This document shows positions 1 to 64,000 of a DNA stretch of 64,000 bases, in pieces. The stretch is from a virus. Where the stretch lies: the IMG/VR virus record IMGVR_UViG_3300032271_000867, positions 1 to 64,000 of that record; one strand, written 5' to 3'. The notes below the pieces were generated by a model. It saw only the letters and a program-made list of their open reading frames with translations. It was not told where the DNA came from and did not search any database. The position numbers and the translations under genes were made by a program. The first letter of the stretch is position 1; every line of letters begins with the position of its first letter.

Positions 1-288
1 TGCCGTTAGAGTTACTCGTTTAGGATAGGTTACAGATTCGACGAGCTCGACAGCGGTTTGCTGGTCAAGGCTGGCCGATTCCAACAAGCCCTCGGCTGTG
101 TGATTCAACCAAAGCTCCCTTTCATTGTCATAGGCAAAAAAGCTCGATTCATCGCAACTCAAAACAAAAATAAAAGGCAGCTTGTCGGCGTGTGTTTCGA
201 GCTTGTAGAGTTGGCCAGCTTGCCGGGCTGTCGTTTGAAAGGCATCGAGCGTAATCTCTATGAGTTCGCCGGGCTTGAAGTAGTTCAT
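1..288 (-). CDS. hypothetical protein, runs off the left window edge (MNYFKPGELIEITLDAF...)
   Basis: Manual translation: open from ATG 288 to position 1. ATGA overlap with the stop of the upstream gene. Absent from the ORF track because it is truncated. Confidence 0.65.
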   Translation of the reverse strand, partial: MNYFKPGELIEITLDAFQTTARQAGQLYKLETHADKLPFIFVLSCDESSFFAYDNERELWLNHTAEGLLESASLDQQTAVELVESVTYPKRVTLTA

Positions 289-680
289 TTTTTGCCCTGC
301 TGGTAACGCTCAAAGGCTTTGGCTGCTTGTTCGGCAGATTCCCTAGTTTCAGCTTCGACAAGACGGCCAGCGTGTTCGTAGGCATCAAGTCCGAGATTCC
401 CAACAAGGCTAAGAGCTTCGCCCAAATGCCAGAGTTCGAGATAACCGAGGCGAAGTTTTGCAAGGTCGGTTAGGGTTGTGCCTAGTTCTTCATCAGTCCA
501 ACCAATGAGGTCGAGAAACAAAGTAAAAGGGTTTTGCCCGAAGTCGTAGTTTGTGCTTAGTCGGTAAAGGTCGTTTATTGCTTCGAAGCGGTCGTTTTCA
601 AGTAGTTGATCCGTTGTCTTTTCGTTCTCAAGCTCACGCCAGCTTTTCGCAGGCTGTGGGTTGTCTGTGTTCTGTGCCAT
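285..680 (-). CDS. hypothetical phage protein
   Basis: Track ORF 285..740, more plausible start MAQNTDNPQ at 680. Acidic/helical, coupled to the next gene. Confidence 0.7.
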   Translation of the reverse strand: MAQNTDNPQPAKSWRELENEKTTDQLLENDRFEAINDLYRLSTNYDFGQNPFTLFLDLIGWTDEELGTTLTDLAKLRLGYLELWHLGEALSLVGNLGLDAYEHAGRLVEAETRESAEQAAKAFERYQQGKK

Positions 681-881
681 TAGTTGCCCCAATGTTCGGC
701 GTTTGAATCGGGCGGTTGCCCGACAAAAAAAACATAACAAAAAACCAAAAAAAAAGCAATAACCAACAAAAAGTGCAACGACACACCGAGCGAAGCGACT
801 TTTTGATTTTGTCGCTAAAGGCTGCTTGACTTGTCGAAGTTGGCCAATCGGCCAGCTAAAAACCGAGTGATTGGATCACCA

Positions 882-1430
882 ATGAACACACAAGAAACCG
901 CACCTGGCAACGCTCCGGCGCTGTTCGACTTGCTCGAGGGCAGCAAAACGCACAGCGAGGTTTACTCCAAAGTATTTAGCAAAATGACAGGCAAGCCAGC
1001 AACCGATTTTCTGCCAAACCCAGGCGATGCGTTTGCGTTGGCGCAGCTCGACTTGGCGTTTGAAAACTTAGAAAAACTCGACGCTTTGCTAATGGAAGTT
1101 GCAGACCTAACTATTTTTGACATTCTGCACATTGACCAGACAGCTATTGCACAAGCGATTTTTGATGAATCAGGCAGAACGCTAGACGAACAAGCTAAAA
1201 ACAAAGAACAAGAGTTCGAGCGTTACGCCTCGATAGCTGAAAAAGCAGAAGCTAAGAAGCTGAAAGTCTTTGAGATTCTAAGTGGAACGCTTTACCAGAC
1301 CGAGGCAACCACAAAAGAGGAAGCTCTAAAGAAGTTTGAAGTCTGGTTCAACAACGAGGCTTGCGAAACTTGCACAGACACCTGTAAGTGCGTTTTTGAA
1401 GTTGAACCGCTAACAACCACGCTCGATTAG
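882..1430 (+). CDS. hypothetical protein with C-terminal Cys cluster (CETCTDTCKC)
   Basis: Long ORF, ATG start at 882 (MNTQET). Confidence 0.7.
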   Translation: MNTQETAPGNAPALFDLLEGSKTHSEVYSKVFSKMTGKPATDFLPNPGDAFALAQLDLAFENLEKLDALLMEVADLTIFDILHIDQTAIAQAIFDESGRTLDEQAKNKEQEFERYASIAEKAEAKKLKVFEILSGTLYQTEATTKEEALKKFEVWFNNEACETCTDTCKCVFEVEPLTTTLD

Positions 1431-1530
1431 CCGAGCAGAGCTGGTGCTGGCTGCACTTTTTGAGCGTTCGATTCGTTCACAGCTCACAATCTCAACCGAG
1501 ATTATCCCTAGAAAAAGGAGCGCAGACACA

Positions 1531-1821
1531 ATGTCTGATGAACAGCAGCAACCAGATAAGCCGTATTTTGACTTTTTCACTTTGGGCGAGGCACAAGCCA
1601 TTCTCAAAGGCTTAGAAATGGTCTATCCGATGCTCTCTATGATGCGACTACACGCTGAAGTAAGTGACAAAGACGAAAAGGATTTTGTTGCCGACCGCTT
1701 GCAAGATGTAATCAACCTAATCAAGCGTATGCAAGAATGGCCGGGCTTGATTGGTTCATTCCCAGGCGATAATGACGATGACGATGACGATGATTCTTGT
1801 GACTGTGGACACGATCACTAA
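1531..1821 (+). CDS. hypothetical acidic protein with poly-Asp and CDCGHDH tail
   Basis: AAGGAG RBS at about 1515 precedes ATG 1531. Confidence 0.7.
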   Translation: MSDEQQQPDKPYFDFFTLGEAQAILKGLEMVYPMLSMMRLHAEVSDKDEKDFVADRLQDVINLIKRMQEWPGLIGSFPGDNDDDDDDDSCDCGHDH

Positions 1822-2357
1822 TGGTCAATGATGCAGACTGGGATTATGCAGAGCTCGGCCGTCTAAACGAGGGCGAGATTGCAGCCCTTTTGCGACAAGA
1901 GCGTGAGGTTGGATTTCGAAACGCAAATACTGTGACAAAAAACATCGTTTTGAAGTTATGTGATGCTGTGGAAAACAATCTAGGCTCAAAAGTAGCAAAC
2001 GAGTGTGTGTCTATGGAAGATTTTGAGTTGGTGCACAACGCCATACGGATTTTGCTCGACCTCAGATCGCCCGATTATCACGAGATGCTAATGGCTTTGA
2101 TTTGGCGCAGAGTTGAAGTTTTTTCGGTTATCCGAGCAACAGAAAGAGTGCGAAGCAAATGTAAAGATTATTTTGTGCTCCGAATCGTTCATAACCCTGC
2201 GAACGAAACACAAAAGCGCTTATCTCAATCCATCAAATGGTCTATTGCGAACGATAACCAAGAGTTTGAAATGTTCGGAAGCCAATCTGATCAAATACCA
2301 CCAGAGGAACGACCTTGTTTGCTCAACGGCAACTACTGTTTTTTTTGCACACCCTAA
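1821..2357 (+). CDS. hypothetical protein
   Basis: 178-aa ORF coupled by TAATG overlap. Confidence 0.65.
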   Translation: MVNDADWDYAELGRLNEGEIAALLRQEREVGFRNANTVTKNIVLKLCDAVENNLGSKVANECVSMEDFELVHNAIRILLDLRSPDYHEMLMALIWRRVEVFSVIRATERVRSKCKDYFVLRIVHNPANETQKRLSQSIKWSIANDNQEFEMFGSQSDQIPPEERPCLLNGNYCFFCTP

Positions 2358-2399
2358 CCAACACTAAAAAACCCAAACAATAAGGAATAAATACCAAAA

Positions 2400-3677
2400 A
2401 TGAAAACCACAACACCCAACTCTTTCACTATCTACACAAGTGATGTTCCCCAAACAACTTTTGAGCGACAAGTTTTTGTTGCCAAGTTTGGTGAGATTAC
2501 AAAAATCGCTTCTCGATTGCTTGATCGCAACAGCAATAAGGCGGTTCGCAAAAGCTGGAACTTTGAATCGGCTGCGACTTTTGTTGCTTCGATCTCTGAA
2601 GCCGAACAACTAAAAACAGAACCAATCCAAAGCACTATGCGGGCTAACTTTGTGCAGAACTTCATAGTAGACAACAACCTAAACGCTGCCGGGCTAAAGG
2701 CTGTCAGAGAACTTATGGAAGCAAAACCTATGCTGATTAGCGTTTCTCTAAAAAAAGTTTTGTCTAGCCTTTTCGAGCAAACAAACCTTGAGTTTGAAAC
2801 CGCTGAAATAGCAACACCTGCGCCGGACTTCGCAAACGCTTGGGCGACGCTTTCGATTCCAAAACCTGAGGCACTAACCAATGGCGTTTACTACCCTCGA
2901 ATCGTTGAGAACAAGACGGAACAAGAATGGTATGAAACAGCGCTGGAGTGCAAAATGGCTGTGGCGATTTTTGGCGAAGCTGGAACAGGTAAAACTTCGA
3001 GTGCCGAGGCCGAAGCTGCAAGGCGTAAAGTGCCTTTTGTAGTTATGGAGTGCAACACAATGATCACAGACGAAAAGACCCAGGGGCGCTATGTTCCAAC
3101 GGGTCGTGGCAACGAACTTGAATGGCGTTACAGCGAGTTTGCAACGGCACTAGGGCAAGAATCGGTTATTTTGCTCAACGAAGCCAGTCGTATGTCACCA
3201 AAGGCAAACGCCTTGTTTATGCGTGTGCTTGCCGAGGGTGAGTTGATTATTGACACGCACAAAAACGAGAAAATCACTAAGCACCCACGCTGTTTGATTA
3301 TTGCCGATGCCAACCAAAACTATCGTGGCACGATGAACCCAGACCAAGCGTTCCTAGACCGCTTGCTAGTCAAGCTGGAGTTTCAGTATGACGAGGCGAT
3401 TGAAGCAAAGTTTATCCCTAGCCCTAGTCTGTTAGAGCTGGCTAAAGAGATGCGCCGAGCTGCTGCAACAAACGGCAAGTTTTCGACACCGGTATCAACT
3501 CGCTTGCTAAAAACTTTTGTGTCTATCGCACAGAAACTTAGTTTTAGAGCGGCTGTCTACAACTTCACAAACAACTTCGATCTTGACGAGCGTTCAAGTC
3601 TAAAAATGATGTTTTCAACCTACGCCGAAGCTATTGCTTCTGAACTAGGTGCTGAAACAGAGGATTTTGAGCTATAA
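2400..3677 (+). CDS. MoxR/CbbQ/CobS-type AAA+ ATPase
   Basis: Walker A GEAGTGKT, Walker B variant ILLNE, ANQNYRGT and AFLDR (sensor/Arg finger), STRLL lid motif. Confidence 0.9.
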   Translation: MKTTTPNSFTIYTSDVPQTTFERQVFVAKFGEITKIASRLLDRNSNKAVRKSWNFESAATFVASISEAEQLKTEPIQSTMRANFVQNFIVDNNLNAAGLKAVRELMEAKPMLISVSLKKVLSSLFEQTNLEFETAEIATPAPDFANAWATLSIPKPEALTNGVYYPRIVENKTEQEWYETALECKMAVAIFGEAGTGKTSSAEAEAARRKVPFVVMECNTMITDEKTQGRYVPTGRGNELEWRYSEFATALGQESVILLNEASRMSPKANALFMRVLAEGELIIDTHKNEKITKHPRCLIIADANQNYRGTMNPDQAFLDRLLVKLEFQYDEAIEAKFIPSPSLLELAKEMRRAAATNGKFSTPVSTRLLKTFVSIAQKLSFRAAVYNFTNNFDLDERSSLKMMFSTYAEAIASELGAETEDFEL

Positions 3678-3678
3678 A

Positions 3679-5607
3679 ATGCAACGGATTTCTTTAGATG
3701 ATTTAGACGCAACCGATTTTTTTGATGCAGATGATTTTGACACATTACCTAGCGGTTGGCGTGGTTGCGTTGGTGGCCCGAATCTTTGGTCAGAACAAGA
3801 GCAGCTTCAGCGTGAGATGTTGTCAAAAATGGTGGCTGATGCTGAACGCTACGCAAGCGTTATTTCAAAGCGTGATGTATCTGCACACCTAATCAACAAT
3901 GGTTCTGTTCCTGCTTTCAGCTCGGCGAGCTCGATTACTTTTGTTGCTGAAAAAATCGGACTTTTGACTGAACCCCACGAAGTCGCTGGAGTAAAAGGAC
4001 TAACGCTGCACGAAGTGGCGCACATTATGTTTACCCCACGATCGCAGACACCTTTTGCTCAATGGGCGATCAACAATGCAAAACTTGCCTATCGAGTAGC
4101 GGAAGATGCTCGTATCGAACACTTGTTTTTGGGTCGTTTTGGTAGTTTTGTTTCGCCCTGGCTTATTGCTAGTTGTTTGCGATTTTTGTTGGCAGATGAA
4201 ACCCACATCGTCGTTGCTTACCCTGTGATCGTTGGTCGCAAATACTTGCCTTTGGAAGTTAGACAAGCGGTCAGAAATGCCTACTTGTTTCCGGCAGATG
4301 CTTCGGCTATTCAGTCGCTAATCAACCGCTATCGAGTGCTTGTTTTTGACTCGCAAGAAGCGGTTGATGAAGCTAAGTTGGTTCTTGCAGAACTACAAGT
4401 GCTGCTTGAAAAGTTGCCGTTGATGCAAGACCCAAACGGCCACGAGCAAAGAAGCGATAGCGAACTTGAAACAAGTATCAGCAGACCATTAGCAGCAGAC
4501 GAGCAAAACAAGGCTAAAGCAACGGCTGATAAACGAGGGTTCAAAGATACAACCGACATAAGCGAACAAACTCAAGTTGATAAAGATACAAAACAAAAAC
4601 TTGAGCAGTATGGTCAAAAAGCAGAGTTATTGCCGCCTAATCAAGAGGGTGATGATCCTGCAAATGGCACAGGCGAGAATGACAGCAACAGCGAGGAATC
4701 AAGCAGCGTTAGTGGTCTTACTAAAAATGGTGATGCTAAAAATACTCTTGATCCTGCTGTAAAAGCGGAGTTTGCCAAGTTGTTTGACAGGATTCTTGAC
4801 GAAAATCGAGCTGAAATCGCAAGCGACATAAAGTCGTGGGCAAAGCAGCAAGAGATTCAAGGCGGTATTGTCAAACCTATTGAGAAACACTATTACAGCG
4901 ATAGCGTTCTTGACAACACTACTCACCTAATGGCTAAAAAGTTTGGGCAGCAACTTCAGGAGCTACGCTTACAACACGAACCGGGTTGGGATAAACGAGT
5001 GTCTAGCGGTCGAATCAACGCTGGCCGTTTATTGCGTGGCGCTGATCTTGATGAAGCCTTTGATCGTTTTGACGAGGGCAGAGATGATGCAACCGAGATC
5101 GAGTGCGTTATCTTGTTAGACAAATCGGGTTCTATGGGTGGCGCAAATGCTGATGCAGCTTATCGTGCTATGTATGCTGTCAAAAAAGGACTGCAAGCGT
5201 TACAAGCAAATACTACTGTTGTTCTGTTTGACCATTACACATACCTGCTTTACGAGGCTAAAGACAAAGTAAACAACAGCGTTCGAGATGCTGGTGCAAG
5301 CGGTGGAACAGATGCCACAGGAGCAGTAAATCACGCTCGCAGTCTACTTGCTTCTAGCAGTAAAGCTGTAAAAATGCTGCTAATGATCACAGACGGCGAA
5401 TGGGGTCAGACACCACGCATTGACTTAGAGATTATGGAGTTGCGAAACTCGGGCGTTCTAACGGCGTTCTGTATGATTGGCGATAGCTTTTCAGACAGCA
5501 CTCACAACGCTGAAATCTCTTTGCAAATAAAATCAGCTAAGGACATACTTGCATTAGCAAAGGGTCTAGTGAAGCTGGCTATCAAACGACAACTAACAAA
5601 ATACTAA
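3679..5607 (+). CDS. CobT-like protein: N-terminal HExxH metallopeptidase-like domain, acidic linker, C-terminal VWA domain
   Basis: LHEVAH...EDARIE, MIDAS DKSGSM, GGT, ITDG. Directly follows the AAA+ gene. Confidence 0.85.
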   Translation: MQRISLDDLDATDFFDADDFDTLPSGWRGCVGGPNLWSEQEQLQREMLSKMVADAERYASVISKRDVSAHLINNGSVPAFSSASSITFVAEKIGLLTEPHEVAGVKGLTLHEVAHIMFTPRSQTPFAQWAINNAKLAYRVAEDARIEHLFLGRFGSFVSPWLIASCLRFLLADETHIVVAYPVIVGRKYLPLEVRQAVRNAYLFPADASAIQSLINRYRVLVFDSQEAVDEAKLVLAELQVLLEKLPLMQDPNGHEQRSDSELETSISRPLAADEQNKAKATADKRGFKDTTDISEQTQVDKDTKQKLEQYGQKAELLPPNQEGDDPANGTGENDSNSEESSSVSGLTKNGDAKNTLDPAVKAEFAKLFDRILDENRAEIASDIKSWAKQQEIQGGIVKPIEKHYYSDSVLDNTTHLMAKKFGQQLQELRLQHEPGWDKRVSSGRINAGRLLRGADLDEAFDRFDEGRDDATEIECVILLDKSGSMGGANADAAYRAMYAVKKGLQALQANTTVVLFDHYTYLLYEAKDKVNNSVRDAGASGGTDATGAVNHARSLLASSSKAVKMLLMITDGEWGQTPRIDLEIMELRNSGVLTAFCMIGDSFSDSTHNAEISLQIKSAKDILALAKGLVKLAIKRQLTKY

Positions 5608-5613
5608 AAACCT

Positions 5614-5650
5614 AAAGTGCCTAGTGTCGTAATGGCACTAGGCACTTTTT
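5614..5650 (+). terminator. intrinsic terminator
   Basis: AAAGTGCCTAGTG...CACTAGGCACTTT stem followed by a T run. Confidence 0.85.
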
Positions 5651-5672
5651 TATCAAAAGGAGAAAATAAAAA

Positions 5673-6374
5673 ATGCTAAATCAAGCGTTTCTAAAAGAAC
5701 TAAGTGCATTAGAAAAAACTAACAAAACCGCTGTTTGGGCAGTAGTTAGGTCAGACCAAGCGTGGCGGGTAAACTCAAATGACGCAAAACACAAACAAGT
5801 AAAAGAGCAGCTATGCGAGTTGGCGGTGCTAGTGGACACAATAAAGCGTGATCCTGCTTATCACGCAATCAGAGACTGGAGCAGCAACCCTGATCCTGCA
5901 CACGCCGCTGGTAACGCAAAGTCTTTTGGCTATCTATTCAAGAAAAAAATAAATGGTGTAGATTGCTACCGAGTAGTGCCGGTGCGTGACATTGTGGGTC
6001 AGGAAAGCGATCTTGTTGCTTGGTGGGCAGATACAGCGCTAAGAGATACTTTGGAATCAAGACGCAAAATGAAAATCGAAGTTGCCAGGGTTGATGCCCA
6101 AGCTGAAGTTGAAAACATAAAGAAAAAGATTGAGGCAAACATCAGAGAAATGACCGACAATCTAGTAGACGGATTGGGTGAAAAGTTGATTATCAAACCA
6201 GATGTTAGTATGACTTTTGAAAGCAAAGACACCGCTGATAAAAAAGATGTTGAAATCCAGGTTATCTTTAGTGATCCGAAATGTGACATTACATTGAGCT
6301 ACGAGCAATACCAGCAAATGCTTGAAGTTTTGATGAGATACAAAGACCTAACAGAGCTTGGGTTAGTGGCCTAG
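5673..6374 (+). CDS. hypothetical protein with coiled-coil segment
   Basis: AAGGAG RBS, 233-aa ORF. Confidence 0.75.
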   Translation: MLNQAFLKELSALEKTNKTAVWAVVRSDQAWRVNSNDAKHKQVKEQLCELAVLVDTIKRDPAYHAIRDWSSNPDPAHAAGNAKSFGYLFKKKINGVDCYRVVPVRDIVGQESDLVAWWADTALRDTLESRRKMKIEVARVDAQAEVENIKKKIEANIREMTDNLVDGLGEKLIIKPDVSMTFESKDTADKKDVEIQVIFSDPKCDITLSYEQYQQMLEVLMRYKDLTELGLVA

Positions 6375-6400
6375 AGAGGCCGTAGAAGCCCGATAAGAAG

Positions 6401-6432
6401 CCCTTAGCAGCAAGTCTGCTAAGGGTTTTTTA
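6401..6432 (+). terminator. intrinsic terminator
   Basis: CCCTTAGCAG-caagt-CTGCTAAGGG followed by a T run. Confidence 0.85.
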
Positions 6433-6516
6433 TTGCCTGAAATCGGCGCACAGGAAGCTGATTACAGCGACATACCACAAGAATAAAAAAATCTTTGTAA
6501 AGACACGCCAAGATGC

Positions 6517-6546
6517 TTGACAAATACTTACCGAGGTAAGTATTCT
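6517..6546 (+). promoter_or_regulatory. sigmaA-type promoter with overlapping 10-2-10 palindrome, probably leaderless
   Basis: TTGACA (6517) - 18 nt - TATTCT (6541). Palindrome AATACTTACC-GA-GGTAAGTATT at 6523-6544. ATG at 6553 with no RBS. Confidence 0.7.
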
Positions 6547-6552
6547 ATTCGT

Positions 6553-7044
6553 ATGCAAACATTCCTCACGATCGCAAGCACAGACTATGCAGCAACGGCC
6601 AGGACACTAGACAACAAACGCTTGAATAAGCAAGCTCTGGAAGCGTGGCAAATCCTAATGAACCTAACCAAGCTAGACCCGGCTGGTGATTACCGAGAAC
6701 CTAGAGGCTGGAGCAATCACCCGGCCGTCAAGATGTGGAGAGGTAGCGAGGGTAAGTTACTTGAATACATTTTGGCTATGGTCAAAGAGTGGCAAGATCG
6801 TGGCTATAACAGCACCATAGGAGATAAGGCCATAGCAACCTACGAGAGAGCTGTTCAGCTAGGGCTAGTGGGGCAAGAAGCTGACGAGCTGCCAAAATGG
6901 CAAAGCAACCAAGACAAGTTTGAAGCTATTACAAAGACACACCGACAAGCACTTTTAGTCAAAGACTATGAGTGGTATTCGCAGTTTGTTTGGGAAGAAG
7001 ATCTCGGATACAAGCAAGATTCTTATGAGTATGTTTGGGCATAA
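6553..7044 (+). CDS. pyrimidine-dimer DNA glycosylase-like protein (MSMEG_6728 / endonuclease V family)
   Basis: MQTFL...LDNKRLNKQALEAWQIL...GWSNHPAVKMWRG...HRQALL signature. Confidence 0.85.
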   Translation: MQTFLTIASTDYAATARTLDNKRLNKQALEAWQILMNLTKLDPAGDYREPRGWSNHPAVKMWRGSEGKLLEYILAMVKEWQDRGYNSTIGDKAIATYERAVQLGLVGQEADELPKWQSNQDKFEAITKTHRQALLVKDYEWYSQFVWEEDLGYKQDSYEYVWA

Positions 7045-7050
7045 AAGCAA

Positions 7051-7523
7051 AGCACTACCAAAAGACAACCAAAAATGTCACAGCAGTATGACAAGATAAA
7101 CCAATAGAAAGGAAGCACAAAATGCTAACAGTAGAAGAATACATAAAACAACTAGAAGCCCTACCAAAAGACGAGGTGATTCTTGTTCCAATGATTTGGA
7201 CAAAAGCCATAGCAGAAGAAGAACTACTAAATGCAACAGAACTAGAAGTTGTTCTTACAAATGAACAATGGGAAAAAGCAGTAGAGATCTATGAAGCAAA
7301 TTACTATGCTGATTACGAGTTTATGGTTGAAGCTGTTCAGCAAGTCATTGGTGCAAAATACAACAGTGAAACATACGAGTGGAAAATAGGAGAATAAAAA
7401 TGATCGAACTAACATTTGATAGCTGGGAAGATTTTGACAAAGCAATACCAAAAGTGGTTGCTTTAGCAGAAGCCTTATCAGAAGCCCTACCAAAAGACAA
7501 AGAAATAGAAGCCCTACCAAAAG
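7051..7523 (+). repeat. dispersed direct repeat AGAAGCCCTACCAAAAG(AC)
   Basis: Copies at 7154, 7480 and 7507, plus a 1-mismatch partial copy at 7051. Confidence 0.8.
7122..7397 (+). CDS. hypothetical acidic protein
   Basis: AAAGGA RBS, 91-aa ORF. Confidence 0.75.
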   Translation: MLTVEEYIKQLEALPKDEVILVPMIWTKAIAEEELLNATELEVVLTNEQWEKAVEIYEANYYADYEFMVEAVQQVIGAKYNSETYEWKIGE

Positions 7524-7540
7524 GATCACTAGATAACTAA
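7400..7540 (+). CDS. 46-aa hypothetical protein (MIELTFDSWEDFDKAIPKVVALAEALSEALPKDKEIEALPKGSLDN)
   Basis: AGGAG RBS, manual translation, below the track cutoff. Confidence 0.65.
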   Translation: MIELTFDSWEDFDKAIPKVVALAEALSEALPKDKEIEALPKGSLDN

Positions 7541-7695
7541 TGAACACAGAACTAAACAAAGATCAGATTGCTGAACTAGTAGCAGTAGGTATCAAGCACG
7601 AACGAGAGCGTATCATCAAGTTGATTCAAGAGTGGATCAACAATGACGATGCAGACTTCCAAGAAATGTTTGCTCAAGTAAAGAAAGGAGCATAA
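7540..7695 (+). CDS. 51-aa ERERII-motif protein
   Basis: TAATG coupling; MNTELNKDQIAELVAVGIKHERERIIKLIQEW... Confidence 0.7.
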   Translation: MNTELNKDQIAELVAVGIKHERERIIKLIQEWINNDDADFQEMFAQVKKGA

Positions 7696-7699
7696 TCAA

Positions 7700-7873
7700 A
7701 TGGCTGAAATTGAATGCCCTGAGTGCGGAGAAATCTGCACTCAGGAAGAACTAGATCAGTGGGAAATGTGCCACGACTGCGACAACTCTCAATGTGAAGA
7801 GTGTGGCTTGTTCGAGGGTCACGAAAAGTATTGTGCTGTCGGTCTTTGGGAATACTTAGACAATGCAGAATAA
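7700..7873 (+). CDS. 57-aa Cys-rich zinc-finger-like protein
   Basis: AAGGAG RBS; CPEC, CHDC, CEEC...H...C. Confidence 0.7.
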   Translation: MAEIECPECGEICTQEELDQWEMCHDCDNSQCEECGLFEGHEKYCAVGLWEYLDNAE

Positions 7874-7886
7874 AGGAGACTAACTA

Positions 7887-7958
7887 ATGGATTTATTTTT
7901 AGGAGTATGCCTAATAGTTTTATTTGCTATTTGGTTTATTATAAAAGGAATTAAATAA
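7887..7958 (+). CDS. 23-aa single-TM micropeptide (MDLFLGVCLIVLFAIWFIIKGIK)
   Basis: AAGGAG RBS, fills the gap exactly up to the next ATG. Confidence 0.55.
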   Translation: MDLFLGVCLIVLFAIWFIIKGIK

Positions 7959-8147
7959 ATGAATAAAAATATGGAAGAATACAACAAAGGTGTATTAGAT
8001 GGAACTCTTGCAGAAAGAGAACGCATTATCAAATACCTTATGGACAAAAATGTTTTGCGTGAAGCTTACTTTTACGAAGGCCTAGTTGCTATGGATATTG
8101 ACGGTAACACCGGCATTGATCTTGATAAAAAGTTAGGTGGGGAATAA
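7959..8147 (+). CDS. 62-aa ERERII-motif protein
   Basis: YNKGVLDGTLAERERIIKYL. Confidence 0.7.
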   Translation: MNKNMEEYNKGVLDGTLAERERIIKYLMDKNVLREAYFYEGLVAMDIDGNTGIDLDKKLGGE

Positions 8148-8285
8148 ATGTACACCAAATTTTGGCAAGTAAAAAAACAAGATGAAGTTGTAAATATTTC
8201 TTTTGTTACTAAAAAATCAGCACTTTTATGGATTGCTGACCAATCAAATCCTGAAGAATACGAAATAATGAAAGTGAGTATGTAA
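8148..8285 (+). CDS. 45-aa hypothetical protein (MYTKFWQVKKQ...)
   Basis: Manual translation, abuts both neighbours. Confidence 0.6.
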   Translation: MYTKFWQVKKQDEVVNISFVTKKSALLWIADQSNPEEYEIMKVSM

Positions 8286-8509
8286 TGTCTATATACGAAG
8301 ATGGTGGCTCAATAAAAGGATCTGGTGTTGATGCTTTTGAGTTTGAGTATGGTAACTTTACTTGTAAAAATGAAGAATGTTTGCTAGATAACTATGATGC
8401 TGTTGCTTATGGCAATGATTGGGGTTACTGGGAAGTAACCTGTGAAGAGTGCGACGTGCTTCACGACAGTGGAACTCGTAATACGCCGGAAGAGGAGGAG
8501 TGGTGGTAA
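8285..8509 (+). CDS. acidic zinc-ribbon protein
   Basis: CKNEEC...CEEC, coupled start and stop. Confidence 0.7.
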   Translation: MSIYEDGGSIKGSGVDAFEFEYGNFTCKNEECLLDNYDAVAYGNDWGYWEVTCEECDVLHDSGTRNTPEEEEWW

Positions 8510-8817
8510 TGAATCTTCTTATTGATATTTTAGATAGTGAAAAAGCACTGTGCACCCAAGAAAATCCTGATGTTTTCTTTGAAGAAGAAGATGTTGAAAC
8601 TACTCTTTATGCAAAACTTGTTTGTTCAGGATGTTCTCTTGTAGAAACCTGTATTGACAAGGCTATGCAAATTGATGATACTCAAGGAGTATGGGGAGGT
8701 AGCACTACACAGGAAAGATTATTGTTTAGAAAAAAACCTGAATACAAGGAGCTTCATATAGTTATGCTTCGTAAGTATGAGGGCGAAAAAAGTGTTCTAA
8801 ACATTATTCGCAAATAG
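8509..8817 (+). CDS. whiB: WhiB-family Fe-S transcription factor
   Basis: C...PDVFF...CSGCSLVETC...GVWGG. Confidence 0.88.
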   Translation: MNLLIDILDSEKALCTQENPDVFFEEEDVETTLYAKLVCSGCSLVETCIDKAMQIDDTQGVWGGSTTQERLLFRKKPEYKELHIVMLRKYEGEKSVLNIIRK

Positions 8818-8850
8818 AAAAAGCCCCTAGCCATAAACTAGGGGCTTTTT
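8818..8850. terminator. bidirectional intrinsic terminator between convergent arms
   Basis: AAAAAGCCCCTAG-ccataaa-CTAGGGGCTTTTT. Confidence 0.9.
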
Positions 8851-8858
8851 ACTATCTG

Positions 8859-10895
8859 TTACTGATTGTCTTTGATTAGTTTAATTTCACAAGCGTCTGT
8901 AGTGCAATAGGCCTCGCCAACAGCGTCAATAGCCAATCCAGCATATACACCGGCAAAATCAATCGGGAATAGCTGATTGCCATACTCGGTGTATTCTTCT
9001 TCAGTGATTTGTGTATAAGGCATCTGTGGGTAAACAGTATTGCCCATTGGCAAGAATGATACAGTCTTTAGCTGACCATCGTACATATGGAGCACAGTTC
9101 CAACCGCATTTGCTTCTTGAACAGCATCAAAAGTTACTGTTACTGATACAGAGTTGTCTGACCAGTAACGCTGTGCAGTTGCTGCTAGTGCAATTTTTTC
9201 GTAAATACTGACTTCTTTTTCAGATCTACTTGCACCACTTTTGATAGGGAAAAATACAACAGAGGTAGTTTCAGGAGATTCTGAAGCAGGTTCAACACGA
9301 TACTGGGCCATCTTGAAAAGAGGAAGCATAGGATCGTTATTACCAAAACGAATTGCACGAAGGAAATGCTTGCCACCAGCAGTCCAGTGAACACCAGGAC
9401 TTTCTCCAGCAAGAATAGACACAGTTCCTGAAGGTTTTACAGTAGTCATTTTGATAGATTCACGAACACCAAGCCACTCGGAATAGGTTGTGTCATAAGC
9501 TCTAACTACAGCATAACCTTCATCCATCCACTGACGAAGCACTGGTAGGCCTTTTTCATCTGCAAAGTTTGCTACACCTGAAACTGAAGTTCCAATACGG
9601 CGGTTGCGTTGCATAATAGCGTTGGTTTCTTCCCAGTGAGTTGGGAGCAGTGTTACAGTCTTGGCATATAGGTAGGCAAATTTTAGTGTGCGTTTAAAAT
9701 CTTCCAATGATTCGTGACGATTCAAGTAAGTTTCTACTAATGTACACATCTCAAATGATTCTAGCGATTGTTCAGCACAAGGATTGTAACCAACTACTCG
9801 CCAGTCTTTATTGTTTGGAGCATCTGCCAAACGACTATAAGCACGAGAAGTATCCATCCAAATAACACCAGGTTCACCATTACGAACGATACCATCAACA
9901 ATAGGTTCAAAATCAGTTCCAACTGTTACTTCGACAGAGTTGTTTGACATCCAACCCCATCCCGGTGTTTCAGGATCATAGGAGTTACGTTCTGGAAACT
10001 TTTCTGCATTTTTTAGATTTAAGAAGTTTTCATCATCAATACGACCAATCAACAACTCTGCTGAACGACGCACGTTACCTGAAACTACACAACGACCAAT
10101 CAAGTTACCAATATCGGCAATATCTACACCAGTAAGTAGTTGGCCTTTGCGTCCACGAAAAATATCACGAATTTTTGCGTGTAATGCAAACAATGGATCT
10201 GGGCCACTTGCTGTTCCACCAAAAGTAGCAATTGGAGTTCCATATGGCCTAATCTGGTCATAGTTAAATTCCCAAATAGGTTGATCTGGCTTTAGATAGG
10301 AGTTGATTAGTGCAACAGTTGATTCTTGCCAACCTTCACGAGTGTCAGGAATGTCATAGTTTTGAAAACCGTGAGGTTCATAAATCTCAAATCCTTTGTC
10401 TGCACCTTTATCGTCAAAACCTACGCCAACACCCAACATTGATGCTTCCATCAAAAATGCAAATGGTTTACCTGGATTTTGCTTAGTCATTTCATTAGTA
10501 GAAACAAACGCACAGTTCTGCAAAGCAGCTGAGTTTTTTTGAGTATTTACAATGTCTGTACCCATCACCCACAAACCACGACCCGGTGGTGTCCACTTTA
10601 AATTAAACAAACGATCAAATGCTTCTTTTGCACTTGCTGCTGCTTTTGCGTCTGACCAAGGCAATCGGTTTTGTTTAGCGTGGTCTTTTTGTAGTGAATA
10701 CATTCCATTAATAACACGTGCGCAAACATCTACCCAAGTTTCTTTAGTTCCATCTTCTTTTAGACGGGAATATGTGCGAAGAAAAGTAATTTCACCAACT
10801 GAGTTGCCTGCGACATCTGAATAACCAAATGGAGGTTTCTTATCCTTATATCCTGAAACAAAATCATCAGAAAGTTTAAAGGAAAAATTAGTCAT
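8859..10895 (-). CDS. nrdJ: class II adenosylcobalamin-dependent ribonucleotide reductase (monomeric RTPR type)
   Basis: TFLRTYSR, PPGRGLW, LQNCAF, GNVRRSA, NPCAEQ, TTVKPSGTVS, C-terminal CTTDAC. Confidence 0.95.
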   Translation of the reverse strand: MTNFSFKLSDDFVSGYKDKKPPFGYSDVAGNSVGEITFLRTYSRLKEDGTKETWVDVCARVINGMYSLQKDHAKQNRLPWSDAKAAASAKEAFDRLFNLKWTPPGRGLWVMGTDIVNTQKNSAALQNCAFVSTNEMTKQNPGKPFAFLMEASMLGVGVGFDDKGADKGFEIYEPHGFQNYDIPDTREGWQESTVALINSYLKPDQPIWEFNYDQIRPYGTPIATFGGTASGPDPLFALHAKIRDIFRGRKGQLLTGVDIADIGNLIGRCVVSGNVRRSAELLIGRIDDENFLNLKNAEKFPERNSYDPETPGWGWMSNNSVEVTVGTDFEPIVDGIVRNGEPGVIWMDTSRAYSRLADAPNNKDWRVVGYNPCAEQSLESFEMCTLVETYLNRHESLEDFKRTLKFAYLYAKTVTLLPTHWEETNAIMQRNRRIGTSVSGVANFADEKGLPVLRQWMDEGYAVVRAYDTTYSEWLGVRESIKMTTVKPSGTVSILAGESPGVHWTAGGKHFLRAIRFGNNDPMLPLFKMAQYRVEPASESPETTSVVFFPIKSGASRSEKEVSIYEKIALAATAQRYWSDNSVSVTVTFDAVQEANAVGTVLHMYDGQLKTVSFLPMGNTVYPQMPYTQITEEEYTEYGNQLFPIDFAGVYAGLAIDAVGEAYCTTDACEIKLIKDNQ

Positions 10896-10925
10896 AAATA
10901 GACCAGCTCTTTTCTATTAGATAGG

Positions 10926-10951
10926 TATGCCCAGTATTTCTACTGGGCATA
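10926..10951. promoter_or_regulatory. hairpin in the nrdJ 5' region
   Basis: TATGCCCAGTA-tttc-TACTGGGCATA, perfect 11-bp stem. Confidence 0.55.
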
Positions 10952-11113
10952 AATTGTTGTTGGAGTTCTACTCTACACTATTTTTTTGTATCTTTTTTTG
11001 AGGCATAAAAAGTATTTTTTGTGGGTATTAATATGAAAAAATTTATAGTATTTTTGGGTAAAAATTGCTAGAGATATATTTCAATATATAAATACTCTTA
11101 TTATCAGATAATA

Positions 11114-12601
11114 TTAGTCAATAGTTTTTTTGATAATCATTGTTGTTTGATCTTCAGAAATGGGTTGTTGTGCGTCTTTTATTGCCTGCACTCTATCCCC
11201 AAATAATCTAGTTAAAACACCTTGACTTGCATCTCTTTGTGCAGTAATTTGAATAAACTCTTTTTGTTCATCTAATGACTTTAATTTCTCTAACATTTTA
11301 AAATATCTGTCCATTTCTTGTGACAAATTTGGATCTGCGTATCCACCATTTAATTCTTCTGAATACCGCATAAATGCTACTCTTTGGGCTTGCATTTCTA
11401 GCAAAGTAGTATTTAATGCACGTAGTTGTTCTGGTGTTTTTACTTCTACTGGAAGGTTAAACGCACAAGTATTATTTTCTTTAAATGCGGGGCAGTTTGA
11501 TGCAATAAAGCACGTATTACACTGCCTTAATGTGACATTATTTGAGTTTACAATTGGGATATCTTTTAATACATCTTGACCATTTTCATTTTCTACAATG
11601 GTCTTCATTTGATACCCAAAAACAGGCATAGAAGTCATTTCTTGAGGGTCTCTTTGAACCACTTCAGTGCGTTCAACTTTCCGCATCTCTGACCCACTGT
11701 TATTAGAACCACCTATGCCAGTTTCCATCAAACTGGTGTATAGGGTATCATCACTGTTATCAGATACTTTGTCACCTTTTATGAGTTTTAGATCTGGTTT
11801 ATCTTTATCCATTTTTGCTTCTAACTGTAGGTATGACCAAATAGCAACTTTTGTTGCTTCTAGGGTGTCATCATTAATAAATTTTTGAAAATCTAATCCT
11901 GCTTTAGTTACTATATTTTGATAACGTTTACGGGCTTGATCTTTCATTGACTTTGGATATCGGACTAACTTAGTGCCATCCCAAATAATAGTTTCACCTC
12001 TACGCATTGGTGATAACCAACTAAGTGTGCTTGTAGTACTAAACGGTATTTGTCGTAAATTATCTGGTTTTACACTTGCTAAGGCGTGAAATTTAACGTC
12101 ATATTTTCTAGATAAATTTTGAGTAATACCGGCTAGTGCTAGTGATGATTCAATTGCATTATTTGGAATTGCAATATTAGAGTATTCCTCTGACCATTTG
12201 TGCAGTAACATTGTGCCGTAAATATCGTGCCATACTACCCACATCTTTGGGTCATCTTGAAACGCTGCACGTTGCTGCATAATCCAGGGTAATCCCAATG
12301 ATTGTGAATCAAACTCTACCCAACCTTCAATACGATCATAGTTTATTGCAATAAACTCTTCGTAATCTGCTGCGTATTCTTCTAATTCTCTTTGTGATAA
12401 TCCTGCTTTATCTGCTTGTAGTGCACCAGAATCTACCCAAATTTTAAAATTATCTTCAAAATGTTCTGAAATGTAATATTCTTTAGTCTTTGGTAGGCCA
12501 CGTTTTTTTAATCCCCAATAACTAACCATTACATTAGTTGCATTACTTTTGTGCAATAATAACCTATTACTAGGTATCTCTGTTCCACCAAATATAATCA
12601 C
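11114..12601 (-). CDS. TGT/DpdA-like TIM-barrel protein fused to a C-terminal Cys4 and helical domain
   Basis: VMVSY, IWVDSGA, VVWH, IAI, FHALA, IPFSTTSTLSW resemble the order of motifs in phage tRNA-guanine-transglycosylase-like proteins. C-terminal CNTCFIASNC...C. Confidence 0.6.
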   Translation of the reverse strand: MIIFGGTEIPSNRLLLHKSNATNVMVSYWGLKKRGLPKTKEYYISEHFEDNFKIWVDSGALQADKAGLSQRELEEYAADYEEFIAINYDRIEGWVEFDSQSLGLPWIMQQRAAFQDDPKMWVVWHDIYGTMLLHKWSEEYSNIAIPNNAIESSLALAGITQNLSRKYDVKFHALASVKPDNLRQIPFSTTSTLSWLSPMRRGETIIWDGTKLVRYPKSMKDQARKRYQNIVTKAGLDFQKFINDDTLEATKVAIWSYLQLEAKMDKDKPDLKLIKGDKVSDNSDDTLYTSLMETGIGGSNNSGSEMRKVERTEVVQRDPQEMTSMPVFGYQMKTIVENENGQDVLKDIPIVNSNNVTLRQCNTCFIASNCPAFKENNTCAFNLPVEVKTPEQLRALNTTLLEMQAQRVAFMRYSEELNGGYADPNLSQEMDRYFKMLEKLKSLDEQKEFIQITAQRDASQGVLTRLFGDRVQAIKDAQQPISEDQTTMIIKKTID

Positions 12602-13083
12602 TCGAACGACACTCCTTCGCTACGAGTTAATCTTGCATCTTGTGTTCTTGCAATATTTTGACGCTCAATTGCTTGTTCAATATCATTCCATGCCCTTAGT
12701 TTTTTAGGTGCATCTGGCCTAAACTCTGGCCTAGTGTATGATGGAACACCAAACATAATTGATGGAATACCTTGCTCAAATGCAAATGCCCATAACTTTG
12801 GATTATTAGTGATGAGTAGGTCTACTCTACCTAAACTTCTAGCGACCATTACTTGGCGTTCTGCTAGTTCTTCGCCTTCTAGGCGGTATGATGAGTCAAT
12901 AATTCCATCATAATCAACAATTTTGTTGATATCTAACCACTGCTCTAATTGTTGCCGGGGATCTGATGACATTAAAAAAATTTGATTAAATGCAGTTAAT
13001 GTTCCTATTAAAACAATACCAGTGGCAATTGGATCTTCATTTGATCCTTTTAGTACTCCGTTTATATCTACTAATATTTTCAT
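12598..13083 (-). CDS. HAD-superfamily phosphatase-like protein
   Basis: N-terminal ILVDINGVL (DxDGV variant), LMSS motif II. Confidence 0.65.
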   Translation of the reverse strand: MKILVDINGVLKGSNEDPIATGIVLIGTLTAFNQIFLMSSDPRQQLEQWLDINKIVDYDGIIDSSYRLEGEELAERQVMVARSLGRVDLLITNNPKLWAFAFEQGIPSIMFGVPSYTRPEFRPDAPKKLRAWNDIEQAIERQNIARTQDARLTRSEGVSFE

Positions 13084-13096
13084 TTGTTATTAGCCT

Positions 13097-13192
13097 TTAA
13101 TCCTCATAACAATCGCATTTGCAGTTATCTTCTACGCAAATTCCGTGGTATAGTTCATGGCCACATTTGTGGCAAGTGTCACTAAATGACAT
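13097..13192 (-). CDS. 31-aa Cys/His-rich microprotein (MSFSDTCHKCGHELYHGICVEDNCKCDCYED)
   Basis: Start overlaps the stop of the NTase gene (TAATG). 6 Cys and 3 His. Confidence 0.6.
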   Translation of the reverse strand: MSFSDTCHKCGHELYHGICVEDNCKCDCYED

Positions 13193-14079
13193 TAATTATT
13201 CCTATAAGTTGCTGCTCGTCTAATTAGAGTATTTGTATCTGGCAAATTTACTCCATAATTTGGCATTTTATTATCAAAATCTTTTTTGATATTCTTTAAT
13301 AAATCAATAGTTCCTGAGCTTTTACCTGCTTGCCAACGATAATTGTGGAAATCAGAATAACCTTCACCCGTTGGTGAAAATGCTAGGCTACGATTATTAT
13401 GAATCTCATCATATAATGCGGACGCTTGTTGTCCTGCTAAATTTAATTTAGTTTCTGCGTTACGTTTATTTGCATCATTTCTTGACAAACTAATGTCTTG
13501 AAGTGCTTGGCTGTAACGTGCTGATAGTTGCGTTGCAACTGAATTATCGGATGACGATACTGATTCCCATGCCGGGTTACTTGGTGCAGCTCTATTTGGA
13601 TCTGGGTGAACAGTCCATTCATCATATTTTAAATCATATGCTGCATATGGCTTAATGTTACGAATATCTGTTCCAGTTGGGTTTACATAAAATGTGAGTT
13701 CAAACCCATTCCAGTTGGATGTTTGTGGCTGTAGTTCATCTCTAAAATCTGAATTGATTTGTTGACTAATTTCTGCATCAGACAATCCACGATATTCTGG
13801 GTTTGCTTTGCGAAATTGTTCAAAATTTACTCCAACTAAACAATCTAAGTCTTTTGGAGTTCTGTTGGCTGACCATTGATAAGATACCCCACTACCTGCT
13901 AACCAAGGATGTGCCCATAAATCTGCATGACGATAATGTTTATCTAAAAACCCATACAGCAAACTATTGATTCCAGTTTTGATCCCAGAATGCAAAGACC
14001 TACCCTGGAACAACACAGGATCCAGGGTAGGTGCAGGTAGGCTAAAATACGAAGTGGAGTAGCTACCTAAATTATTCAT
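13192..14079 (-). CDS. Pol-beta superfamily nucleotidyltransferase
   Basis: LAGSGVSYQW...KDLDCLV (GS...DxD), FELTFYVN, YAAYDL. Confidence 0.75.
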   Translation of the reverse strand: MNNLGSYSTSYFSLPAPTLDPVLFQGRSLHSGIKTGINSLLYGFLDKHYRHADLWAHPWLAGSGVSYQWSANRTPKDLDCLVGVNFEQFRKANPEYRGLSDAEISQQINSDFRDELQPQTSNWNGFELTFYVNPTGTDIRNIKPYAAYDLKYDEWTVHPDPNRAAPSNPAWESVSSSDNSVATQLSARYSQALQDISLSRNDANKRNAETKLNLAGQQASALYDEIHNNRSLAFSPTGEGYSDFHNYRWQAGKSSGTIDLLKNIKKDFDNKMPNYGVNLPDTNTLIRRAATYRNN

Positions 14080-14088
14080 AGGAATAGT

Positions 14089-14403
14089 TTAGGCGGTTTC
14101 AGCACTGCTTTCTGGCTGAATTCCACGCTCTTTTAGGGCATCTGAAACAACACTTGAAGTTGATGGCTGTTGCTGAGAAGCCATTACTTGCAACCAAGTG
14201 CCTACAATACGATCAGTTAATTGTTGGTTTTTAATTTCAGTAATAATATCTTGAGATACTTTGTAAACATCGTTTACATTTGCATTTCTAGACCCTTTTA
14301 GTGGGGTGTCTAGCTGCTCTAGTTCTGCTCGAAAGGTACCGTCTGTGTGAATAACAATTGCAATAACTGTTTCAATTTCTTTTTCGTTTTCGTTATTTTC
14401 CAT
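14089..14403 (-). CDS. hypothetical protein
   Basis: 104-aa ORF in operon. Confidence 0.7.
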   Translation of the reverse strand: MENNENEKEIETVIAIVIHTDGTFRAELEQLDTPLKGSRNANVNDVYKVSQDIITEIKNQQLTDRIVGTWLQVMASQQQPSTSSVVSDALKERGIQPESSAETA

Positions 14404-14412
14404 TTTTCTTTC

Positions 14413-14973
14413 CTAGTTATACATGCCACGCATAGCACGTTGTTTTGTTACTATTACACTTTGCATTGGACAAAAATTACATAGATAAATTTTTGGTAAT
14501 GCTGCATCTTTGGGTGCTTCTAATCCAGCAGATTTGCGTTCTTTTGCAGTTTTTGGAAGTAATCGCTTACTTTCAGTTCTGTAATCTGCGCAATTATCTT
14601 CTGGCCTTAGATGATAAGTATAGCACGACATTGCATCTTCTGCAAATTGCATTTTAGTACTATAAAAATCGCCTTCTTCAGTCATTGCATCAAGGCCGGT
14701 TACTCCTGTGCCTTTTAGTTGATTAATGATTTCTTTACGATTGCTAGTATTTGCCCATACTTTTACAGGCAAAATAAACATTTTACCTTGATGCCTTAAA
14801 CCTGAAGGAAACTCATGTTTTTCTACTGTCATTTCAAGTAGAATATCTGTTTCAGAAGGCCCATCATGTGGAGGTAATTCATCGATGCTATTGCATACAA
14901 AACACAGTAATAGCCTAATTACCGGTCCGCTGTGTTCAAATTCACGTTTACCAATTAATGGTGCTTCCGCCAT
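14413..14973 (-). CDS. hypothetical Cys/His metal-binding protein
   Basis: CFVC, H...H, C..YH..C, LCNFCP. Confidence 0.7.
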   Translation of the reverse strand: MAEAPLIGKREFEHSGPVIRLLLCFVCNSIDELPPHDGPSETDILLEMTVEKHEFPSGLRHQGKMFILPVKVWANTSNRKEIINQLKGTGVTGLDAMTEEGDFYSTKMQFAEDAMSCYTYHLRPEDNCADYRTESKRLLPKTAKERKSAGLEAPKDAALPKIYLCNFCPMQSVIVTKQRAMRGMYN

Positions 14974-15002
14974 TTAGTAGTCCTTATTATTATTATTTGT
15001 TA

Positions 15003-15215
15003 TTATTTTCCTGGGTTAACTGATGCTGTTACTGGGTAATCGCTAGTAATAAACCCATATCCATAAAATGGGTGTAGTGACTGACGATTGTCTACGGTCT
15101 TTTCGTGACCATTAAAGTCTAGTACTTCAGTGTCTGGGCGTACTTTACGGTATTTGCCGTCAGTAGCACCTTCATCAAGGCTTGCGTTCATTGAACGACT
15201 AGTATTTACTGCCAT
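15003..15215 (-). CDS. hypothetical protein
   Basis: 70-aa ORF with AAGGA RBS. Confidence 0.65.
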   Translation of the reverse strand: MAVNTSRSMNASLDEGATDGKYRKVRPDTEVLDFNGHEKTVDNRQSLHPFYGYGFITSDYPVTASVNPGK

Positions 15216-15217
15216 GG

Positions 15218-15403
15218 TTATTTCCTTCTTGACAATTTATTTGTATAACAAGGGTAACATAATCCTTTGTAATACAAATATTCTACTGGATTAGTAATAA
15301 TTCCGCATTGTGGACATGGATGTGATCCACTATTATTTGCGATATTTTGTGCAATTTGCCAGGCTTGTAACTCTAGCGTTTCTCCGCCATCACCATCAAA
15401 CAT
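15218..15403 (-). CDS. small zinc-ribbon protein
   Basis: CPQC...CYPC. Confidence 0.65.
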   Translation of the reverse strand: MFDGDGGETLELQAWQIAQNIANNSGSHPCPQCGIITNPVEYLYYKGLCYPCYTNKLSRRK

Positions 15404-15765
15404 TAGTTAGCTCCTAGATCATTTCTACTACTACCAGAATAACCTGCTGGGCTACCGCTGTACCAACTAACTCGTGGTTCTGTGTAAACTCTATCTACTG
15501 AAACTATATCATCAATAGTAGGTTGTAATCGTTCTCCCCACCCAAATCGTGGTGGAAATAAACGAATTTGAGGAAGTGGTGGTCTAACCATTTCTTGTAA
15601 CTGAGCACCGGGAATAGTTGCTGCCATCAACGCTTGTTGGGTTAAACGTTCCATATTAGTTGCCCATGGGCCGGTGTATGATTGTGGTGGTAAACCTGTA
15701 GCATTAAATCCATTACTACGCCAAGGTTTTGTGTAATCATAGTTACCATCAACAGCAGCTCTCAC
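15403..15765 (-). CDS. Pro/Gly-rich hypothetical protein
   Basis: GTG start, in operon. Confidence 0.65.
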   Translation of the reverse strand: MRAAVDGNYDYTKPWRSNGFNATGLPPQSYTGPWATNMERLTQQALMAATIPGAQLQEMVRPPLPQIRLFPPRFGWGERLQPTIDDIVSVDRVYTEPRVSWYSGSPAGYSGSSRNDLGAN

Positions 15766-15766
15766 G

Positions 15767-16300
15767 TTATCTCCAAACTGGTTTTAGATAAGAAAGTGCG
15801 TTTGCTCTTTGCACGTTAATAGTAGTGGGTGAATTTGCAACAGTGTTTGCTTTACCATCATTTACTAAATGAGGTGCTGGTACTAATGCAATATTTAATC
15901 CTGCTTTAGGTGTCATATACACACGAACACCATCATCATTTATTAATTTAGCTTTTTCTTGTCGTCTAATACCCATCATCGCATTAAACTCTGGTGACCA
16001 GTAATATGCATTTGGCTCAATACGTTCACCTTTGTGAACACCACGTTGATATGATTTTTGATTTACACGATTTTTAATGGAATCTAATAAACGGTCATCT
16101 CTACGAGATCTAATTGTTCCAAGATAGCCGTCAGGATATTCTGCAGATGGAACACGTCCTGTACCAATACGGATAGCATCCAAATCACCACGAGCAACTG
16201 GTACTCCTTGGCCACCTTGGTTATTATACCCATAAAACCCATTACCACCAAGAGATTGCCAGTTTTGGTTGGGAGTAAAGTTATTTACTGCACCTGCCAT
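15767..16300 (-). CDS. Gly/Asn/Arg-rich hypothetical protein
   Basis: 177-aa ORF; PSAEYPDGYLGTIRSRRDDRLL, YQRGVHKGERI. Confidence 0.7.
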   Translation of the reverse strand: MAGAVNNFTPNQNWQSLGGNGFYGYNNQGGQGVPVARGDLDAIRIGTGRVPSAEYPDGYLGTIRSRRDDRLLDSIKNRVNQKSYQRGVHKGERIEPNAYYWSPEFNAMMGIRRQEKAKLINDDGVRVYMTPKAGLNIALVPAPHLVNDGKANTVANSPTTINVQRANALSYLKPVWR

Positions 16301-16309
16301 TTTATTGCC

Positions 16310-16597
16310 TTAACCTTGTGGTTGTTCAGAATCTGGAACACCAATTGCTGATGGAGGTGCCATTCTTATAGTACCTCCACCAAACTGCATGAATGAACCT
16401 ACTTGAGCACCGGCAGTATTTAGCGTGTTTCTCCAAGTCATGGCTTTGCCGGGACTTGTGCGGTTTACTTCACTATATGGGTCAACTTCTGTAGTTGGGC
16501 TATTAGTGCGATTAAGCGCAAACTCTGATCCTGGATCAGGATTAGGTGTGCCATATTTACTGGCTGATTGACTATCAGTAAGTAGGTTTCCACTCAT
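16310..16597 (-). CDS. Pro/Ser/Thr-rich hypothetical protein
   Basis: 95-aa ORF in operon. Confidence 0.6.
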   Translation of the reverse strand: MSGNLLTDSQSASKYGTPNPDPGSEFALNRTNSPTTEVDPYSEVNRTSPGKAMTWRNTLNTAGAQVGSFMQFGGGTIRMAPPSAIGVPDSEQPQG

Positions 16598-16610
16598 AGG
16601 TGTTACCTAC

Positions 16611-17048
16611 TTAAAACATGCTTGCTTGTTCACCTGCATAGAAGTTAGGGGCCTGACGACCCATAACACTAGGAACAATTTTGGCATTTGCCATTGTTGC
16701 ACCTGCAGATGGGTCAATACTTGCACCTAAACCAGCTTTTACAGTGTATGCTGCCCCTAAACGTTCTCCACCAACATTTAGTACTGGGGTACGTCTAGGT
16801 CCTTTACTACCTGGGTCAACAGGATCTCCAGATTGAGTGTTCTTTTTTGGCATTAAATTACCGGCAAAAGTTGAAGGAGTAAGTGCACCTAGTGGAATAC
16901 GTGCACTACCTGCACTAATTGCGTTTTGGTAGGCTTCATCTGAAGTTTGGTGATTACGAGTCATGCTTTTACCTGCTGCTTCTAGTGAGTTTGATGGGGT
17001 ACCGTTACGACGTCTCATGCCGTGACCAATACTATATGGTGTTGCCAT
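16611..17048 (-). CDS. Gly/Ala/Pro-rich hypothetical protein
   Basis: AAGGAG RBS before MATPYSIG at 17048; upstream -10-like TACTCT at 17072-17077. Confidence 0.7.
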   Translation of the reverse strand: MATPYSIGHGMRRRNGTPSNSLEAAGKSMTRNHQTSDEAYQNAISAGSARIPLGALTPSTFAGNLMPKKNTQSGDPVDPGSKGPRRTPVLNVGGERLGAAYTVKAGLGASIDPSAGATMANAKIVPSVMGRQAPNFYAGEQASMF

Positions 17049-17085
17049 TTTGGCTCCTTTATCTCTATATAAGAGTAAATCTTTT

Positions 17086-17382
17086 TTAGCTTGCAGACAC
17101 TGCAAACACAATTGCAGAAATTTCACCATCTCGTGATTCAATAGTTGCAAATCCAACTTTAAATACTAAATCCATTCCACGAGGTGCTACATACCCACGA
17201 GAAATTGCCAATGCTTTTACTGCTTGGTTTACTGCTCCTGCACCAACTGCTCGTAGTTTTACTTGTTTATTATCATAAATTGCATGTGCAATTGCTGATG
17301 CTACGGATTGGGGGTTTGAACTTGCCGATACTCGTAAAAATGGTTCTTCATTTGAGGATGGCAAAATGTTTTCTTCGGTCAT
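17086..17382 (-). CDS. spoVS: SpoVS-family (Alba-fold) nucleic-acid-binding protein
   Basis: LRVSASSNPQSVASAIA...AVGAGAVNQAVKALAISRGYVAPRGMDL matches the SpoVS consensus. Confidence 0.92.
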   Translation of the reverse strand: MTEENILPSSNEEPFLRVSASSNPQSVASAIAHAIYDNKQVKLRAVGAGAVNQAVKALAISRGYVAPRGMDLVFKVGFATIESRDGEISAIVFAVSAS

Positions 17383-17436
17383 TGTGATCCTTATTATCGA
17401 TATTGTAAAACATCCTCAACAATAAGGATAAACGCA

Positions 17437-18003
17437 TTAATGCATTGTGTCTCGGTATTTAACGTCTTTTATTTGTTCTATAATTGTTTTTTCTGTAGAA
17501 TCAATCGCAATACCGGCAGCTAATCTTGCTAATGCATACGCATCTGCTGCGTTGTCATCTGCAAACTCTACTCCCCATCGTTTGTAGATTTGTAGCAACA
17601 TTTCTTGTTTTTTAGAGGTGCCTTTACCTGATGCATATTTCTTTAGGGTCATTGGTGGGACTTGTAATGGGAGTATACTTTGTTTTAATAATGCTAGTTT
17701 TACTGTGGCAGATAACTCTCCCATAACTAAGGCAGAATGAGAAGCTAAAACTGTACCTTCCATGGCAACGTCTTTAACTTTCCATCCACGAATGCCACAC
17801 TCAGTAAACTTGCCATCTATAAACATTGTTATGTCTAATAGTCTTTGGACACCTTTATAAACAGATTTATACACCCAAGTAATATGTTCTGTTGGGTTTC
17901 TAACGGACACAATAGAAAATGCAAACCCTGTAAGTGATTGGTCTATGCCTATTGCTACTTCTTGTGGGTCTACTAGTCCATTAAAAAATTCTTTAATTGG
18001 CAT
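17437..18003 (-). CDS. ruvC: RuvC-like Holliday junction resolvase
   Basis: IGIDQSLTG, AMEG, VPPMTLKKYASGKG..KQEM, DNAADAYAL. Confidence 0.88.
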   Translation of the reverse strand: MPIKEFFNGLVDPQEVAIGIDQSLTGFAFSIVSVRNPTEHITWVYKSVYKGVQRLLDITMFIDGKFTECGIRGWKVKDVAMEGTVLASHSALVMGELSATVKLALLKQSILPLQVPPMTLKKYASGKGTSKKQEMLLQIYKRWGVEFADDNAADAYALARLAAGIAIDSTEKTIIEQIKDVKYRDTMH

Positions 18004-18328
18004 CGCTTAACTTTTGAACAATGTGTATTGCAGCACTAATACCGTCAAGGTATTCTTTGTCGACCATCATAGGCTCACTTACACGTTTAATCTCTTCACT
18101 AAGAAGATTTAAAATTATAATACGTTCCGTCCTGCGCCCACGAGCAATACCTTGAGCAAAGTCACTGGTCTCGTATACACGGTTTAGTGGTTCTTGGTTA
18201 CGAACATACTCCATTGACTGTTCCCAAGCTGCTTGACGTTCTTCTGGGGTTAGTTGAGAGTCAGTTATTTCACCGATGGTGCCAATTGGTTTTGGCTGTG
18301 TGTAGTTAGTTGTTTCTTCTTGGTTCAT
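17993..18328 (-). CDS. hypothetical protein with ERERII-like segment
   Basis: GIARGRRTERIIILNLL. Confidence 0.7.
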   Translation of the reverse strand: MNQEETTNYTQPKPIGTIGEITDSQLTPEERQAAWEQSMEYVRNQEPLNRVYETSDFAQGIARGRRTERIIILNLLSEEIKRVSEPMMVDKEYLDGISAAIHIVQKLSDAN

Positions 18329-18708
18329 TTATTTTCTCCATTTTCAATCTTTTTCCTGCGAGCAACTGACTTGTTTTTTGGTTTTTCTGTATTAACCCAT
18401 GGCTCTGAGTGAAGAACTTCTTGCCATTTCTTTTTTCTCAAATAAATTGTAAAAATGTGTTTAGTAGTTCCCAAATCAATCCTAAACCAGAGTGGGCTCA
18501 TGTACGACTTTATGTTTGTTCGCTCATCAATTTCCCATCTGACTGGGTGAATATCTAAACTAATCTTGTATTTAGAACCTTTCCAGTTAACCCAAACGGC
18601 GTCTTGACGGTTCACTACAAAACGACCAATAACTACCTGCCGTAATCCGTCACTACGTAGGTAGCTTACGCCAGGAAATGGCTTGCGTAGTAAATAATTG
18701 TCGGTCAT
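18325..18708 (-). CDS. hypothetical protein (cassette region)
   Basis: Ends KSVARRKKIENGENK; ATGA coupling. Confidence 0.7.
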   Translation of the reverse strand: MTDNYLLRKPFPGVSYLRSDGLRQVVIGRFVVNRQDAVWVNWKGSKYKISLDIHPVRWEIDERTNIKSYMSPLWFRIDLGTTKHIFTIYLRKKKWQEVLHSEPWVNTEKPKNKSVARRKKIENGENK

Positions 18709-18854
18709 TTGTTTTCTCCTAGGGTTTTAGCGTGTTTAACAAATACTGGGTATAGGTCAGGGTTAATAGCACAAGCTAACATTAGCAGAGCTGTGCTTAC
18801 CCAAAAGATAGGCAGTGAAATTACTAGTTGAATAACTTTCAACAATGTCTTCAT
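18705..18854 (-). CDS. 49-aa membrane protein (MKTLLKVIQLVISLPIFWVSTALLMLACAINP...GENK)
   Basis: Manual translation, ATGA overlaps at both ends. Confidence 0.65.
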   Translation of the reverse strand: MKTLLKVIQLVISLPIFWVSTALLMLACAINPDLYPVFVKHAKTLGENK

Positions 18855-19189
18855 AGCTGTTCACCTTTTTGAATTTTTTTCCTACGAGCAACTGATTTAG
18901 TTTGAGGCTCGTCTTTCAAAGACAAAAAGTGCTGAAGGCGCTGACGGTTGTATTCAGACCATGGGTCGTTTAGAGCCATAAGGTCTAACTTCATTTTCAT
19001 GTACTTGATAGCGTCTTTGCTATAGAACTCTCCCTCTTTTGCAGGGCGTAGAGGACCTTTTCTGTCAAACCAACTCCACTTGATTACAAACAGCCATTGT
19101 TTCACTGTTTTTGGTTGAATGAACTCTCGTAGGGTGTGGCGAGATTTTGTCATGCGAGTTAGGTACTTGTTTGTTTCATCGTTGTTCAT
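18851..19189 (-). CDS. hypothetical protein (cassette region)
   Basis: Start MNNDET after AAAGGAG; ends KSVARRKKIQKGEQL. Confidence 0.7.
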   Translation of the reverse strand: MNNDETNKYLTRMTKSRHTLREFIQPKTVKQWLFVIKWSWFDRKGPLRPAKEGEFYSKDAIKYMKMKLDLMALNDPWSEYNRQRLQHFLSLKDEPQTKSVARRKKIQKGEQL

Positions 19190-19401
19190 TTGTTTTCTCC
19201 TTTGATAAGTTTGGTGTGGTGGCGAACAGCCTTGCATCCTGTGTGAGATTGCATCAGTTTAAATTTACGACAATAAGGGTTTTGACAAGCCAAGTTGTCT
19301 AGCAGTTTGATAATGCGTTCTTCAACTTTTTCAACCCAACGACAAATGCACTGGTCTTTGTCATATTTCCATTTTTCATCACACTCAGGCTTGTGGTTCA
19401 T
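19186..19401 (-). CDS. small Cys-containing ERERII-like protein
   Basis: CICRWVEKVEERIIKLL...LIKGENK. Confidence 0.7.
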   Translation of the reverse strand: MNHKPECDEKWKYDKDQCICRWVEKVEERIIKLLDNLACQNPYCRKFKLMQSHTGCKAVRHHTKLIKGENK

Positions 19402-19642
19402 TTGTTCCCTCGTCTTGTTTAGCTACACGAGCTGCTACTTCTTCGTCAGTCATACGAAGGTCTGAGTACAAAAGCCACATAATGTTTGCTGGTGTGCAGC
19501 TTGGCTTGTAGTAGTAAACATCTAGAATCTGTTGAACAGCGTCTAGAATCCGCTCACGTTCTTGTTGCACTGCTGGCTTAGGCTCTGCAGCGTGAGGTTT
19601 ATCCCAGTAGTGCTTGATGATATCGAAGTAATCTTTACTCAT
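19385..19642 (-). CDS. hypothetical ERERI-motif protein
   Basis: VQQERERILDAV. Confidence 0.7.
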   Translation of the reverse strand: MSKDYFDIIKHYWDKPHAAEPKPAVQQERERILDAVQQILDVYYYKPSCTPANIMWLLYSDLRMTDEEVAARVAKQDEGTNEPQA

Positions 19643-19976
19643 TAGGCCACTGACCGTCTAGCACCATCATCGCAATGATTGCATAGTTAGCGAGGTCTAG
19701 GAAAGAATCCTTGAGACTTTCATTTTCTGGGTTAGCCCCTGAGTCAACTAGGTTATTAATACGAGCCAGTTTATCCCACATACGAACACGAAGGCCGTTA
19801 AGCGGTCCGCCTGGGCTTAGTGAGATGTTTTTTGGTCCGTAGTCAGCGTGTTTTTTTAGTAGTACGTGTTCAGCTTGAGCAAACTGTTGAGCAAGGTCAT
19901 CTTTAAACTGTAGGTGGGGGATAATTTCATCAGGTAAAGTTGTTTGCTCTGTGTATAGTGATGCCATTTGTGCCAT
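19635..19976 (-). CDS. nucleotide-modification-associated domain 1 (Nmad1/DUF1599) protein
   Basis: KKHADYG..NI...RVRMWDKLARINNL...ESLKDSFLDLANYAII. Confidence 0.85.
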   Translation of the reverse strand: MAQMASLYTEQTTLPDEIIPHLQFKDDLAQQFAQAEHVLLKKHADYGPKNISLSPGGPLNGLRVRMWDKLARINNLVDSGANPENESLKDSFLDLANYAIIAMMVLDGQWPNE

Positions 19977-20422
19977 TATATATTCCTTTTAAAATCGTTT
20001 GATCTACGAGTAATTTCTCTTGAAACTAGTAATAAATCACGCTCATGATTATTTAGTAGCATCTCTACTAATTTACGATAAGCATATTTTTCTTCATACT
20101 GGTTATCAAGTTCAATAATTTCTGGACTAATTGCTACTTCAGCTTTAATAGCAGTTACACGTTCACCTTTTGCTTGAGCTCCCATACGGCGAATTAACAT
20201 CGTACTTTCTAAGAATTCTTTCTTTTTTAAAGATGCACGTTCTTCTAACTGAGCCATTGTAAGCTGTGAGTTAATGTAATCAGTCCATGCAGTTAGTTGA
20301 GTAAATAATCTTCCCAGCTCTTCTGATCCAATATCAGTAATATCTGAAGGCAAAGTTACTTGATCTTCTGATGGTTTGTAGAAGTGTATTCCCCATTCAT
20401 TAAATTTTTCTAATGCACTCAT
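19976..20422 (-). CDS. helical recombination mediator (UvsY-like)
   Basis: All-helical with SREITRR C-terminus; adjacent to nuclease and near recA. Largely positional inference. Confidence 0.5.
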   Translation of the reverse strand: MSALEKFNEWGIHFYKPSEDQVTLPSDITDIGSEELGRLFTQLTAWTDYINSQLTMAQLEERASLKKKEFLESTMLIRRMGAQAKGERVTAIKAEVAISPEIIELDNQYEEKYAYRKLVEMLLNNHERDLLLVSREITRRSNDFKRNI

Positions 20423-20425
20423 TTA

Positions 20426-21268
20426 CTACTCCTTATATGGGTCACATTGTTTGCAAGTACCACTTGGGTTGTTGGTACATTCTGGAACAACTCCTGCATT
20501 TACTGAGTCTACCACAACTTTTGCTTTGTCAAAAATGTGTTCTACTAAACCAAAGTCAGCTTTTACTGGCTCAAATTCACGGTAATCTTGGTCTGCTTTT
20601 AGTTCATAAAGGAAAATAATTTCAGTAACTTCTTCGTGACCCATACGTTTCATAAGTTCTAAGTACATTTGACCTTGAAGAATGTGACTTGAAAATGGAC
20701 GTTTAATTGCTTTCCATGCCTTCATAAAGTCACCATCAGCTTCTTTCATTAGTTCTGGAGCTTCAAAACGTAATGTACCGGGACCCACTGATTTAATTTC
20801 AATTAGTGCATCACCTTGTGAATCTTTAATCCATCCATCAGTATGGCCTTTAATTCGTAAAGAATCATCTGAGAGAGTTACCTCTGCATAAATAAGGTCT
20901 GGTTTTCCGCATCGATCGCAGGACTCTGGAGAAGTTCCCCAAGTAATCCAATGACAGGCTTGGCATTTAAATTGACCATGCAAAATGCCCATTTCTTGAA
21001 AATATCCTTGCCATTTAGAGTGAACAGCATGGCCGGTATCAAATACAGACTGTAATTTTAACGGAGGTTTTTCTGCAATTTTTGTTTCTCCATTTAGTAA
21101 AAAGTAAGATCCTCGCATACACCAATCTTTTTTTATAATTTCTGAAGGATGTAGTACAGTAGTACTTCGATTACCCGGAGGTCGTTGTAGCAAGTGTCGT
21201 TCTAAATTTCCAATAAGTCTGGTGTTAGTTTTTTTAGCGTCTAAAAAACGCTTTAGTTCTGAGCTCAT
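20426..21268 (-). CDS. Cas4/RecB-like PD-(D/E)XK exonuclease
   Basis: HPSE...C, GHAVH, GHTDG, IEIKS, QGQMY, terminal C...CKQC. Confidence 0.85.
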   Translation of the reverse strand: MSSELKRFLDAKKTNTRLIGNLERHLLQRPPGNRSTTVLHPSEIIKKDWCMRGSYFLLNGETKIAEKPPLKLQSVFDTGHAVHSKWQGYFQEMGILHGQFKCQACHWITWGTSPESCDRCGKPDLIYAEVTLSDDSLRIKGHTDGWIKDSQGDALIEIKSVGPGTLRFEAPELMKEADGDFMKAWKAIKRPFSSHILQGQMYLELMKRMGHEEVTEIIFLYELKADQDYREFEPVKADFGLVEHIFDKAKVVVDSVNAGVVPECTNNPSGTCKQCDPYKE

Positions 21269-21600
21269 TTATTCCTTATGTTTAGTGTTAGTACAAATTC
21301 TTCTAAAGACATTTTGCCTTTTTTGGTTTTTTGCCATTTTCTTATTAAAGCATTTCTTTCTCTGTGGGACATTCCTCCCCAAATTCCATGCTGTGTGTCA
21401 GTTTCAATTGCTTCCCATAAACAAATATTTTTTACAGGACATGGGGTTGTGCCATTTTCTCCAAAACAATACTTTTTAGCTTGTGTTGCTATTTTTTTAT
21501 ATAAAGACTTATCTCTTGGTGGAAAAAATAGCTCAGTGTCTGCTCCTTCACAAGCAGCTTTGTGCCACCACCTCAGATCGTCATCAGAGTCTTTGTTCAT
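21265..21600 (-). CDS. whiB: WhiB-family transcription factor
   Basis: WWHKAACEG..TELFFP...AKKYC...CPVKNIC...GIWGGMSHRER. Confidence 0.92.
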   Translation of the reverse strand: MNKDSDDDLRWWHKAACEGADTELFFPPRDKSLYKKIATQAKKYCFGENGTTPCPVKNICLWEAIETDTQHGIWGGMSHRERNALIRKWQKTKKGKMSLEEFVLTLNIRNK

Positions 21601-21907
21601 TTAACTCATTCCATAATTCTAAAAAGTCTGTTTCTAATAGTATAACGTAATCTTCGCCGTCAAGATGAATGCCAAATATAGGCAATCTTCCATCCATAAT
21701 TGCTTCTAAAGTTATTTTTTTGAGTTCAACAGACTGAATGGTTTTGGATTTTTTTCCCGTCCATTTATGCTCGACCAGGAGCCCTTCTGAGCGTACATCT
21801 CCTTTTCCTGACCAAAAAGCACCACTTGCTGCTTGTGTTCTTCCTCCAATTGCTTTTGCAATTCGTTTTTCGTGTTTTTGACTTTGTTTTTGTCCTTCAC
21901 TCTTCAT
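21584..21907 (-). CDS. Hjc-like Holliday junction resolvase / PD-(D/E)XK nuclease
   Basis: HEKRIAK..GGR..AASGA...KGDV...VEHK. Confidence 0.75.
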   Translation of the reverse strand: MKSEGQKQSQKHEKRIAKAIGGRTQAASGAFWSGKGDVRSEGLLVEHKWTGKKSKTIQSVELKKITLEAIMDGRLPIFGIHLDGEDYVILLETDFLELWNELNEQRL

Positions 21908-22229
21908 TTGGCTCTTTTTTAAAATCTTCTGTCAAAGTAATTTTTCCTTCTTTATATGCCTTTATAATTCGTGGAACTAAAAAGTAAAGTTGCTCTCTTG
22001 TGTAACAAGTGTCACATCCACAAAAAGGTTGACCTGAAAGAGTTTCAAAATTAGTAGATAAAGTGATAGTAAATGAGTCTTTAATCCATTCATTATCTTC
22101 ATCAAATTCAATTTGATTTAAAATGTCTTCTTCTAATGATTCTTCACAATTGGCCATATAGATATTAAAATCATGTTCTAAAATCATTCCCCATTCAAAA
22201 TCTAAAATTTGAAATTCAGGATCACTCAT
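21897..22229 (-). CDS. hypothetical acidic protein (FCGCDTC)
   Basis: 110-aa ORF in operon. Confidence 0.65.
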   Translation of the reverse strand: MSDPEFQILDFEWGMILEHDFNIYMANCEESLEEDILNQIEFDEDNEWIKDSFTITLSTNFETLSGQPFCGCDTCYTREQLYFLVPRIIKAYKEGKITLTEDFKKEPNEE

Positions 22230-23274
22230 CTTCTTCTACTCCTGCAAAAGTATCTGGGGTTGAAAGCACTAATTCTCTAAGTTCTTCAAATAGATCTAAA
22301 TCTTCTCGCACTGAGTTAGCAAATGCTGCTAGGCCATTCCATTTATTATCTTTGTAATAAACCCAACCACCTTTACGTTCAACAATACTTTTTACAATTG
22401 CCATTGAAGCAACTTCTTTTGCAGTATCATAATCACCAGCTTCAAATACACTATGATCTGCAAAATAATAGTCAACGTACGCAACACGACCTGGTGGTGC
22501 AGTTTTATTTTTTAGAATGCGAATCTTAATTTGTTGACCTACTTTCTTTTTGTTATCGCCATTTCCTACTTCCAAATATTCAGAACGGCGTATTTCTGCA
22601 CGAGTAAAGAAAGCATAGTTTTTACCTTCACCTCCCGGTGTGGTACGAGGATCTCCGTGCATTACGCCAATTTTCATACGATATTGGTTGATTATGATGC
22701 CTAAAATAGGACGTTCGCTTTCTATAAGGCTTCTTTTCATAGCTGCTCCAGCTTTACGAAAAAACTTGTTAGTAATAAGTGCTCCACGACCAACAGTCAT
22801 TTCATCCATATTTTTTTCGTCTTCTGGACCGGGCACTAATGCAGGAAGGGAGTCAATAACAATAGCATCTACTGATTTTGATTCGGCAAATGCGAGTACG
22901 GCGTCGTAGGCTTCTTCCATGATGTTGGTTTCGACAACAATGACTCGTTCACTGTCAACTCCACAGATTTTAGCGTATTCTGGGACCCATTGTTCTGCTG
23001 CAACCCAGACTGTTGTAAAATTTGGGTCCTTAGCTTGATTAGCTGCAATTGTCTTAAGCGCAATCGCCGTTTTTCCGTGACTAGCTTCACCAATAAGCTC
23101 ATTCCACTGATTAGCAGGAAAGCCACCGCCCAAAACATAGTCGAAAGTAGTAGACCCAGTAGTGAATCTGGTAATGAGGTCTGCACGAATATCTTCTCCT
23201 ATAACTACTGCATCATGTCCTAATTTTTTGTTAATTTGAGCCATGATCTTTTTTGCTTCGGCATTAATTGTCAT
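22222..23274 (-). CDS. recA: RecA/UvsX recombinase
   Basis: TGSTTFDYVLGGG, GEASHGKT, IVIDSL, IINQYR.KIGVMHGDPRTTPGG, KNKTAPP. Confidence 0.95.
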   Translation of the reverse strand: MTINAEAKKIMAQINKKLGHDAVVIGEDIRADLITRFTTGSTTFDYVLGGGFPANQWNELIGEASHGKTAIALKTIAANQAKDPNFTTVWVAAEQWVPEYAKICGVDSERVIVVETNIMEEAYDAVLAFAESKSVDAIVIDSLPALVPGPEDEKNMDEMTVGRGALITNKFFRKAGAAMKRSLIESERPILGIIINQYRMKIGVMHGDPRTTPGGEGKNYAFFTRAEIRRSEYLEVGNGDNKKKVGQQIKIRILKNKTAPPGRVAYVDYYFADHSVFEAGDYDTAKEVASMAIVKSIVERKGGWVYYKDNKWNGLAAFANSVREDLDLFEELRELVLSTPDTFAGVEEDE

Positions 23275-23710
23275 TTGTTACTTCCAATACAATAAGGGTA
23301 CAATCTTTTGATTTAACCTCAATAAATTGTTCATTTTTTGTGTAAATAGTATTTTTAACAATAATTGGTGCGTTTGTTAAAATGATTCCCGGTGCTATTA
23401 GAGCATGTGTACGATTGTGGTTAATGGTTACAAAAGATGTATTTGTGGGATTATTTAAAAATTTTTGTTTACGGCCTGAGTAGTGAAGTGTGTCATACTG
23501 AAATTTAGGACCTTTCCAGTTATGTTTTACCTCTACTTCAAACTGATGAAAAGTTCCTTTTAAATCAGTAGCAAGTACATCAATTCCATATTTATCTGGA
23601 TTAACGTAAGCATTCCATCCTTTTGCTTCCAGCCATCTTATAAACAGTTCTTTTGCATTATCGTCATTGTTATAGTGTGACTCATTAAAAGTTTTTTTAG
23701 TTAACGTCAT
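23264..23710 (-). CDS. PD-(D/E)XK-type endonuclease-like protein
   Basis: YGIDVL...FEVEVK. Confidence 0.55.
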   Translation of the reverse strand: MTLTKKTFNESHYNNDDNAKELFIRWLEAKGWNAYVNPDKYGIDVLATDLKGTFHQFEVEVKHNWKGPKFQYDTLHYSGRKQKFLNNPTNTSFVTINHNRTHALIAPGIILTNAPIIVKNTIYTKNEQFIEVKSKDCTLIVLEVTNDN

Positions 23711-23972
23711 TATTTTCCAAACGTAAACTATTTAGGTGATCTGTAATCAAAGTTTTTAGTCCGGAAATAAAATCTACTAATTGATCAGAAGTCCAAAAAA
23801 ATGCATCTCCTGTTCCTTCTTGTTGCATTAGCTCTATGGCTGATTCTAAAATTACATCTACACGAGTATTAGCTGTACCAATTCCTGTATCAAATAACTC
23901 TAATTTTGATTTTAAAGATTGCAAAGTTTTTACTGCTTGTAGTGTATTTCCTAGTTCTGTTGTATTATCCAT
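23697..23972 (-). CDS. hypothetical protein
   Basis: 91-aa coupled ORF. Confidence 0.6.
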   Translation of the reverse strand: MDNTTELGNTLQAVKTLQSLKSKLELFDTGIGTANTRVDVILESAIELMQQEGTGDAFFWTSDQLVDFISGLKTLITDHLNSLRLENNDVN

Positions 23973-24339
23973 TTATTCTTCCAATTATTTCTTGAGGATT
24001 GTAGTTACTTTGTAGATTATTTCCTATTGCTTGTTTAGCCGATCCTTGAACACTTGAACCAGCCAACGAACCGTAGCGAGAACCAGATTGTTCGATGGGA
24101 TACCCGCAGTCAAGGCAACGTGCTTTTGTATTTTGAACAGCCATATAGTTGCTCGACCCGCAGTCAGGACACGTAGCAGTCTGCGAAGATGAGGGTAGTC
24201 CTCTTTGTGCTTGTGGTTGAAAGGAAGGCATCGGAGCCATTGGTTTTTGTGATGGAGGAATTAATGAAGGAAGTTGCTGTGAAGATTGTTGGGGAACTTG
24301 ATTGCCAAGTTTTTTTGCGTACCAATCTGAATTACTCAA
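23965..24339 (-). CDS. Gln/Pro-rich zinc-ribbon protein
   Basis: CPDCGSSNY...CLDCGY; AAGGA RBS and upstream TATAAT. Confidence 0.7.
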   Translation of the reverse strand: MSNSDWYAKKLGNQVPQQSSQQLPSLIPPSQKPMAPMPSFQPQAQRGLPSSSQTATCPDCGSSNYMAVQNTKARCLDCGYPIEQSGSRYGSLAGSSVQGSAKQAIGNNLQSNYNPQEIIGRING

Positions 24340-24398
24340 AATATGTTTCCTTTTGTATAAATAAAAACTATATATATATAATTATATACTTTTTTTAA

Positions 24399-26399
24399 CT
24401 ACTTCGCTTCTCCCCATTTATCCACAATGTGAATGTCAGCAATTAAAGGCACTGTAATTTCAGTAAGTTTAATTCCTTCCATTGAAATACGGATGGCTTC
24501 AGCTGTTTCTTCTGCACGGTCTTCTGGAGTAATTGTCACAAGTTCATCGTGTACTGTAAGAATTACATTAATGTTAGGTTCATCTACAAAACATGAGTGA
24601 GCACGAACAATAGCCAACTTCATTAAATCAGCTGCAGATCCTTGAATAACAGTATTAAATGCCTGACGTTCAGCTCTTGCAAGTAGTCCAACCTCTTTAC
24701 TTAGAAGGTCCGGAATGTAACGTCTACGTCCTAATACAGTCTCTACATAGGGAATAGCTCCACTACGTTTCGCATCACGAACAACTTGACCTTTATAACG
24801 ATTAATTGAAGAAAACTTTTGTTCAAAATCACTTAATAGTTTTTTAGCATCTTGAACACTGCACCCAATAGAAGCTGCAATTTTGTCAGGGCCAACGCCG
24901 TATGAAATAGCAAGAACAAGAACTTTACCTGCTTTGCGATCTACTCCCATAGTATTACCAATAGTAGTGTAAATATCTCCGCCAGTAATATAGTTGTTTA
25001 TTAAAACTTCATCTTTAGAAAAAGCAGCAATAATACGAGGCTCAATTTGAGAGTAATCAGCTACTACTAATTTATAACCTGGAGGAGCTACAAATAAATT
25101 ACGTACTAATTTTCCATAATCACCTGATGATGGAATATTTTGTAGGTTAGGTTCACTGGATGAAAAACGACCAGTTTCTGCGCCATGAGCTTTAAAATTA
25201 GTATGAACACGTCCATTAATTAACAATGAGCGTTTATTATGAATTTTTTCAATACCTTTGCTAGTACGTTTTACTTCTCCACCAGTATAGGGAACTACGT
25301 AAGTAGTCATTAATTTATTTAAATCTTGATATTCCAAAATACTATCTACTAGCTCATCTTTATTTCTGTAAAACTCTAGGGCGTCTGCACTTACTGAAAA
25401 ATGAGAAGCATTAAGTGGTTGTTTTGCTTTAAATGCTTCTGTACCTTTAGGAGTAAGTGCTACTTTAAGTCTAGTGTTTGGGGTAATCCTAGGTTTTTTT
25501 CCTTCTTCTGCAGTAAACAATAATTTTTGTTTTTCTGGAATTGAATTTATTGGAAATGCTTTGCCTGCAATTTTATACACCTTAGCTTCTGCTTTTAATT
25601 TATCGGCATTAATTTGCTCTGCCAATACTTTAAGAGCGTTTTGATCCATATATGCACCAGTTAATTCCATATCACAAAGTGCAGACAAAACATCCATTTC
25701 TAATTTCCATATTCGTTTTAAATTGCCTGTAATTTTGGCGTTTAAAACTTTATACAATTTCCAGGTGAGATCAGAATCAATTCCTGAGTAATTCGCTACA
25801 TCAGAAAATGAATGTAGTGCAACATTTTCTCCAATACCTTTTTCCATGTTAACGCCAAGCTCACGTTCAACACACGCTTTCAGATTTAACCCATTTTTAT
25901 TTTGATTATTTATTATAAATGCAGCTGTAAGAGTATCAAAATAAGGTTTACTTGGCACACGTCCTTTGTAATATTTTGCTACGGATTTAAGGTCAAATTT
26001 TGCGTTATGCGCTACTTTTAAAGCAGGTCCAAACATAATTGGTTCAATTGTTTTAAAAACTTCTGCTGGAGTTAATTGTGCAGGTGGTTCTGCAAAAATA
26101 GGCTCCCATTTTTTTTGATCTTTAGAAAAGTGAGACTCTAGAAGTTCTTTTCCCTCTGCAATGCGTTTTTTACCTGAAAGTAATACGGGTTTATTCCAAT
26201 ATTCAAATTCACCATTAGGGTGTCCCATAGGAATAACATCTATTCGATTATCAGTAGCAAATGAAATCCAGCAAACATCATTAATGACTGGATATAAACG
26301 GTTTTCACCAATGGTCTCTACGTCAAATGCAAATGCATCTACGTTTTTGTAATATTCTACAAATTCTTGTAGTTGTTCTTGTGTAGTAATAATATTCAT
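24399..26399 (-). CDS. polA: family A DNA polymerase with 3'-5' exonuclease
   Basis: FDVET, HNAKFD, TGRFSSSEPNLQNIP, ADYSQIE, KVLVLAISYG, NTVIQGSAAD, TVHDE. Confidence 0.95.
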   Translation of the reverse strand: MNIITTQEQLQEFVEYYKNVDAFAFDVETIGENRLYPVINDVCWISFATDNRIDVIPMGHPNGEFEYWNKPVLLSGKKRIAEGKELLESHFSKDQKKWEPIFAEPPAQLTPAEVFKTIEPIMFGPALKVAHNAKFDLKSVAKYYKGRVPSKPYFDTLTAAFIINNQNKNGLNLKACVERELGVNMEKGIGENVALHSFSDVANYSGIDSDLTWKLYKVLNAKITGNLKRIWKLEMDVLSALCDMELTGAYMDQNALKVLAEQINADKLKAEAKVYKIAGKAFPINSIPEKQKLLFTAEEGKKPRITPNTRLKVALTPKGTEAFKAKQPLNASHFSVSADALEFYRNKDELVDSILEYQDLNKLMTTYVVPYTGGEVKRTSKGIEKIHNKRSLLINGRVHTNFKAHGAETGRFSSSEPNLQNIPSSGDYGKLVRNLFVAPPGYKLVVADYSQIEPRIIAAFSKDEVLINNYITGGDIYTTIGNTMGVDRKAGKVLVLAISYGVGPDKIAASIGCSVQDAKKLLSDFEQKFSSINRYKGQVVRDAKRSGAIPYVETVLGRRRYIPDLLSKEVGLLARAERQAFNTVIQGSAADLMKLAIVRAHSCFVDEPNINVILTVHDELVTITPEDRAEETAEAIRISMEGIKLTEITVPLIADIHIVDKWGEAK

Positions 26400-26421
26400 A
26401 ATTCCCTCAAAGATAAGTATA

Positions 26422-26459
26422 GGGGGCTAAGATACCAACCAAAAAATATCTTAGCCCCC
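26422..26459. terminator. strong hairpin between the SSB gene and polA (terminator or processing site)
   Basis: GGGGGCTAAGATA...TATCTTAGCCCCC, 13-bp stem, no clear U tract on the - strand. Confidence 0.55.
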
Positions 26460-26481
26460 ATGGGGTGGAGTGAGAAGTAAG

Positions 26482-27132
26482 TTATGCTACAGCTTTAGCA
26501 ACATCCATCAGCTCTTGACGAGTTGACATACGAACTACTGAGGAATCATACGGAATTGCGTTAGCAACCATTTCATTAACATCATCAATGTCAATGTCCC
26601 ACTCTTCGGCAAGGTCGGTTGCACGGACACGTTCGAGGGTATACGTTGTCTGTGGGCCGGTACCTTGACGAGAAATTGACCAGCAGTGCTTTGTTAGCGG
26701 ACCACGACGTGGGTCGTCATTTGCTGCACGAAGCTGACGGGCCAAAGTTGAAGAAGCAGTCAATACTTGTACAGTAGGAGTTTCATCCGAAATTACAATA
26801 ATATTGAACGCAAACTTACCACGTGGTTTGAGGTAAGCTATGTGGCATAGAGGGCACTCTACGCCTAAACAAACAAATGATTTTTTACCCTCACGCTCTA
26901 CCCAGTGCGACTCATACGACATAAATGGCGCATCTTCTAGGAAGCGGATAAGTTGAGTTTCCTCACTGATCTTAAAGTCAGTAGGATAATCACCTGATTG
27001 AGCCTTTGGTTTGAGAAGAGCATCAGCTGCTCCCCAACCTGCTTGAACGGTGGTTCCATGTTTTGGCGTTACGTCTGCATCATCGTCTACTAGGTAGTCG
27101 TTGACATTGACAGTTGGATTGGCAATTGCCAT
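26482..27132 (-). CDS. single-stranded DNA-binding protein (T4 gp32-like)
   Basis: LIRFLED...HWV...CLGVECPLC...ISRQGTGPQTTY; AAAGGA RBS before MAIANP. Confidence 0.7.
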   Translation of the reverse strand: MAIANPTVNVNDYLVDDDADVTPKHGTTVQAGWGAADALLKPKAQSGDYPTDFKISEETQLIRFLEDAPFMSYESHWVEREGKKSFVCLGVECPLCHIAYLKPRGKFAFNIIVISDETPTVQVLTASSTLARQLRAANDDPRRGPLTKHCWSISRQGTGPQTTYTLERVRATDLAEEWDIDIDDVNEMVANAIPYDSSVVRMSTRQELMDVAKAVA

Positions 27133-27199
27133 TGTATCGTTTCCTTTTATATAGTCAGAGATTAACACTCTGTATTGGCATGAGGCTTTTCAGCTCTCG

Positions 27200-27679
27200 T
27201 TATTTATTATACACTACTTCTGACCATTGTTTTTCAATGGCTTTAGTCAGATCTTCGTGTTTTTTCCACTCTACACGAGCAGAACCTAATAAATTACGTT
27301 TTTCAAATTCTTCAATTGCAATTTCAATTAGTTCTCGTGTATAAACACGATTTCCACTAACTTTTTTTTCATTTAAAATTTTTGAACGTAATCTATAGGG
27401 AGAAGCAGGAATATAACCTTTTTTCTCCCATAAACGGATAGTAACTATTTGTTTTTCTAATGCTAATGCTAATGCACTAATTGTAAACATTTCGGTTTCT
27501 ACACCATTTAGAATTTTTTTGATTGGATTTTCATCCCAACCATTTGATTCATTTAGAATTTTAGCACGTCTTTTTTTAGATAAATCTGTTGGATCTTTGC
27601 GTTTTTGCTTAGATCCTGGAACGTATTCTAAATCTTCAAATGCTTTTAAAATTTCTTCTTGACTTCTAATTCCAGTCAA
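27200..27679 (-). CDS. MerR-like HTH DNA-binding protein
   Basis: MFTISALALALEKQIVTIRLWEKKGYIP...RVYT. Confidence 0.75.
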   Translation of the reverse strand: MTGIRSQEEILKAFEDLEYVPGSKQKRKDPTDLSKKRRAKILNESNGWDENPIKKILNGVETEMFTISALALALEKQIVTIRLWEKKGYIPASPYRLRSKILNEKKVSGNRVYTRELIEIAIEEFEKRNLLGSARVEWKKHEDLTKAIEKQWSEVVYNK

Positions 27680-27680
27680 T

Positions 27681-28118
27681 TTATTTCTTCTTAGTTACTA
27701 GTGCCCAAGTTTCTTTAATAGGGAACATCCTATCAACTTCAGTTTCAGTGAGCTTATCTTCATATAATGCAGACATAATTGCTTGTTCGTCAATTACCCG
27801 GATTGTTTTGTATAGAAGATCTTCTAATCCTTTTTCAGCAATTAATTCATCAGCAACAGTCTCATCAATTTTACGGCTAACTCTACGTTGCTTTTCAATA
27901 CGAACAATTCCAGCTACTGCACTTGGAAGTTGATATTTCCAACCACTTAGATCTTCTTCGCCTTCATTTTCAATTTGTTCAATAATTTTATCACGAAGAA
28001 GTTTGGCCCTTTCTTCTAGGGCATCAATTGAAGTTTTCAATTTAGCAAATTCTGCAACTTGACTATTAAAATCATTTGGATTTGAAATGCGTGGTTCTTC
28101 ATCGGCTATTCTTGCCAT
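27681..28118 (-). CDS. coiled-coil protein (Gam/Gp157-like)
   Basis: N-terminal coiled coil, IDE..I C-terminal pattern; weak similarity. Confidence 0.5.
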   Translation of the reverse strand: MARIADEEPRISNPNDFNSQVAEFAKLKTSIDALEERAKLLRDKIIEQIENEGEEDLSGWKYQLPSAVAGIVRIEKQRRVSRKIDETVADELIAEKGLEDLLYKTIRVIDEQAIMSALYEDKLTETEVDRMFPIKETWALVTKKK

Positions 28119-28128
28119 TTTGTACTCC

Positions 28129-29703
28129 TTATTGTTGGTTTAAATTGTTGCTCAAAAAGTCTATCAGACTTCCTGCAGTAAAATCAATTCCGCCTTTGTC
28201 GTTAATTCCGACTCCATCAAGTATTGCTCCTGCAACTATTTTCTTTTGATTAAGCATATCATATTGTCTTTGCTCTATTGAATTTTTGATCAGTATGTCT
28301 TGAATGGTAATTGTTGGCCATTCACTTGATGTTCTGTTAATCCTACCATTACGTTGAACAGCAAGTCCGGCAGACCAAGGTTGGTCATAATTTATTAAAA
28401 GGTTAGCTTGGGGTAGATCAACACCATATCCACCAGCATCACTACTAATAAGAACACGAGTATCAATATTAGATTGAAAATCAAGTTTTGCAACTTCTTT
28501 TTCTTTGGCATTCATTTCCCCTGTGTACATTACTGAACTAATACTACTGTCTTTAAACTCCATAAATAATTGAGTTACACTCCACAAATAAGAAGAAAAA
28601 ATAACTACCTTATATTTTGGATCAATGCTTAAATGATCTTTAACATATTGTACTACTGCATCTTGCTTTACTTTTTTAGTTATGTCTTCTAATTTATCAC
28701 CTAAAGAAGAGATATAGGCACTTCCTTTTCCCGTATGATTGTCAAACATTTTTTTACTAACTTGTAAAATTGCCGGGTTACTGCACAGCATCCGTAAGGC
28801 TGTAATTCTTGACATTATTTGTCCCCGCATCTCGTTAGCCGGGTCATTTAGGTCTCTAGATTGGCCGTAATGGGCAGCAATGCTAAAGTTTGTTCCGAAT
28901 GTATCTCTGGCTTCTATTAGCAGCTCTATAAGGTCAGAGACAATAAAGTTGTATAGTTTTTGACTCTTTGAATCTAATGAGATTAATAGTGGTTCACGAT
29001 AAACTGCATCCGGTAAGTAAGGTTTTACATCTTCATCATTTTGAGATTTGCGTACTGAGTACGAAGAAACTTTAGAATGTAAAGTTGGAAGATTAACATA
29101 TCTATCTACTCCTCCAAATTGATTACGAATAATAAATGCTTTATCAAATAGATCAAATCTACCTAAAATTTTTGGATCTACAAACTGCATGATTGAGTAG
29201 ATTTCTTCAGGTCTGCCATTCTCAACTGGTGTGCCGGTCAGTGCAAATCTTACTGGAATCTTTTTAGAAAGTTCTTTTACTTTTTTAGCACGTTTGGCTT
29301 TGAATCCTTTAATAGCAGTTGCTTCATCACAAATGATGGCATCAAAGTCATGTTGTTTAATTATGTCCCAATCATTTACTATCTGTTCGTAGTTCATGAT
29401 TACATAATCATTTGATATAAGTTGTTGATATTGTTCTTTACGTTGCTTTGGATTTCCATCTATAACAATTGATGACGAATCACTGAATTTAACAATTTCT
29501 TTTTGCCATTGATATTTAAGTGAAGAAAGGCATAGGACAAGGACCGTTTTGGTCATCTTGCCTATGCCTCTTAGTTCTTCAATAGCTGCAATTGTCATAG
29601 GTGTTTTACCTAAACCCATTTCATATGCAACCAAAATATTCTTTTGTTTTACCATTTTTTCAACGGCTTCAACTTGGTAAGGTTTCAACGTTCCTTTGAA
29701 CAT
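28129..29703 (-). CDS. SNF2-family helicase
   Basis: LKPYQ, EMGLGKT, ICDEAT, LTGTPVEN, AGGYGVDL, QRNGRINR. Confidence 0.92.
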   Translation of the reverse strand: MFKGTLKPYQVEAVEKMVKQKNILVAYEMGLGKTPMTIAAIEELRGIGKMTKTVLVLCLSSLKYQWQKEIVKFSDSSSIVIDGNPKQRKEQYQQLISNDYVIMNYEQIVNDWDIIKQHDFDAIICDEATAIKGFKAKRAKKVKELSKKIPVRFALTGTPVENGRPEEIYSIMQFVDPKILGRFDLFDKAFIIRNQFGGVDRYVNLPTLHSKVSSYSVRKSQNDEDVKPYLPDAVYREPLLISLDSKSQKLYNFIVSDLIELLIEARDTFGTNFSIAAHYGQSRDLNDPANEMRGQIMSRITALRMLCSNPAILQVSKKMFDNHTGKGSAYISSLGDKLEDITKKVKQDAVVQYVKDHLSIDPKYKVVIFSSYLWSVTQLFMEFKDSSISSVMYTGEMNAKEKEVAKLDFQSNIDTRVLISSDAGGYGVDLPQANLLINYDQPWSAGLAVQRNGRINRTSSEWPTITIQDILIKNSIEQRQYDMLNQKKIVAGAILDGVGINDKGGIDFTAGSLIDFLSNNLNQQ

Positions 29704-30670
29704 AGGCAGGTTCTCCGAGTAGTGAGGATTGAGAGTTTTCAATGCCCCAACGGATCTCTTCACTTGTCATTTCGCCAGGGTCTTTTGCACTACTACTACC
29801 ATAATTGAAAAAGAATAGATTTAAATTGTATTTACGTGCTAATTTTAGTATTTCTTTACTAGCTTTATTACCGGCTGCATCATTGTCAAAAGCTACGATT
29901 ACTTTTTGTGAGTATCGGAGAAGTCTGATCTGTTCTTCACTAACACTACTGCCACAAATAGCAACAGCACCGACCACGCCGACAGAATACAAGCGAAGGC
30001 AATCCAAAGGGGATTCCACGACAATAGTGCACAATTCATTTTGATTCTCGATTCCAAATAGTGTTTTTGATTTTTGTAGTCCAGCTGGGCGGTTCATAAA
30101 GGTACGGTTTATTGTACCTTTTTCTTGCCAACCCATTAGGTTATTAAAGTGAGGTTCTCTAAGAGGTAGGATCCAATTTTTCTTTACTGAATCCCATAGT
30201 ACTCCATAAACCTGTGCAGATTCTAAAGTTATGTTTCTTTTGTCTAGTTCATCTTGTGAAGGATCAACAAATATTGCAAGTCTAGCTTCTGACATAGGAA
30301 CTGGTTTTGGTAACTCATGTATGTACGTAGGAATGTTTGCTAATCTTTCAGCCAATACTTCCATAGAAACTTCTGCTACAGTTTTTAGCCATTCTTCCGC
30401 TGTCTTGTAATCATAGTCGTAACTATCATTCCAAGATGGCAGATAAAATCCTTGTACATCACAAATTAAATGTAAAAGATTTCCCTTGTAACCACAAGAA
30501 AAACATATATGCATTCCTGTATCAAGATTAATCCACCAGGATGGTGAATGGTCTTGTTTTCCTACATTTTTAATGTGTCCGGGACAGAGTGCATTTGCTT
30601 CATGGCCATTTGTTTGAAATAATACCCCTAATGCTTCAAGTACTAGTTCAATATCTGAGTCAAACATCAT
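29669..30670 (-). CDS. dnaG: DNA primase (CHC2 zinc finger + TOPRIM)
   Basis: CPGH...CFSC, VVESPLD, FDNDAAG, KDPGE. Confidence 0.9.
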   Translation of the reverse strand: MMFDSDIELVLEALGVLFQTNGHEANALCPGHIKNVGKQDHSPSWWINLDTGMHICFSCGYKGNLLHLICDVQGFYLPSWNDSYDYDYKTAEEWLKTVAEVSMEVLAERLANIPTYIHELPKPVPMSEARLAIFVDPSQDELDKRNITLESAQVYGVLWDSVKKNWILPLREPHFNNLMGWQEKGTINRTFMNRPAGLQKSKTLFGIENQNELCTIVVESPLDCLRLYSVGVVGAVAICGSSVSEEQIRLLRYSQKVIVAFDNDAAGNKASKEILKLARKYNLNLFFFNYGSSSAKDPGEMTSEEIRWGIENSQSSLLGEPAYVQRNVETLPS

Positions 30671-31914
30671 ACACTCCAGGGAGTGCAATATTTGCAAGAG
30701 TTACGCTCTGAATCATCATGAAAACATCCTAGATCCCATCGCCAAGTAATTTGTGTTTCAGTTGGTTGACAGTTTCGTGATTGAACAATCTTTAGCACTC
30801 GTAATTGATCATCTTCTTCAATTGGTTCTAGACCAAGAATTACATCAGAATCTTGGAAAAATGATGATGAATAACCAATAGAGTCTGCTGTTACTTTTCC
30901 ACCTTTCATCTTCCACAAAAGAGTTTGGGTAGTAATAACGACAGGAATATTTAAGCGTTGTGCAACACGTTTTAGTCCACGAGTAATATTTGTAATAGCT
31001 TGTGGAGTATTAGCATCACCAGTTTGTTGGTCAATCATTAAATACACACCATCAATAAATAGTATGTCTGGTTTTAATTGGTCTGCTTTAGCTACTAATG
31101 CGTCAATTGTCAATCCATTTACAGCATCTACAAAATGAAATGGTTTGCGTTCTTTTAATTTGTCAATAAATTCAAGAAGTCTATCTTCTTCTGTACCTTT
31201 TAATGTTCCTAGCCTAAGACGTTGTGCAGATAGATTAGCGCCCATAGACATAAAACGCTGGGTTTGTTCGTGGTTATTCATCTCAAATGACTGAAACATT
31301 GGAACTAATCCGGCTTCATGTACGTTAGCTGCAATTCGCAAAGCAATCTGTGATTTTCCAGTTTTAGGGGGAGCAATGAGAGTAATCAACTGACCACCTT
31401 GTAAACCTGCAGTTGCATCATCAATTACTTTAAATCCAGTAGGTACTCCTAGCAAAACTGAGTTTTGTCGTTGCTCGTACTCTACAAAAAATGCATCAGG
31501 ATCTTTTGTAATATCAATGTGGGTAGTGCCAATTACACCTTGCTCATTTACTGTTGAAACTACTTTAGACATTTCAACTAGAGCAGATTCATGATCATTG
31601 TCAGTCATTAATTTGACTACATCTTGTACACCGTTACGAGTAATTCGATTGCGGGTATACTCAACCATTTTATCAAGAAGATAATCAAGTGAATCTTCTA
31701 CATTAATAATTTTAAAATTAGGAAAGTTATCTTTAACTGCCGCTGAAGATGGGACTTCTTGATATTTAATATTGTGTTCACGAATAAATTTCCAAACACG
31801 ACGTAGATCATCATCAATGATCCAGTCATCTTTGACACCTCGTTCAATTACGGTGTTAATGTTTTTGTCAGTAATTACTTTACTAACTAGTCTGTGTTCG
31901 TTATCGTAGGCCAT
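30667..31914 (-). CDS. dnaB: DnaB-like replicative helicase
   Basis: VPTGFKVID..TAGLQ, APPKTGKS, SFEM, LFIDGVYL, QDSDVI. Confidence 0.92.
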   Translation of the reverse strand: MAYDNEHRLVSKVITDKNINTVIERGVKDDWIIDDDLRRVWKFIREHNIKYQEVPSSAAVKDNFPNFKIINVEDSLDYLLDKMVEYTRNRITRNGVQDVVKLMTDNDHESALVEMSKVVSTVNEQGVIGTTHIDITKDPDAFFVEYEQRQNSVLLGVPTGFKVIDDATAGLQGGQLITLIAPPKTGKSQIALRIAANVHEAGLVPMFQSFEMNNHEQTQRFMSMGANLSAQRLRLGTLKGTEEDRLLEFIDKLKERKPFHFVDAVNGLTIDALVAKADQLKPDILFIDGVYLMIDQQTGDANTPQAITNITRGLKRVAQRLNIPVVITTQTLLWKMKGGKVTADSIGYSSSFFQDSDVILGLEPIEEDDQLRVLKIVQSRNCQPTETQITWRWDLGCFHDDSERNSCKYCTPWSV

Positions 31915-31935
31915 TTGGTTTTCCTCTAATTTGGT

Positions 31936-32355
31936 TTAAAAGGTTGTGTGCAGTTCTTTTCCGTAAGAACCATATCTAGTAATTCTTTTTGGAGTATCTA
32001 CTATACACAAAAGGTTTATTCTATATGGTAATTCAAAAACTAGATCATCTACACTATCGTATATTTCTGTGTAGTTAACAGGGTTTCCCCCTTTACGTTC
32101 TAGCTTGTCCATTATTTCATCTAGTAATTCCTGCGTCCATTGATCATTTGCAAAAGCAACTAGTTCTACTGATAATCCAAATCGGTTTGCCTGTCTCCAA
32201 AGTTCAGAAATAGCAACACTATTTGGTGTTTTTAATTTTCTTTGTTCAGTTTTTTTAAATAAAGTTTTTTTTATTTCAATTTCAGAATTCCAGATAACAT
32301 CTGCATGAATAATTAATCTTCTTGGTGTTTCATTTGAAATATCTCCATTTTTCAT
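31936..32355 (-). CDS. hypothetical protein
   Basis: 139-aa ORF in the replication operon. Confidence 0.65.
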   Translation of the reverse strand: MKNGDISNETPRRLIIHADVIWNSEIEIKKTLFKKTEQRKLKTPNSVAISELWRQANRFGLSVELVAFANDQWTQELLDEIMDKLERKGGNPVNYTEIYDSVDDLVFELPYRINLLCIVDTPKRITRYGSYGKELHTTF

Positions 32356-32660
32356 TCTATTACTTCTACAATTCCATATTTTAAAATTAATTGTCTAAAT
32401 GCTTTTGAATTAGTTTGTGCTTGAAAAATTTCATCATTAGGAACATCTTCTGGTAAAATGACTGTCAAACTTCCATTTTGTCTTTTTATTTGATTTTTCA
32501 TAAAAGTAATATGAGAACAATTTCCTTCATTAGAAAATATTTTACAAGTACATCTCATATAACTTTTGTTTCCAGCATTTACCTCTATTTCTGAAACGCC
32601 TTTTGGTCCTAGAAAAAATTGAATGGTACGCCAATCATCCTCCATAGTGAATCCTTCCAT
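32352..32660 (-). CDS. SWIM zinc-finger protein
   Basis: CTC.....(x)CSHI. Confidence 0.7.
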   Translation of the reverse strand: MEGFTMEDDWRTIQFFLGPKGVSEIEVNAGNKSYMRCTCKIFSNEGNCSHITFMKNQIKRQNGSLTVILPEDVPNDEIFQAQTNSKAFRQLILKYGIVEVIE

Positions 32661-32661
32661 A

Positions 32662-33384
32662 TCAACGTTTTCTCAAATCGGCTGTATCTAATTGTACACG
32701 AGTAAATGCTTCACGAACAAAACTTCCCATCGCATCTCCGTACTGTGCTGCCCAGCGATCTCTTGGAACGTTAGTTGTAACAATTGTGGGAAGTGCACGG
32801 TCATAACGAGCTCTTAGTAGTTCATCAAATGATGTGTCATCATACTTTGAACCATACTCTTTTCCTAGATCATCTAATATAAGAACACGAACATTTAGAG
32901 TATCATCTTTAGCACGTCCGTGTAACCCTTCAAGTTCATGATGTAGTCGATATCTTTCATCTCCATCGGCACTCATTAGTGCTTTTTTCTTAGAAAGAAA
33001 ATCAGGAAATGTTTGATAATAAATTGGTCGAAAATGTGACCCAAAATCTTGTGCTTTAATTTTTAGAATATCACGAGTTTGCTCCACATCGTCAGGAAGC
33101 TGTCGAACAAATTCCATAGCAGCTACTACTGCGTGAGTTGTTTTACCCCGTCCCGGTGCACCATCAAACAATAGCCCTACTCCGGTGTCTTTAAGTCCAC
33201 CAATTCTTTTGATGATTTTTCCATCAAGTGCATCAGCAATCCATTCACTAATTTCATCGGCCCATTCACCAATGTCATCAATAATGTCTTGTGGTTCATA
33301 TCCCATAAATCTACTAGGGATATTTGAGTTATGAAGTAGCCAGGTTCTCTTAATTGCGGAAAGTGTTTGGATGTTGTATGTCAT
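32662..33384 (-). CDS. DnaC/IstB-like helicase loader ATPase
   Basis: IPSRF, GAPGRGKT, LILDDLGKE, RYDRALPTIVTTN. Confidence 0.88.
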   Translation of the reverse strand: MTYNIQTLSAIKRTWLLHNSNIPSRFMGYEPQDIIDDIGEWADEISEWIADALDGKIIKRIGGLKDTGVGLLFDGAPGRGKTTHAVVAAMEFVRQLPDDVEQTRDILKIKAQDFGSHFRPIYYQTFPDFLSKKKALMSADGDERYRLHHELEGLHGRAKDDTLNVRVLILDDLGKEYGSKYDDTSFDELLRARYDRALPTIVTTNVPRDRWAAQYGDAMGSFVREAFTRVQLDTADLRKR

Positions 33385-34339
33385 TTTTTTCTCCGATTGA
33401 TTTTTCATATATCTTTAGTTTTTCACGGCCACGCATTGAGTTATCAAACTTTTTTCCATCTGATGCAAATACGTAATCCAGTGGGATTGATTCTTCTGAG
33501 CTTACATCATCAAGTTTTAGATCTTCAACAACTTGAGTAACATTCTCAGTGATTGCTCTAAGAAATATACCATGAGCTTTTAATGGCATTTTTCTGATGG
33601 CATTTAGGTTTCTTTCATCAGAAAAAAACTTATCCATGATCTCTACTTCAATCAAAGCAGTGATTCCAAACTTAGCTCTATTTGCAGCTAATGCACCTCT
33701 GAGGTTTTTGGTATTAATTAACCCTGGAATGCCACGAATACGATCATAGGCTCTATAAGCAAACTCTGAGGCCGTGTCTGCTGCTGTCCATTCTTCGTGG
33801 GGCCGTTGATGTCTAGTTTTTGGGTCTCTTTTGCTTAGAGGTTTTTGTTTTTTAATTTTTTCTTCATCGAACAAACGTCCAAAACCACCCTCGTCCTCAT
33901 CCTCAGACCATCGATTAACCATGTGTTTTTCCTCTCTCGGGGCGGTAGCCCCCAATAAATACGAAGTATTTATTGCTTTAGTACTAATAGTAATAACTGT
34001 AGTATCAGTAATATTAGTAACTATATCAGTAGTACTTAGTACTTGGTTACTAGTAGATACATAGTCATGTGTTGATCGCTCATTAGTAAGCGTAATTAAA
34101 ACTTTGTAAATGTTGTAAGAATATTTTGCAAGATTGCGACGAGTACGGGTAGTTTGAAGATAGCCTTTTTGTTCTAGGCCCCTAAATCCTCTACGAAGAG
34201 AGGCAGTGCTATACCCAGTAAGTTTTGCTAATTCTTTGGTTGTAAGTTTTACGATGCCATTAGCATCCATTTTGCTCTGTAAAGCAAGAAGCGTCTTTAG
34301 CTCAACTGCAGCCAAAGACGCTAATATTGATTGATCCAT
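33350..34339 (-). CDS. winged-HTH replication initiator-like protein
   Basis: TTKELAKLTGYSTASLRRGFRGLEQKGYL, Thr-rich linker, directly upstream of the DnaC-like loader. Confidence 0.7.
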   Translation of the reverse strand: MDQSILASLAAVELKTLLALQSKMDANGIVKLTTKELAKLTGYSTASLRRGFRGLEQKGYLQTTRTRRNLAKYSYNIYKVLITLTNERSTHDYVSTSNQVLSTTDIVTNITDTTVITISTKAINTSYLLGATAPREEKHMVNRWSEDEDEGGFGRLFDEEKIKKQKPLSKRDPKTRHQRPHEEWTAADTASEFAYRAYDRIRGIPGLINTKNLRGALAANRAKFGITALIEVEIMDKFFSDERNLNAIRKMPLKAHGIFLRAITENVTQVVEDLKLDDVSSEESIPLDYVFASDGKKFDNSMRGREKLKIYEKSIGEKNDIQHPNTFRN

Positions 34340-34347
34340 AAGTAGTC

Positions 34348-34617
34348 CTAATAATATCTACGCTCCCTCGGTGAGGGAGTTGTAACTGTGATTGGTTTAT
34401 CCAATAGTAGCATAAGTGCAAGAGCTACAAAAGAAGAGGCAAATGGCAAAACAAAATCTAGGTGATATAGTAGAAAAATGCCAAGAAAAGAAAGTGGAAG
34501 GGTAAAAATTAATTTAACAATTTTTTTGCGAACAACTCTCTCTAATAAAGATACGAGTAACTCAGTAGTATACGCTACACCCATTCCAACTATGATTATA
34601 TAAATAATTAAATCCAT
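34348..34617 (-). CDS. small multi-TM membrane protein (holin candidate)
   Basis: About 3 hydrophobic segments, basic C-tail, last gene of the tail operon. Confidence 0.45.
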   Translation of the reverse strand: MDLIIYIIIVGMGVAYTTELLVSLLERVVRKKIVKLIFTLPLSFLGIFLLYHLDFVLPFASSFVALALMLLLDKPITVTTPSPRERRYY

Positions 34618-34629
34618 AATTTAAGTATA

Positions 34630-37038
34630 TTACACTATGCCCTTGCTATATACTCCAGACACAAGTTTAATGACATACGGAGTATTTGCAGGAAGTTGAT
34701 CTTTTAAATTAGCATTTAATCTAGAAAGTTTTATGTCCCTTGTTGTGTACAACATACTTGGAGAGTTTCCGGCAACTCCTGTAGTCCATACTCCGCCATA
34801 AGTAGACGCAATTGTTCCATCAAAATAATCTGTAGGAAAATTGCCGTATTCCATTTGTGCCATATCCAAATACAGAACTTGAGAAGCAGAAGTAGGATTA
34901 TTTAGTAAAGTAGATACTCCTACAGTAATTGTCGTATTTGCTGGGTCTATGTTTTCTGGAGTAGTAATTGACGAAAATTGTCTAGACCAAATATTGGTAA
35001 ATTTTCTTGTTCCATTTAAAGTGTCAATTGTTGTCCAAGTAGCAGAAACAGTTCCGCCAGTAGTTGCTGCAATTGTGCTTGAAGCTGTATTGTCAACGTA
35101 AGTAAGTGAGTTAGAAGCTGCTGTTGCTACTGTTGCAGTAGTGCTATATCCTGATCCAAATGATTGTATAGATATATTATCTCCAATTTTAAATGGGTGA
35201 GGATTTAAAAATCTAACAGTTACAATGTTATTTATTTTTTGTTTAGTTAAAACTGTAGATTGAGAACTTATACTAAAATAAATACTGTTATAGCTAACAT
35301 TAGTTACTGATCTACCATAGATAGAAAATGTATAAGTCTGAGTAGGAAGTACGTTTGAAATGCTAGTTTGTACTCTTGTTGCATAAGTTGTAGGAGATGC
35401 ATCACAAGTAACTGTAAGCATTTTAGTTCCTGAAATTGCTTGACCTAAAGTGGTATCTACTGCAGCATTTGAGATAGATACTGAAGTAGTTGCACCAGAA
35501 CTATTTATTTTATAACCATTCCAACTATTTGTGTTTAGTTCAAATGAAGGATTATAAAGAAAATTATTTTTATTTCCAAGTAATGTAATTATGATACCAT
35601 TTGCTTCATTAAAAGGCTGTAATGATGCTCCATTACTTACTTGAATCATATCTAAGTAAAATGTGCCAGTAACTAAAAATTTAAATCCTACTACGCAAAA
35701 TACGGCATTAGACGGAGAAGTAAAACTACTATTAGATCTGGTCCAACCAGTTGCTAATGAACTAACCGCAGTTCCTGTAACAGCACTTCCAATAATAACA
35801 CCGTATTGGTCATACCACTCTATAGATAATTGGATAGTATTTCCTGAAGGAGTGGTAGAATTTTTATGAAAAAAACTAAAATTATAAGCAGTACTTCCTG
35901 CAACAGGAATACCTTTTGTTTTTGGGCTGCTAGCGCCATTTTTTATGTAAGTATTGCTAGTTTTTACTGTTACTTTTCCACAATATTGAAGATCAACAGC
36001 CAAAGAAACATCTGACGGAAAACTTACAATAGTTGGAGTTACTACTGAGTTTTCAATATTAATTCCAATGTTACCTATAGCTTCCCAAAAACCAATAGAT
36101 TTGTTAAATGTACTATCCTGATTAGTAAGCATTAAATTAGGGCTATCAGATAATGTGGTTAAATATCCAGTTAAAGACTCTATATATGTTTGTAAAGCTG
36201 TATATGTACCTTTACGTTGGTAAATATACACAGCTTCTCTAATTAACGCTTTTCTATTTTTAAAAGGAAGAGTATTTTCAACGGGTAAACCCAAGCTTAA
36301 TTCAGCTGCATTAATTGAAAATGGATTAATATTTTTTTGTTCATAATTTGGAGCAATAAAATCCATATAAGTCATAAACTCGTCGTAAGTTAATGAAAAT
36401 CCTTTAAGAAATTTATATAGAGTTGACGTAGTATCAATTGGTTCTAAAGAACTTTGACCTGAAGTTGTAAATACTTTGGGAATACTCTCCATAAGTTTAT
36501 CTTGAGTAGAGATAGCTTGAATACCAGGTTGAACTCTATCAATAAGCCCGCTTAGTTCGTTTACACTTTGTGGAGTAGCTGATGCAGACACAGCATGACT
36601 TACCACAATGCTTTTATAATTTTTTGGAATTAATGTAAAAGTTTGTCCAGTAATTATCCAATTATTTGAAGAAGAACTTCTTGACCAAAGAGTGTAAAAA
36701 GCAAACTTACCAGGAATTAAAGAAACTTGATTAAAATCTGTAGGATATAAATAAAAGTTATCTAATCCATCTATAAACGAATTAATACTTGGTATTAAAG
36801 AATACTCTTCGTATAAAATAACTCCATCATCCTGTGTTTCTGAAAAATATTCTTGATTTCTAACTAGTCTAAAAGCATTAGATGCACCAGATGGTATATT
36901 CCAAGTAATTTTAACAAGTTCATACTCAATACACTCTGAAGTAACGGGGTTAGAGTTAAGTGGGCTAACAGTTAATTGGCCGTATTGTTGGCCCCCATTA
37001 ACTTGTGGGTTATATTTAAAACTACTGTATATTGGCAC
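34630..37038 (-). CDS. baseplate/tail protein (P2 gpI-like region plus carbohydrate-binding-like domains)
   Basis: AVYIYQRKGT motif, NPSFE CBM-like repeats; likely GTG start at 37038. Confidence 0.75.
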   Translation of the reverse strand: MPIYSSFKYNPQVNGGQQYGQLTVSPLNSNPVTSECIEYELVKITWNIPSGASNAFRLVRNQEYFSETQDDGVILYEEYSLIPSINSFIDGLDNFYLYPTDFNQVSLIPGKFAFYTLWSRSSSSNNWIITGQTFTLIPKNYKSIVVSHAVSASATPQSVNELSGLIDRVQPGIQAISTQDKLMESIPKVFTTSGQSSLEPIDTTSTLYKFLKGFSLTYDEFMTYMDFIAPNYEQKNINPFSINAAELSLGLPVENTLPFKNRKALIREAVYIYQRKGTYTALQTYIESLTGYLTTLSDSPNLMLTNQDSTFNKSIGFWEAIGNIGINIENSVVTPTIVSFPSDVSLAVDLQYCGKVTVKTSNTYIKNGASSPKTKGIPVAGSTAYNFSFFHKNSTTPSGNTIQLSIEWYDQYGVIIGSAVTGTAVSSLATGWTRSNSSFTSPSNAVFCVVGFKFLVTGTFYLDMIQVSNGASLQPFNEANGIIITLLGNKNNFLYNPSFELNTNSWNGYKINSSGATTSVSISNAAVDTTLGQAISGTKMLTVTCDASPTTYATRVQTSISNVLPTQTYTFSIYGRSVTNVSYNSIYFSISSQSTVLTKQKINNIVTVRFLNPHPFKIGDNISIQSFGSGYSTTATVATAASNSLTYVDNTASSTIAATTGGTVSATWTTIDTLNGTRKFTNIWSRQFSSITTPENIDPANTTITVGVSTLLNNPTSASQVLYLDMAQMEYGNFPTDYFDGTIASTYGGVWTTGVAGNSPSMLYTTRDIKLSRLNANLKDQLPANTPYVIKLVSGVYSKGIV

Positions 37039-37298
37039 TAAATAGCTCCGCCACAATCAATGATATAAATACCATTTTCTATATTTGTAATTCGATCACT
37101 TAAACTAGTCCAGGTAGTTGTAGCTGTACTAAAATTGCCCACATTCCATGCAGAAGTTCTGCTGTGAGGGTTAGTTCCAATGATTGATTGAATAGCATAA
37201 ATTTCTGCAAACAAAGCGTTTACATCATTAGCAATTACATAATCTACGTTGTCTACACGAGTAGCGTATGAAGCAAGTTGGTTTGGGTAATATGACAT
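37038..37298 (-). CDS. small tail/baseplate protein
   Basis: ANDVNALFAEIYAIQ..IGTNP...LSDRITNIE. Confidence 0.6.
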   Translation of the reverse strand: MSYYPNQLASYATRVDNVDYVIANDVNALFAEIYAIQSIIGTNPHSRTSAWNVGNFSTATTTWTSLSDRITNIENGIYIIDCGGAI

Positions 37299-37356
37299 TA
37301 AATCTCCTATAATCTATTACAATTTTTACTTATTAAGTAAGTTTTATCAAGGTAAG

Positions 37357-37623
37357 CTACGGAGTTCCACCGTCAATTGAGTTAGATGTTGTTAACCATA
37401 CTGGAAAAGATGGGTCTCCACCTTCAAACATTGCCCACACGGTAGATCCAATAACTGGAATAAAAAATACTGAACTACCAGGCCAGGACCAACCAGTTAT
37501 TTCTGTTAAAAATATTTGAGGTATTTGTAACTTTAATCTTTTTTTATCTAAAGGATCTTTATTGTCAATTACAATAGCTCGATATACTCCATAAAACCTT
37601 TTGTAGTTAGTAGTTTCATGCAT
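37357..37623 (-). CDS. baseplate spike OB-fold protein (gp5/gpV N-terminal)
   Basis: GVYRAIVIDNKDP...P.IGSTVWAMFEGGDPSFPVW. Confidence 0.85.
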   Translation of the reverse strand: MHETTNYKRFYGVYRAIVIDNKDPLDKKRLKLQIPQIFLTEITGWSWPGSSVFFIPVIGSTVWAMFEGGDPSFPVWLTTSNSIDGGTP

Positions 37624-37624
37624 T

Positions 37625-39523
37625 TTATCCTCTAGTAACTACTAAAGTGTATGTTTGTGAGTGAATTTTATCACTAGCAGTTACTTTAATAGAAATGCTA
37701 TTAAATCCAGAACTTAAACTAATAGCACTACTAGTAACACCAGAAGCAACAGTAAGTGGACTACCAGAAGGTGGAGTGATTACTATTGTGGCATTTATAT
37801 CAGTACTAGTTGGTGTTAAAGTAATTGTAGATACACCACTAGCTACTGCTAGTCCATAGTTAACAATGTTGCTTGAAAGAGTAATAGAACCAGAAGAAGT
37901 AGTTAGCAAACTTAAAGTTGTGACTGATGATCGTTCAGTAACTGTAATAGCAGAATCTTGTAAAGTGAAAATTTCATTTACTGCACCATTTAAAATTTTT
38001 CTTGATGTGCCGGAGTTAGTGTCTAAAATAGTTACATATGCATTTGTCACACCAGGTGCAGCACGTAATGCAGCTTCAATTACTTCCGGAGTTACAATCG
38101 CATTAAAATCTGTGCCTTGGTAAGAAAATCCTGCTCGTAAAATAGTTTTTATATTATTACTTACTTGGTCATTTGTAAATCGTAAATCTCTAGTATATTC
38201 AACTGTTATTTTTACAGGTACATAGGTAGGAGGAAGAAGAGTTACAGCTACTCCTATTTGAGTGTAAGGTTGAATTACAGGGTAAACACTGCTTGTTAAA
38301 GTCGTCCATTTATCTGTAAGTAATCCAATATTTCCGGAATCATATAGAGGATAAGGATCATAAGCAGATCCAGTAGAAATTGGTGCAATGTATAAGTTTA
38401 CTGAATTCCATACATCTGCAGATGCTTTTGCTTTTCCTACAAAAGATGAATTCATTACTAATTTTTCGTAATCCGAGAGTGTAATAGCTCTATAAAAAGG
38501 AGATAATGCATTTGCAGCATTTACTCTAATACTAGAGTTAGTTTCAGGATCACTGCCTCCGGTACCTAATCCAGTTACTGTTGCAGTTATAGTATTATTA
38601 ATTGTTAAATTAGAATTAATAATGGCTAAATCAGAAGAAGAATAAGGAGTATATGTAGAGTCAAAACCATAATAAAGTGTGTTTAAAGTATTATTAGGAA
38701 TATTGCCTATTACTCCTCCTCCAATTGAGTATTGCACTTTAATTGCCGCATTAACTTGAGGAATACTTCCTGATAAACCATTTCCAAATTGAATATACAA
38801 TTGGTCAAACTCATCAAAATAAATTTGATAAACAGTAGAGTTTTGATTTGCATCGACAATGTGGTCAATTTTTGACCATTGCTCATACGTAGTACCATTT
38901 AGTACATATACAACTACACTGTCCTCTAAAACATTGTCTGAGTTAATTGGAAAAATTTGATTTGAAGTTCCATCTGAATACCCGATAATTTTTCCAGCAA
39001 TATCTGTAGAATTTTGTGCAGGATAGTCAAGTATACTTGGTCGTCCATGAGTCGCAGTAACAGTTGTCGGTGTATTTGGAGCAAGCATTACTTGAGAATC
39101 TAAAGTAAAATAAATAGTAGAAAATACTCCATTATTATTTATTTCACCAGAAATTACTGATCCGTCAGATATAGTATACGTATTATTACTATTATTAGTA
39201 ATTGTAATATCTACAGAAGCTGCTTTATATCCTGTAGGAGAATATCCATAAATACGTGAAAGATTTAAAAGACTTTGCCGTTGATTAGCTGTGTAAATAA
39301 AACTTTCATTTGCAATTCTGTCAATATAATAATTTATAAGATCACCCATATACGCAAATGTTTCTACAAGAGCCACACCAAAGTCAGCAGGGTCAGTACC
39401 TTGCCATTCAGGAATAGATTGTTGAACTCTAGCTATAAGAGCACTTCTTAAAGAATTAAAATCTCTGTTAGTGTAATCAATTGATACAGGTAAAGTTGTA
39501 TCTGTAGTATTTTTTATTGCCAT
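37625..39523 (-). CDS. baseplate wedge J/gp6-like protein with C-terminal cadherin-like domain
   Basis: IDYTNRDF, DFGVALVE, FGNG..G.IP, GGSDPET, RAITLSDY. Confidence 0.88.
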   Translation of the reverse strand: MAIKNTTDTTLPVSIDYTNRDFNSLRSALIARVQQSIPEWQGTDPADFGVALVETFAYMGDLINYYIDRIANESFIYTANQRQSLLNLSRIYGYSPTGYKAASVDITITNNSNNTYTISDGSVISGEINNNGVFSTIYFTLDSQVMLAPNTPTTVTATHGRPSILDYPAQNSTDIAGKIIGYSDGTSNQIFPINSDNVLEDSVVVYVLNGTTYEQWSKIDHIVDANQNSTVYQIYFDEFDQLYIQFGNGLSGSIPQVNAAIKVQYSIGGGVIGNIPNNTLNTLYYGFDSTYTPYSSSDLAIINSNLTINNTITATVTGLGTGGSDPETNSSIRVNAANALSPFYRAITLSDYEKLVMNSSFVGKAKASADVWNSVNLYIAPISTGSAYDPYPLYDSGNIGLLTDKWTTLTSSVYPVIQPYTQIGVAVTLLPPTYVPVKITVEYTRDLRFTNDQVSNNIKTILRAGFSYQGTDFNAIVTPEVIEAALRAAPGVTNAYVTILDTNSGTSRKILNGAVNEIFTLQDSAITVTERSSVTTLSLLTTSSGSITLSSNIVNYGLAVASGVSTITLTPTSTDINATIVITPPSGSPLTVASGVTSSAISLSSGFNSISIKVTASDKIHSQTYTLVVTRG

Positions 39524-39936
39524 TAGTATCTCTTTTCAGAAATGATTCCAGAGTTATCTACTGTAGATAGTCCAACTATCAAAGAAGAAGTAGACTCATT
39601 AGGTAGGGTGTAGGTAACATTCACGTTGATAGTTGACCCATCTGCACTATAAGTTACATCTACGCTATTTAATCTCAATAATCTAAAATATAAAGAAAAA
39701 ATTCTATTAATTTCTGTTTCAATAGTAGAACTTAAAGAGTCTCTTGTATCTAAAATAGTGAGACCAATTGTAGTCCCAAATGCGGGATACATAACACGTT
39801 CACCAAGATTAGTATTTATAGCTGATATAATTCTATCATTCCATATTTTTTTAGGGTCTGTAGTAACATTTATTTTTCCGTAACTATCTATAGAAAACGG
39901 TAAAGTAATTGTTTTTTCAGTTAATCTTTGAGCCAT
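39523..39936 (-). CDS. gp25/gpW-like baseplate wedge protein
   Basis: TNLGERVMYPAFGT. Confidence 0.88.
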   Translation of the reverse strand: MAQRLTEKTITLPFSIDSYGKINVTTDPKKIWNDRIISAINTNLGERVMYPAFGTTIGLTILDTRDSLSSTIETEINRIFSLYFRLLRLNSVDVTYSADGSTINVNVTYTLPNESTSSLIVGLSTVDNSGIISEKRY

Positions 39937-39938
39937 AA

Positions 39939-41204
39939 TTATCTACTGTTCCATCTCATAGGAGTTCTTAAGTATCCTTGATTACCCATACTAATTAACA
40001 TAGTCTGAGAATCTAATACTGAGGTATTTTGTTTTACAGGTTTATTTAAATTATTAAGTAAATTTGCTTCAAGATCAACAGTTCCAATACGTCCAAAATT
40101 TGTATCTCTAAAAGCAGTAGATTTAGTTGAGTTTAACCCATCTGTTACTACATTCATTTCTACTTGATATTGCCCAAGTTTAAAAAATCTATGAGTTACT
40201 TGTTTGATAATCCAATGACCATCTGTACTGTTACCTGTTCCGTCTACATATATAACACCGTATGGTTTAAATCTAGGATCCCCTTGACAAAGAATTTTTG
40301 CAGGAATATTAAAACGAGACATGTGTGCATGTCCTTTAGTTACTGACTCTACATCTGTAATATTATGAGTTACTTGTGAATTAATAGGTTCATTAAATAA
40401 TGAGTCACTAACACTAGACCTAAGTGATTCACCGATAGTTGTTGAAGACTGAGAAGTAGTAATAAGTTTTTCTGTATAAGGATTTATACCAGCAACTTGT
40501 TTATTTGTGTGAAGGTATTCAGTTCCTTCAATGTGTTCACCATTTAATACTTTAAAATAATCTAAAGTTCTATCAAAAAAATCTTGACCAGTAGGTCCTA
40601 CACTAGTTCTTTGAGAAAGAACCGGAACATCAGAAAAATTAGAGTCAATAAGTTTGTCTATACTTCTAAAAATTAAATGAGTATTATCTATGACCATAGC
40701 AAACCCAATTCGTTTTGCTTGTTCCTGCAGCCACTCCCAGTATGAATGTCCTGCTATTGTTAACTGTTCAAATCTTCTTGAATCTGAATCACCAGTAAAT
40801 TTAAAACCATTTTCTATAGCAATTATTTCTGCAATTTCAGGAATGGTTTTATTATTAAATACACGGGTTATTTTTTCTTTTAAAGGATAAGAAGCAGAAA
40901 CACAATGTATTTGCATTAATTGTTGAGTAGCAGGAGTAAGTTCTTTAGAAATATAGGAAACATATCCTACCCATATTTTATTTTTATTTCCCTGTTTCCA
41001 TTCAAATTTAATTGGAATACCAGTTTTTATAATAGAAAAATATAAAGGACTAATTGTTGTGTATTCAATAATTAAAATATCATGTCGATATTGTTCTTGA
41101 ATTAAATCAACTCTACTTGGTTGAACACTTATTCCAGGTAAAGAAGGCCATGAAATTCTATAATCTGTACCAAATCTATATTTTCTAAATGTTTGATCAG
41201 ACAT
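39939..41204 (-). CDS. baseplate hub (gpD/gp27-like)
   Basis: SYWEWLQEQAKRIGF, GDP...P...V.G....DGHWIIKQVTH. Confidence 0.8.
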   Translation of the reverse strand: MSDQTFRKYRFGTDYRISWPSLPGISVQPSRVDLIQEQYRHDILIIEYTTISPLYFSIIKTGIPIKFEWKQGNKNKIWVGYVSYISKELTPATQQLMQIHCVSASYPLKEKITRVFNNKTIPEIAEIIAIENGFKFTGDSDSRRFEQLTIAGHSYWEWLQEQAKRIGFAMVIDNTHLIFRSIDKLIDSNFSDVPVLSQRTSVGPTGQDFFDRTLDYFKVLNGEHIEGTEYLHTNKQVAGINPYTEKLITTSQSSTTIGESLRSSVSDSLFNEPINSQVTHNITDVESVTKGHAHMSRFNIPAKILCQGDPRFKPYGVIYVDGTGNSTDGHWIIKQVTHRFFKLGQYQVEMNVVTDGLNSTKSTAFRDTNFGRIGTVDLEANLLNNLNKPVKQNTSVLDSQTMLISMGNQGYLRTPMRWNSR

Positions 41205-41472
41205 TAGGAATCCTAACTAATGTTCCTACAGGAATATTAAATGCATTACTTATTTCAGGATTTATATCCATAATTTTCCACCACATTTCTGGTGCTCCAA
41301 AATAATCATTTGCCACTGAATCAATTCGATCACTATCTGACCATGTGTAATAAAAGAAAGAGTTATTAGAGGGTAAAAATGTTCTTAGTACAGTAATAGG
41401 GTAGTTACCTGTCCTACTATCATTGGCTTTAAATATTCTGCCATTTGCATATCTACTATCAGAATAAATCAT
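41197..41472 (-). CDS. tail X / LysM-like baseplate protein
   Basis: DRIDSVANDYFGAPEMWWKIMDINP...GTLVRIP. Confidence 0.85.
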   Translation of the reverse strand: MIYSDSRYANGRIFKANDSRTGNYPITVLRTFLPSNNSFFYYTWSDSDRIDSVANDYFGAPEMWWKIMDINPEISNAFNIPVGTLVRIPNV

Positions 41473-42858
41473 TTAAAATCCTGTATCTGGAATTCTATTG
41501 GCACTAAATGTTACAGAAGAAAGTAATGGAACCATTCTGTGATCAAAAATAATGTGTTTAACTGTTATACCTGAAATTTGAACTAAGTAACGTAATGATT
41601 TTCCTAAATGAAGTTCTAGTGGTCTAACTTGAATAAACCCAATATCTGCAGTCAATCCATCTGCACTATTTCTTTCAACAAATTTACTTTTTAAACCAAA
41701 ACCTAACAACGTTCTTAATAGCGACTCTAGATCATACATCGTGCCTTTATTAAAAATTTCTTTTTGCTCTGCAGCACTTGGAGGAATTGGGTAAATATCC
41801 TGAGCATTAATACCCGTTAATACTTGTTGAGTTGTTGGATCATAGTAGGCAAAATCAGCCATCCTATTTAAAATTAAATCAAATTGGATAGTACTTTGAG
41901 ATAAACTAGAAGAAATTGGATTGAAATAGTCTAAACCAGCAGTAAAAATTGATGGATCACTTTTTAAAACTCCTTGATAAGACATAGTAATAGTAGTTGG
42001 ATTATACAAAAATTGGTATGCATAACGTTCTGTTATCTCAGGAAAAAGTCCAGGATCATTAATTTGATTTTGAATATCATTAATACCATTTTTTACATTT
42101 GAAGGAGTTGAACTTGTAGAATTAGGTTTTGGTATATATAGAACAATCATTCCTTTATGGCCAGCAGAATTTGACCAAAGATCATGCGCTTCTTTAATTT
42201 TTGCAGGTTCAGTAATCTTTTTACCGTAAATTTTACTAAACTCTCCAGAATAAGCAGCAGGAGAAAGATACGCATCATGAACCGCACTAGCATTAAATCT
42301 TAATGGTTTTTTAAAAAGTTGTGCTGCACTTGTTGAGGCAGGTGTAGGAGTTACAGAATTAGAAGAAGCTACGTACCCTTTATCTCCAGGTAAAAAACGG
42401 TGTGAGTTTACTTGAGGTATATAACCAGAATCTCCGGGTAAAAAGTGGTGTGATCCACCTCCAGTTAAATTAGCTATCTGTAGTAATAACGCTTTTTCTC
42501 TATCTTTGTATTGTTGCCAATGACTATGTTGTTGCTTATATTTAGCATAAATTACATCTCTTTGACTTTGTAAAGTACTGGGATCACTTAATGCAGCTAT
42601 TCCTGCATCTAGTTCATTTAATTGGGCTTTAAGATTTTTCCAACCCTCTACACCAGCATTTGTGTCCCCATCTTTTTGTTGTTTTTCTAGTATTTTAAGA
42701 TAACTTATTTCAGCTTGGCATTTAGCAATTGTCGTAGGCAAAATAGGTACACTATTAATTTTAGGATCTGCAGTTAAAAATCCACCAGAAATAGAGGCAA
42801 CTGCATTTGACCCCCCATTTATTATACTATCTATAAAATCATAAAAAGGATCACTCAT
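41473..42858 (-). CDS. tube-initiator / baseplate protein
   Basis: FLYNPTTI motif and position between tape measure and tail X; internal SHxFLPGDxGY repeat. Confidence 0.6.
   Translation of the reverse strand: MSDPFYDFIDSIINGGSNAVASISGGFLTADPKINSVPILPTTIAKCQAEISYLKILEKQQKDGDTNAGVEGWKNLKAQLNELDAGIAALSDPSTLQSQRDVIYAKYKQQHSHWQQYKDREKALLLQIANLTGGGSHHFLPGDSGYIPQVNSHRFLPGDKGYVASSNSVTPTPASTSAAQLFKKPLRFNASAVHDAYLSPAAYSGEFSKIYGKKITEPAKIKEAHDLWSNSAGHKGMIVLYIPKPNSTSSTPSNVKNGINDIQNQINDPGLFPEITERYAYQFLYNPTTITMSYQGVLKSDPSIFTAGLDYFNPISSSLSQSTIQFDLILNRMADFAYYDPTTQQVLTGINAQDIYPIPPSAAEQKEIFNKGTMYDLESLLRTLLGFGLKSKFVERNSADGLTADIGFIQVRPLELHLGKSLRYLVQISGITVKHIIFDHRMVPLLSSVTFSANRIPDTGF
42373..42453 (-). repeat. 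intragenic two-copy repeat encoding SHxFLPGDxGY
   Basis: SHHFLPGDSGY and SHRFLPGDKGY, 48 nt apart. Confidence 0.7.
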
Positions 42859-42860
42859 TA

Positions 42861-45152
42861 TTAGAACCTTCCCATGCTAGACATTTGTAAATCTTGTTCT
42901 AAATAAGATTTAACTAAACTTGCAAATTTACGTGCTTCAGACTCAGACGCATTAGCAATACTTAAATTAATTTCTACTTTAGGACTTCCAGAAGATCCAG
43001 AAGAGCCTGACCCATACCCACTAAACCCACCAAGAGTCATAGTACTAGCAGGACCACCAGAACCTGCGTCAGAACCCCCTGAAGAAGCATTAGAGGATGC
43101 AAAACTTAATCCTACGGAAGGAGAGGTAGCAGATACTCCCGTAGCTCCTACAGACAAAATAGAAGATGCAGCAGGAACATAAGCAGTAAATGCAGTAGGA
43201 TCTAATTGAGTAACTCCGGGAACAATATTGTTAATAGAGTGAGGGTCAGTTGTAATAGCTGAACTAGTTCCAGAACTAGACTTAGCATTTTTTGGGTTAA
43301 TACCAATAGCGCCACTCATAAATGCTGAAGGATTAACTGCTGCACCATCTTTTTGAACTTCAAAGTGCAAGTGAGGCCCAGTCACATAACCTGAATGTCC
43401 GGATTTAGCAATTTGTTGTCCAGCAGTTACTTTATCTCCAGGATAAACATTTGCTTGACTTAAGTGTGCGTATAAAGTTTTGTAACCATTACCGTGGTTA
43501 AGTACTACATATTTACCATAAGAATAAGGACCACTACCAACAGTAGATGAGTCTACGACACCATCAGCTGCAGCAACAACGGATGTACCATCGGCAACTC
43601 CATAGTCTGTGCCATGGTGAACACCTTTGCCCCACGGACCACCTGTTGCACCGAAAGGCGCAGTAACCGCCCCTGAAGTTGGTACTACGTGCTTGTAATT
43701 ACCCTGTAAACCATTATCAGGCATGGTAGTTCCACCAATAGTACTAGTTGGTCCACCTATAACCTTTCCTGTATTTCCTGTAAATGGATTTAAATAATTG
43801 CCCATTTGATTTGCAGTATTGGCTGCCGGTGCAAGATTACTTACAAGAGCAGAAATACCCGAAACAGCTAATGCAGGCACTGCAACTTCAAATTGTCCAG
43901 CTAATGCAGCAGCTCCAGCAACAGCTAATGAACCTCCAGTAACTGCATTTGCTGTATCTTTAATAAAGTTATTAGTTCCTTGGACTTGCTGCAGTTTACC
44001 TTGAAAACCAGCACTTGATCCTAACACTTGTAAGTAAGCGTTAGTTACCTTAAGAATGCTGCTCATATTAGCAAATTCATCATTGAGAGCTTTAATTTTT
44101 CCAATAGCACTGCTCATGCCTGAAATGTAGTCAGATTCTACCTTTGAGGCATTTTGAGCTTGATTACTATTTAAGTCGTACATCCCAGCCAATGGATTTG
44201 CATTTCCTCCAGCAGCAGATCCACCCAAAAGTTTATTCATAGCAGCATTATTTGAAAGATCCATTTTTGTACCTTTGGATCTTTCAATCATGTATTGTGC
44301 AAACATAGCTTGTTGAGCAGGATCTTGAAAAGCATCGTTAATTATTTGACCAAGGTAACCCTGACGTAATTGTTTTTGTGTTATAGCAAGGCTAGCTTTA
44401 GGATGACCTGCAGTAAGACGTTGTGCTAATTGTTCAAAAATTTGACCTTGTGTTAACGGATTTGCAGTTCTAGGGTCTGAAGTGCGAATACCAAATTGCG
44501 CCATTAAACTAGCAGAAGTAGAGCCAGAAGTAAGATTTTCAATTGCAGCGACTGCTTGCTGATTAGGCATGTTTAAATATTTAGCAGCATTAGCCACAGA
44601 TCTAAGTGATTGTTGATATGTGCTATTAGGATCTTGGCTAAATGCCATACCTGCACCAGTTAAATACTGAGCAGTGTATGCATCGCTACCATTAGAAGTA
44701 ATGCCACCTCGCATTGTACCAAAAGTGGCGGCTTCCATTACACTACGGTTTACGCCACCCGCACTAATGCCCGCATTGTAATAAGTTGCCGCTCTATTTA
44801 ATACGTCACCTACACCAGGCATACCTGTAGCATTAGCAGAAAGTTGAGCTAATCCAAAATTAATTCCTGCTTGGCCTACTCTAATTCCCGTAGATATTGC
44901 TGCTCCAGCTATTCCCGGAATAAAACCAGTAGCCATACTAGCCATACTAGATGCAGAACCAGTAACTGAAGATACTGCAGCTAACGCACCTGCCATAGAA
45001 TTATTAGAGCCAGATGCCCCCATACCACTAGCAGCAGTGCTAGGCGCTCGCCAAGATTTAAAGCCACCAGAAATATCTTGGACTAAACTTTTAATGCTGA
45101 CTAATTGGGATTTGACATTAGCCAAATCTCCAATAATGTTTTCATCAGTCAT
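42861..45152 (-). CDS. tape measure protein with M23 peptidase domain
   Basis: Ala/Gly-rich helical region; HHGTDYG, TLYAHL, TGPHLHFEV. Confidence 0.88.
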   Translation of the reverse strand: MTDENIIGDLANVKSQLVSIKSLVQDISGGFKSWRAPSTAASGMGASGSNNSMAGALAAVSSVTGSASSMASMATGFIPGIAGAAISTGIRVGQAGINFGLAQLSANATGMPGVGDVLNRAATYYNAGISAGGVNRSVMEAATFGTMRGGITSNGSDAYTAQYLTGAGMAFSQDPNSTYQQSLRSVANAAKYLNMPNQQAVAAIENLTSGSTSASLMAQFGIRTSDPRTANPLTQGQIFEQLAQRLTAGHPKASLAITQKQLRQGYLGQIINDAFQDPAQQAMFAQYMIERSKGTKMDLSNNAAMNKLLGGSAAGGNANPLAGMYDLNSNQAQNASKVESDYISGMSSAIGKIKALNDEFANMSSILKVTNAYLQVLGSSAGFQGKLQQVQGTNNFIKDTANAVTGGSLAVAGAAALAGQFEVAVPALAVSGISALVSNLAPAANTANQMGNYLNPFTGNTGKVIGGPTSTIGGTTMPDNGLQGNYKHVVPTSGAVTAPFGATGGPWGKGVHHGTDYGVADGTSVVAAADGVVDSSTVGSGPYSYGKYVVLNHGNGYKTLYAHLSQANVYPGDKVTAGQQIAKSGHSGYVTGPHLHFEVQKDGAAVNPSAFMSGAIGINPKNAKSSSGTSSAITTDPHSINNIVPGVTQLDPTAFTAYVPAASSILSVGATGVSATSPSVGLSFASSNASSGGSDAGSGGPASTMTLGGFSGYGSGSSGSSGSPKVEINLSIANASESEARKFASLVKSYLEQDLQMSSMGRF

Positions 45153-45316
45153 TCTTAATCACCACTTTGCCGTATTCTCTGGCTATCTCTAACCAATTCA
45201 TTCGTTCTCTTGGAGTCAACTCTTTTATTTCTGTGAGTGTCCATCCAGGAAAACTAGATGTTAGTGCAACCCAGTGTGATAATAATTCTGGATAAGACAC
45301 TTTTCTAGAACTGAAA
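45145..45316 (-). CDS. tail assembly chaperone second ORF (probable frameshift extension)
   Basis: FPGWTLTEIKELTPRERMNWL motif; no ATG/RBS; in the +1 frame overlapping the end of the upstream chaperone. Confidence 0.6.
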
Positions 45317-46117
45317 TAAAGCCCCAAGGTTAATTGGGACCACAACCTCTCCTGTACAATCAGGACAGGTCACAGTTACTGAATCAAATAGTGGGCCAGG
45401 TGATCGTTTTGATATTTCAAGTGTAATATTTTTTCTATCAACAATACCCATATTCTGCACTTGAAATTTTCCAAGTACTGGGGAATCATCAATCTGAATT
45501 ACAGTTCTCTCTAAAAGAAGAGTGGTTAGTTCTGCGTATGTTTTATCTGCTTGAACTGCCATTTCTTTTTGAGTTTTGCCATTGGGCAATAAAACCTTAT
45601 ATTCTTTAGTTGTGCCTTTATAAGTAAAGCCACGATCATTAATTGGATCAACTAGCTCTTTAATATTGATATCTGTATCAATATCTACTTCTACTGTTTT
45701 AAATTCTTTACATCCATTACAGTATGAAGGAATAGGAGCAGTATTACCAAATGTTGCTCTATAAATTCCCAGCATGAGAGCATCTCTGTCACCGGCAAGA
45801 AGTTCATCTAGAAGTTCTTCAGTAGCAGGAGTTTCTCCAATTTTTACTACTCCTCTGTTTAAAACAGTAGTAAAAACTTTACCCATATTATCGGCCTTAG
45901 AGATAAGTTCCTCATCTCTACCATTAAGTTCTCGAACTTCAGCTACTTTGATAACCTCCCCACTGGGTGTAATATACCCAGCAGGAAGGTTAACCAAAGT
46001 GTCATAAGGTTCTTTGATGTTTGCTTTTTCAATAGGTTGTTCTTCATTTAATACATTATCCAAGATGCTATTTGCAAGTGTTGGATTAGTAGTTGCTTTT
46101 ACCGTATTATTTACCAT
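45305..46117 (-). CDS. tail/baseplate assembly chaperone (T4 gp26-like)
   Basis: VRELNGRDEE, GDRDALM, CNGC and CPDC; lies between tube and tape measure. Confidence 0.8.
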   Translation of the reverse strand: MVNNTVKATTNPTLANSILDNVLNEEQPIEKANIKEPYDTLVNLPAGYITPSGEVIKVAEVRELNGRDEELISKADNMGKVFTTVLNRGVVKIGETPATEELLDELLAGDRDALMLGIYRATFGNTAPIPSYCNGCKEFKTVEVDIDTDINIKELVDPINDRGFTYKGTTKEYKVLLPNGKTQKEMAVQADKTYAELTTLLLERTVIQIDDSPVLGKFQVQNMGIVDRKNITLEISKRSPGPLFDSVTVTCPDCTGEVVVPINLGALFQF

Positions 46118-46133
46118 TTATTATTCTTTCTAA

Positions 46134-46781
46134 TTAAAATGCTGCAGCCTGACCACCAGTTGCATAACTTGTACCTGACCAGTGAAGGTCAAACCCTTCG
46201 TGAACAAGAGTCATCTGTTCAACAAAGATAGCGTTGTCACCAGCGTTTAGGTCTGAGTAAGCAAGAGAAGTAATCCAAGCATTGTAAACGTTAAAACGAA
46301 GAACTACAAAGTCACTAGTGTCCCCAGCAACACTTGGAATAATTCCTGTTCCTGTGGCACTTGCACCACTACCGGCAATTGGGTGAGCCAAAACTTGGAT
46401 TTCAATATCGCAACGGAAGTTGTCAGTAATTTTTCCAGTATTGGTGCCTTCTACCGTAGCGAATAGTTTTTTCATCCACTTCCAGTTTTGGTCGGTACCA
46501 AGAATTACACCACGCTGTAAAGTTAGTGGAGCAAAAGTTGTTTGACCTGGAATCTGGTGAACAGTAGTGTTGTAACCACCTTCACGGTAAGGGATGCTGT
46601 CAGTAGTTACTGACATACCTGATACTGAAGTAAACCCAAGAGTAGCTCCAGTATTTAGCCAATCAGATCCGCCACTTCCTGCAGTACCAGAAGAAGCTAG
46701 AGGCTTAAAGGTAACTAGGAACCTAAAGTTTCTTAATGGGTCAGTTTCTAGTGTTGAACGGTTATTAATAATAGTAGCCAT
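46134..46781 (-). CDS. tail tube protein (T4 gp19-like)
   Basis: DPLRNFRF, GFTSVSG, YREGG, LTLQRG, YNAW, LVHEG. Confidence 0.93.
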   Translation of the reverse strand: MATIINNRSTLETDPLRNFRFLVTFKPLASSGTAGSGGSDWLNTGATLGFTSVSGMSVTTDSIPYREGGYNTTVHQIPGQTTFAPLTLQRGVILGTDQNWKWMKKLFATVEGTNTGKITDNFRCDIEIQVLAHPIAGSGASATGTGIIPSVAGDTSDFVVLRFNVYNAWITSLAYSDLNAGDNAIFVEQMTLVHEGFDLHWSGTSYATGGQAAAF

Positions 46782-46799
46782 TAGTCAAACTCTCCTTAA

Positions 46800-48341
46800 T
46801 TATTGTGAGACAAGCTGGTTGAGGTTAATAACAACAAACTCTGCAGGATACTCAAGAGCAACACCGACTTCGATGTGGACTTCACCACTTGCAATAGTTT
46901 GAGGAGTGTTGTTTTCAGCGTCAATCTTTACGTAAAAAGCGTCAGCAGGAGTAGCTCCAACTAGTCCACCTTGGTTACGATACTGATTTAGGAATACTGA
47001 AATAGAAGTACGAAGTCGTGACCATAGAACTGAGTCGTTGTTTTCAAACAAAGCTGAGTTACCAATGTCTTTAAGATTTTTCTTAATGTAGATCAAACTT
47101 CTACGCATTGAGATGTAACGGTTAGCAGTACCATCCTGAAGAAGAGTACGTGCACCCATAACCACTACACCAGAACCAGGAATGCTACGAATAGCATTTA
47201 CTGAAGAACCATTAGTTCCTCCATTACCAGTGTTTAGGTTATCAAGATCAGTATTAGTAAACTGACGTTCAGTAGCTAATGCGCCCTTAATCTGGGTACG
47301 CAATCCTGCAGGAGATTTAAATGGACCATACTGCTTGTCATTAGCAATAAACAAACCAGCAATTGGACCAGCAGGACCAATCTTACGAAGGTTTCTGCTT
47401 AGTGGATCTTGAATATAAATGTATGGGTAGTAAACTGCAGCTTGACTTGATTTGTAGTTAGTACTATTAGCATAAGTAATTGCATCTGACACTGACAAGT
47501 TAGCAGCAGTATCAAGGACAACAAACACGTCTTTACCACTAGCCCAAGTAATCATGTTTAATTGAACAGCAGCAGGAATACTAGTAGTACTAAATGAATT
47601 AAATAGTTCTGGTGAAAATAGAACTAATGGTTGGTTGATAACTTCAAAATCAGATAGTGCAGTGTTATAGTCAGTAGCTGCAATTGCGCTTCCATCTAAA
47701 CCACTTCCAGTAAATGGAAAAATAGTATTAAGAACAGGAGTTTTTCCTGGATTAGCAGTGCTTACTACTGTAATAAACCTAGAAGTACTGTTGATTACAG
47801 ATTGAATATACGAAGGTGATGTAGGGTCAAAACTTACGTTGTAGTATTGCTCTACAATAACGTCATCTGAAGAACCGGCGGTAACTACTCCTGTAGTAAT
47901 AGTATCTGCAATGCCAGCTTCTTTAGTAAGTGTTACGTTATATTTACCTGCAATAGATCCAGTAGTAAAAGTAATTCTAAAATTAGTACCATCACTACCA
48001 TAACTTAGTGAGTTAATAGTGGCCATTGTAACTGGGGTAGTATCAGTAGATGGAATTGTAATTGATGCTTGACCTGCACCTGAACCAAGTACTCGGCGCA
48101 CGTAAAGGTCTCCACCACCATTTGCAAAGTACTGAGCTACACCAAAAGTTGCAGGGTATGATGGGTTGTATGAACCATACAAGTTAGTAAAGTCATACCA
48201 TGAGTTAATTTTAGTTACTGTTAATGGGCCCTGAGCAAATTGAGCAATTACTGCACCAGTAGCATTAGCAGAAGATGTGTCCGCAATTGGAACACTAGAA
48301 AGAGTTTCATTAATATAAACTCCCGGACGATTGTACGTCAT
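46800..48341 (-). CDS. contractile tail sheath protein
   Basis: RPGVYINE, FANGG, AVYYP, KSPAG, GARTL, RYISMRR, PAEFVVI. Confidence 0.95.
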   Translation of the reverse strand: MTYNRPGVYINETLSSVPIADTSSANATGAVIAQFAQGPLTVTKINSWYDFTNLYGSYNPSYPATFGVAQYFANGGGDLYVRRVLGSGAGQASITIPSTDTTPVTMATINSLSYGSDGTNFRITFTTGSIAGKYNVTLTKEAGIADTITTGVVTAGSSDDVIVEQYYNVSFDPTSPSYIQSVINSTSRFITVVSTANPGKTPVLNTIFPFTGSGLDGSAIAATDYNTALSDFEVINQPLVLFSPELFNSFSTTSIPAAVQLNMITWASGKDVFVVLDTAANLSVSDAITYANSTNYKSSQAAVYYPYIYIQDPLSRNLRKIGPAGPIAGLFIANDKQYGPFKSPAGLRTQIKGALATERQFTNTDLDNLNTGNGGTNGSSVNAIRSIPGSGVVVMGARTLLQDGTANRYISMRRSLIYIKKNLKDIGNSALFENNDSVLWSRLRTSISVFLNQYRNQGGLVGATPADAFYVKIDAENNTPQTIASGEVHIEVGVALEYPAEFVVINLNQLVSQ

Positions 48342-48382
48342 ATTTTCTCCTTAAATAGGTTTGTTATTCTGAAGGTTCCGTA

Positions 48383-49030
48383 TTATGCACTGAGGGTAAA
48401 AGAACCAATACTTGTGTATTTATTACTTACAAGTTGATCTAGTTTTACTTTATTTACTTTTTGAACAGCTATATAGGTTTCTACAGGAAGTTCGCTTGAA
48501 ATTCTTACTGTAATTGCATTTACAAATAAGCGCTTTGCCTGTTCTGTAATATCTCTTTTTGAGATAGCCATGACATCTAGTCTTCGCATAGTAGAAGTAA
48601 CTAAAGTGTCTGAACCAGATACTGTAGTTTTTTCTACTACTTCTAGAGTGCCAAATCTAATTGGTAATTTATACCCCATTAATTGAGAAATAATTTCACG
48701 GTCATGTCTTGGATGACGAGCGTATGAAGTTACTTGGTAATCAATAAATACTGGAATAGGTAGATGGTGGTTATAGTTTTGAGGAGATGCAAGGTTAGTG
48801 TATCCAGGAGCAGTTCCATAGCCACGCATCTCTCGTGTATTATCCCGTTGAATATCGATCATGTCGATTGTTATGTATGGATAATTTTGAGTTCTTAGTT
48901 CTTGGTCTGGTTGACCAAACCAAACACCTACTTGACGAGAAACTGAATCTGCATCTGATTTTTGATCAGTAACAATAATTCCTTGAAGTTGCTCACGAAG
49001 AGCTTTATCTTCTGACAATAAAAAAGTCAT
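48383..49030 (-). CDS. tail completion / terminator protein
   Basis: Directly upstream of the sheath; YPYITID...YQVTSYARHPRHDR. Confidence 0.6.
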   Translation of the reverse strand: MTFLLSEDKALREQLQGIIVTDQKSDADSVSRQVGVWFGQPDQELRTQNYPYITIDMIDIQRDNTREMRGYGTAPGYTNLASPQNYNHHLPIPVFIDYQVTSYARHPRHDREIISQLMGYKLPIRFGTLEVVEKTTVSGSDTLVTSTMRRLDVMAISKRDITEQAKRLFVNAITVRISSELPVETYIAVQKVNKVKLDQLVSNKYTSIGSFTLSA

Positions 49031-49329
49031 AAATGTCCTTTCATATGTCTAGAAATATTAGCTACAAAAACATTTCCTGCACTATGTGGGCTATTGTCAT
49101 ATTTACGAATAACACCAGTAGGTTGAGATGTTTCGCTACCATACTCATGCTTAAATGCAGCAGAGCCATGCCTTGAAGGAACAGTGACTTTAAAGTCATC
49201 ATTTACTGAAATATGCTGAACTACTTTTGGGTCCCAACCATGCAACAAAGCTTTGCCACGTAGATCATTAGTAATGAAATTTAACGTGTCATTGGTTGCG
49301 TGGTCTATGGCATCAAGTAGTTTTTTCAC
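49027..49329 (-). CDS. putative neck / virion morphogenesis protein
   Basis: HEYGSE...P motif, position. Confidence 0.5.
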   Translation of the reverse strand: MKKLLDAIDHATNDTLNFITNDLRGKALLHGWDPKVVQHISVNDDFKVTVPSRHGSAAFKHEYGSETSQPTGVIRKYDNSPHSAGNVFVANISRHMKGHL

Positions 49330-49526
49330 TGCGATTTCTTGCCTGTGTATGGGTTTACTTTTGCAAAATTGCTATTTACATATCCTGAGTTAATCATCGA
49401 CATCATAATATTTTGTCTATTAGCAGGATTGTAAACTACTGCACCCTGAACAAAGTTTTGTTGTTCATTAAATAATAGGAACTCATTGGGTTTTTCCCAC
49501 CAAGGTTTCCAGTCAGTATTTAGCAT
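49326..49526 (-). CDS. hypothetical protein, first gene of the tail operon
   Basis: GGGGA RBS-like sequence before MLNTDW at 49526. Confidence 0.55.
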   Translation of the reverse strand: MLNTDWKPWWEKPNEFLLFNEQQNFVQGAVVYNPANRQNIMMSMINSGYVNSNFAKVNPYTGKKSQ

Positions 49527-49601
49527 TTCGCAAATCCCCATTCGAGGCGGCAGTGTTTAGCAATAATGTAGGATCCGCACAGATGCCTACATCTATAGGG
49601 T

Positions 49602-49628
49602 AAAAGAAAAGGCAGCTAAAAGCTGCCT
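49602..49628 (-). terminator. intrinsic terminator
   Basis: AGGCAGC-tttta-GCTGCCT then TTTCTTTT on the - strand. Confidence 0.75.
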
Positions 49629-49633
49629 AAACT

Positions 49634-49831
49634 TTACTTACCTTTTTTAACTTTTTTAGCTAATGCTTTGTCTTTCTTTATATCTTCAGATTTAGACATC
49701 TTTTTATTTTTGTCCATCTTGTCATCAGCTTTTTCAAACTTCTTTTTTTGAGCAGGGGTCATACCTTTTTCAAGTTTCTTATCTGCTTTTTCATCTGCCT
49801 TTGATCCAGGCCATGGCTTTTTACTTGTCAT
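49634..49831 (-). CDS. Lys-rich small protein
   Basis: MTSKKPWPGSKADEKADKK... Confidence 0.7.
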   Translation of the reverse strand: MTSKKPWPGSKADEKADKKLEKGMTPAQKKKFEKADDKMDKNKKMSKSEDIKKDKALAKKVKKGK

Positions 49832-49994
49832 TCTTTTTACCTTTATTCATTTTGGCTGCAGTAATAACATCGCCACGAGTAATTTTATTTTTGTCACCAT
49901 ACATCGCTGCAAGTTTTGCATTTTTTGGTGAAAGTTTTTTTGATCTAGACTTACACTCAGAACATTTGCCACATGTGCATTTTTTACTTGCCAT
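49821..49994 (-). CDS. 57-aa basic protein (MASKKCTCGKCSECK...KITRGDVITAAK...)
   Basis: Manual translation, AAGGA RBS, overlapping coupling. Confidence 0.65.
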   Translation of the reverse strand: MASKKCTCGKCSECKSRSKKLSPKNAKLAAMYGDKNKITRGDVITAAKMNKGKKNDK

Positions 49995-50124
49995 TTTTAC
50001 TTCCTTTTTTCTTTACTTTTTTAGGTAATGGTTTATTTTTGGGAGTATGTTCTTCCCATTTTGCAGCCATTTCTGGATCATTTGCATACATCCATTTACG
50101 TTGTTGTTTTGATACAAAAGGCAT
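49984..50124 (-). CDS. 46-aa basic protein (MPFVSKQQRKWMYANDPEMAAKWEEHTP...)
   Basis: Manual translation; MPF.S..Q..W...P..A..W pattern typical of small phage basic proteins. Confidence 0.7.
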   Translation of the reverse strand: MPFVSKQQRKWMYANDPEMAAKWEEHTPKNKPLPKKVKKKGSKNGK

Positions 50125-50126
50125 TT

Positions 50127-50432
50127 TTACTTCTTTTTAGAATCAAGTCGTTTTGAAATAGCAGCTGCTTTTTTCCTAGCATCGGCTTTTGAGGAAGCTC
50201 CCCAAGCCTGTAATGATAGTAGCAGACGAGTTGGCTCACCGTTGGGTTTACGCTCAGGACCTGGATTACCTGCCATACGAGCAAGAAATGAAGCACGGCG
50301 AGGGTTATCGCCAGATTTAACAGGTGGTTTTAGGTCATGACCTTGAGCCTTTGCAGAAGCACGACCTTTGGCATTTAGGCCACCTTTAGGATTCTTGCCT
50401 TCTTTACGCTCCCAAGCTGGAGTTTTAGCCAT
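50127..50432 (-). CDS. basic phage protein (DUF6321-like)
   Basis: MAKTPAWERKEGKNPKGGLNAKGRAS...RRASFLARM...SLQAWG. Confidence 0.75.
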   Translation of the reverse strand: MAKTPAWERKEGKNPKGGLNAKGRASAKAQGHDLKPPVKSGDNPRRASFLARMAGNPGPERKPNGEPTRLLLSLQAWGASSKADARKKAAAISKRLDSKKK

Positions 50433-50595
50433 TTTTCTTTTTCTTCTTTCTAGCAATTGCCATATTATCTACTAGATTAGGATAAGGACGACCGGCTGCT
50501 TGAGCACGTGCTTTAGCAGCAGATTCTTGTTTAGAAGTAAGATCTTTGTGTTTTTTCTTTGGGTTCTTTTTATCCCAAACTGGTTTATCTGCCAT
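50425..50595 (-). CDS. 56-aa basic protein (MADKPVWDKKNP...AKARAQAAGRPYPNLVDNM...)
   Basis: Manual translation, coupled overlaps. Confidence 0.7.
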   Translation of the reverse strand: MADKPVWDKKNPKKKHKDLTSKQESAAKARAQAAGRPYPNLVDNMAIARKKKKKNG

Positions 50596-50824
50596 TATTT
50601 TTCTTTACTGGTTTAGGTGTTTCTATTTTTCTTTTTGATGGTTTTAAAGTTTTAGATTCAACATCTTTAGGTTTAAAACCGTCTCCCGTAATTCCATATT
50701 TATTATGAACAGTACGGGAGTTTTCTGGATTAGCACTTTTGTTTATTGTGCCAGAATGATATTCTTTAATTTTTTTACCAGCAGTTCCAGTACCTTTAAT
50801 TTTTACTTTTTTATGATTTTGCAT
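50585..50824 (-). CDS. Lys-rich small protein
   Basis: 79-aa ORF with AAGGA RBS. Confidence 0.65.
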   Translation of the reverse strand: MQNHKKVKIKGTGTAGKKIKEYHSGTINKSANPENSRTVHNKYGITGDGFKPKDVESKTLKPSKRKIETPKPVKKNNGR

Positions 50825-50831
50825 TTTATCC

Positions 50832-50957
50832 TTACCAAGTAGACAAAGTAGTTCTTGCCCAAGTATTAGTTGCTACACATACATATAGAAACCCAGATAC
50901 ACCTGCTCGAACTAGGCGTGGGTCTTTTTTACTTGCTGCTTTTTTCTTTTCAGTCAT
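50832..50957 (-). CDS. 41-aa apparently chimeric ORF (basic N-terminus + fibre-type YVCVATNTW C-terminus)
   Basis: MTEKKKAASKKDPRLVRAGVSGF|LYVCVATNTWARTTLSTW; TAATG coupling. Confidence 0.55.
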   Translation of the reverse strand: MTEKKKAASKKDPRLVRAGVSGFLYVCVATNTWARTTLSTW

Positions 50958-52006
50958 TATGCGTTTCCTAACGTAGTTACTGTTCCTGATGAGCCTCGGT
51001 ACTTGAGAGCACCAGCCTCAACGAAAAGGATTCCTCCACCTGTTAAGTTAGCAGAAGGTGCTGTTCCATTTTGCATAAGAAGTCTATCTGCGTTTACATA
51101 TTGGAAGTAGTCAACAGACCCTGTAGAACCACCAGTTCCTGATAGTGCTACTAGAGTTGAGTTTGGCTTATCGAACACGCAGTTAAATATTGAGTAAAAA
51201 CCATTTAGTACAACTGGGGCAACACCATTTAGTGTTGACGTCAAAAACTGGCAGTTTGCTAGTGTGATAATGCTAGAGGCAGCAGATGTAACGGCATTGG
51301 TAACGGTAGCAGCAACTACAGAGTCCACAAGGCTTAGTGTTCCAGCAGTTAGAACAGGGGCAACGGTGACAGCACTTTTTACAATTACATTGGCACTAGC
51401 GTTGTTGACGGTTATGAAGTTTGGGTTACCACCAAAGATAGCGACTAAACCAGACCCAGTGATGCTTGCAGCGTTAATGTCACATAGGCGAGCAACAACG
51501 TAAGTAGCATTGCTGGTTTTTGTAAAAGTTCCAGAGACCTCGCAGTTTAGGATGTTAACGTTTCCCGTACCAGTCGGCGTATTCACAGTTAAGTTTGTCA
51601 TTTTTATGCCAGAAATAGTGCACCCAGTATTTGTGCTCAAAGTTCCATAAAGTACAATGTTTCCACCAATAAGACCAGGTCCAGTTATGGTCGTGTACTG
51701 AGTAGTTATTGATGGGCTTTCAGTGTAACCTCCTGGGTGAACAATAATTGTTTTACGGCTTGAAGTAACTAAAGTCAACGCTTTAGTAATAGTAGCAACT
51801 GGCTTTAGAATGTCACCATTACCAGTAGTGTCATTTCCGTCTACTCCACTGACATGGATTTCTTGGTCATACCCGTTAAAGGTTGTTTGTTTTCCATTGA
51901 CAGTTGTAGATAGGGCTGTAGTTGTCACATCTAAATAAGTTAACCAGTTATTTAAAGTTACATCCCAATTATTGTCGCCTTTAACGGGCAAATTTGGTGC
52001 AGTCAT
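50957..52006 (-). CDS. fibre/spike protein with beta-helix-like region
   Basis: G.D..G.G...P.ATITKAL...V.PG.Y motif; GGGILFVEAGALKYRG tail. Confidence 0.7.
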   Translation of the reverse strand: MTAPNLPVKGDNNWDVTLNNWLTYLDVTTTALSTTVNGKQTTFNGYDQEIHVSGVDGNDTTGNGDILKPVATITKALTLVTSSRKTIIVHPGGYTESPSITTQYTTITGPGLIGGNIVLYGTLSTNTGCTISGIKMTNLTVNTPTGTGNVNILNCEVSGTFTKTSNATYVVARLCDINAASITGSGLVAIFGGNPNFITVNNASANVIVKSAVTVAPVLTAGTLSLVDSVVAATVTNAVTSAASSIITLANCQFLTSTLNGVAPVVLNGFYSIFNCVFDKPNSTLVALSGTGGSTGSVDYFQYVNADRLLMQNGTAPSANLTGGGILFVEAGALKYRGSSGTVTTLGNA

Positions 52007-52615
52007 TTAATCTCCGTAAGGTGTTGTGCCATAACCATTTAAGCCATAGCCATATTTGTCATTTCTAGGATCCCGCAATGCAGGACTAGCATATTTAGTA
52101 AATTGTGGATCATTTACAAGTTCTTCTAGGTTTACCTGGTTGCAGTCAATAGTTACTACTGCATATCTAAGACCAAAAGCACCTCTAGGCAAAACTCTTG
52201 TAGGAGTAAAAATTTCACCTTTATATAAAATTCTATCTTTAATATGCGAACTTGGATCGGCTAACATACTAGGAATTAATCGTTGTACATCACCAACATT
52301 TACAACTAGTCGTAGTGTATCTGTGGTATAAAAACCACGCTCATTCATAATGTTTGTTGATCGAATAAGTTGGGCCATCACCACAGGAAGTTTAAATGGC
52401 AAAACCCATCTACGACCATTACCTTGTTCGTAGCTAGATACATCGTAAATTTCATCTACAATGTCCCTATATTTATCCTCTAGATAAGTTGTACTCCATT
52501 TAAACCAACTTACATCAGTACCAACTGTAGCTCCAAGATCCTCGCCAATTCCTTCATAAATCGACTTAGCTTCATAATCAATATTAAATCTTCCTTGAAG
52601 TTTGGTACCACGCAT
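52007..52615 (-). CDS. putative head-closure / neck protein
   Basis: Composition and position among virion genes. Confidence 0.45.
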   Translation of the reverse strand: MRGTKLQGRFNIDYEAKSIYEGIGEDLGATVGTDVSWFKWSTTYLEDKYRDIVDEIYDVSSYEQGNGRRWVLPFKLPVVMAQLIRSTNIMNERGFYTTDTLRLVVNVGDVQRLIPSMLADPSSHIKDRILYKGEIFTPTRVLPRGAFGLRYAVVTIDCNQVNLEELVNDPQFTKYASPALRDPRNDKYGYGLNGYGTTPYGD

Positions 52616-53751
52616 TATTTAGCCTCTAAAATCTCAATACGTTTTAGAGCGTCCTGCAAAGCAGACACAAGGTAAGGAATAATTTTGCTTTGGTCTACCA
52701 TTTGATAGTTAGGGTCACCATTTTCATTTACAGCGTCTTTATCTCCTGTAACTGCTTCTGGAACTACCGACTGTAGTTCGTGAGCAAGAAACCCATAAGA
52801 AAGTTCTTTAGAATCACGCCAGTTAAACTCAACAGGATTCAACGCAAGGATTTGAGAAGAACCAGTTGTAAACTTTTTTACATTATTTTTTAATCGGTAG
52901 TCTGACAAGTTGCTAAACCCAGTTACAGGGTTACCACCGTTAGCGCTAACTGTAATAGCTCCACCGATACCGTACGAAGAACTAGAAAAAATCATTGCGT
53001 ATCTAGCAGTAGCACTATTATTTGCAGTAGTAACAATTTCAATACCCGCATAATTAGAATTAGTGCCACTAGTTGCAGTTGCACTTGCTGGGATAGTTAA
53101 ATATGCACTAGCCATTTTTGGACTGAGAGATAAGGTAAGTGTGTTTAAGTCAACGTAAGTAGCATACGTAGTACTACGTAAATAAGTAGTAGCAGCAATG
53201 TCTAAAGAGTTAAATGAAGCTAATCCCTGATAAGTCACTGCAGCTAAAATAGCATTACTTTGATCCACCCATGTAGTTAAATTAGTTGGTCCGCTACCTG
53301 TATACTTAAAAATTACTGAAGGTTGACCAGAATTAGGATTTGTAAATGTTTTAGCATTTACAAATGTTTGGGTTCCTTCTAAGTATGCCACGGTACCACC
53401 AGTACCAAATGCCACTGAGGATGCATCAGTTCCACTAAAAGTTAATGTATTATTTAAAGTTAAAGCTTTGCCATCAATTCCATTAAATGTCAATGTATTA
53501 TTTACAGTTAAACTTTTTAAATTAGCAACAGTTAATGTAGAACCAGTTGCAGGGGCTGTAATCGTAACTTTGTTAAAAGTAGTAGTGTCACTTTTTAAAA
53601 AATAAGGCAAACTTTGAAAAGCAGTTGAGTTATTACCCATTTTAATTTGGTTAAGAGTAGTATCATACCCAAATTCACCCGAACCAAGTACGACACCATT
53701 CCAGTTAGTAGTAGTATCTCGTCTTTGGTAAATACGGTGGTTGACTGTCAT
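52615..53751 (-). CDS. tail fibre with Mtd-N-like N-terminus and C-terminal intramolecular chaperone (peptidase S74)
   Basis: RRDTTTNW...GEFGYDT...KMG; SDYRLKNN...GFLAHEL...PEAV...RIEILE. Confidence 0.88.
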   Translation of the reverse strand: MTVNHRIYQRRDTTTNWNGVVLGSGEFGYDTTLNQIKMGNNSTAFQSLPYFLKSDTTTFNKVTITAPATGSTLTVANLKSLTVNNTLTFNGIDGKALTLNNTLTFSGTDASSVAFGTGGTVAYLEGTQTFVNAKTFTNPNSGQPSVIFKYTGSGPTNLTTWVDQSNAILAAVTYQGLASFNSLDIAATTYLRSTTYATYVDLNTLTLSLSPKMASAYLTIPASATATSGTNSNYAGIEIVTTANNSATARYAMIFSSSSYGIGGAITVSANGGNPVTGFSNLSDYRLKNNVKKFTTGSSQILALNPVEFNWRDSKELSYGFLAHELQSVVPEAVTGDKDAVNENGDPNYQMVDQSKIIPYLVSALQDALKRIEILEAK

Positions 53752-53811
53752 TATGGCTCCTAGGATTATTTATCAACTTATAGTTTGCCTGATTTAGTTA
53801 AATTTTACAGG

Positions 53812-54939
53812 TTATGCAGTTAAGTAACTACCTGAAAGGTACATGTATCCTGCAGTAGTTAAAGTAACTGGATTTGTTCCAGTAAATGGATCATCATATA
53901 CATAACTATTTGAACCATTAGTATTTTGAAAATGATATAAGTTTAAAGTGGTAGTTCCCGCAGCTGCATCTCCTGTTATGGCATAGTGAACACTTCCTTG
54001 ATGCAGACCGCCATCTCGAAAAACATAATCTCCATCAGGTGCCCAAGGAAGAGTTAAACGGTATTGTGCAGTACCAAAAGTATTTACAGTAGTAAATATA
54101 ACTTTTATTTTAAAAAATACTAATTTACCAATTTTTACATAAGAACCTGTTGTAGGAGTTCCCGTATAACTAAGTCCTGTTCCTGACGAAGTAGACCATG
54201 TAGGAGTGTAAGAAGTAGGAGAGTTTACATTTGCTGCATCACCTGAGACAGAAAATGAAACGTTAATTGGAGAAGGAGCCCCATTAGCATCATTATATAT
54301 ATTTGGATTTGAAGCTATGTTTAAAGCAGCATCAGAAGCAACTAAAAATGTAACTGGAATTTCATAAACATTTGCACTATATCCGGGAGTCGGTGAAGAT
54401 GGAGTATGTATAGTAGGTGCTCCAGTAATGGCTAATATAATCCAAAATTTTGGGTCAACTAAAGAAGTTATTTTTATATGACCTTTAATATTTGATGTAG
54501 AAGACGTTGCATAATTTAAAATTTTTGTTACATCAACGATGCCTTCAACAGTTGATTGTTGAGGAAAATTATACAAAAAAGAACTGTAAGCATTTGCACT
54601 TACATAAACTTTTGAAACTGGAGTTAAATTAGTAAGAAAATCAGAAGGGTTGGGATTTATTCCCCAATCTCCATATAGAGAAAATGATCCATCAAGCATT
54701 CCCGCATCATACGCATAAGGGCCACTTAATAAATCATTATAAGTTAATCCTTCTCCACCAAAAGCACCTTGCTCACCACTTTGGTATTTAAGCAAGTTCC
54801 AAGGAGTAACACCATCGCCAATTTTAAATTTATTGGTATCAAGTTCAAATCCAGGTTCACCGGCATCAAGAATAGGATTTACTGAAATCCATTCCGTAGC
54901 TGTTCCTCTACGTAGTTGTATATCTGTTAATCTAGGCAT
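53812..54939 (-). CDS. fibre protein with Mtd-N/hyaluronidase-like N-terminus
   Basis: IQLRRGTATEW..NPIL.AGEPGFELDT.KFKIGDG. Confidence 0.82.
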   Translation of the reverse strand: MPRLTDIQLRRGTATEWISVNPILDAGEPGFELDTNKFKIGDGVTPWNLLKYQSGEQGAFGGEGLTYNDLLSGPYAYDAGMLDGSFSLYGDWGINPNPSDFLTNLTPVSKVYVSANAYSSFLYNFPQQSTVEGIVDVTKILNYATSSTSNIKGHIKITSLVDPKFWIILAITGAPTIHTPSSPTPGYSANVYEIPVTFLVASDAALNIASNPNIYNDANGAPSPINVSFSVSGDAANVNSPTSYTPTWSTSSGTGLSYTGTPTTGSYVKIGKLVFFKIKVIFTTVNTFGTAQYRLTLPWAPDGDYVFRDGGLHQGSVHYAITGDAAAGTTTLNLYHFQNTNGSNSYVYDDPFTGTNPVTLTTAGYMYLSGSYLTA

Positions 54940-55054
54940 TGTTCTCTAACTGTTAAAAAAGTTTAATAATAACTAAGTATTACTGCGGGTTAACCATACC
55001 TTGTCGGGTATTTTTGTTCCTACCTACACTGCGAGGTAAGTTTTTATACTAGTT

Positions 55055-55564
55055 TTAGTATGGGGTTGCTCCAGAAACTACATAAACATCATCTATGTAA
55101 AAATTTCCACTAGATGTAAATCCTGCCATTTGAAAGTCTAAGTTTAAATAGTCAGCACCTCCAGGCAAAACATTGGAGTATGTAAATTTGTACCAAGTGT
55201 TTATTGAAGGCAGAGTCCAATAACCGCTGAACCCATTTCCACCTAAATCAACTGAATAGTTAATAGTGTTGTACGTAATGTTAGTAGTTAAAAACCAAAC
55301 TGAAAATGAGAATCTACCTCCAGAAACACCAGCTCCAGAATAGCCAGCAGACATTGTGCCGTTATATGCATCATACACAAATTTACCAGAATATGTGCCA
55401 GAATGAGCGTAAGAAGTGCTTCTAGTCATTGTAGTAGCGTCGCTCTGAGTATACCATTGATTCATTGTGGCTGACTCAAATGTGCCGTTAGTAATGTAGT
55501 TGGTAGGAAGAGCGACTCCTGCTTTTTTTACGCTTCCAACTAACCCTGCAAAACTACCAGTCAT
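55055..55564 (-). CDS. carbohydrate-binding-module-like virion protein
   Basis: NYITNGTFE...AHSGTYS...FYIDDV. Confidence 0.65.
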   Translation of the reverse strand: MTGSFAGLVGSVKKAGVALPTNYITNGTFESATMNQWYTQSDATTMTRSTSYAHSGTYSGKFVYDAYNGTMSAGYSGAGVSGGRFSFSVWFLTTNITYNTINYSVDLGGNGFSGYWTLPSINTWYKFTYSNVLPGGADYLNLDFQMAGFTSSGNFYIDDVYVVSGATPY

Positions 55565-58290
55565 TACGTTAACCCGTTTCCACTAATCATCCAAGATGTT
55601 GAAGTAATCTTTACAGCTGTAGCCATACCGTAAGCAGCAAGTGTGCGAGAACCTGTTGTTCCTGCACCAGCTAAGTACAAAGTATCTGTATTAATTGAAA
55701 TAGTCATAGTTGCGCCTGTACCAGCGATAAAAGTCAAAGTTGTTCCAATAGGAAACGCCACCGAGCTGTTAGCAGGGATTGTGACTGTGCGGGTAGCCGA
55801 AGCATAAACATGCGTTCCTGCATCACCAACAACAATTGTGTAAGCGCCTATGGTTGTTGCATTTTGTGGAAGTCCCATATAGCCAACACCAGTAGCAGCA
55901 TTATTTGTATTTGCTGAATTTATAATGACAGTGTTACCTGAGTATAAAGTGGCAGAGCTTGGTATAGGAGTATTATTTACGCTACTTAAATTTGATAAAG
56001 AAGTAGTTGAAGTAGTTACTAAAGTGGCACTAGATGGAATAGTAGTTCCGTTAATAGTAGTGGCTGTTGCTATACCCAAAGAGAGCGTTCCATCAGCATT
56101 TACTAGTGTTCGAGCAGAACCTGAAGTCCCAATGTAGTTGAGCGCACCTGCTGAAACGTAAAGAACACCGCCACCTGTTGGGTTTGAGCTTGGGGCAACT
56201 GAAGCATTTGAAATACCAATGACACCAGAACCGCCACCAAATGACGGGCTTGCAGAAGCAAACCCAACATTTCGACCAGTTTGTAAAGTTATACCAGTTA
56301 GACCGTCATTTAAAGCTTGGATACTTGCAATTCGCACACCACCAGTTGTGCCAAATGCAGCTAACAAACCGCCGCTTGAGTCTTGAATTTCAAACGGACT
56401 AGCGCTACCCGATGTTGCTAGTTTGATTACTAAACCTTTTGTGCCTGCACTTCGTGCCGTGATGCTTGCCTGTGCAGGTGCAGTAACTGAAGCTGGAAGA
56501 CTAGAAGCAGTAGTAGTTGCAGCAGTAACTGTTGCACCAACAAGAGCAAATTGAATGTAAGAAGCATTTGCAGTAGCACTGTTTAGCACTCCAGTAACTA
56601 TGTAAGTTGCAGCAGGAATAATAGAAGTTCCAGAAGCAGCAGCTACAACAACTAAATCATTTACAGCAAGGTTTGTAGCAGAAACAAAGTTAATTTGTCC
56701 TTGAGTTGTCGTATTAATTTGAACGCTATAAACAATTCCTACTGAAGAGTAGATAGGAGTTGTTGAGCCTGTGTAAGTTTGGCCAACAGCGTTAGTGCCA
56801 GAGTTGGCTGTACCCGCTGAAGTTTGTGTTTGCAACAAGTCGGCAGTTTGAGAAGTTACGCCTTTGATAACTAATCCAGAAGTAGACAAGTTTCTAGGTG
56901 TAATGCTTGCTTGTGCAACTACTGCTACTTTTGCGCTAGCATATCCCGTAATTACTGGGTTAGTTGCAAGTTGGTATTGAATAAATAAAGTTCCAGAGTT
57001 AGATACGTTAGTGATAACAAACGTTCCATTGGGGTTTGTTCCTGTATACGTAAGACCAGAGACAGTAACACTGTCTCCAATTGCTAAGGCTGTAGCTTGT
57101 GAGAAGTTTACTTGAACAGTGTAGTATGAGGTGGTTACTGTAGGAGTGCCACCAAAATTACCTATGGCACCTCCAACGGTATACCCAATTGCATATGGAG
57201 ACGTGTTGCTAACGTAATTAACAAACCACTGTCCATTTGGATTAGTACCACTAGTATAGGTTAATCCTGAAACAGTAACCACAGTTCCAATTGCAATGTT
57301 TGGAGCATAAGTAAGGTTTATGGTTACCCTACCAATACCAGACGAATAAGTAGCTCCAGTTATAGGTGAACCTGGCACTGAGTTACTAGCGGTTACAGAA
57401 GTAAGCCCAGGTAATACAGTAGTTAGAGGAGTTCCAACATACATTTGTCCATAGGTTGTTACGCCAACAGCATTTCCTAAATAGTTAGTAGCTGTAAATA
57501 AGTCGGTAGTAGATTGTAGTAATGAACCAGTAATGTTTAAATAGGCAGCTCCGTTGCTATTGCTCATACTCATGTTAGAAGCATTAAACCCACCACTGCT
57601 AGTAATTACGTTTTTTCCACCAATTGTTAAACCATCAGATGCTCTCCAATAACTTGTCGGGGTAGTTCCTGTATTGTTATACGCTCCTAAATAAAATCCA
57701 TACCCAGAGGATACTCCAGAATAAGAGGTAGTACCTTTATATGCGTACCATTCTTGAGCTATATTTTGTACACCATAATTTGAATCAAAATAAGAAGGTT
57801 CATAAACTTTTAAAGAAGCATAATTCCAATTTTTAGCTGGAGCAATGCTAACGTTACTAACGTATCCATTAGTTTTTATTGAAAAAAGTGGATTTTCTGA
57901 AGAGTTATTTGTTATTGAATTTCCATTAGCAACTAAAAGTACGTTTCCAATTGCTCTAACAGTTCCCCCTGATACATAAGTTAAAGTACTATCAATTTGG
58001 TAAATAGTAATAGTAGTTGAGTCAACTCCACCTACTAACCATGTGCCATTAAATCCCGTTGGATTTACTCCAGCAATAGTTACGTATCCACCCCATTGAG
58101 CATTATGCCCAGGAGCAGTGATTACCCACTGGTCTGTAGACACAGAGCTAACAGAAATTCCTGTAATAGATACTGGAGAAGAAGTTCCATTTGAATTAGA
58201 AACTATTCTTACAGCATCTAAATCTGGTCTATTTTGAAAAAGATTTATAGAACCATTTACTGCCACATCATCTAAAAAGTTTTTAGCCAT
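55564..58290 (-). CDS. tail fibre / adhesin
   Basis: Thr/Ser/Gly-rich beta repeats; TVTIPANSSVAFPIGT...W.ISG.L terminal domain. Confidence 0.8.
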   Translation of the reverse strand: MAKNFLDDVAVNGSINLFQNRPDLDAVRIVSNSNGTSSPVSITGISVSSVSTDQWVITAPGHNAQWGGYVTIAGVNPTGFNGTWLVGGVDSTTITIYQIDSTLTYVSGGTVRAIGNVLLVANGNSITNNSSENPLFSIKTNGYVSNVSIAPAKNWNYASLKVYEPSYFDSNYGVQNIAQEWYAYKGTTSYSGVSSGYGFYLGAYNNTGTTPTSYWRASDGLTIGGKNVITSSGGFNASNMSMSNSNGAAYLNITGSLLQSTTDLFTATNYLGNAVGVTTYGQMYVGTPLTTVLPGLTSVTASNSVPGSPITGATYSSGIGRVTINLTYAPNIAIGTVVTVSGLTYTSGTNPNGQWFVNYVSNTSPYAIGYTVGGAIGNFGGTPTVTTSYYTVQVNFSQATALAIGDSVTVSGLTYTGTNPNGTFVITNVSNSGTLFIQYQLATNPVITGYASAKVAVVAQASITPRNLSTSGLVIKGVTSQTADLLQTQTSAGTANSGTNAVGQTYTGSTTPIYSSVGIVYSVQINTTTQGQINFVSATNLAVNDLVVVAAASGTSIIPAATYIVTGVLNSATANASYIQFALVGATVTAATTTASSLPASVTAPAQASITARSAGTKGLVIKLATSGSASPFEIQDSSGGLLAAFGTTGGVRIASIQALNDGLTGITLQTGRNVGFASASPSFGGGSGVIGISNASVAPSSNPTGGGVLYVSAGALNYIGTSGSARTLVNADGTLSLGIATATTINGTTIPSSATLVTTSTTSLSNLSSVNNTPIPSSATLYSGNTVIINSANTNNAATGVGYMGLPQNATTIGAYTIVVGDAGTHVYASATRTVTIPANSSVAFPIGTTLTFIAGTGATMTISINTDTLYLAGAGTTGSRTLAAYGMATAVKITSTSWMISGNGLT

Positions 58291-61200
58291 TATCCAACCA
58301 TCATTACTCTGTATTTACCTGCTGCAACGGTAGTTGCAGCGTTCCAAGAAAGGGTAACGTTACCCGTAGTTTCATCAATTACAATATCTGTAACAACAAT
58401 AGCAGCTGCAGTATTTGTTGTTATATCTCTAACTTGAACTAAAAACAGACCAGCAGTTCCTAGACCATGGGTAGCAGCACTAATTGTCCAAGTTACTACA
58501 CCTGATGTAGGCGTCAAAGAAGGGTTAGTAGCAGTGTATTTATTTACAGTGCTTGCAGACAAAGTTCCATCTGCAGTTACAGATAACCCAGTTCCTACTT
58601 TAATTCCACCTAATGCAGAAGCAGTAGCAGCTGGAAGAACATACGTATTAGCGCCAGAAATAACACCAGAACCATTAATTGTAATAGTGGTTCCATCTAC
58701 TTTTACACCACCAAGTGTTGTAGTAGAAGCAGTTGGCAATGTATAAGAATAAGTACCACTCAGTACTCCAGAGCCATCAATAACAAGGTTTGAACCAACT
58801 TTAACACCACCAAGAACTGTGCTAGAAGCTGTAGGTAAAGTGTAGGTATACGGTGCGCTAATTACTCCAGAGCCGTTAATAGTAACGGTAGTACCATCAA
58901 TTTTTACACCACCCAAAACTGTGGTAGAAGCAGTAGGCAAAGAGAACGATGGGCTACCACTAATTACGCCATTATTGATAGTAATGGTATTTCCATCAAC
59001 AGTTAGTGTAGAACCATTAGCAGCAAGAATTTGACTTGAAGTTCCGTCATTGATCTTAAATGAACCAGCAAGGAGCGTGTCGTAAGTTACCGAGGTTAAA
59101 TCTACTGTTTGACCAGCAGGCTCTACACCATTAGAAAACAGTGTCCAAACACCATTTGTATGATTTCTTACAAGACCAGCATGTTTGTGGTTTGAAACAT
59201 CCCCACCAGTTGTGCCGTATGCACCATAGAACCCAATGTCCAAGGCATCAGTTGAATACTGGTTGTTAGACAAATAAATTACAGAGTCACTAACAGATAA
59301 GTTAGTGCTAGTGATTATGTTGTAAGTGCCGACTGTTAAAGTTCCAGAGACATTCATATCAGCAGCATTTACGGTACCTGTAAATGTAGGACTAGCTAGA
59401 GGAGCTTTTAATGCTAAATCTGAAGTTAAGTTAGTTACTTGAGATTCTGCAATATTTGGAATATCACTAGCTAAAAGAGTTGTTCCAGAAGTAACACGTC
59501 CTTTAGAATCTGTGGTTACTTTTGTGTAAGTTCCAGCCGTACCAACTGCAGATAAAGTAGGGTTTGGGTAGTTACCCGTCAAGTCTCCACCAGCAGTGGC
59601 TGTAGCTGAAAGTCTTGAAGTATCAGTAGGGTGAGTATGGTCTTGACGAGCAAACCTAGTAGAAGTTCCTACAGATGCAGTACCGTCCATATTTGGAGTA
59701 GCAGTTCCAGCTTGACCTAAAACAAACGCTGTGCTTGCTGCTTGCGTAGTGTTTGTGTCGGCAGTTGCTGTTGGTACTGTTGGAGTACCTGTTAATGCAG
59801 GACTAGCTAGGGGGGCTCTAGTTGTGTCTGTAGGGTGAACGTGATCTGCCCTGGCGTATGAAATAGATGTTCCAACTGCAGCTGTTCCATCAACAGTAGG
59901 GGTAGTAGTAGACGGAGTAGTTGTAGGAGTAAAAGCAATTGAATCAGTATTAATTTTTACAACGGTATTAGTGGCAGTTCCAGAAGAGGATAGCACCCAA
60001 CTAGTGCCAGTGTTTACTGTTCCATTTGTAACTTGTACTCGTTTATTGGTAAACAGTTGACCAAAAGTCGAGTTATTAGCATCTGTCGCTCTAGTAAAGT
60101 AAAGATTTCCAGTAAAACCAGAGCAATAATAAATTCCGTTTTGTTTAGGGTCTGCCTGGTCTTTTATAAGAACTCTAGTGCCATTAGTTACATCAGTAGA
60201 GCTAAATGATTTGCCATCAATAACAGTGCCAGTTGAGGTATAGAAATAAGAACCTACTCCCGTACCACCATTAGCGTCTGAAAATACATAAGAACCCGAT
60301 GCAGCAGCAGTTAAACTAGATGACAAAGTAACTGCATATGGGCTACTTCCAGATACAGCAGTAACAGTAGTTCCTGATGGTATTCCTGTACCAGTAACAG
60401 TTTGTCCTACAATAGGTACAACACCTGTATACGTTACTGTTATTTGATTAGTTCCACTAGTTCCAGATACGTTAGTAGCGGTTCCCCCACCTGTAAAATA
60501 AGTAGCACTAAGTGGACCAGTAGTGGCATATGCCACTGTAATGTTAGTATTTGAAGGAGTAACTGGGCCTGTGACATTTCCAAAACCATTAATAACATTT
60601 GTTCCATTAATGGTTAATCCGTCAGAAATTCTCCAGTAGTTTGTGGGCGTAGCTGTTGAAGAGTATTCTCCTAAATAGTTTCCATAGATAGAAGAAACTC
60701 CCCCAATACTTTTACTAGAATAGTCGTACCAAATTTGAGCTGGACGTTGAAGTGGAGTTCCTGACTCATATACTGCTAAAGAAGTTAGCGAGTTAACTGC
60801 GGAGTCAACCGTAAATGGAGATATTCCTCCAGTTGTTGATATAGAAAAACTACTACCAGTATTAGAGCGGATGCTAACTGCGGTAGGAACTACTGTAACC
60901 GTTCCCCCAGAAACATAAGTAAAATTAGAAACATAATAAATAGTGATTATATTAGTAACACTATTTACGGCACCAACTAAATATTTTCCATTAAACGAAC
61001 TTGGAGTTACTCCATCAATAGTTATGTATTGTCCCTGTACAATGTTGTGCCCTGGAGCAGTAATTCTCCAATAACCAGTGCCAGTAGCACTAGAAATGTT
61101 AGTAATTGCAAAGGCATTTGGGCTAATGGCAGTATTTGATACAACGTTTAATGCTGAAAGGTCTGGTCTATTTTTATTAGTAATAGTCAACGTGCCATCA

Positions 61201-62885
61201 GAAGTAGCTGCTACAGCCGTATTTCCAGAGGCGTCAATGACGTTAAAAATTGAGTTATTTTGATAAACAGATGCAGTTATAGTGCTTCCACTGTAGCTGA
61301 AGTATGACCTAAGCCCTACAGTAAAAGTGTAAGTAGTAACTGAAATAATCGGCAAAGGGGCACCAAAACCAGTTTGAAGACCATAAACACCACCACCCCC
61401 AGTAGGAAAAGTAACAAATTGACCTACAGAAAATGAGTGAGCAACGGAGCCCGTAGAAAATGTTGTGTCGTTAGTATTAGCCGTAGCGCTAACTACTGTA
61501 GCTGTTAAAACTTTTCCGTACACATTTACTGCAGAGCTAGTAATGTTTACTGGGTAAAACCTTTGAATGTTAGTCCAAGTATTATCTGTACTTAACAAGT
61601 CTGAAGTAAGCAGAGTACCACTAGTAGGAATGCTAGTTCCATTAATAGACGTAATATTACTTAATAGGGGATTTAAACCTAAAGTAATGCTAGAGGTTCC
61701 ACCATCCCAAGTAGTCCCAGAACTAAATGTAAGGTTAGAGTTAGTTAACCCTAAAGTATAAGTAGTGCTAGATTTAACGGTAATAGCTGCAGAACCGTCA
61801 AAGTTAACTCCGTTTATAGCACGGGGAGTAGCTAGGGTAGTAGCGGTAGAGGCGTTTCCAGTAAGTGCTCCAGTAAAAGTAGTTGCAGTTACTGATGTTA
61901 ATCCAGATAAAAAAGTGCTACTATTTCCTAAAGAAATTGGGGTAGTACCTATAGTAATAGCACTATTTGTCAATCCAGTATTAGGTATAGTGGCAACTGT
62001 GCCCAAAGTTCCATTACTAGTGTTAGTTACATAACCAGAGGTAGTAAGGCCACTGTCTTTAATAATTGGAGCTGTAAGAGTTCCCGTAAAAGTAGGGTTA
62101 TTAATTGGGGAAAAAGTGCTTGCTGCAGTTGAAGTAGTTAAATAACTACTACTATCTAATGAGCCATCTGCCTTTAAAAACTGTGTTGAAAGTCCACCAT
62201 TAATTACTACAGAGCCAAGCTTAAGGGTATCGTAATTAACTGATGACAAATCTACTGTTTGGTCTGCTGGCTCTACTCCATTTGAAAATAGATACCAAGT
62301 GCCATTAATATGATTACGAACAAGCCCAGTGTGCTTGTGGTTGCTGATTGTTCCACCAGTAGTTCCATAAGCACCATAGAATCCAATGTCTACAGCATCG
62401 AGAGCATACTGATTTTGTGAAAGGTAAATTACTGAGTCATTAACTGCCAAGTTAGTGGTGTTAATGATTGTTTGAGTGCCACTAACAGTAAAGTTACCTG
62501 ATACAGATAAATCACCAGAAAAACTAGCAGTAGTTCCTGTAATTCCTCCAGTAAAAGCAGCTCCTGAAAGATTAGCTTTGGTAGCTAAAGCCGTGTTTAA
62601 CCCAGTGACTTGGGAAGTAGTAATCTGCAATAAAGTTTGGTCAATTCCTAAAATGTATTGACCAATAGATGCATTACCTGCATTTGTAATTGGGGAAACT
62701 ACAGTTAAAGATGTTGGGTTAATCCAACTTCTAACTCCTGCAGTAGTTGACGATAAAACTTTACCAGAAGTATCGGGAACACCTAAGTCAGGCTCTACCT
62801 GGTCTAGGCTAATAAAATTGTAACGGTCTGCAGAAACTTGAGTAGGTGGAGTTTTCTTGACCTTACCTGAAACAAGTTTAGCCAT
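58290..62885 (-). CDS. long tail fibre with internal duplications
   Basis: SPTFTG, ARADHVHPTDT, RVLIKDQ..QNGIY and LPTAS..LGGVK repeats. Confidence 0.82.
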   Translation of the reverse strand: MAKLVSGKVKKTPPTQVSADRYNFISLDQVEPDLGVPDTSGKVLSSTTAGVRSWINPTSLTVVSPITNAGNASIGQYILGIDQTLLQITTSQVTGLNTALATKANLSGAAFTGGITGTTASFSGDLSVSGNFTVSGTQTIINTTNLAVNDSVIYLSQNQYALDAVDIGFYGAYGTTGGTISNHKHTGLVRNHINGTWYLFSNGVEPADQTVDLSSVNYDTLKLGSVVINGGLSTQFLKADGSLDSSSYLTTSTAASTFSPINNPTFTGTLTAPIIKDSGLTTSGYVTNTSNGTLGTVATIPNTGLTNSAITIGTTPISLGNSSTFLSGLTSVTATTFTGALTGNASTATTLATPRAINGVNFDGSAAITVKSSTTYTLGLTNSNLTFSSGTTWDGGTSSITLGLNPLLSNITSINGTSIPTSGTLLTSDLLSTDNTWTNIQRFYPVNITSSAVNVYGKVLTATVVSATANTNDTTFSTGSVAHSFSVGQFVTFPTGGGGVYGLQTGFGAPLPIISVTTYTFTVGLRSYFSYSGSTITASVYQNNSIFNVIDASGNTAVAATSDGTLTITNKNRPDLSALNVVSNTAISPNAFAITNISSATGTGYWRITAPGHNIVQGQYITIDGVTPSSFNGKYLVGAVNSVTNIITIYYVSNFTYVSGGTVTVVPTAVSIRSNTGSSFSISTTGGISPFTVDSAVNSLTSLAVYESGTPLQRPAQIWYDYSSKSIGGVSSIYGNYLGEYSSTATPTNYWRISDGLTINGTNVINGFGNVTGPVTPSNTNITVAYATTGPLSATYFTGGGTATNVSGTSGTNQITVTYTGVVPIVGQTVTGTGIPSGTTVTAVSGSSPYAVTLSSSLTAAASGSYVFSDANGGTGVGSYFYTSTGTVIDGKSFSSTDVTNGTRVLIKDQADPKQNGIYYCSGFTGNLYFTRATDANNSTFGQLFTNKRVQVTNGTVNTGTSWVLSSSGTATNTVVKINTDSIAFTPTTTPSTTTPTVDGTAAVGTSISYARADHVHPTDTTRAPLASPALTGTPTVPTATADTNTTQAASTAFVLGQAGTATPNMDGTASVGTSTRFARQDHTHPTDTSRLSATATAGGDLTGNYPNPTLSAVGTAGTYTKVTTDSKGRVTSGTTLLASDIPNIAESQVTNLTSDLALKAPLASPTFTGTVNAADMNVSGTLTVGTYNIITSTNLSVSDSVIYLSNNQYSTDALDIGFYGAYGTTGGDVSNHKHAGLVRNHTNGVWTLFSNGVEPAGQTVDLTSVTYDTLLAGSFKINDGTSSQILAANGSTLTVDGNTITINNGVISGSPSFSLPTASTTVLGGVKIDGTTVTINGSGVISAPYTYTLPTASSTVLGGVKVGSNLVIDGSGVLSGTYSYTLPTASTTTLGGVKVDGTTITINGSGVISGANTYVLPAATASALGGIKVGTGLSVTADGTLSASTVNKYTATNPSLTPTSGVVTWTISAATHGLGTAGLFLVQVRDITTNTAAAIVVTDIVIDETTGNVTLSWNAATTVAAGKYRVMMVG
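58560..58945 (-). repeat. four tandem LP(T/A)A(S/T)xxxLGG(V/I)K repeats
   Basis: Visible in translation and DNA. Confidence 0.8.
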
Positions 62886-63207
62886 TAGCACTCTCCAAAA
62901 TAGAAAGAGTTAGCTTCAAAGCATTATTAGTATCAGAAACAATTTGCAAAGAGTTGCCCGTCTCTAAAACCAGTTTACCTGTGGTAACAGACGAAGCGTC
63001 ATTTGCTGGAATTGAAAACCCGTTTACAAGTTCGGTAGCAACACCGTTTCTAAAAAGTGAGACAGTAGCTTTTGCAGTAGTAGCTCCTACATTAGAGATT
63101 TGAGCCATCAAAACAATTCCAGTGTAACCATCAGGAGCAGTATAAACAGTTTGAGTAGTAGTAGTAATAACTAAAGTAACTGTTCTAAATATATTTAATG
63201 CAGCCAT
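62878..63207 (-). CDS. small beta-sandwich virion protein
   Basis: VYTAP...AQISN...IPANDA...GKLVLETG. Confidence 0.7.
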   Translation of the reverse strand: MAALNIFRTVTLVITTTTQTVYTAPDGYTGIVLMAQISNVGATTAKATVSLFRNGVATELVNGFSIPANDASSVTTGKLVLETGNSLQIVSDTNNALKLTLSILESANG

Positions 63208-63476
63208 TATTTAACCTCAAGTGCAAATAAAGTTTGGATAGCGTCATCAAACGCAGTGGGATTTGCTAGCGCAATTTTGTGGACTTCAGGATTACTATGA
63301 AAAATAGAAGTAGTTACAGAGCGCAAAGAATTTTTAACTACTTCAGCTACTTCTGCACCGTGAACTTCAGTAACTTTGTTTATTTCATCAATCATTAAAT
63401 TTTCTACAAAAGCACGTAAAGTTTTAACAGTTAATGACGTGTTACCTGGCATAGTTGATGCATTAAATTTTTCCAT
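63207..63476 (-). CDS. helical protein resembling the glutamyl-tRNA reductase C-terminal dimerisation domain
   Basis: TVKTLRAFVE...EI..V...AE.V..SLRSVTTSIFH.NP...FDDAIQTLFALE. Confidence 0.55.
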   Translation of the reverse strand: MEKFNASTMPGNTSLTVKTLRAFVENLMIDEINKVTEVHGAEVAEVVKNSLRSVTTSIFHSNPEVHKIALANPTAFDDAIQTLFALEVK

Positions 63477-63477
63477 G

Positions 63478-64000
63478 TTAACCTTCAATGGCTAGTAGGT
63501 ACGGGGTCATAACTGCAAAAAGACTCTTATTAAAAGCATCGCCTTCAATAGTTCCAGAGGCACGGTTAATAGTTAGCCCGCTACCAATACGGAAGTCACC
63601 TCGTTGATCAGTACTAGTATAGAAAACTTTGCCACCATTTAACTCCCTAACTTCCTTAGTTTGGTCAGGAATACCGCCAAGTTGTGGAAGTGCAGTAGCC
63701 AATTCTGTTCCAGCACCTGCATACTCAAAAGTATGTCCAGAAGCTGTAATAAGACTTCTTTGATAAAAGTTAACTGCTCCACTAGGAATATCATTTAATA
63801 ATGGTTCAAGTAAAGTTACTGTGCAAGTATTGCTTATAGAAGAATAGTTAGTAACATTAGCAACAGTATAAAATTGACTTGATGGGTCATTTGAAAATCT
63901 AACAGTGTTATTAATTCGTGGTCTTGCAGTTAAATTAGTTAAAGAAATAGTGGTGCTTCTTTTGCTTAAACTTGCGGTAGATCCTGTGTAAAGCGATGGG
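63478..64000 (-). CDS. C-terminal part of a large virion structural protein (continues past the right edge)
   Basis: QRSLITASGHTFEYAGAG...GGKVFYTSTDQRGDFRIG...TPYLLAIEG; frame stays open upstream of the track start. Confidence 0.75.
   Translation of the reverse strand, partial: PSLYTGSTASLSKRSTTISLTNLTARPRINNTVRFSNDPSSQFYTVANVTNYSSISNTCTVTLLEPLLNDIPSGAVNFYQRSLITASGHTFEYAGAGTELATALPQLGGIPDQTKEVRELNGGKVFYTSTDQRGDFRIGSGLTINRASGTIEGDAFNKSLFAVMTPYLLAIEG

Follow-up and report, generated by a model that had tools for sequence, protein, structure and literature searches.

Bacterial DpdA, which shares the barrel fold of TGT, needs the ParB-like ATPase DpdB. Its residues Asp95 and Asp256 are essential, Asp130 and His181 read the base, and the Asp256Ala mutation kills activity; three Asp residues are reported to be invariant in both the DpdA and TGT families (PMC10164549, partial text). 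The phage DpdA1 enzymes insert preQ0 (PMC6884629 and PMC10484667, partial texts), and some phages with a singleton DpdA are known to depend on the host (PMC6884629, partial text). A long-form phage DpdA is represented by BCD7 gp21 (YP_007005872, queuine tRNA-ribosyltransferase, phrog_887). Two further systems employ the TGT fold (10.1101/2025.04.06.647259, partial text). In the eukaryotic TGT, the non-catalytic TGT-fold paralogue QTRT2 partners QTRT1. In the bacterial defence system type IV CBASS (Cap10-CdnD), a TGT-fold protein pairs with a deazaguanylated nucleotidyltransferase (NTase); Cap10 keeps its nucleophile D248, the system needs the QueC-like Cap9, and the CD-NTase has an M(G/S)G(G/S)GG N-terminus.

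The window analysed here is the whole 64,000-nucleotide stretch at positions 1 to 64,000 of the IMG/VR virus record IMGVR_UViG_3300032271_000867. A set of genes at the end of its replication and recombination block, ~59 kb from the large terminase gene, includes one for a protein with a TGT/DpdA-type barrel. The features of the locus are:

14413..14973, minus strand: up186, a 186-aa Cys/His-rich protein, constant upstream member of the module
14089..14403, minus strand: 104-aa small protein between up186 and the NTase-like gene, variable member
13192..14079, minus strand: 295-aa Pol-beta-fold NTase-like protein
13097..13192, minus strand: 31-aa peptide with six Cys, subclade-specific insert
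12598..13083, minus strand: 161-aa HAD-like protein whose catalytic motifs are degenerate; its gene is translationally coupled to that of the barrel
11114-12601, minus strand: 495-aa protein with a GTG start
11792..12601, minus strand: residues 1-270 of the 495-aa protein, TGT/DpdA-type (beta-alpha)8 barrel without the nucleophile Asp
11612..11791, minus strand: residues 271-330, low-complexity linker, predicted disordered
11114..11611, minus strand: residues 331-495 and stop codon, Cys4/helical C-terminal domain
10926..10951: hairpin with an 11-bp stem within the 218 nt that separate the barrel and RNR genes, from the terminator scan
8859..10895, minus strand: class II (B12-dependent) ribonucleotide reductase (RNR), downstream neighbour
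8818..8850: hairpin with a 13-bp stem and A and T runs at its sides, at the point where the minus-strand block meets the plus-strand genes tail to tail

The initial annotation had described four tightly coupled open reading frames, from the NTase-like gene to the barrel gene, with an RNR beside them. All are in place, each on the minus strand, and the sequence itself shows the coupling. The stop of the 295-aa gene and the start of the 31-aa peptide gene have one base in common, a 13-nt spacer separates the peptide gene from the 161-aa gene, and the stop of the 161-aa gene overlaps the start of the 495-aa gene by 4 nt (GTGA). The RNR gene, 8859-10895, matches Pfam RNR_Alpha (4.8e-30) and RNR-II_ins_dom (6.2e-12) as well as phrog_367 (2.2e-136). 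The motifs that had been named are also found: G62-S63...D77-L78-D79 in the NTase-like protein, D6-I-N-G-V-L in the 161-aa protein, and D57-S-G-A, V-V-W124-H, F-H172-A-L and P186-F...S-W195 in the barrel. The hairpin at 8818..8850 is likely a bidirectional terminator closing the unit; it comes from a scan that found 8 hairpins overall against 6.5 expected, which is not above chance.

Linkage was counted in 78 distinct related loci having at least 4 kb upstream. up186 and the HAD-like gene are each present in 77 of these loci and the NTase-like gene in 69, and the module genes are collinear on one strand in 77/77 loci. The junction of the HAD-like and barrel genes is overlapping or abutting (-8 to +2 nt) in 76/96 loci, a count that is not de-duplicated. 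The module is kept in Streptomyces phage BRock and in actinobacterial prophages; among bacterial-genome loci it is present in 12/13, the 13th being a C-terminal fragment. The barrel family is large, with 839 clusters at 50% identity. Module linkage is far above chance, and rather than being unlinked in relatives the genes stay together in distant ones, including cultured Streptomyces phages. The four genes are the distal part of a conserved actinophage module, which is wider than first noted. The linkage claimed for the four-gene unit stands; its extent does not, as the conserved up186 gene (14413-14973) begins the unit farther upstream. The RNR gene was found by BLAST in 73/102 loci, and the downstream RNR is missing from BRock-type loci. 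Prophage loci aside, it is a conserved downstream neighbour in the freshwater clade only.

The AF2 model of the 495-aa protein has block pLDDT of 94-98 across residues 1-260. In VIA-align comparisons the barrel superimposes on archaeosine TGT 1iq8_A with Z 17.7 (rmsd 3.5, 256 aligned) and on DpdA 7ui4 with Z 16.9 (rmsd 3.6, 257 aligned), against a background in which 796/1000 chains reach a Z of at least 8, TIM barrels being common. The best 50 matches listed (Z 17.7-16.6) are all TGT, ArcTGT, DpdA or QTRT1. A profile of the family alignment (A1) matches the DpdA of Pseudomonas phage Iggy with an hhalign probability of 97.8% (E 7.8e-13, 214 columns). The protein also matches phrog_887 (E 1.8e-57), named 'queuine tRNA-ribosyltransferase', and the RefSeq/GenBank labels of BRock gp36 and GiJojo gp181 are likewise queuine tRNA-ribosyltransferase or dpdA-like. 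The 495-aa protein has no match to Pfam TGT (PF01702), the A1 profile found no TGT or DpdA chain when searched against the PDB by sequence, and hhalign of A1 with the single E. coli TGT sequence was not significant (probability 0.4%). The predicted tie of the barrel to TGT proper runs through its modelled fold and through DpdA1 as a bridge. The structural and profile comparisons uphold the TGT/DpdA-like barrel first proposed, and the contrary outcome, a protein that is not a TGT-type barrel, was not obtained with either VIA-align or hhalign.

The linker has pLDDT <50 at residues 270-314 and 322-330 and its columns are variable in A1. It leads to a cluster of four cysteines, C361, C364, C370 and C379, followed by helices. 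All four Cys are invariant in A1 and are present in 141-144 of 143-144 aligned representatives; the AF2 model is poor across this domain (pLDDT 43-94). The C-terminal domain matches phrog_887 only and is common to BCD7 gp21 (E 2e-13), which in turn links to the DpdA genes of Enterobacteria phage 9g and Iggy (tblastn). On the best reading, the 495-aa protein derives from a long-form phage DpdA of the BCD7 gp21 type, barrel plus Cys4/helical domain. In Bacteroides phage BS162P1 the C-terminal domain is a separate gene. The BS162P1 tail protein compares with 'terminase small subunit' PHROGs at E 0.048 and 0.09, values that are not significant, and the window's own tail gives no such PHROG hints.

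The nucleophile Asp of DpdA1, BCD7 and BS162P1 aligns with S191 of the window protein in both MAFFT and hhalign alignments. Asp in this column is found in 0/143 aligned 50%-cluster representatives and 0/120 close relatives, or 0/263. On these alignments the barrel is judged to have lost the catalytic Asp on which the covalent ribosyl-enzyme intermediate is built. Since not one aligned member keeps it, the guanine exchange that the initial annotation drew from DpdA and TGT is not simply carried over. D98 (109/136 aligned representatives) and H172 (111/142) occupy the base-reading Asp/His positions by alignment with DpdA1, and going by sequence would be equivalent to Asp130/His181 of bacterial DpdA. 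The general-acid position (bacterial DpdA Asp95, 'DSG' motif) is D57 in this phage; across the family it is D or E in 101/135 (D 82, E 19), with Y in 16, H in 8 and N in 3. Position 203 is E or D in 140/145 representatives and 120/120 close relatives. At the barrel mouth E8, R34, E96, W124, W195 and G202-[E/D]203-T204 are conserved, and the strand-end residues of the barrel strongly so. Inteins usually insert at functional sites. One intein in the family interrupts the G-[E/D]-T motif exactly between D203 and T204, and further ones lie exactly at C364 and at C379. The conservation of the barrel mouth and the G-[E/D]-T intein are at least as compatible with an active enzyme as with a protein that only binds. 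Therefore a relocated nucleophile, and hence real base exchange, is conceivable.

No folE, queC, queD or queE was found in the whole 88,412-bp record (QueC, PTPS, GTP cyclohydrolase I and radical SAM; controls matched), which extends to the full record an absence noted earlier for the window. The record also has no Pfam TGT match. Five actinobacterial genomes with the module, which may be incomplete, gave Pfam TGT in 0/5 and a full-length QueC in 1/5. The phage and most of the sampled hosts (n=5 genomes) lack a 7-deazaguanine source.

The 295-aa protein consists of an N-terminal domain (~20-152) and a C-terminal helical bundle (~166-276), modelled with pLDDT 87.9. It has all the Pol-beta superfamily elements: hG[GS], [DE]x[DE] and, on the following strand, a third carboxylate. 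G62, S63, D77, D79 and E127 are invariant in 50/50 aligned NTase-like sequences, which bears out the Pol-beta NTase signature (GS...DLD) first noted. The N-terminal domain aligns with minimal NTases at modest Z: 1no5_B, 6.6 (97 aligned), 1ylq_A, 6.4, and the MNT antitoxin 8xeo_A, 6.1. The protein has 37% identity to BRock gp39 (E 3e-57) and no Pfam match. Foldseek of the model against the PDB gave nothing at E <=0.001, and many NTases are among the weak rows; these rows include CD-NTases (E 0.07-0.3). The NTase is a non-obligatory part of the module, missing from 9/78 loci.

Alignment A3 (46 sequences) of the 161-aa protein leaves G9, P114 and W132 as the sole invariant residues. The motif-I DxD is D6-I-N8 in the window, and across the 46 sequences its first position is D, E, A, S, F or V. 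Against the PDB, a profile search reached HAD only weakly (3u26_A, E 0.085), and the ESM Atlas returned NIF/HAD clusters at 0.90 from rank 14; BRock gp38 is a homologue (26% identity, E 8e-20). Because the motif-I Asp is not conserved and 0/46 members match Pfam HAD families, the nucleotide phosphatase step suggested at first is unsupported.

up186 is homologous to BRock gp42 (34% identity); searches of Pfam, PHROG, NCBIfam and PDB profiles gave no match for it. Five of its cysteines (C24, C117, C128, C165 and C168) are invariant in alignment A4 (41 sequences), where C27, H53, H61 and H121 are conserved at >=90%; up186 is probably a zinc protein. The 104-aa protein, found by BLAST in 45/102 loci, has no family match, the best being PIN_6 at a non-significant E 0.089. 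The 31-aa peptide has the pattern C-x2-C-x8-C-x4-C-x-C-x-C. Its 11 distinct homologues, in 16/102 loci (BLAST), all have six Cys. In 51/89 loci the NTase-like and HAD-like genes lie <=29 nt apart, too close for the peptide to fit in. The six-Cys peptide of the initial annotation is thus real and confined to one subclade, not a general member of the operon.

The gene set probably does something not yet described, because the nucleophile is lost and the phage, like most hosts, has no means of making the replacement base. The reading favoured here, held tentatively and with somewhat less than even confidence, is a DNA-directed function other than 7-deazaguanine exchange, carried out by a nucleophile-less DpdA derivative together with its module partners. 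The barrel protein would still bind DNA, as its ancestry suggests, and would take a guanine-type base into its pocket, and the known ping-pong exchange would be beyond it. It may work as an enzyme, by hydrolysis or by other non-canonical chemistry, or else serve the module as its recognition subunit. As a guess made from linkage, its obligatory partners would be the zinc protein and the HAD-like protein. On the same grounds the NTase, where present, might supply extra chemistry such as nucleotidylation of an exposed site, a DNA end or a partner. The likely purpose during replication is to mark or protect the DNA of the phage or to damage that of the host; preQ0 insertion would not be the purpose of the module.

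Alternatively, the barrel could be a working enzyme with a re-invented active site (the G-[E/D]-T acid, E8, E96, D98 and H172) that, with the zinc protein, a HAD-like scaffold and the NTase, installs or removes a guanine-type DNA base using no covalent Asp intermediate and no 7-deazaguanine. This is unlikely; if true, actinobacterial phages in a large group would possess a DNA modification, or a way of attacking host DNA, that has not been described. Equally doubtful is a reading in which the barrel is an active base-exchange enzyme, the relocated acid being in G-[E/D]203-T and the base being one other than preQ0 that the NTase and the partners make or activate. The near-universal acid at position 203, the intein between D203 and T204 and the conserved strand ends speak for it, although position 57 is non-acidic in about a quarter of representatives. 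The invariant NTase catalytic triad and the nucleotide-metabolism context beside the RNR also favour it. Against it, the module shows no recognisable gene for unusual-base synthesis, 9/78 loci are without the NTase, and the HAD-like protein lacks conserved catalytic residues.

A less probable alternative is that the target of the barrel is a protein or a small molecule instead of DNA, on the model of Cap10, or that the NTase serves counter-defence by making a signalling nucleotide or intercepting one. Cap10 sets a precedent for pairing a TGT-fold protein with an NTase (10.1101/2025.04.06.647259, partial text), and Cap10-CdnD (9ntn_B, E 9.3e-5) is among the Foldseek matches. That system, however, has the QueC-like Cap9, the nucleophile D248 and the M(G/S)G(G/S)GG tail, and all three lack a counterpart here: in the record, in the barrel family and in the 295-aa protein, respectively. 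CD-NTases appear in the weak Foldseek rows, yet the N-terminal domain of the NTase is closest to minimal MNT-type NTases, and the gene is not always present (missing from 9/78 loci).

Very unlikely is a non-enzymatic DNA-recognition or packaging-type factor, whose Cys4/helical tail does the work while the barrel is a relic. The loss of canonical catalytic residues, the separate tail gene of BS162P1 and its faint terminase small subunit hints (E 0.048, 0.09) are consistent with such a factor. The hints, however, are not significant and are lacking for the window's own tail, the gene lies within the replication block far from the large terminase gene, and the barrel, with its G-[E/D]-T intein, is the best-conserved and best-modelled part of the protein.

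The proposals of tRNA repair and of an immune signal found no specific support. A tRNA-directed repair or modification system is highly improbable. TGT-family enzymes act on tRNA, the record has tRNA-Asn(GTT), a queuosine-family anticodon, and tRNA-Leu(TAA), and BRock has 29 tRNA genes (PMC7453282), but the nearest characterised sequence relatives are DNA enzymes (DpdA1) and not TGT, the barrel is without its nucleophile, the degeneracy of the HAD-like protein leaves a 3'-phosphatase step unsupported, and no RNA ligase or kinase was recognised among the module genes or the 15-34 kb neighbours scanned. A canonical DpdA inserting a host-derived 7-deazaguanine (preQ0 or preQ1) into phage DNA has scarcely any standing either: the phrog_887 name, the BRock gp36 and GiJojo gp181 annotations and the known host-reliant singleton DpdA phages (PMC6884629, partial text) are outweighed by the absence of the nucleophile from all 263 aligned members, the inactivity of Asp256Ala in bacterial DpdA (PMC10164549, partial text) and the lack of full QueC in 4/5, and of Pfam TGT in 5/5, module-carrying host genomes.

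The initial annotation did not know this gene set as a described pathway. The combination is indeed absent from the literature searched, but the barrel already carries annotation in PHROGs, RefSeq and GenBank. Among known systems, Cap10-CdnD (PDB 9ntn) resembles the locus in that a TGT-fold protein is encoded beside an NTase; the locus differs in having no QueC/Cap9, a Ser at the nucleophile position and a 295-aa protein that begins MNNLGSYS. QTRT2, likened here by description, is a precedent for a TGT-fold protein that is functional as a subunit after losing catalysis. It has a catalytic TGT partner, whereas no catalytic TGT/DpdA was found in the phage record or the five host genomes. With bacterial DpdA (7ui4), TGT, ArcTGT and QTRT1 the window protein has the barrel fold in common (Z 16.9 to 7ui4, 17.7 to 1iq8_A), but it is without the nucleophile, a Pfam TGT match or a sequence-profile match to bacterial DpdA/TGT.

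DpdA1 of 9g and Iggy has a homologous barrel with the DSG, H-G/A and S-W motifs in common. It is 312-317 aa long with no Cys4 tail, keeps the Asp that aligns with S191, and its genes are flanked by preQ0 synthesis genes, unlike the window module. Bacillus phage BCD7 gp21 is a 757-aa form with a longer linker. Unlike the window protein, it keeps the Asp in the nucleophile column and lies directly after folE, queC, queE and queD, and BLASTP found no NTase-like or HAD-like homologue beside it. The two proteins belong to the same PHROG and have the same two domains, the barrels being 23% identical (E 2e-12) and the Cys4/helical tails 24% (E 2e-13).

The coupled gene block lies within the window, which spans positions 1 to 64,000 of an IMG/VR virus record of 88,412 bp with a completeness estimate of 92%. 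The initial annotation had described four tightly coupled genes at 11114-14079, and the minus-strand ORF positions and junctions read from the sequence bear this out. The stop of the nucleotidyltransferase (NTase)-like gene and the start of the 31-aa peptide gene have one base in common, a 13-nt spacer lies 5' of the 161-aa gene, and the 161-aa and 495-aa genes overlap by 4 nt. A gene for a 186-aa Cys/His-rich protein, outside the original finding, is also part of the module. The features are:

14413-14973, minus strand, gene for the 186-aa protein
13192-14079, minus strand, NTase-like gene, 295 aa
13097-13192, minus strand, Cys peptide gene, 31 aa
12598-13083, minus strand, HAD-like gene, 161 aa
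11114-12601, minus strand, barrel gene, 495 aa
8859-10895, class II ribonucleotide reductase, downstream of the barrel gene
8818-8850, strong hairpin at the convergence point of the plus- and minus-strand genes

A replication/recombination block is located upstream of the module. It consists of an initiator, a DnaB-like helicase, a second helicase, SSB, DNA polymerase, a UvsX-like recombinase, an exonuclease and RuvC. Genes for the large terminase, the portal and the major head protein are at 66.5-73 kb of the record. Scans for promoters (26 found, 28.9 expected) and terminators (8 found, 6.5 expected) were at chance level. A search of sequencing runs listed no RNA run carrying the sequence, and the sole carrier listed is the probable source sample. 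An actinobacterial host is indicated by the hosts of the relatives and by two WhiB-family genes (21346-21570, minus strand, and 8539-8718, plus strand; Pfam Whib, E 4.5e-19 and 9.8e-18).

Several other features of the genome were recorded. Between the SpoVS/RuvC genes and the module, at 14973-17156 (minus strand), are eight small to medium ORFs of 61-181 aa that are rich in G/N/P/S and have no family match in any library searched. Genes for an AAA_5 (MoxR-like) ATPase (2400-3677, plus strand) and a VWA-domain protein (3649-5607, plus strand) form an overlapping pair running against the main transcription direction, and a pyrimidine-dimer DNA glycosylase homologue is encoded at 6517-7044 (plus strand; Pfam Pyr_excise, 9.3e-19). 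Outside the window, tRNA-Leu(TAA) and tRNA-Asn(GTT) genes are found at 82089-82170 and 82789-82862 of the record. Asn(GUU) is one of the queuosine-bearing anticodon families in organisms that make queuosine.

The 495-aa barrel protein has no Pfam or NCBIfam match. It matches phrog_887, 'queuine tRNA-ribosyltransferase', with an E of 1.8e-57. Sequence-only library searches with the module proteins gave nothing else that was useful, the only other PHROG match being that of the 295-aa protein to phrog_11610 (unknown function; E 0.0053). The barrel family consists of at least 839 clusters at 50% identity, nearly all of about 480-510 aa (phmmer, all-against-library, E <=0.001), and a word-indexed search gave 1643 relatives among 8000 scored candidates. 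Its carriers are abundant freshwater actinophages as well as phages of Streptomyces and actinobacterial prophages.

An AF2 model of the barrel protein, made with 92 diverse sequences, has a mean pLDDT of 82. The residue blocks of 1-260 are at 94-98, residues 270-330 form a disordered linker, and the C-terminal domain scores lower. Foldseek against the PDB ranks Zymomonas mobilis TGT first (E 1.2e-5); PrpB barrels and Cap10-CdnD appear lower down. VIA-align gave Z scores from 17.7 (1iq8_A, rmsd 3.5, 256 aligned) to 16.6, the bacterial DpdA structure 7ui4 scoring 16.9. TGT-family entries make up all of the best 50 rows; with TIM barrels so common, a Z of 8 is reached by 796/1000 chains. Profile-profile comparison matched the family to the characterised DpdA of Pseudomonas phage Iggy over 214 columns (97.8% probability, E 7.8e-13). 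The comparison with the single E. coli TGT sequence was not significant, and a PDB sequence-profile search with the family returned no TGT chain; PDB sequence and profile searches with the module proteins gave chance-level rows only, plus one weak HAD row. The fold matches, the Iggy profile match and the relatives in Bacillus phage BCD7 (gp21) and Bacteroides phage BS162P1 show that 'TGT/DpdA-like barrel' was the right description. Searched alone, the C-terminal domain matched only phrog_887 among PHROGs, only the same family and one unannotated faecal phage record by tblastn against phages, and nothing informative in the ESM Atlas (best score 0.76).

According to PMC10164549, bacterial DpdA requires Asp95 as general acid/base and Asp256 as nucleophile, Asp130 and His181 read the base, and the three Asp residues are invariant in TGT and DpdA alike. 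In the barrel protein Ser191 stands opposite the Asp of the DpdA1/BCD7/BS162P1 motif, MAFFT and hhalign agreeing on this. Residues were counted in 150 cluster representatives and 120 close relatives aligned to the barrel-family HMM. An Asp occurs at the Ser191 column in 0/143 representatives and 0/120 close relatives aligned, the residues there being S, A, T, G, M, I, L and Y. D98 is kept in 109/136 and H172 in 111/142 representatives, and position 57 is D in 82, E in 19, Y in 16, H in 8 and N in 3 of 135. The family has constants of its own: E8, R34, E96, W124, W195, G202, an acid at 203 (E in 80 and D in 60 of 145 representatives), T204 and W207, as well as four invariant cysteines, C361, C364, C370 and C379.

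Some metagenomic members of the family (P0273, P0313, P0334, P0318) are interrupted by inteins with LAGLIDADG domains. As placed from BLASTP segment boundaries and a reading of the junction sequences, the insertions lie immediately before C364 in two proteins, at C379 in one and between D203 and T204 in one. Inteins are usually inserted in functionally critical motifs, so their positions suggest that both the Cys cluster and the G-[E/D]-T motif are important. In two other members, P0245 and P0253, an HNH endonuclease is fused to the N-terminus.

The initial annotation had noted that 7-deazaguanine pathway genes are missing from the window, and this extends to the whole record. Profile searches of all 88,412 bp found no QueC, PTPS/QueD, GTP cyclohydrolase I, radical SAM or Pfam TGT match, whereas control genomes matched. 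When one genome per prokaryotic species was scanned, the barrel family turned up in 13 bacterial genomes, 12 of them Actinomycetota (Streptomyces, Kitasatospora, Nonomuraea, Terracoccus, Saccharothrix, Herbidospora) and the other a Gemmatimonadales MAG. Among five carrier genomes examined, whose assemblies may be incomplete, none has a Pfam TGT match and one has full-length QueC; two more have partial QueC matches of 70 columns inside 565-712-aa frames.

The partners of the barrel gene are fixed. Scanning 114 loci with HMMs of the four families gave 96 distinct barrel genes, 78 of them with at least 4 kb of upstream sequence. Linkage recurs in these 78: the 186-aa protein is present in 77, the HAD-like protein in 77 and the NTase-like protein in 69, and the module is collinear and on one strand in 77/77 loci. 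The sole locus lacking the 186-aa and HAD-like partners retains the barrel gene just as a C-terminal fragment. Nine loci have no NTase-like gene, among them L013, from a close relative of the window phage, and most prophage-type loci. Streptomyces phage BRock keeps the 186-aa/HAD-like/barrel trio as gp42, gp38 and gp36, with the NTase as gp39, and the trio is also present in bacterial-genome loci. A ribonucleotide reductase neighbour is confined to the freshwater clade (73/102 loci). In BRock-type phages (L001/L022) the HAD-like and barrel genes are separated by an additional 388-aa gene, gp37 (4781-5947 of L001), which has no family match. Loci L109-L112, L114, L115 and L107 (Streptomyces, Kitasatospora, Saccharothrix, Terracoccus) are chromosomal, probably prophage, copies of the module that have the 186-aa/HAD-like/barrel trio and lack the NTase-like gene; L110 also has a cytochrome P450 gene 2.2 kb downstream.

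Of 2230 candidates scored, 1367 are relatives of the 295-aa protein, which is 37% identical to BRock gp39 (E 3e-57). The assignment of this protein as a Pol-beta NTase is upheld by the signature residues G62, S63, D77, D79 and E127, which are invariant in 50 diverse sequences of the family. The model (pLDDT 87.9) has an alpha/beta N-terminal domain and a helical bundle. The N-terminal domain resembles minimal NTases with modest Z scores (1no5_B 6.6, 1ylq_A 6.4, MNT antitoxin 8xeo_A 6.1). The VIA-align lists consist mostly of unspecific helical bundles on residues 166-276, with no aminoglycoside NTase or CD-NTase among the best 50 rows. Foldseek against the PDB gave nothing at E <=0.001 and many NTases among the weak rows, and the BFVD matches are uncharacterised phage proteins, one annotated with an NTase domain.

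The 161-aa 'HAD' protein has no conserved catalytic Asp. The family (320 relatives among 365 candidates; 26% identity to BRock gp38, E 8e-20) has three invariant residues only, and its 'DxD' site holds D/E/A/S/F/V and then N/D/E/S. None of 46 members matches a Pfam HAD family, and the evidence for the fold is weak (PDB profile match E 0.085; Atlas features 0.90). In the 186-aa protein C24, C117, C128, C165 and C168 are invariant and His residues are conserved; it has no match in any library searched. The 31-aa peptide has 11 distinct homologues across 16/102 loci, every one with six Cys, and 51/89 loci have no room for it. Complex prediction for the NTase-like and HAD-like proteins with the barrel protein, run without controls, scored 0.00 twice and is evidence neither way.

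The module centers on a DpdA-derived barrel that lacks the DpdA nucleophile, retains its pocket, has no 7-deazaguanine supply, is strongly conserved and has fixed partners in a DNA-metabolism block. The leading reading, given slightly less than an even chance, is that the barrel still addresses a guanine-type base in DNA by something other than the known exchange, and it would do so as a non-canonical enzyme or as a recognition subunit. True base exchange by way of a relocated acid, a bolder subset of that reading, is unlikely. A protein or small-molecule target, Cap10-like or in signalling, is less likely still; 10.1101/2025.04.06.647259 provides the precedent that TGT folds can pair with NTases, but the features that define Cap10, namely Cap9, the retained Asp and the Gly-rich tail, are missing in the module. 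A non-enzymatic, packaging-like role is improbable. The 'terminase small subunit' PHROGs were tried as a lead to it and rejected, only the BS162P1 homologue matching (E 0.048 and 0.09). A canonical DpdA and a tRNA-directed system each have a very slight chance. Existing labels for the family (PHROGs, RefSeq, GenBank) read 'queuine tRNA-ribosyltransferase' or 'dpdA-like', but none of the members examined has the exchange residue, and the phage and most hosts tested lack the substrate pathway.

With these labels, and given the size and spread of the family, its members would count as 7-deazaguanine DNA modifiers in surveys. The DpdA surveys (PMC6884629, PMC10516641), in their accessible text, name subfamilies DpdA1-4 and singleton DpdAs of uncertain function, not the barrel family. 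The BRock genome paper (PMC7453282) is silent on the module genes. The literature searched lists no paper that treats a DpdA family without the nucleophile or this combination of genes; the supplementary DpdA homologue tables of PMC6884629 and PMC10516641 may include BRock or BCD7. If the activity is new, the family would represent either a phage DNA modification or anti-host mechanism of a new kind, or the first TGT-fold pseudoenzyme with fixed partners in a phage. Relatives in culture (BRock, GiJojo, pSt2308, LuckySocke, Alone3) open the question to direct bench testing.

Among known systems the nearest annotated relative is BCD7 gp21, which has the barrel and the Cys-rich tail in common with the actinophage protein and is linked through tblastn to the DpdA genes of 9g and Iggy. 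Its gene comes directly after folE, queC, queE and queD. Two BCD7 genes annotated 'nucleotidyltransferase', gp15 and gp20, were considered as counterparts of the NTase-like and HAD-like genes and are not homologues by BLASTP. BS162P1 (L105) encodes the barrel and the Cys4/helical tail in separate neighbouring genes (6013-6840 and 6890-7645), and its barrel retains the Asp missing from the actinophage family. A precedent for an inactive TGT-fold subunit is QTRT2, mentioned in 10.1101/2025.04.06.647259.
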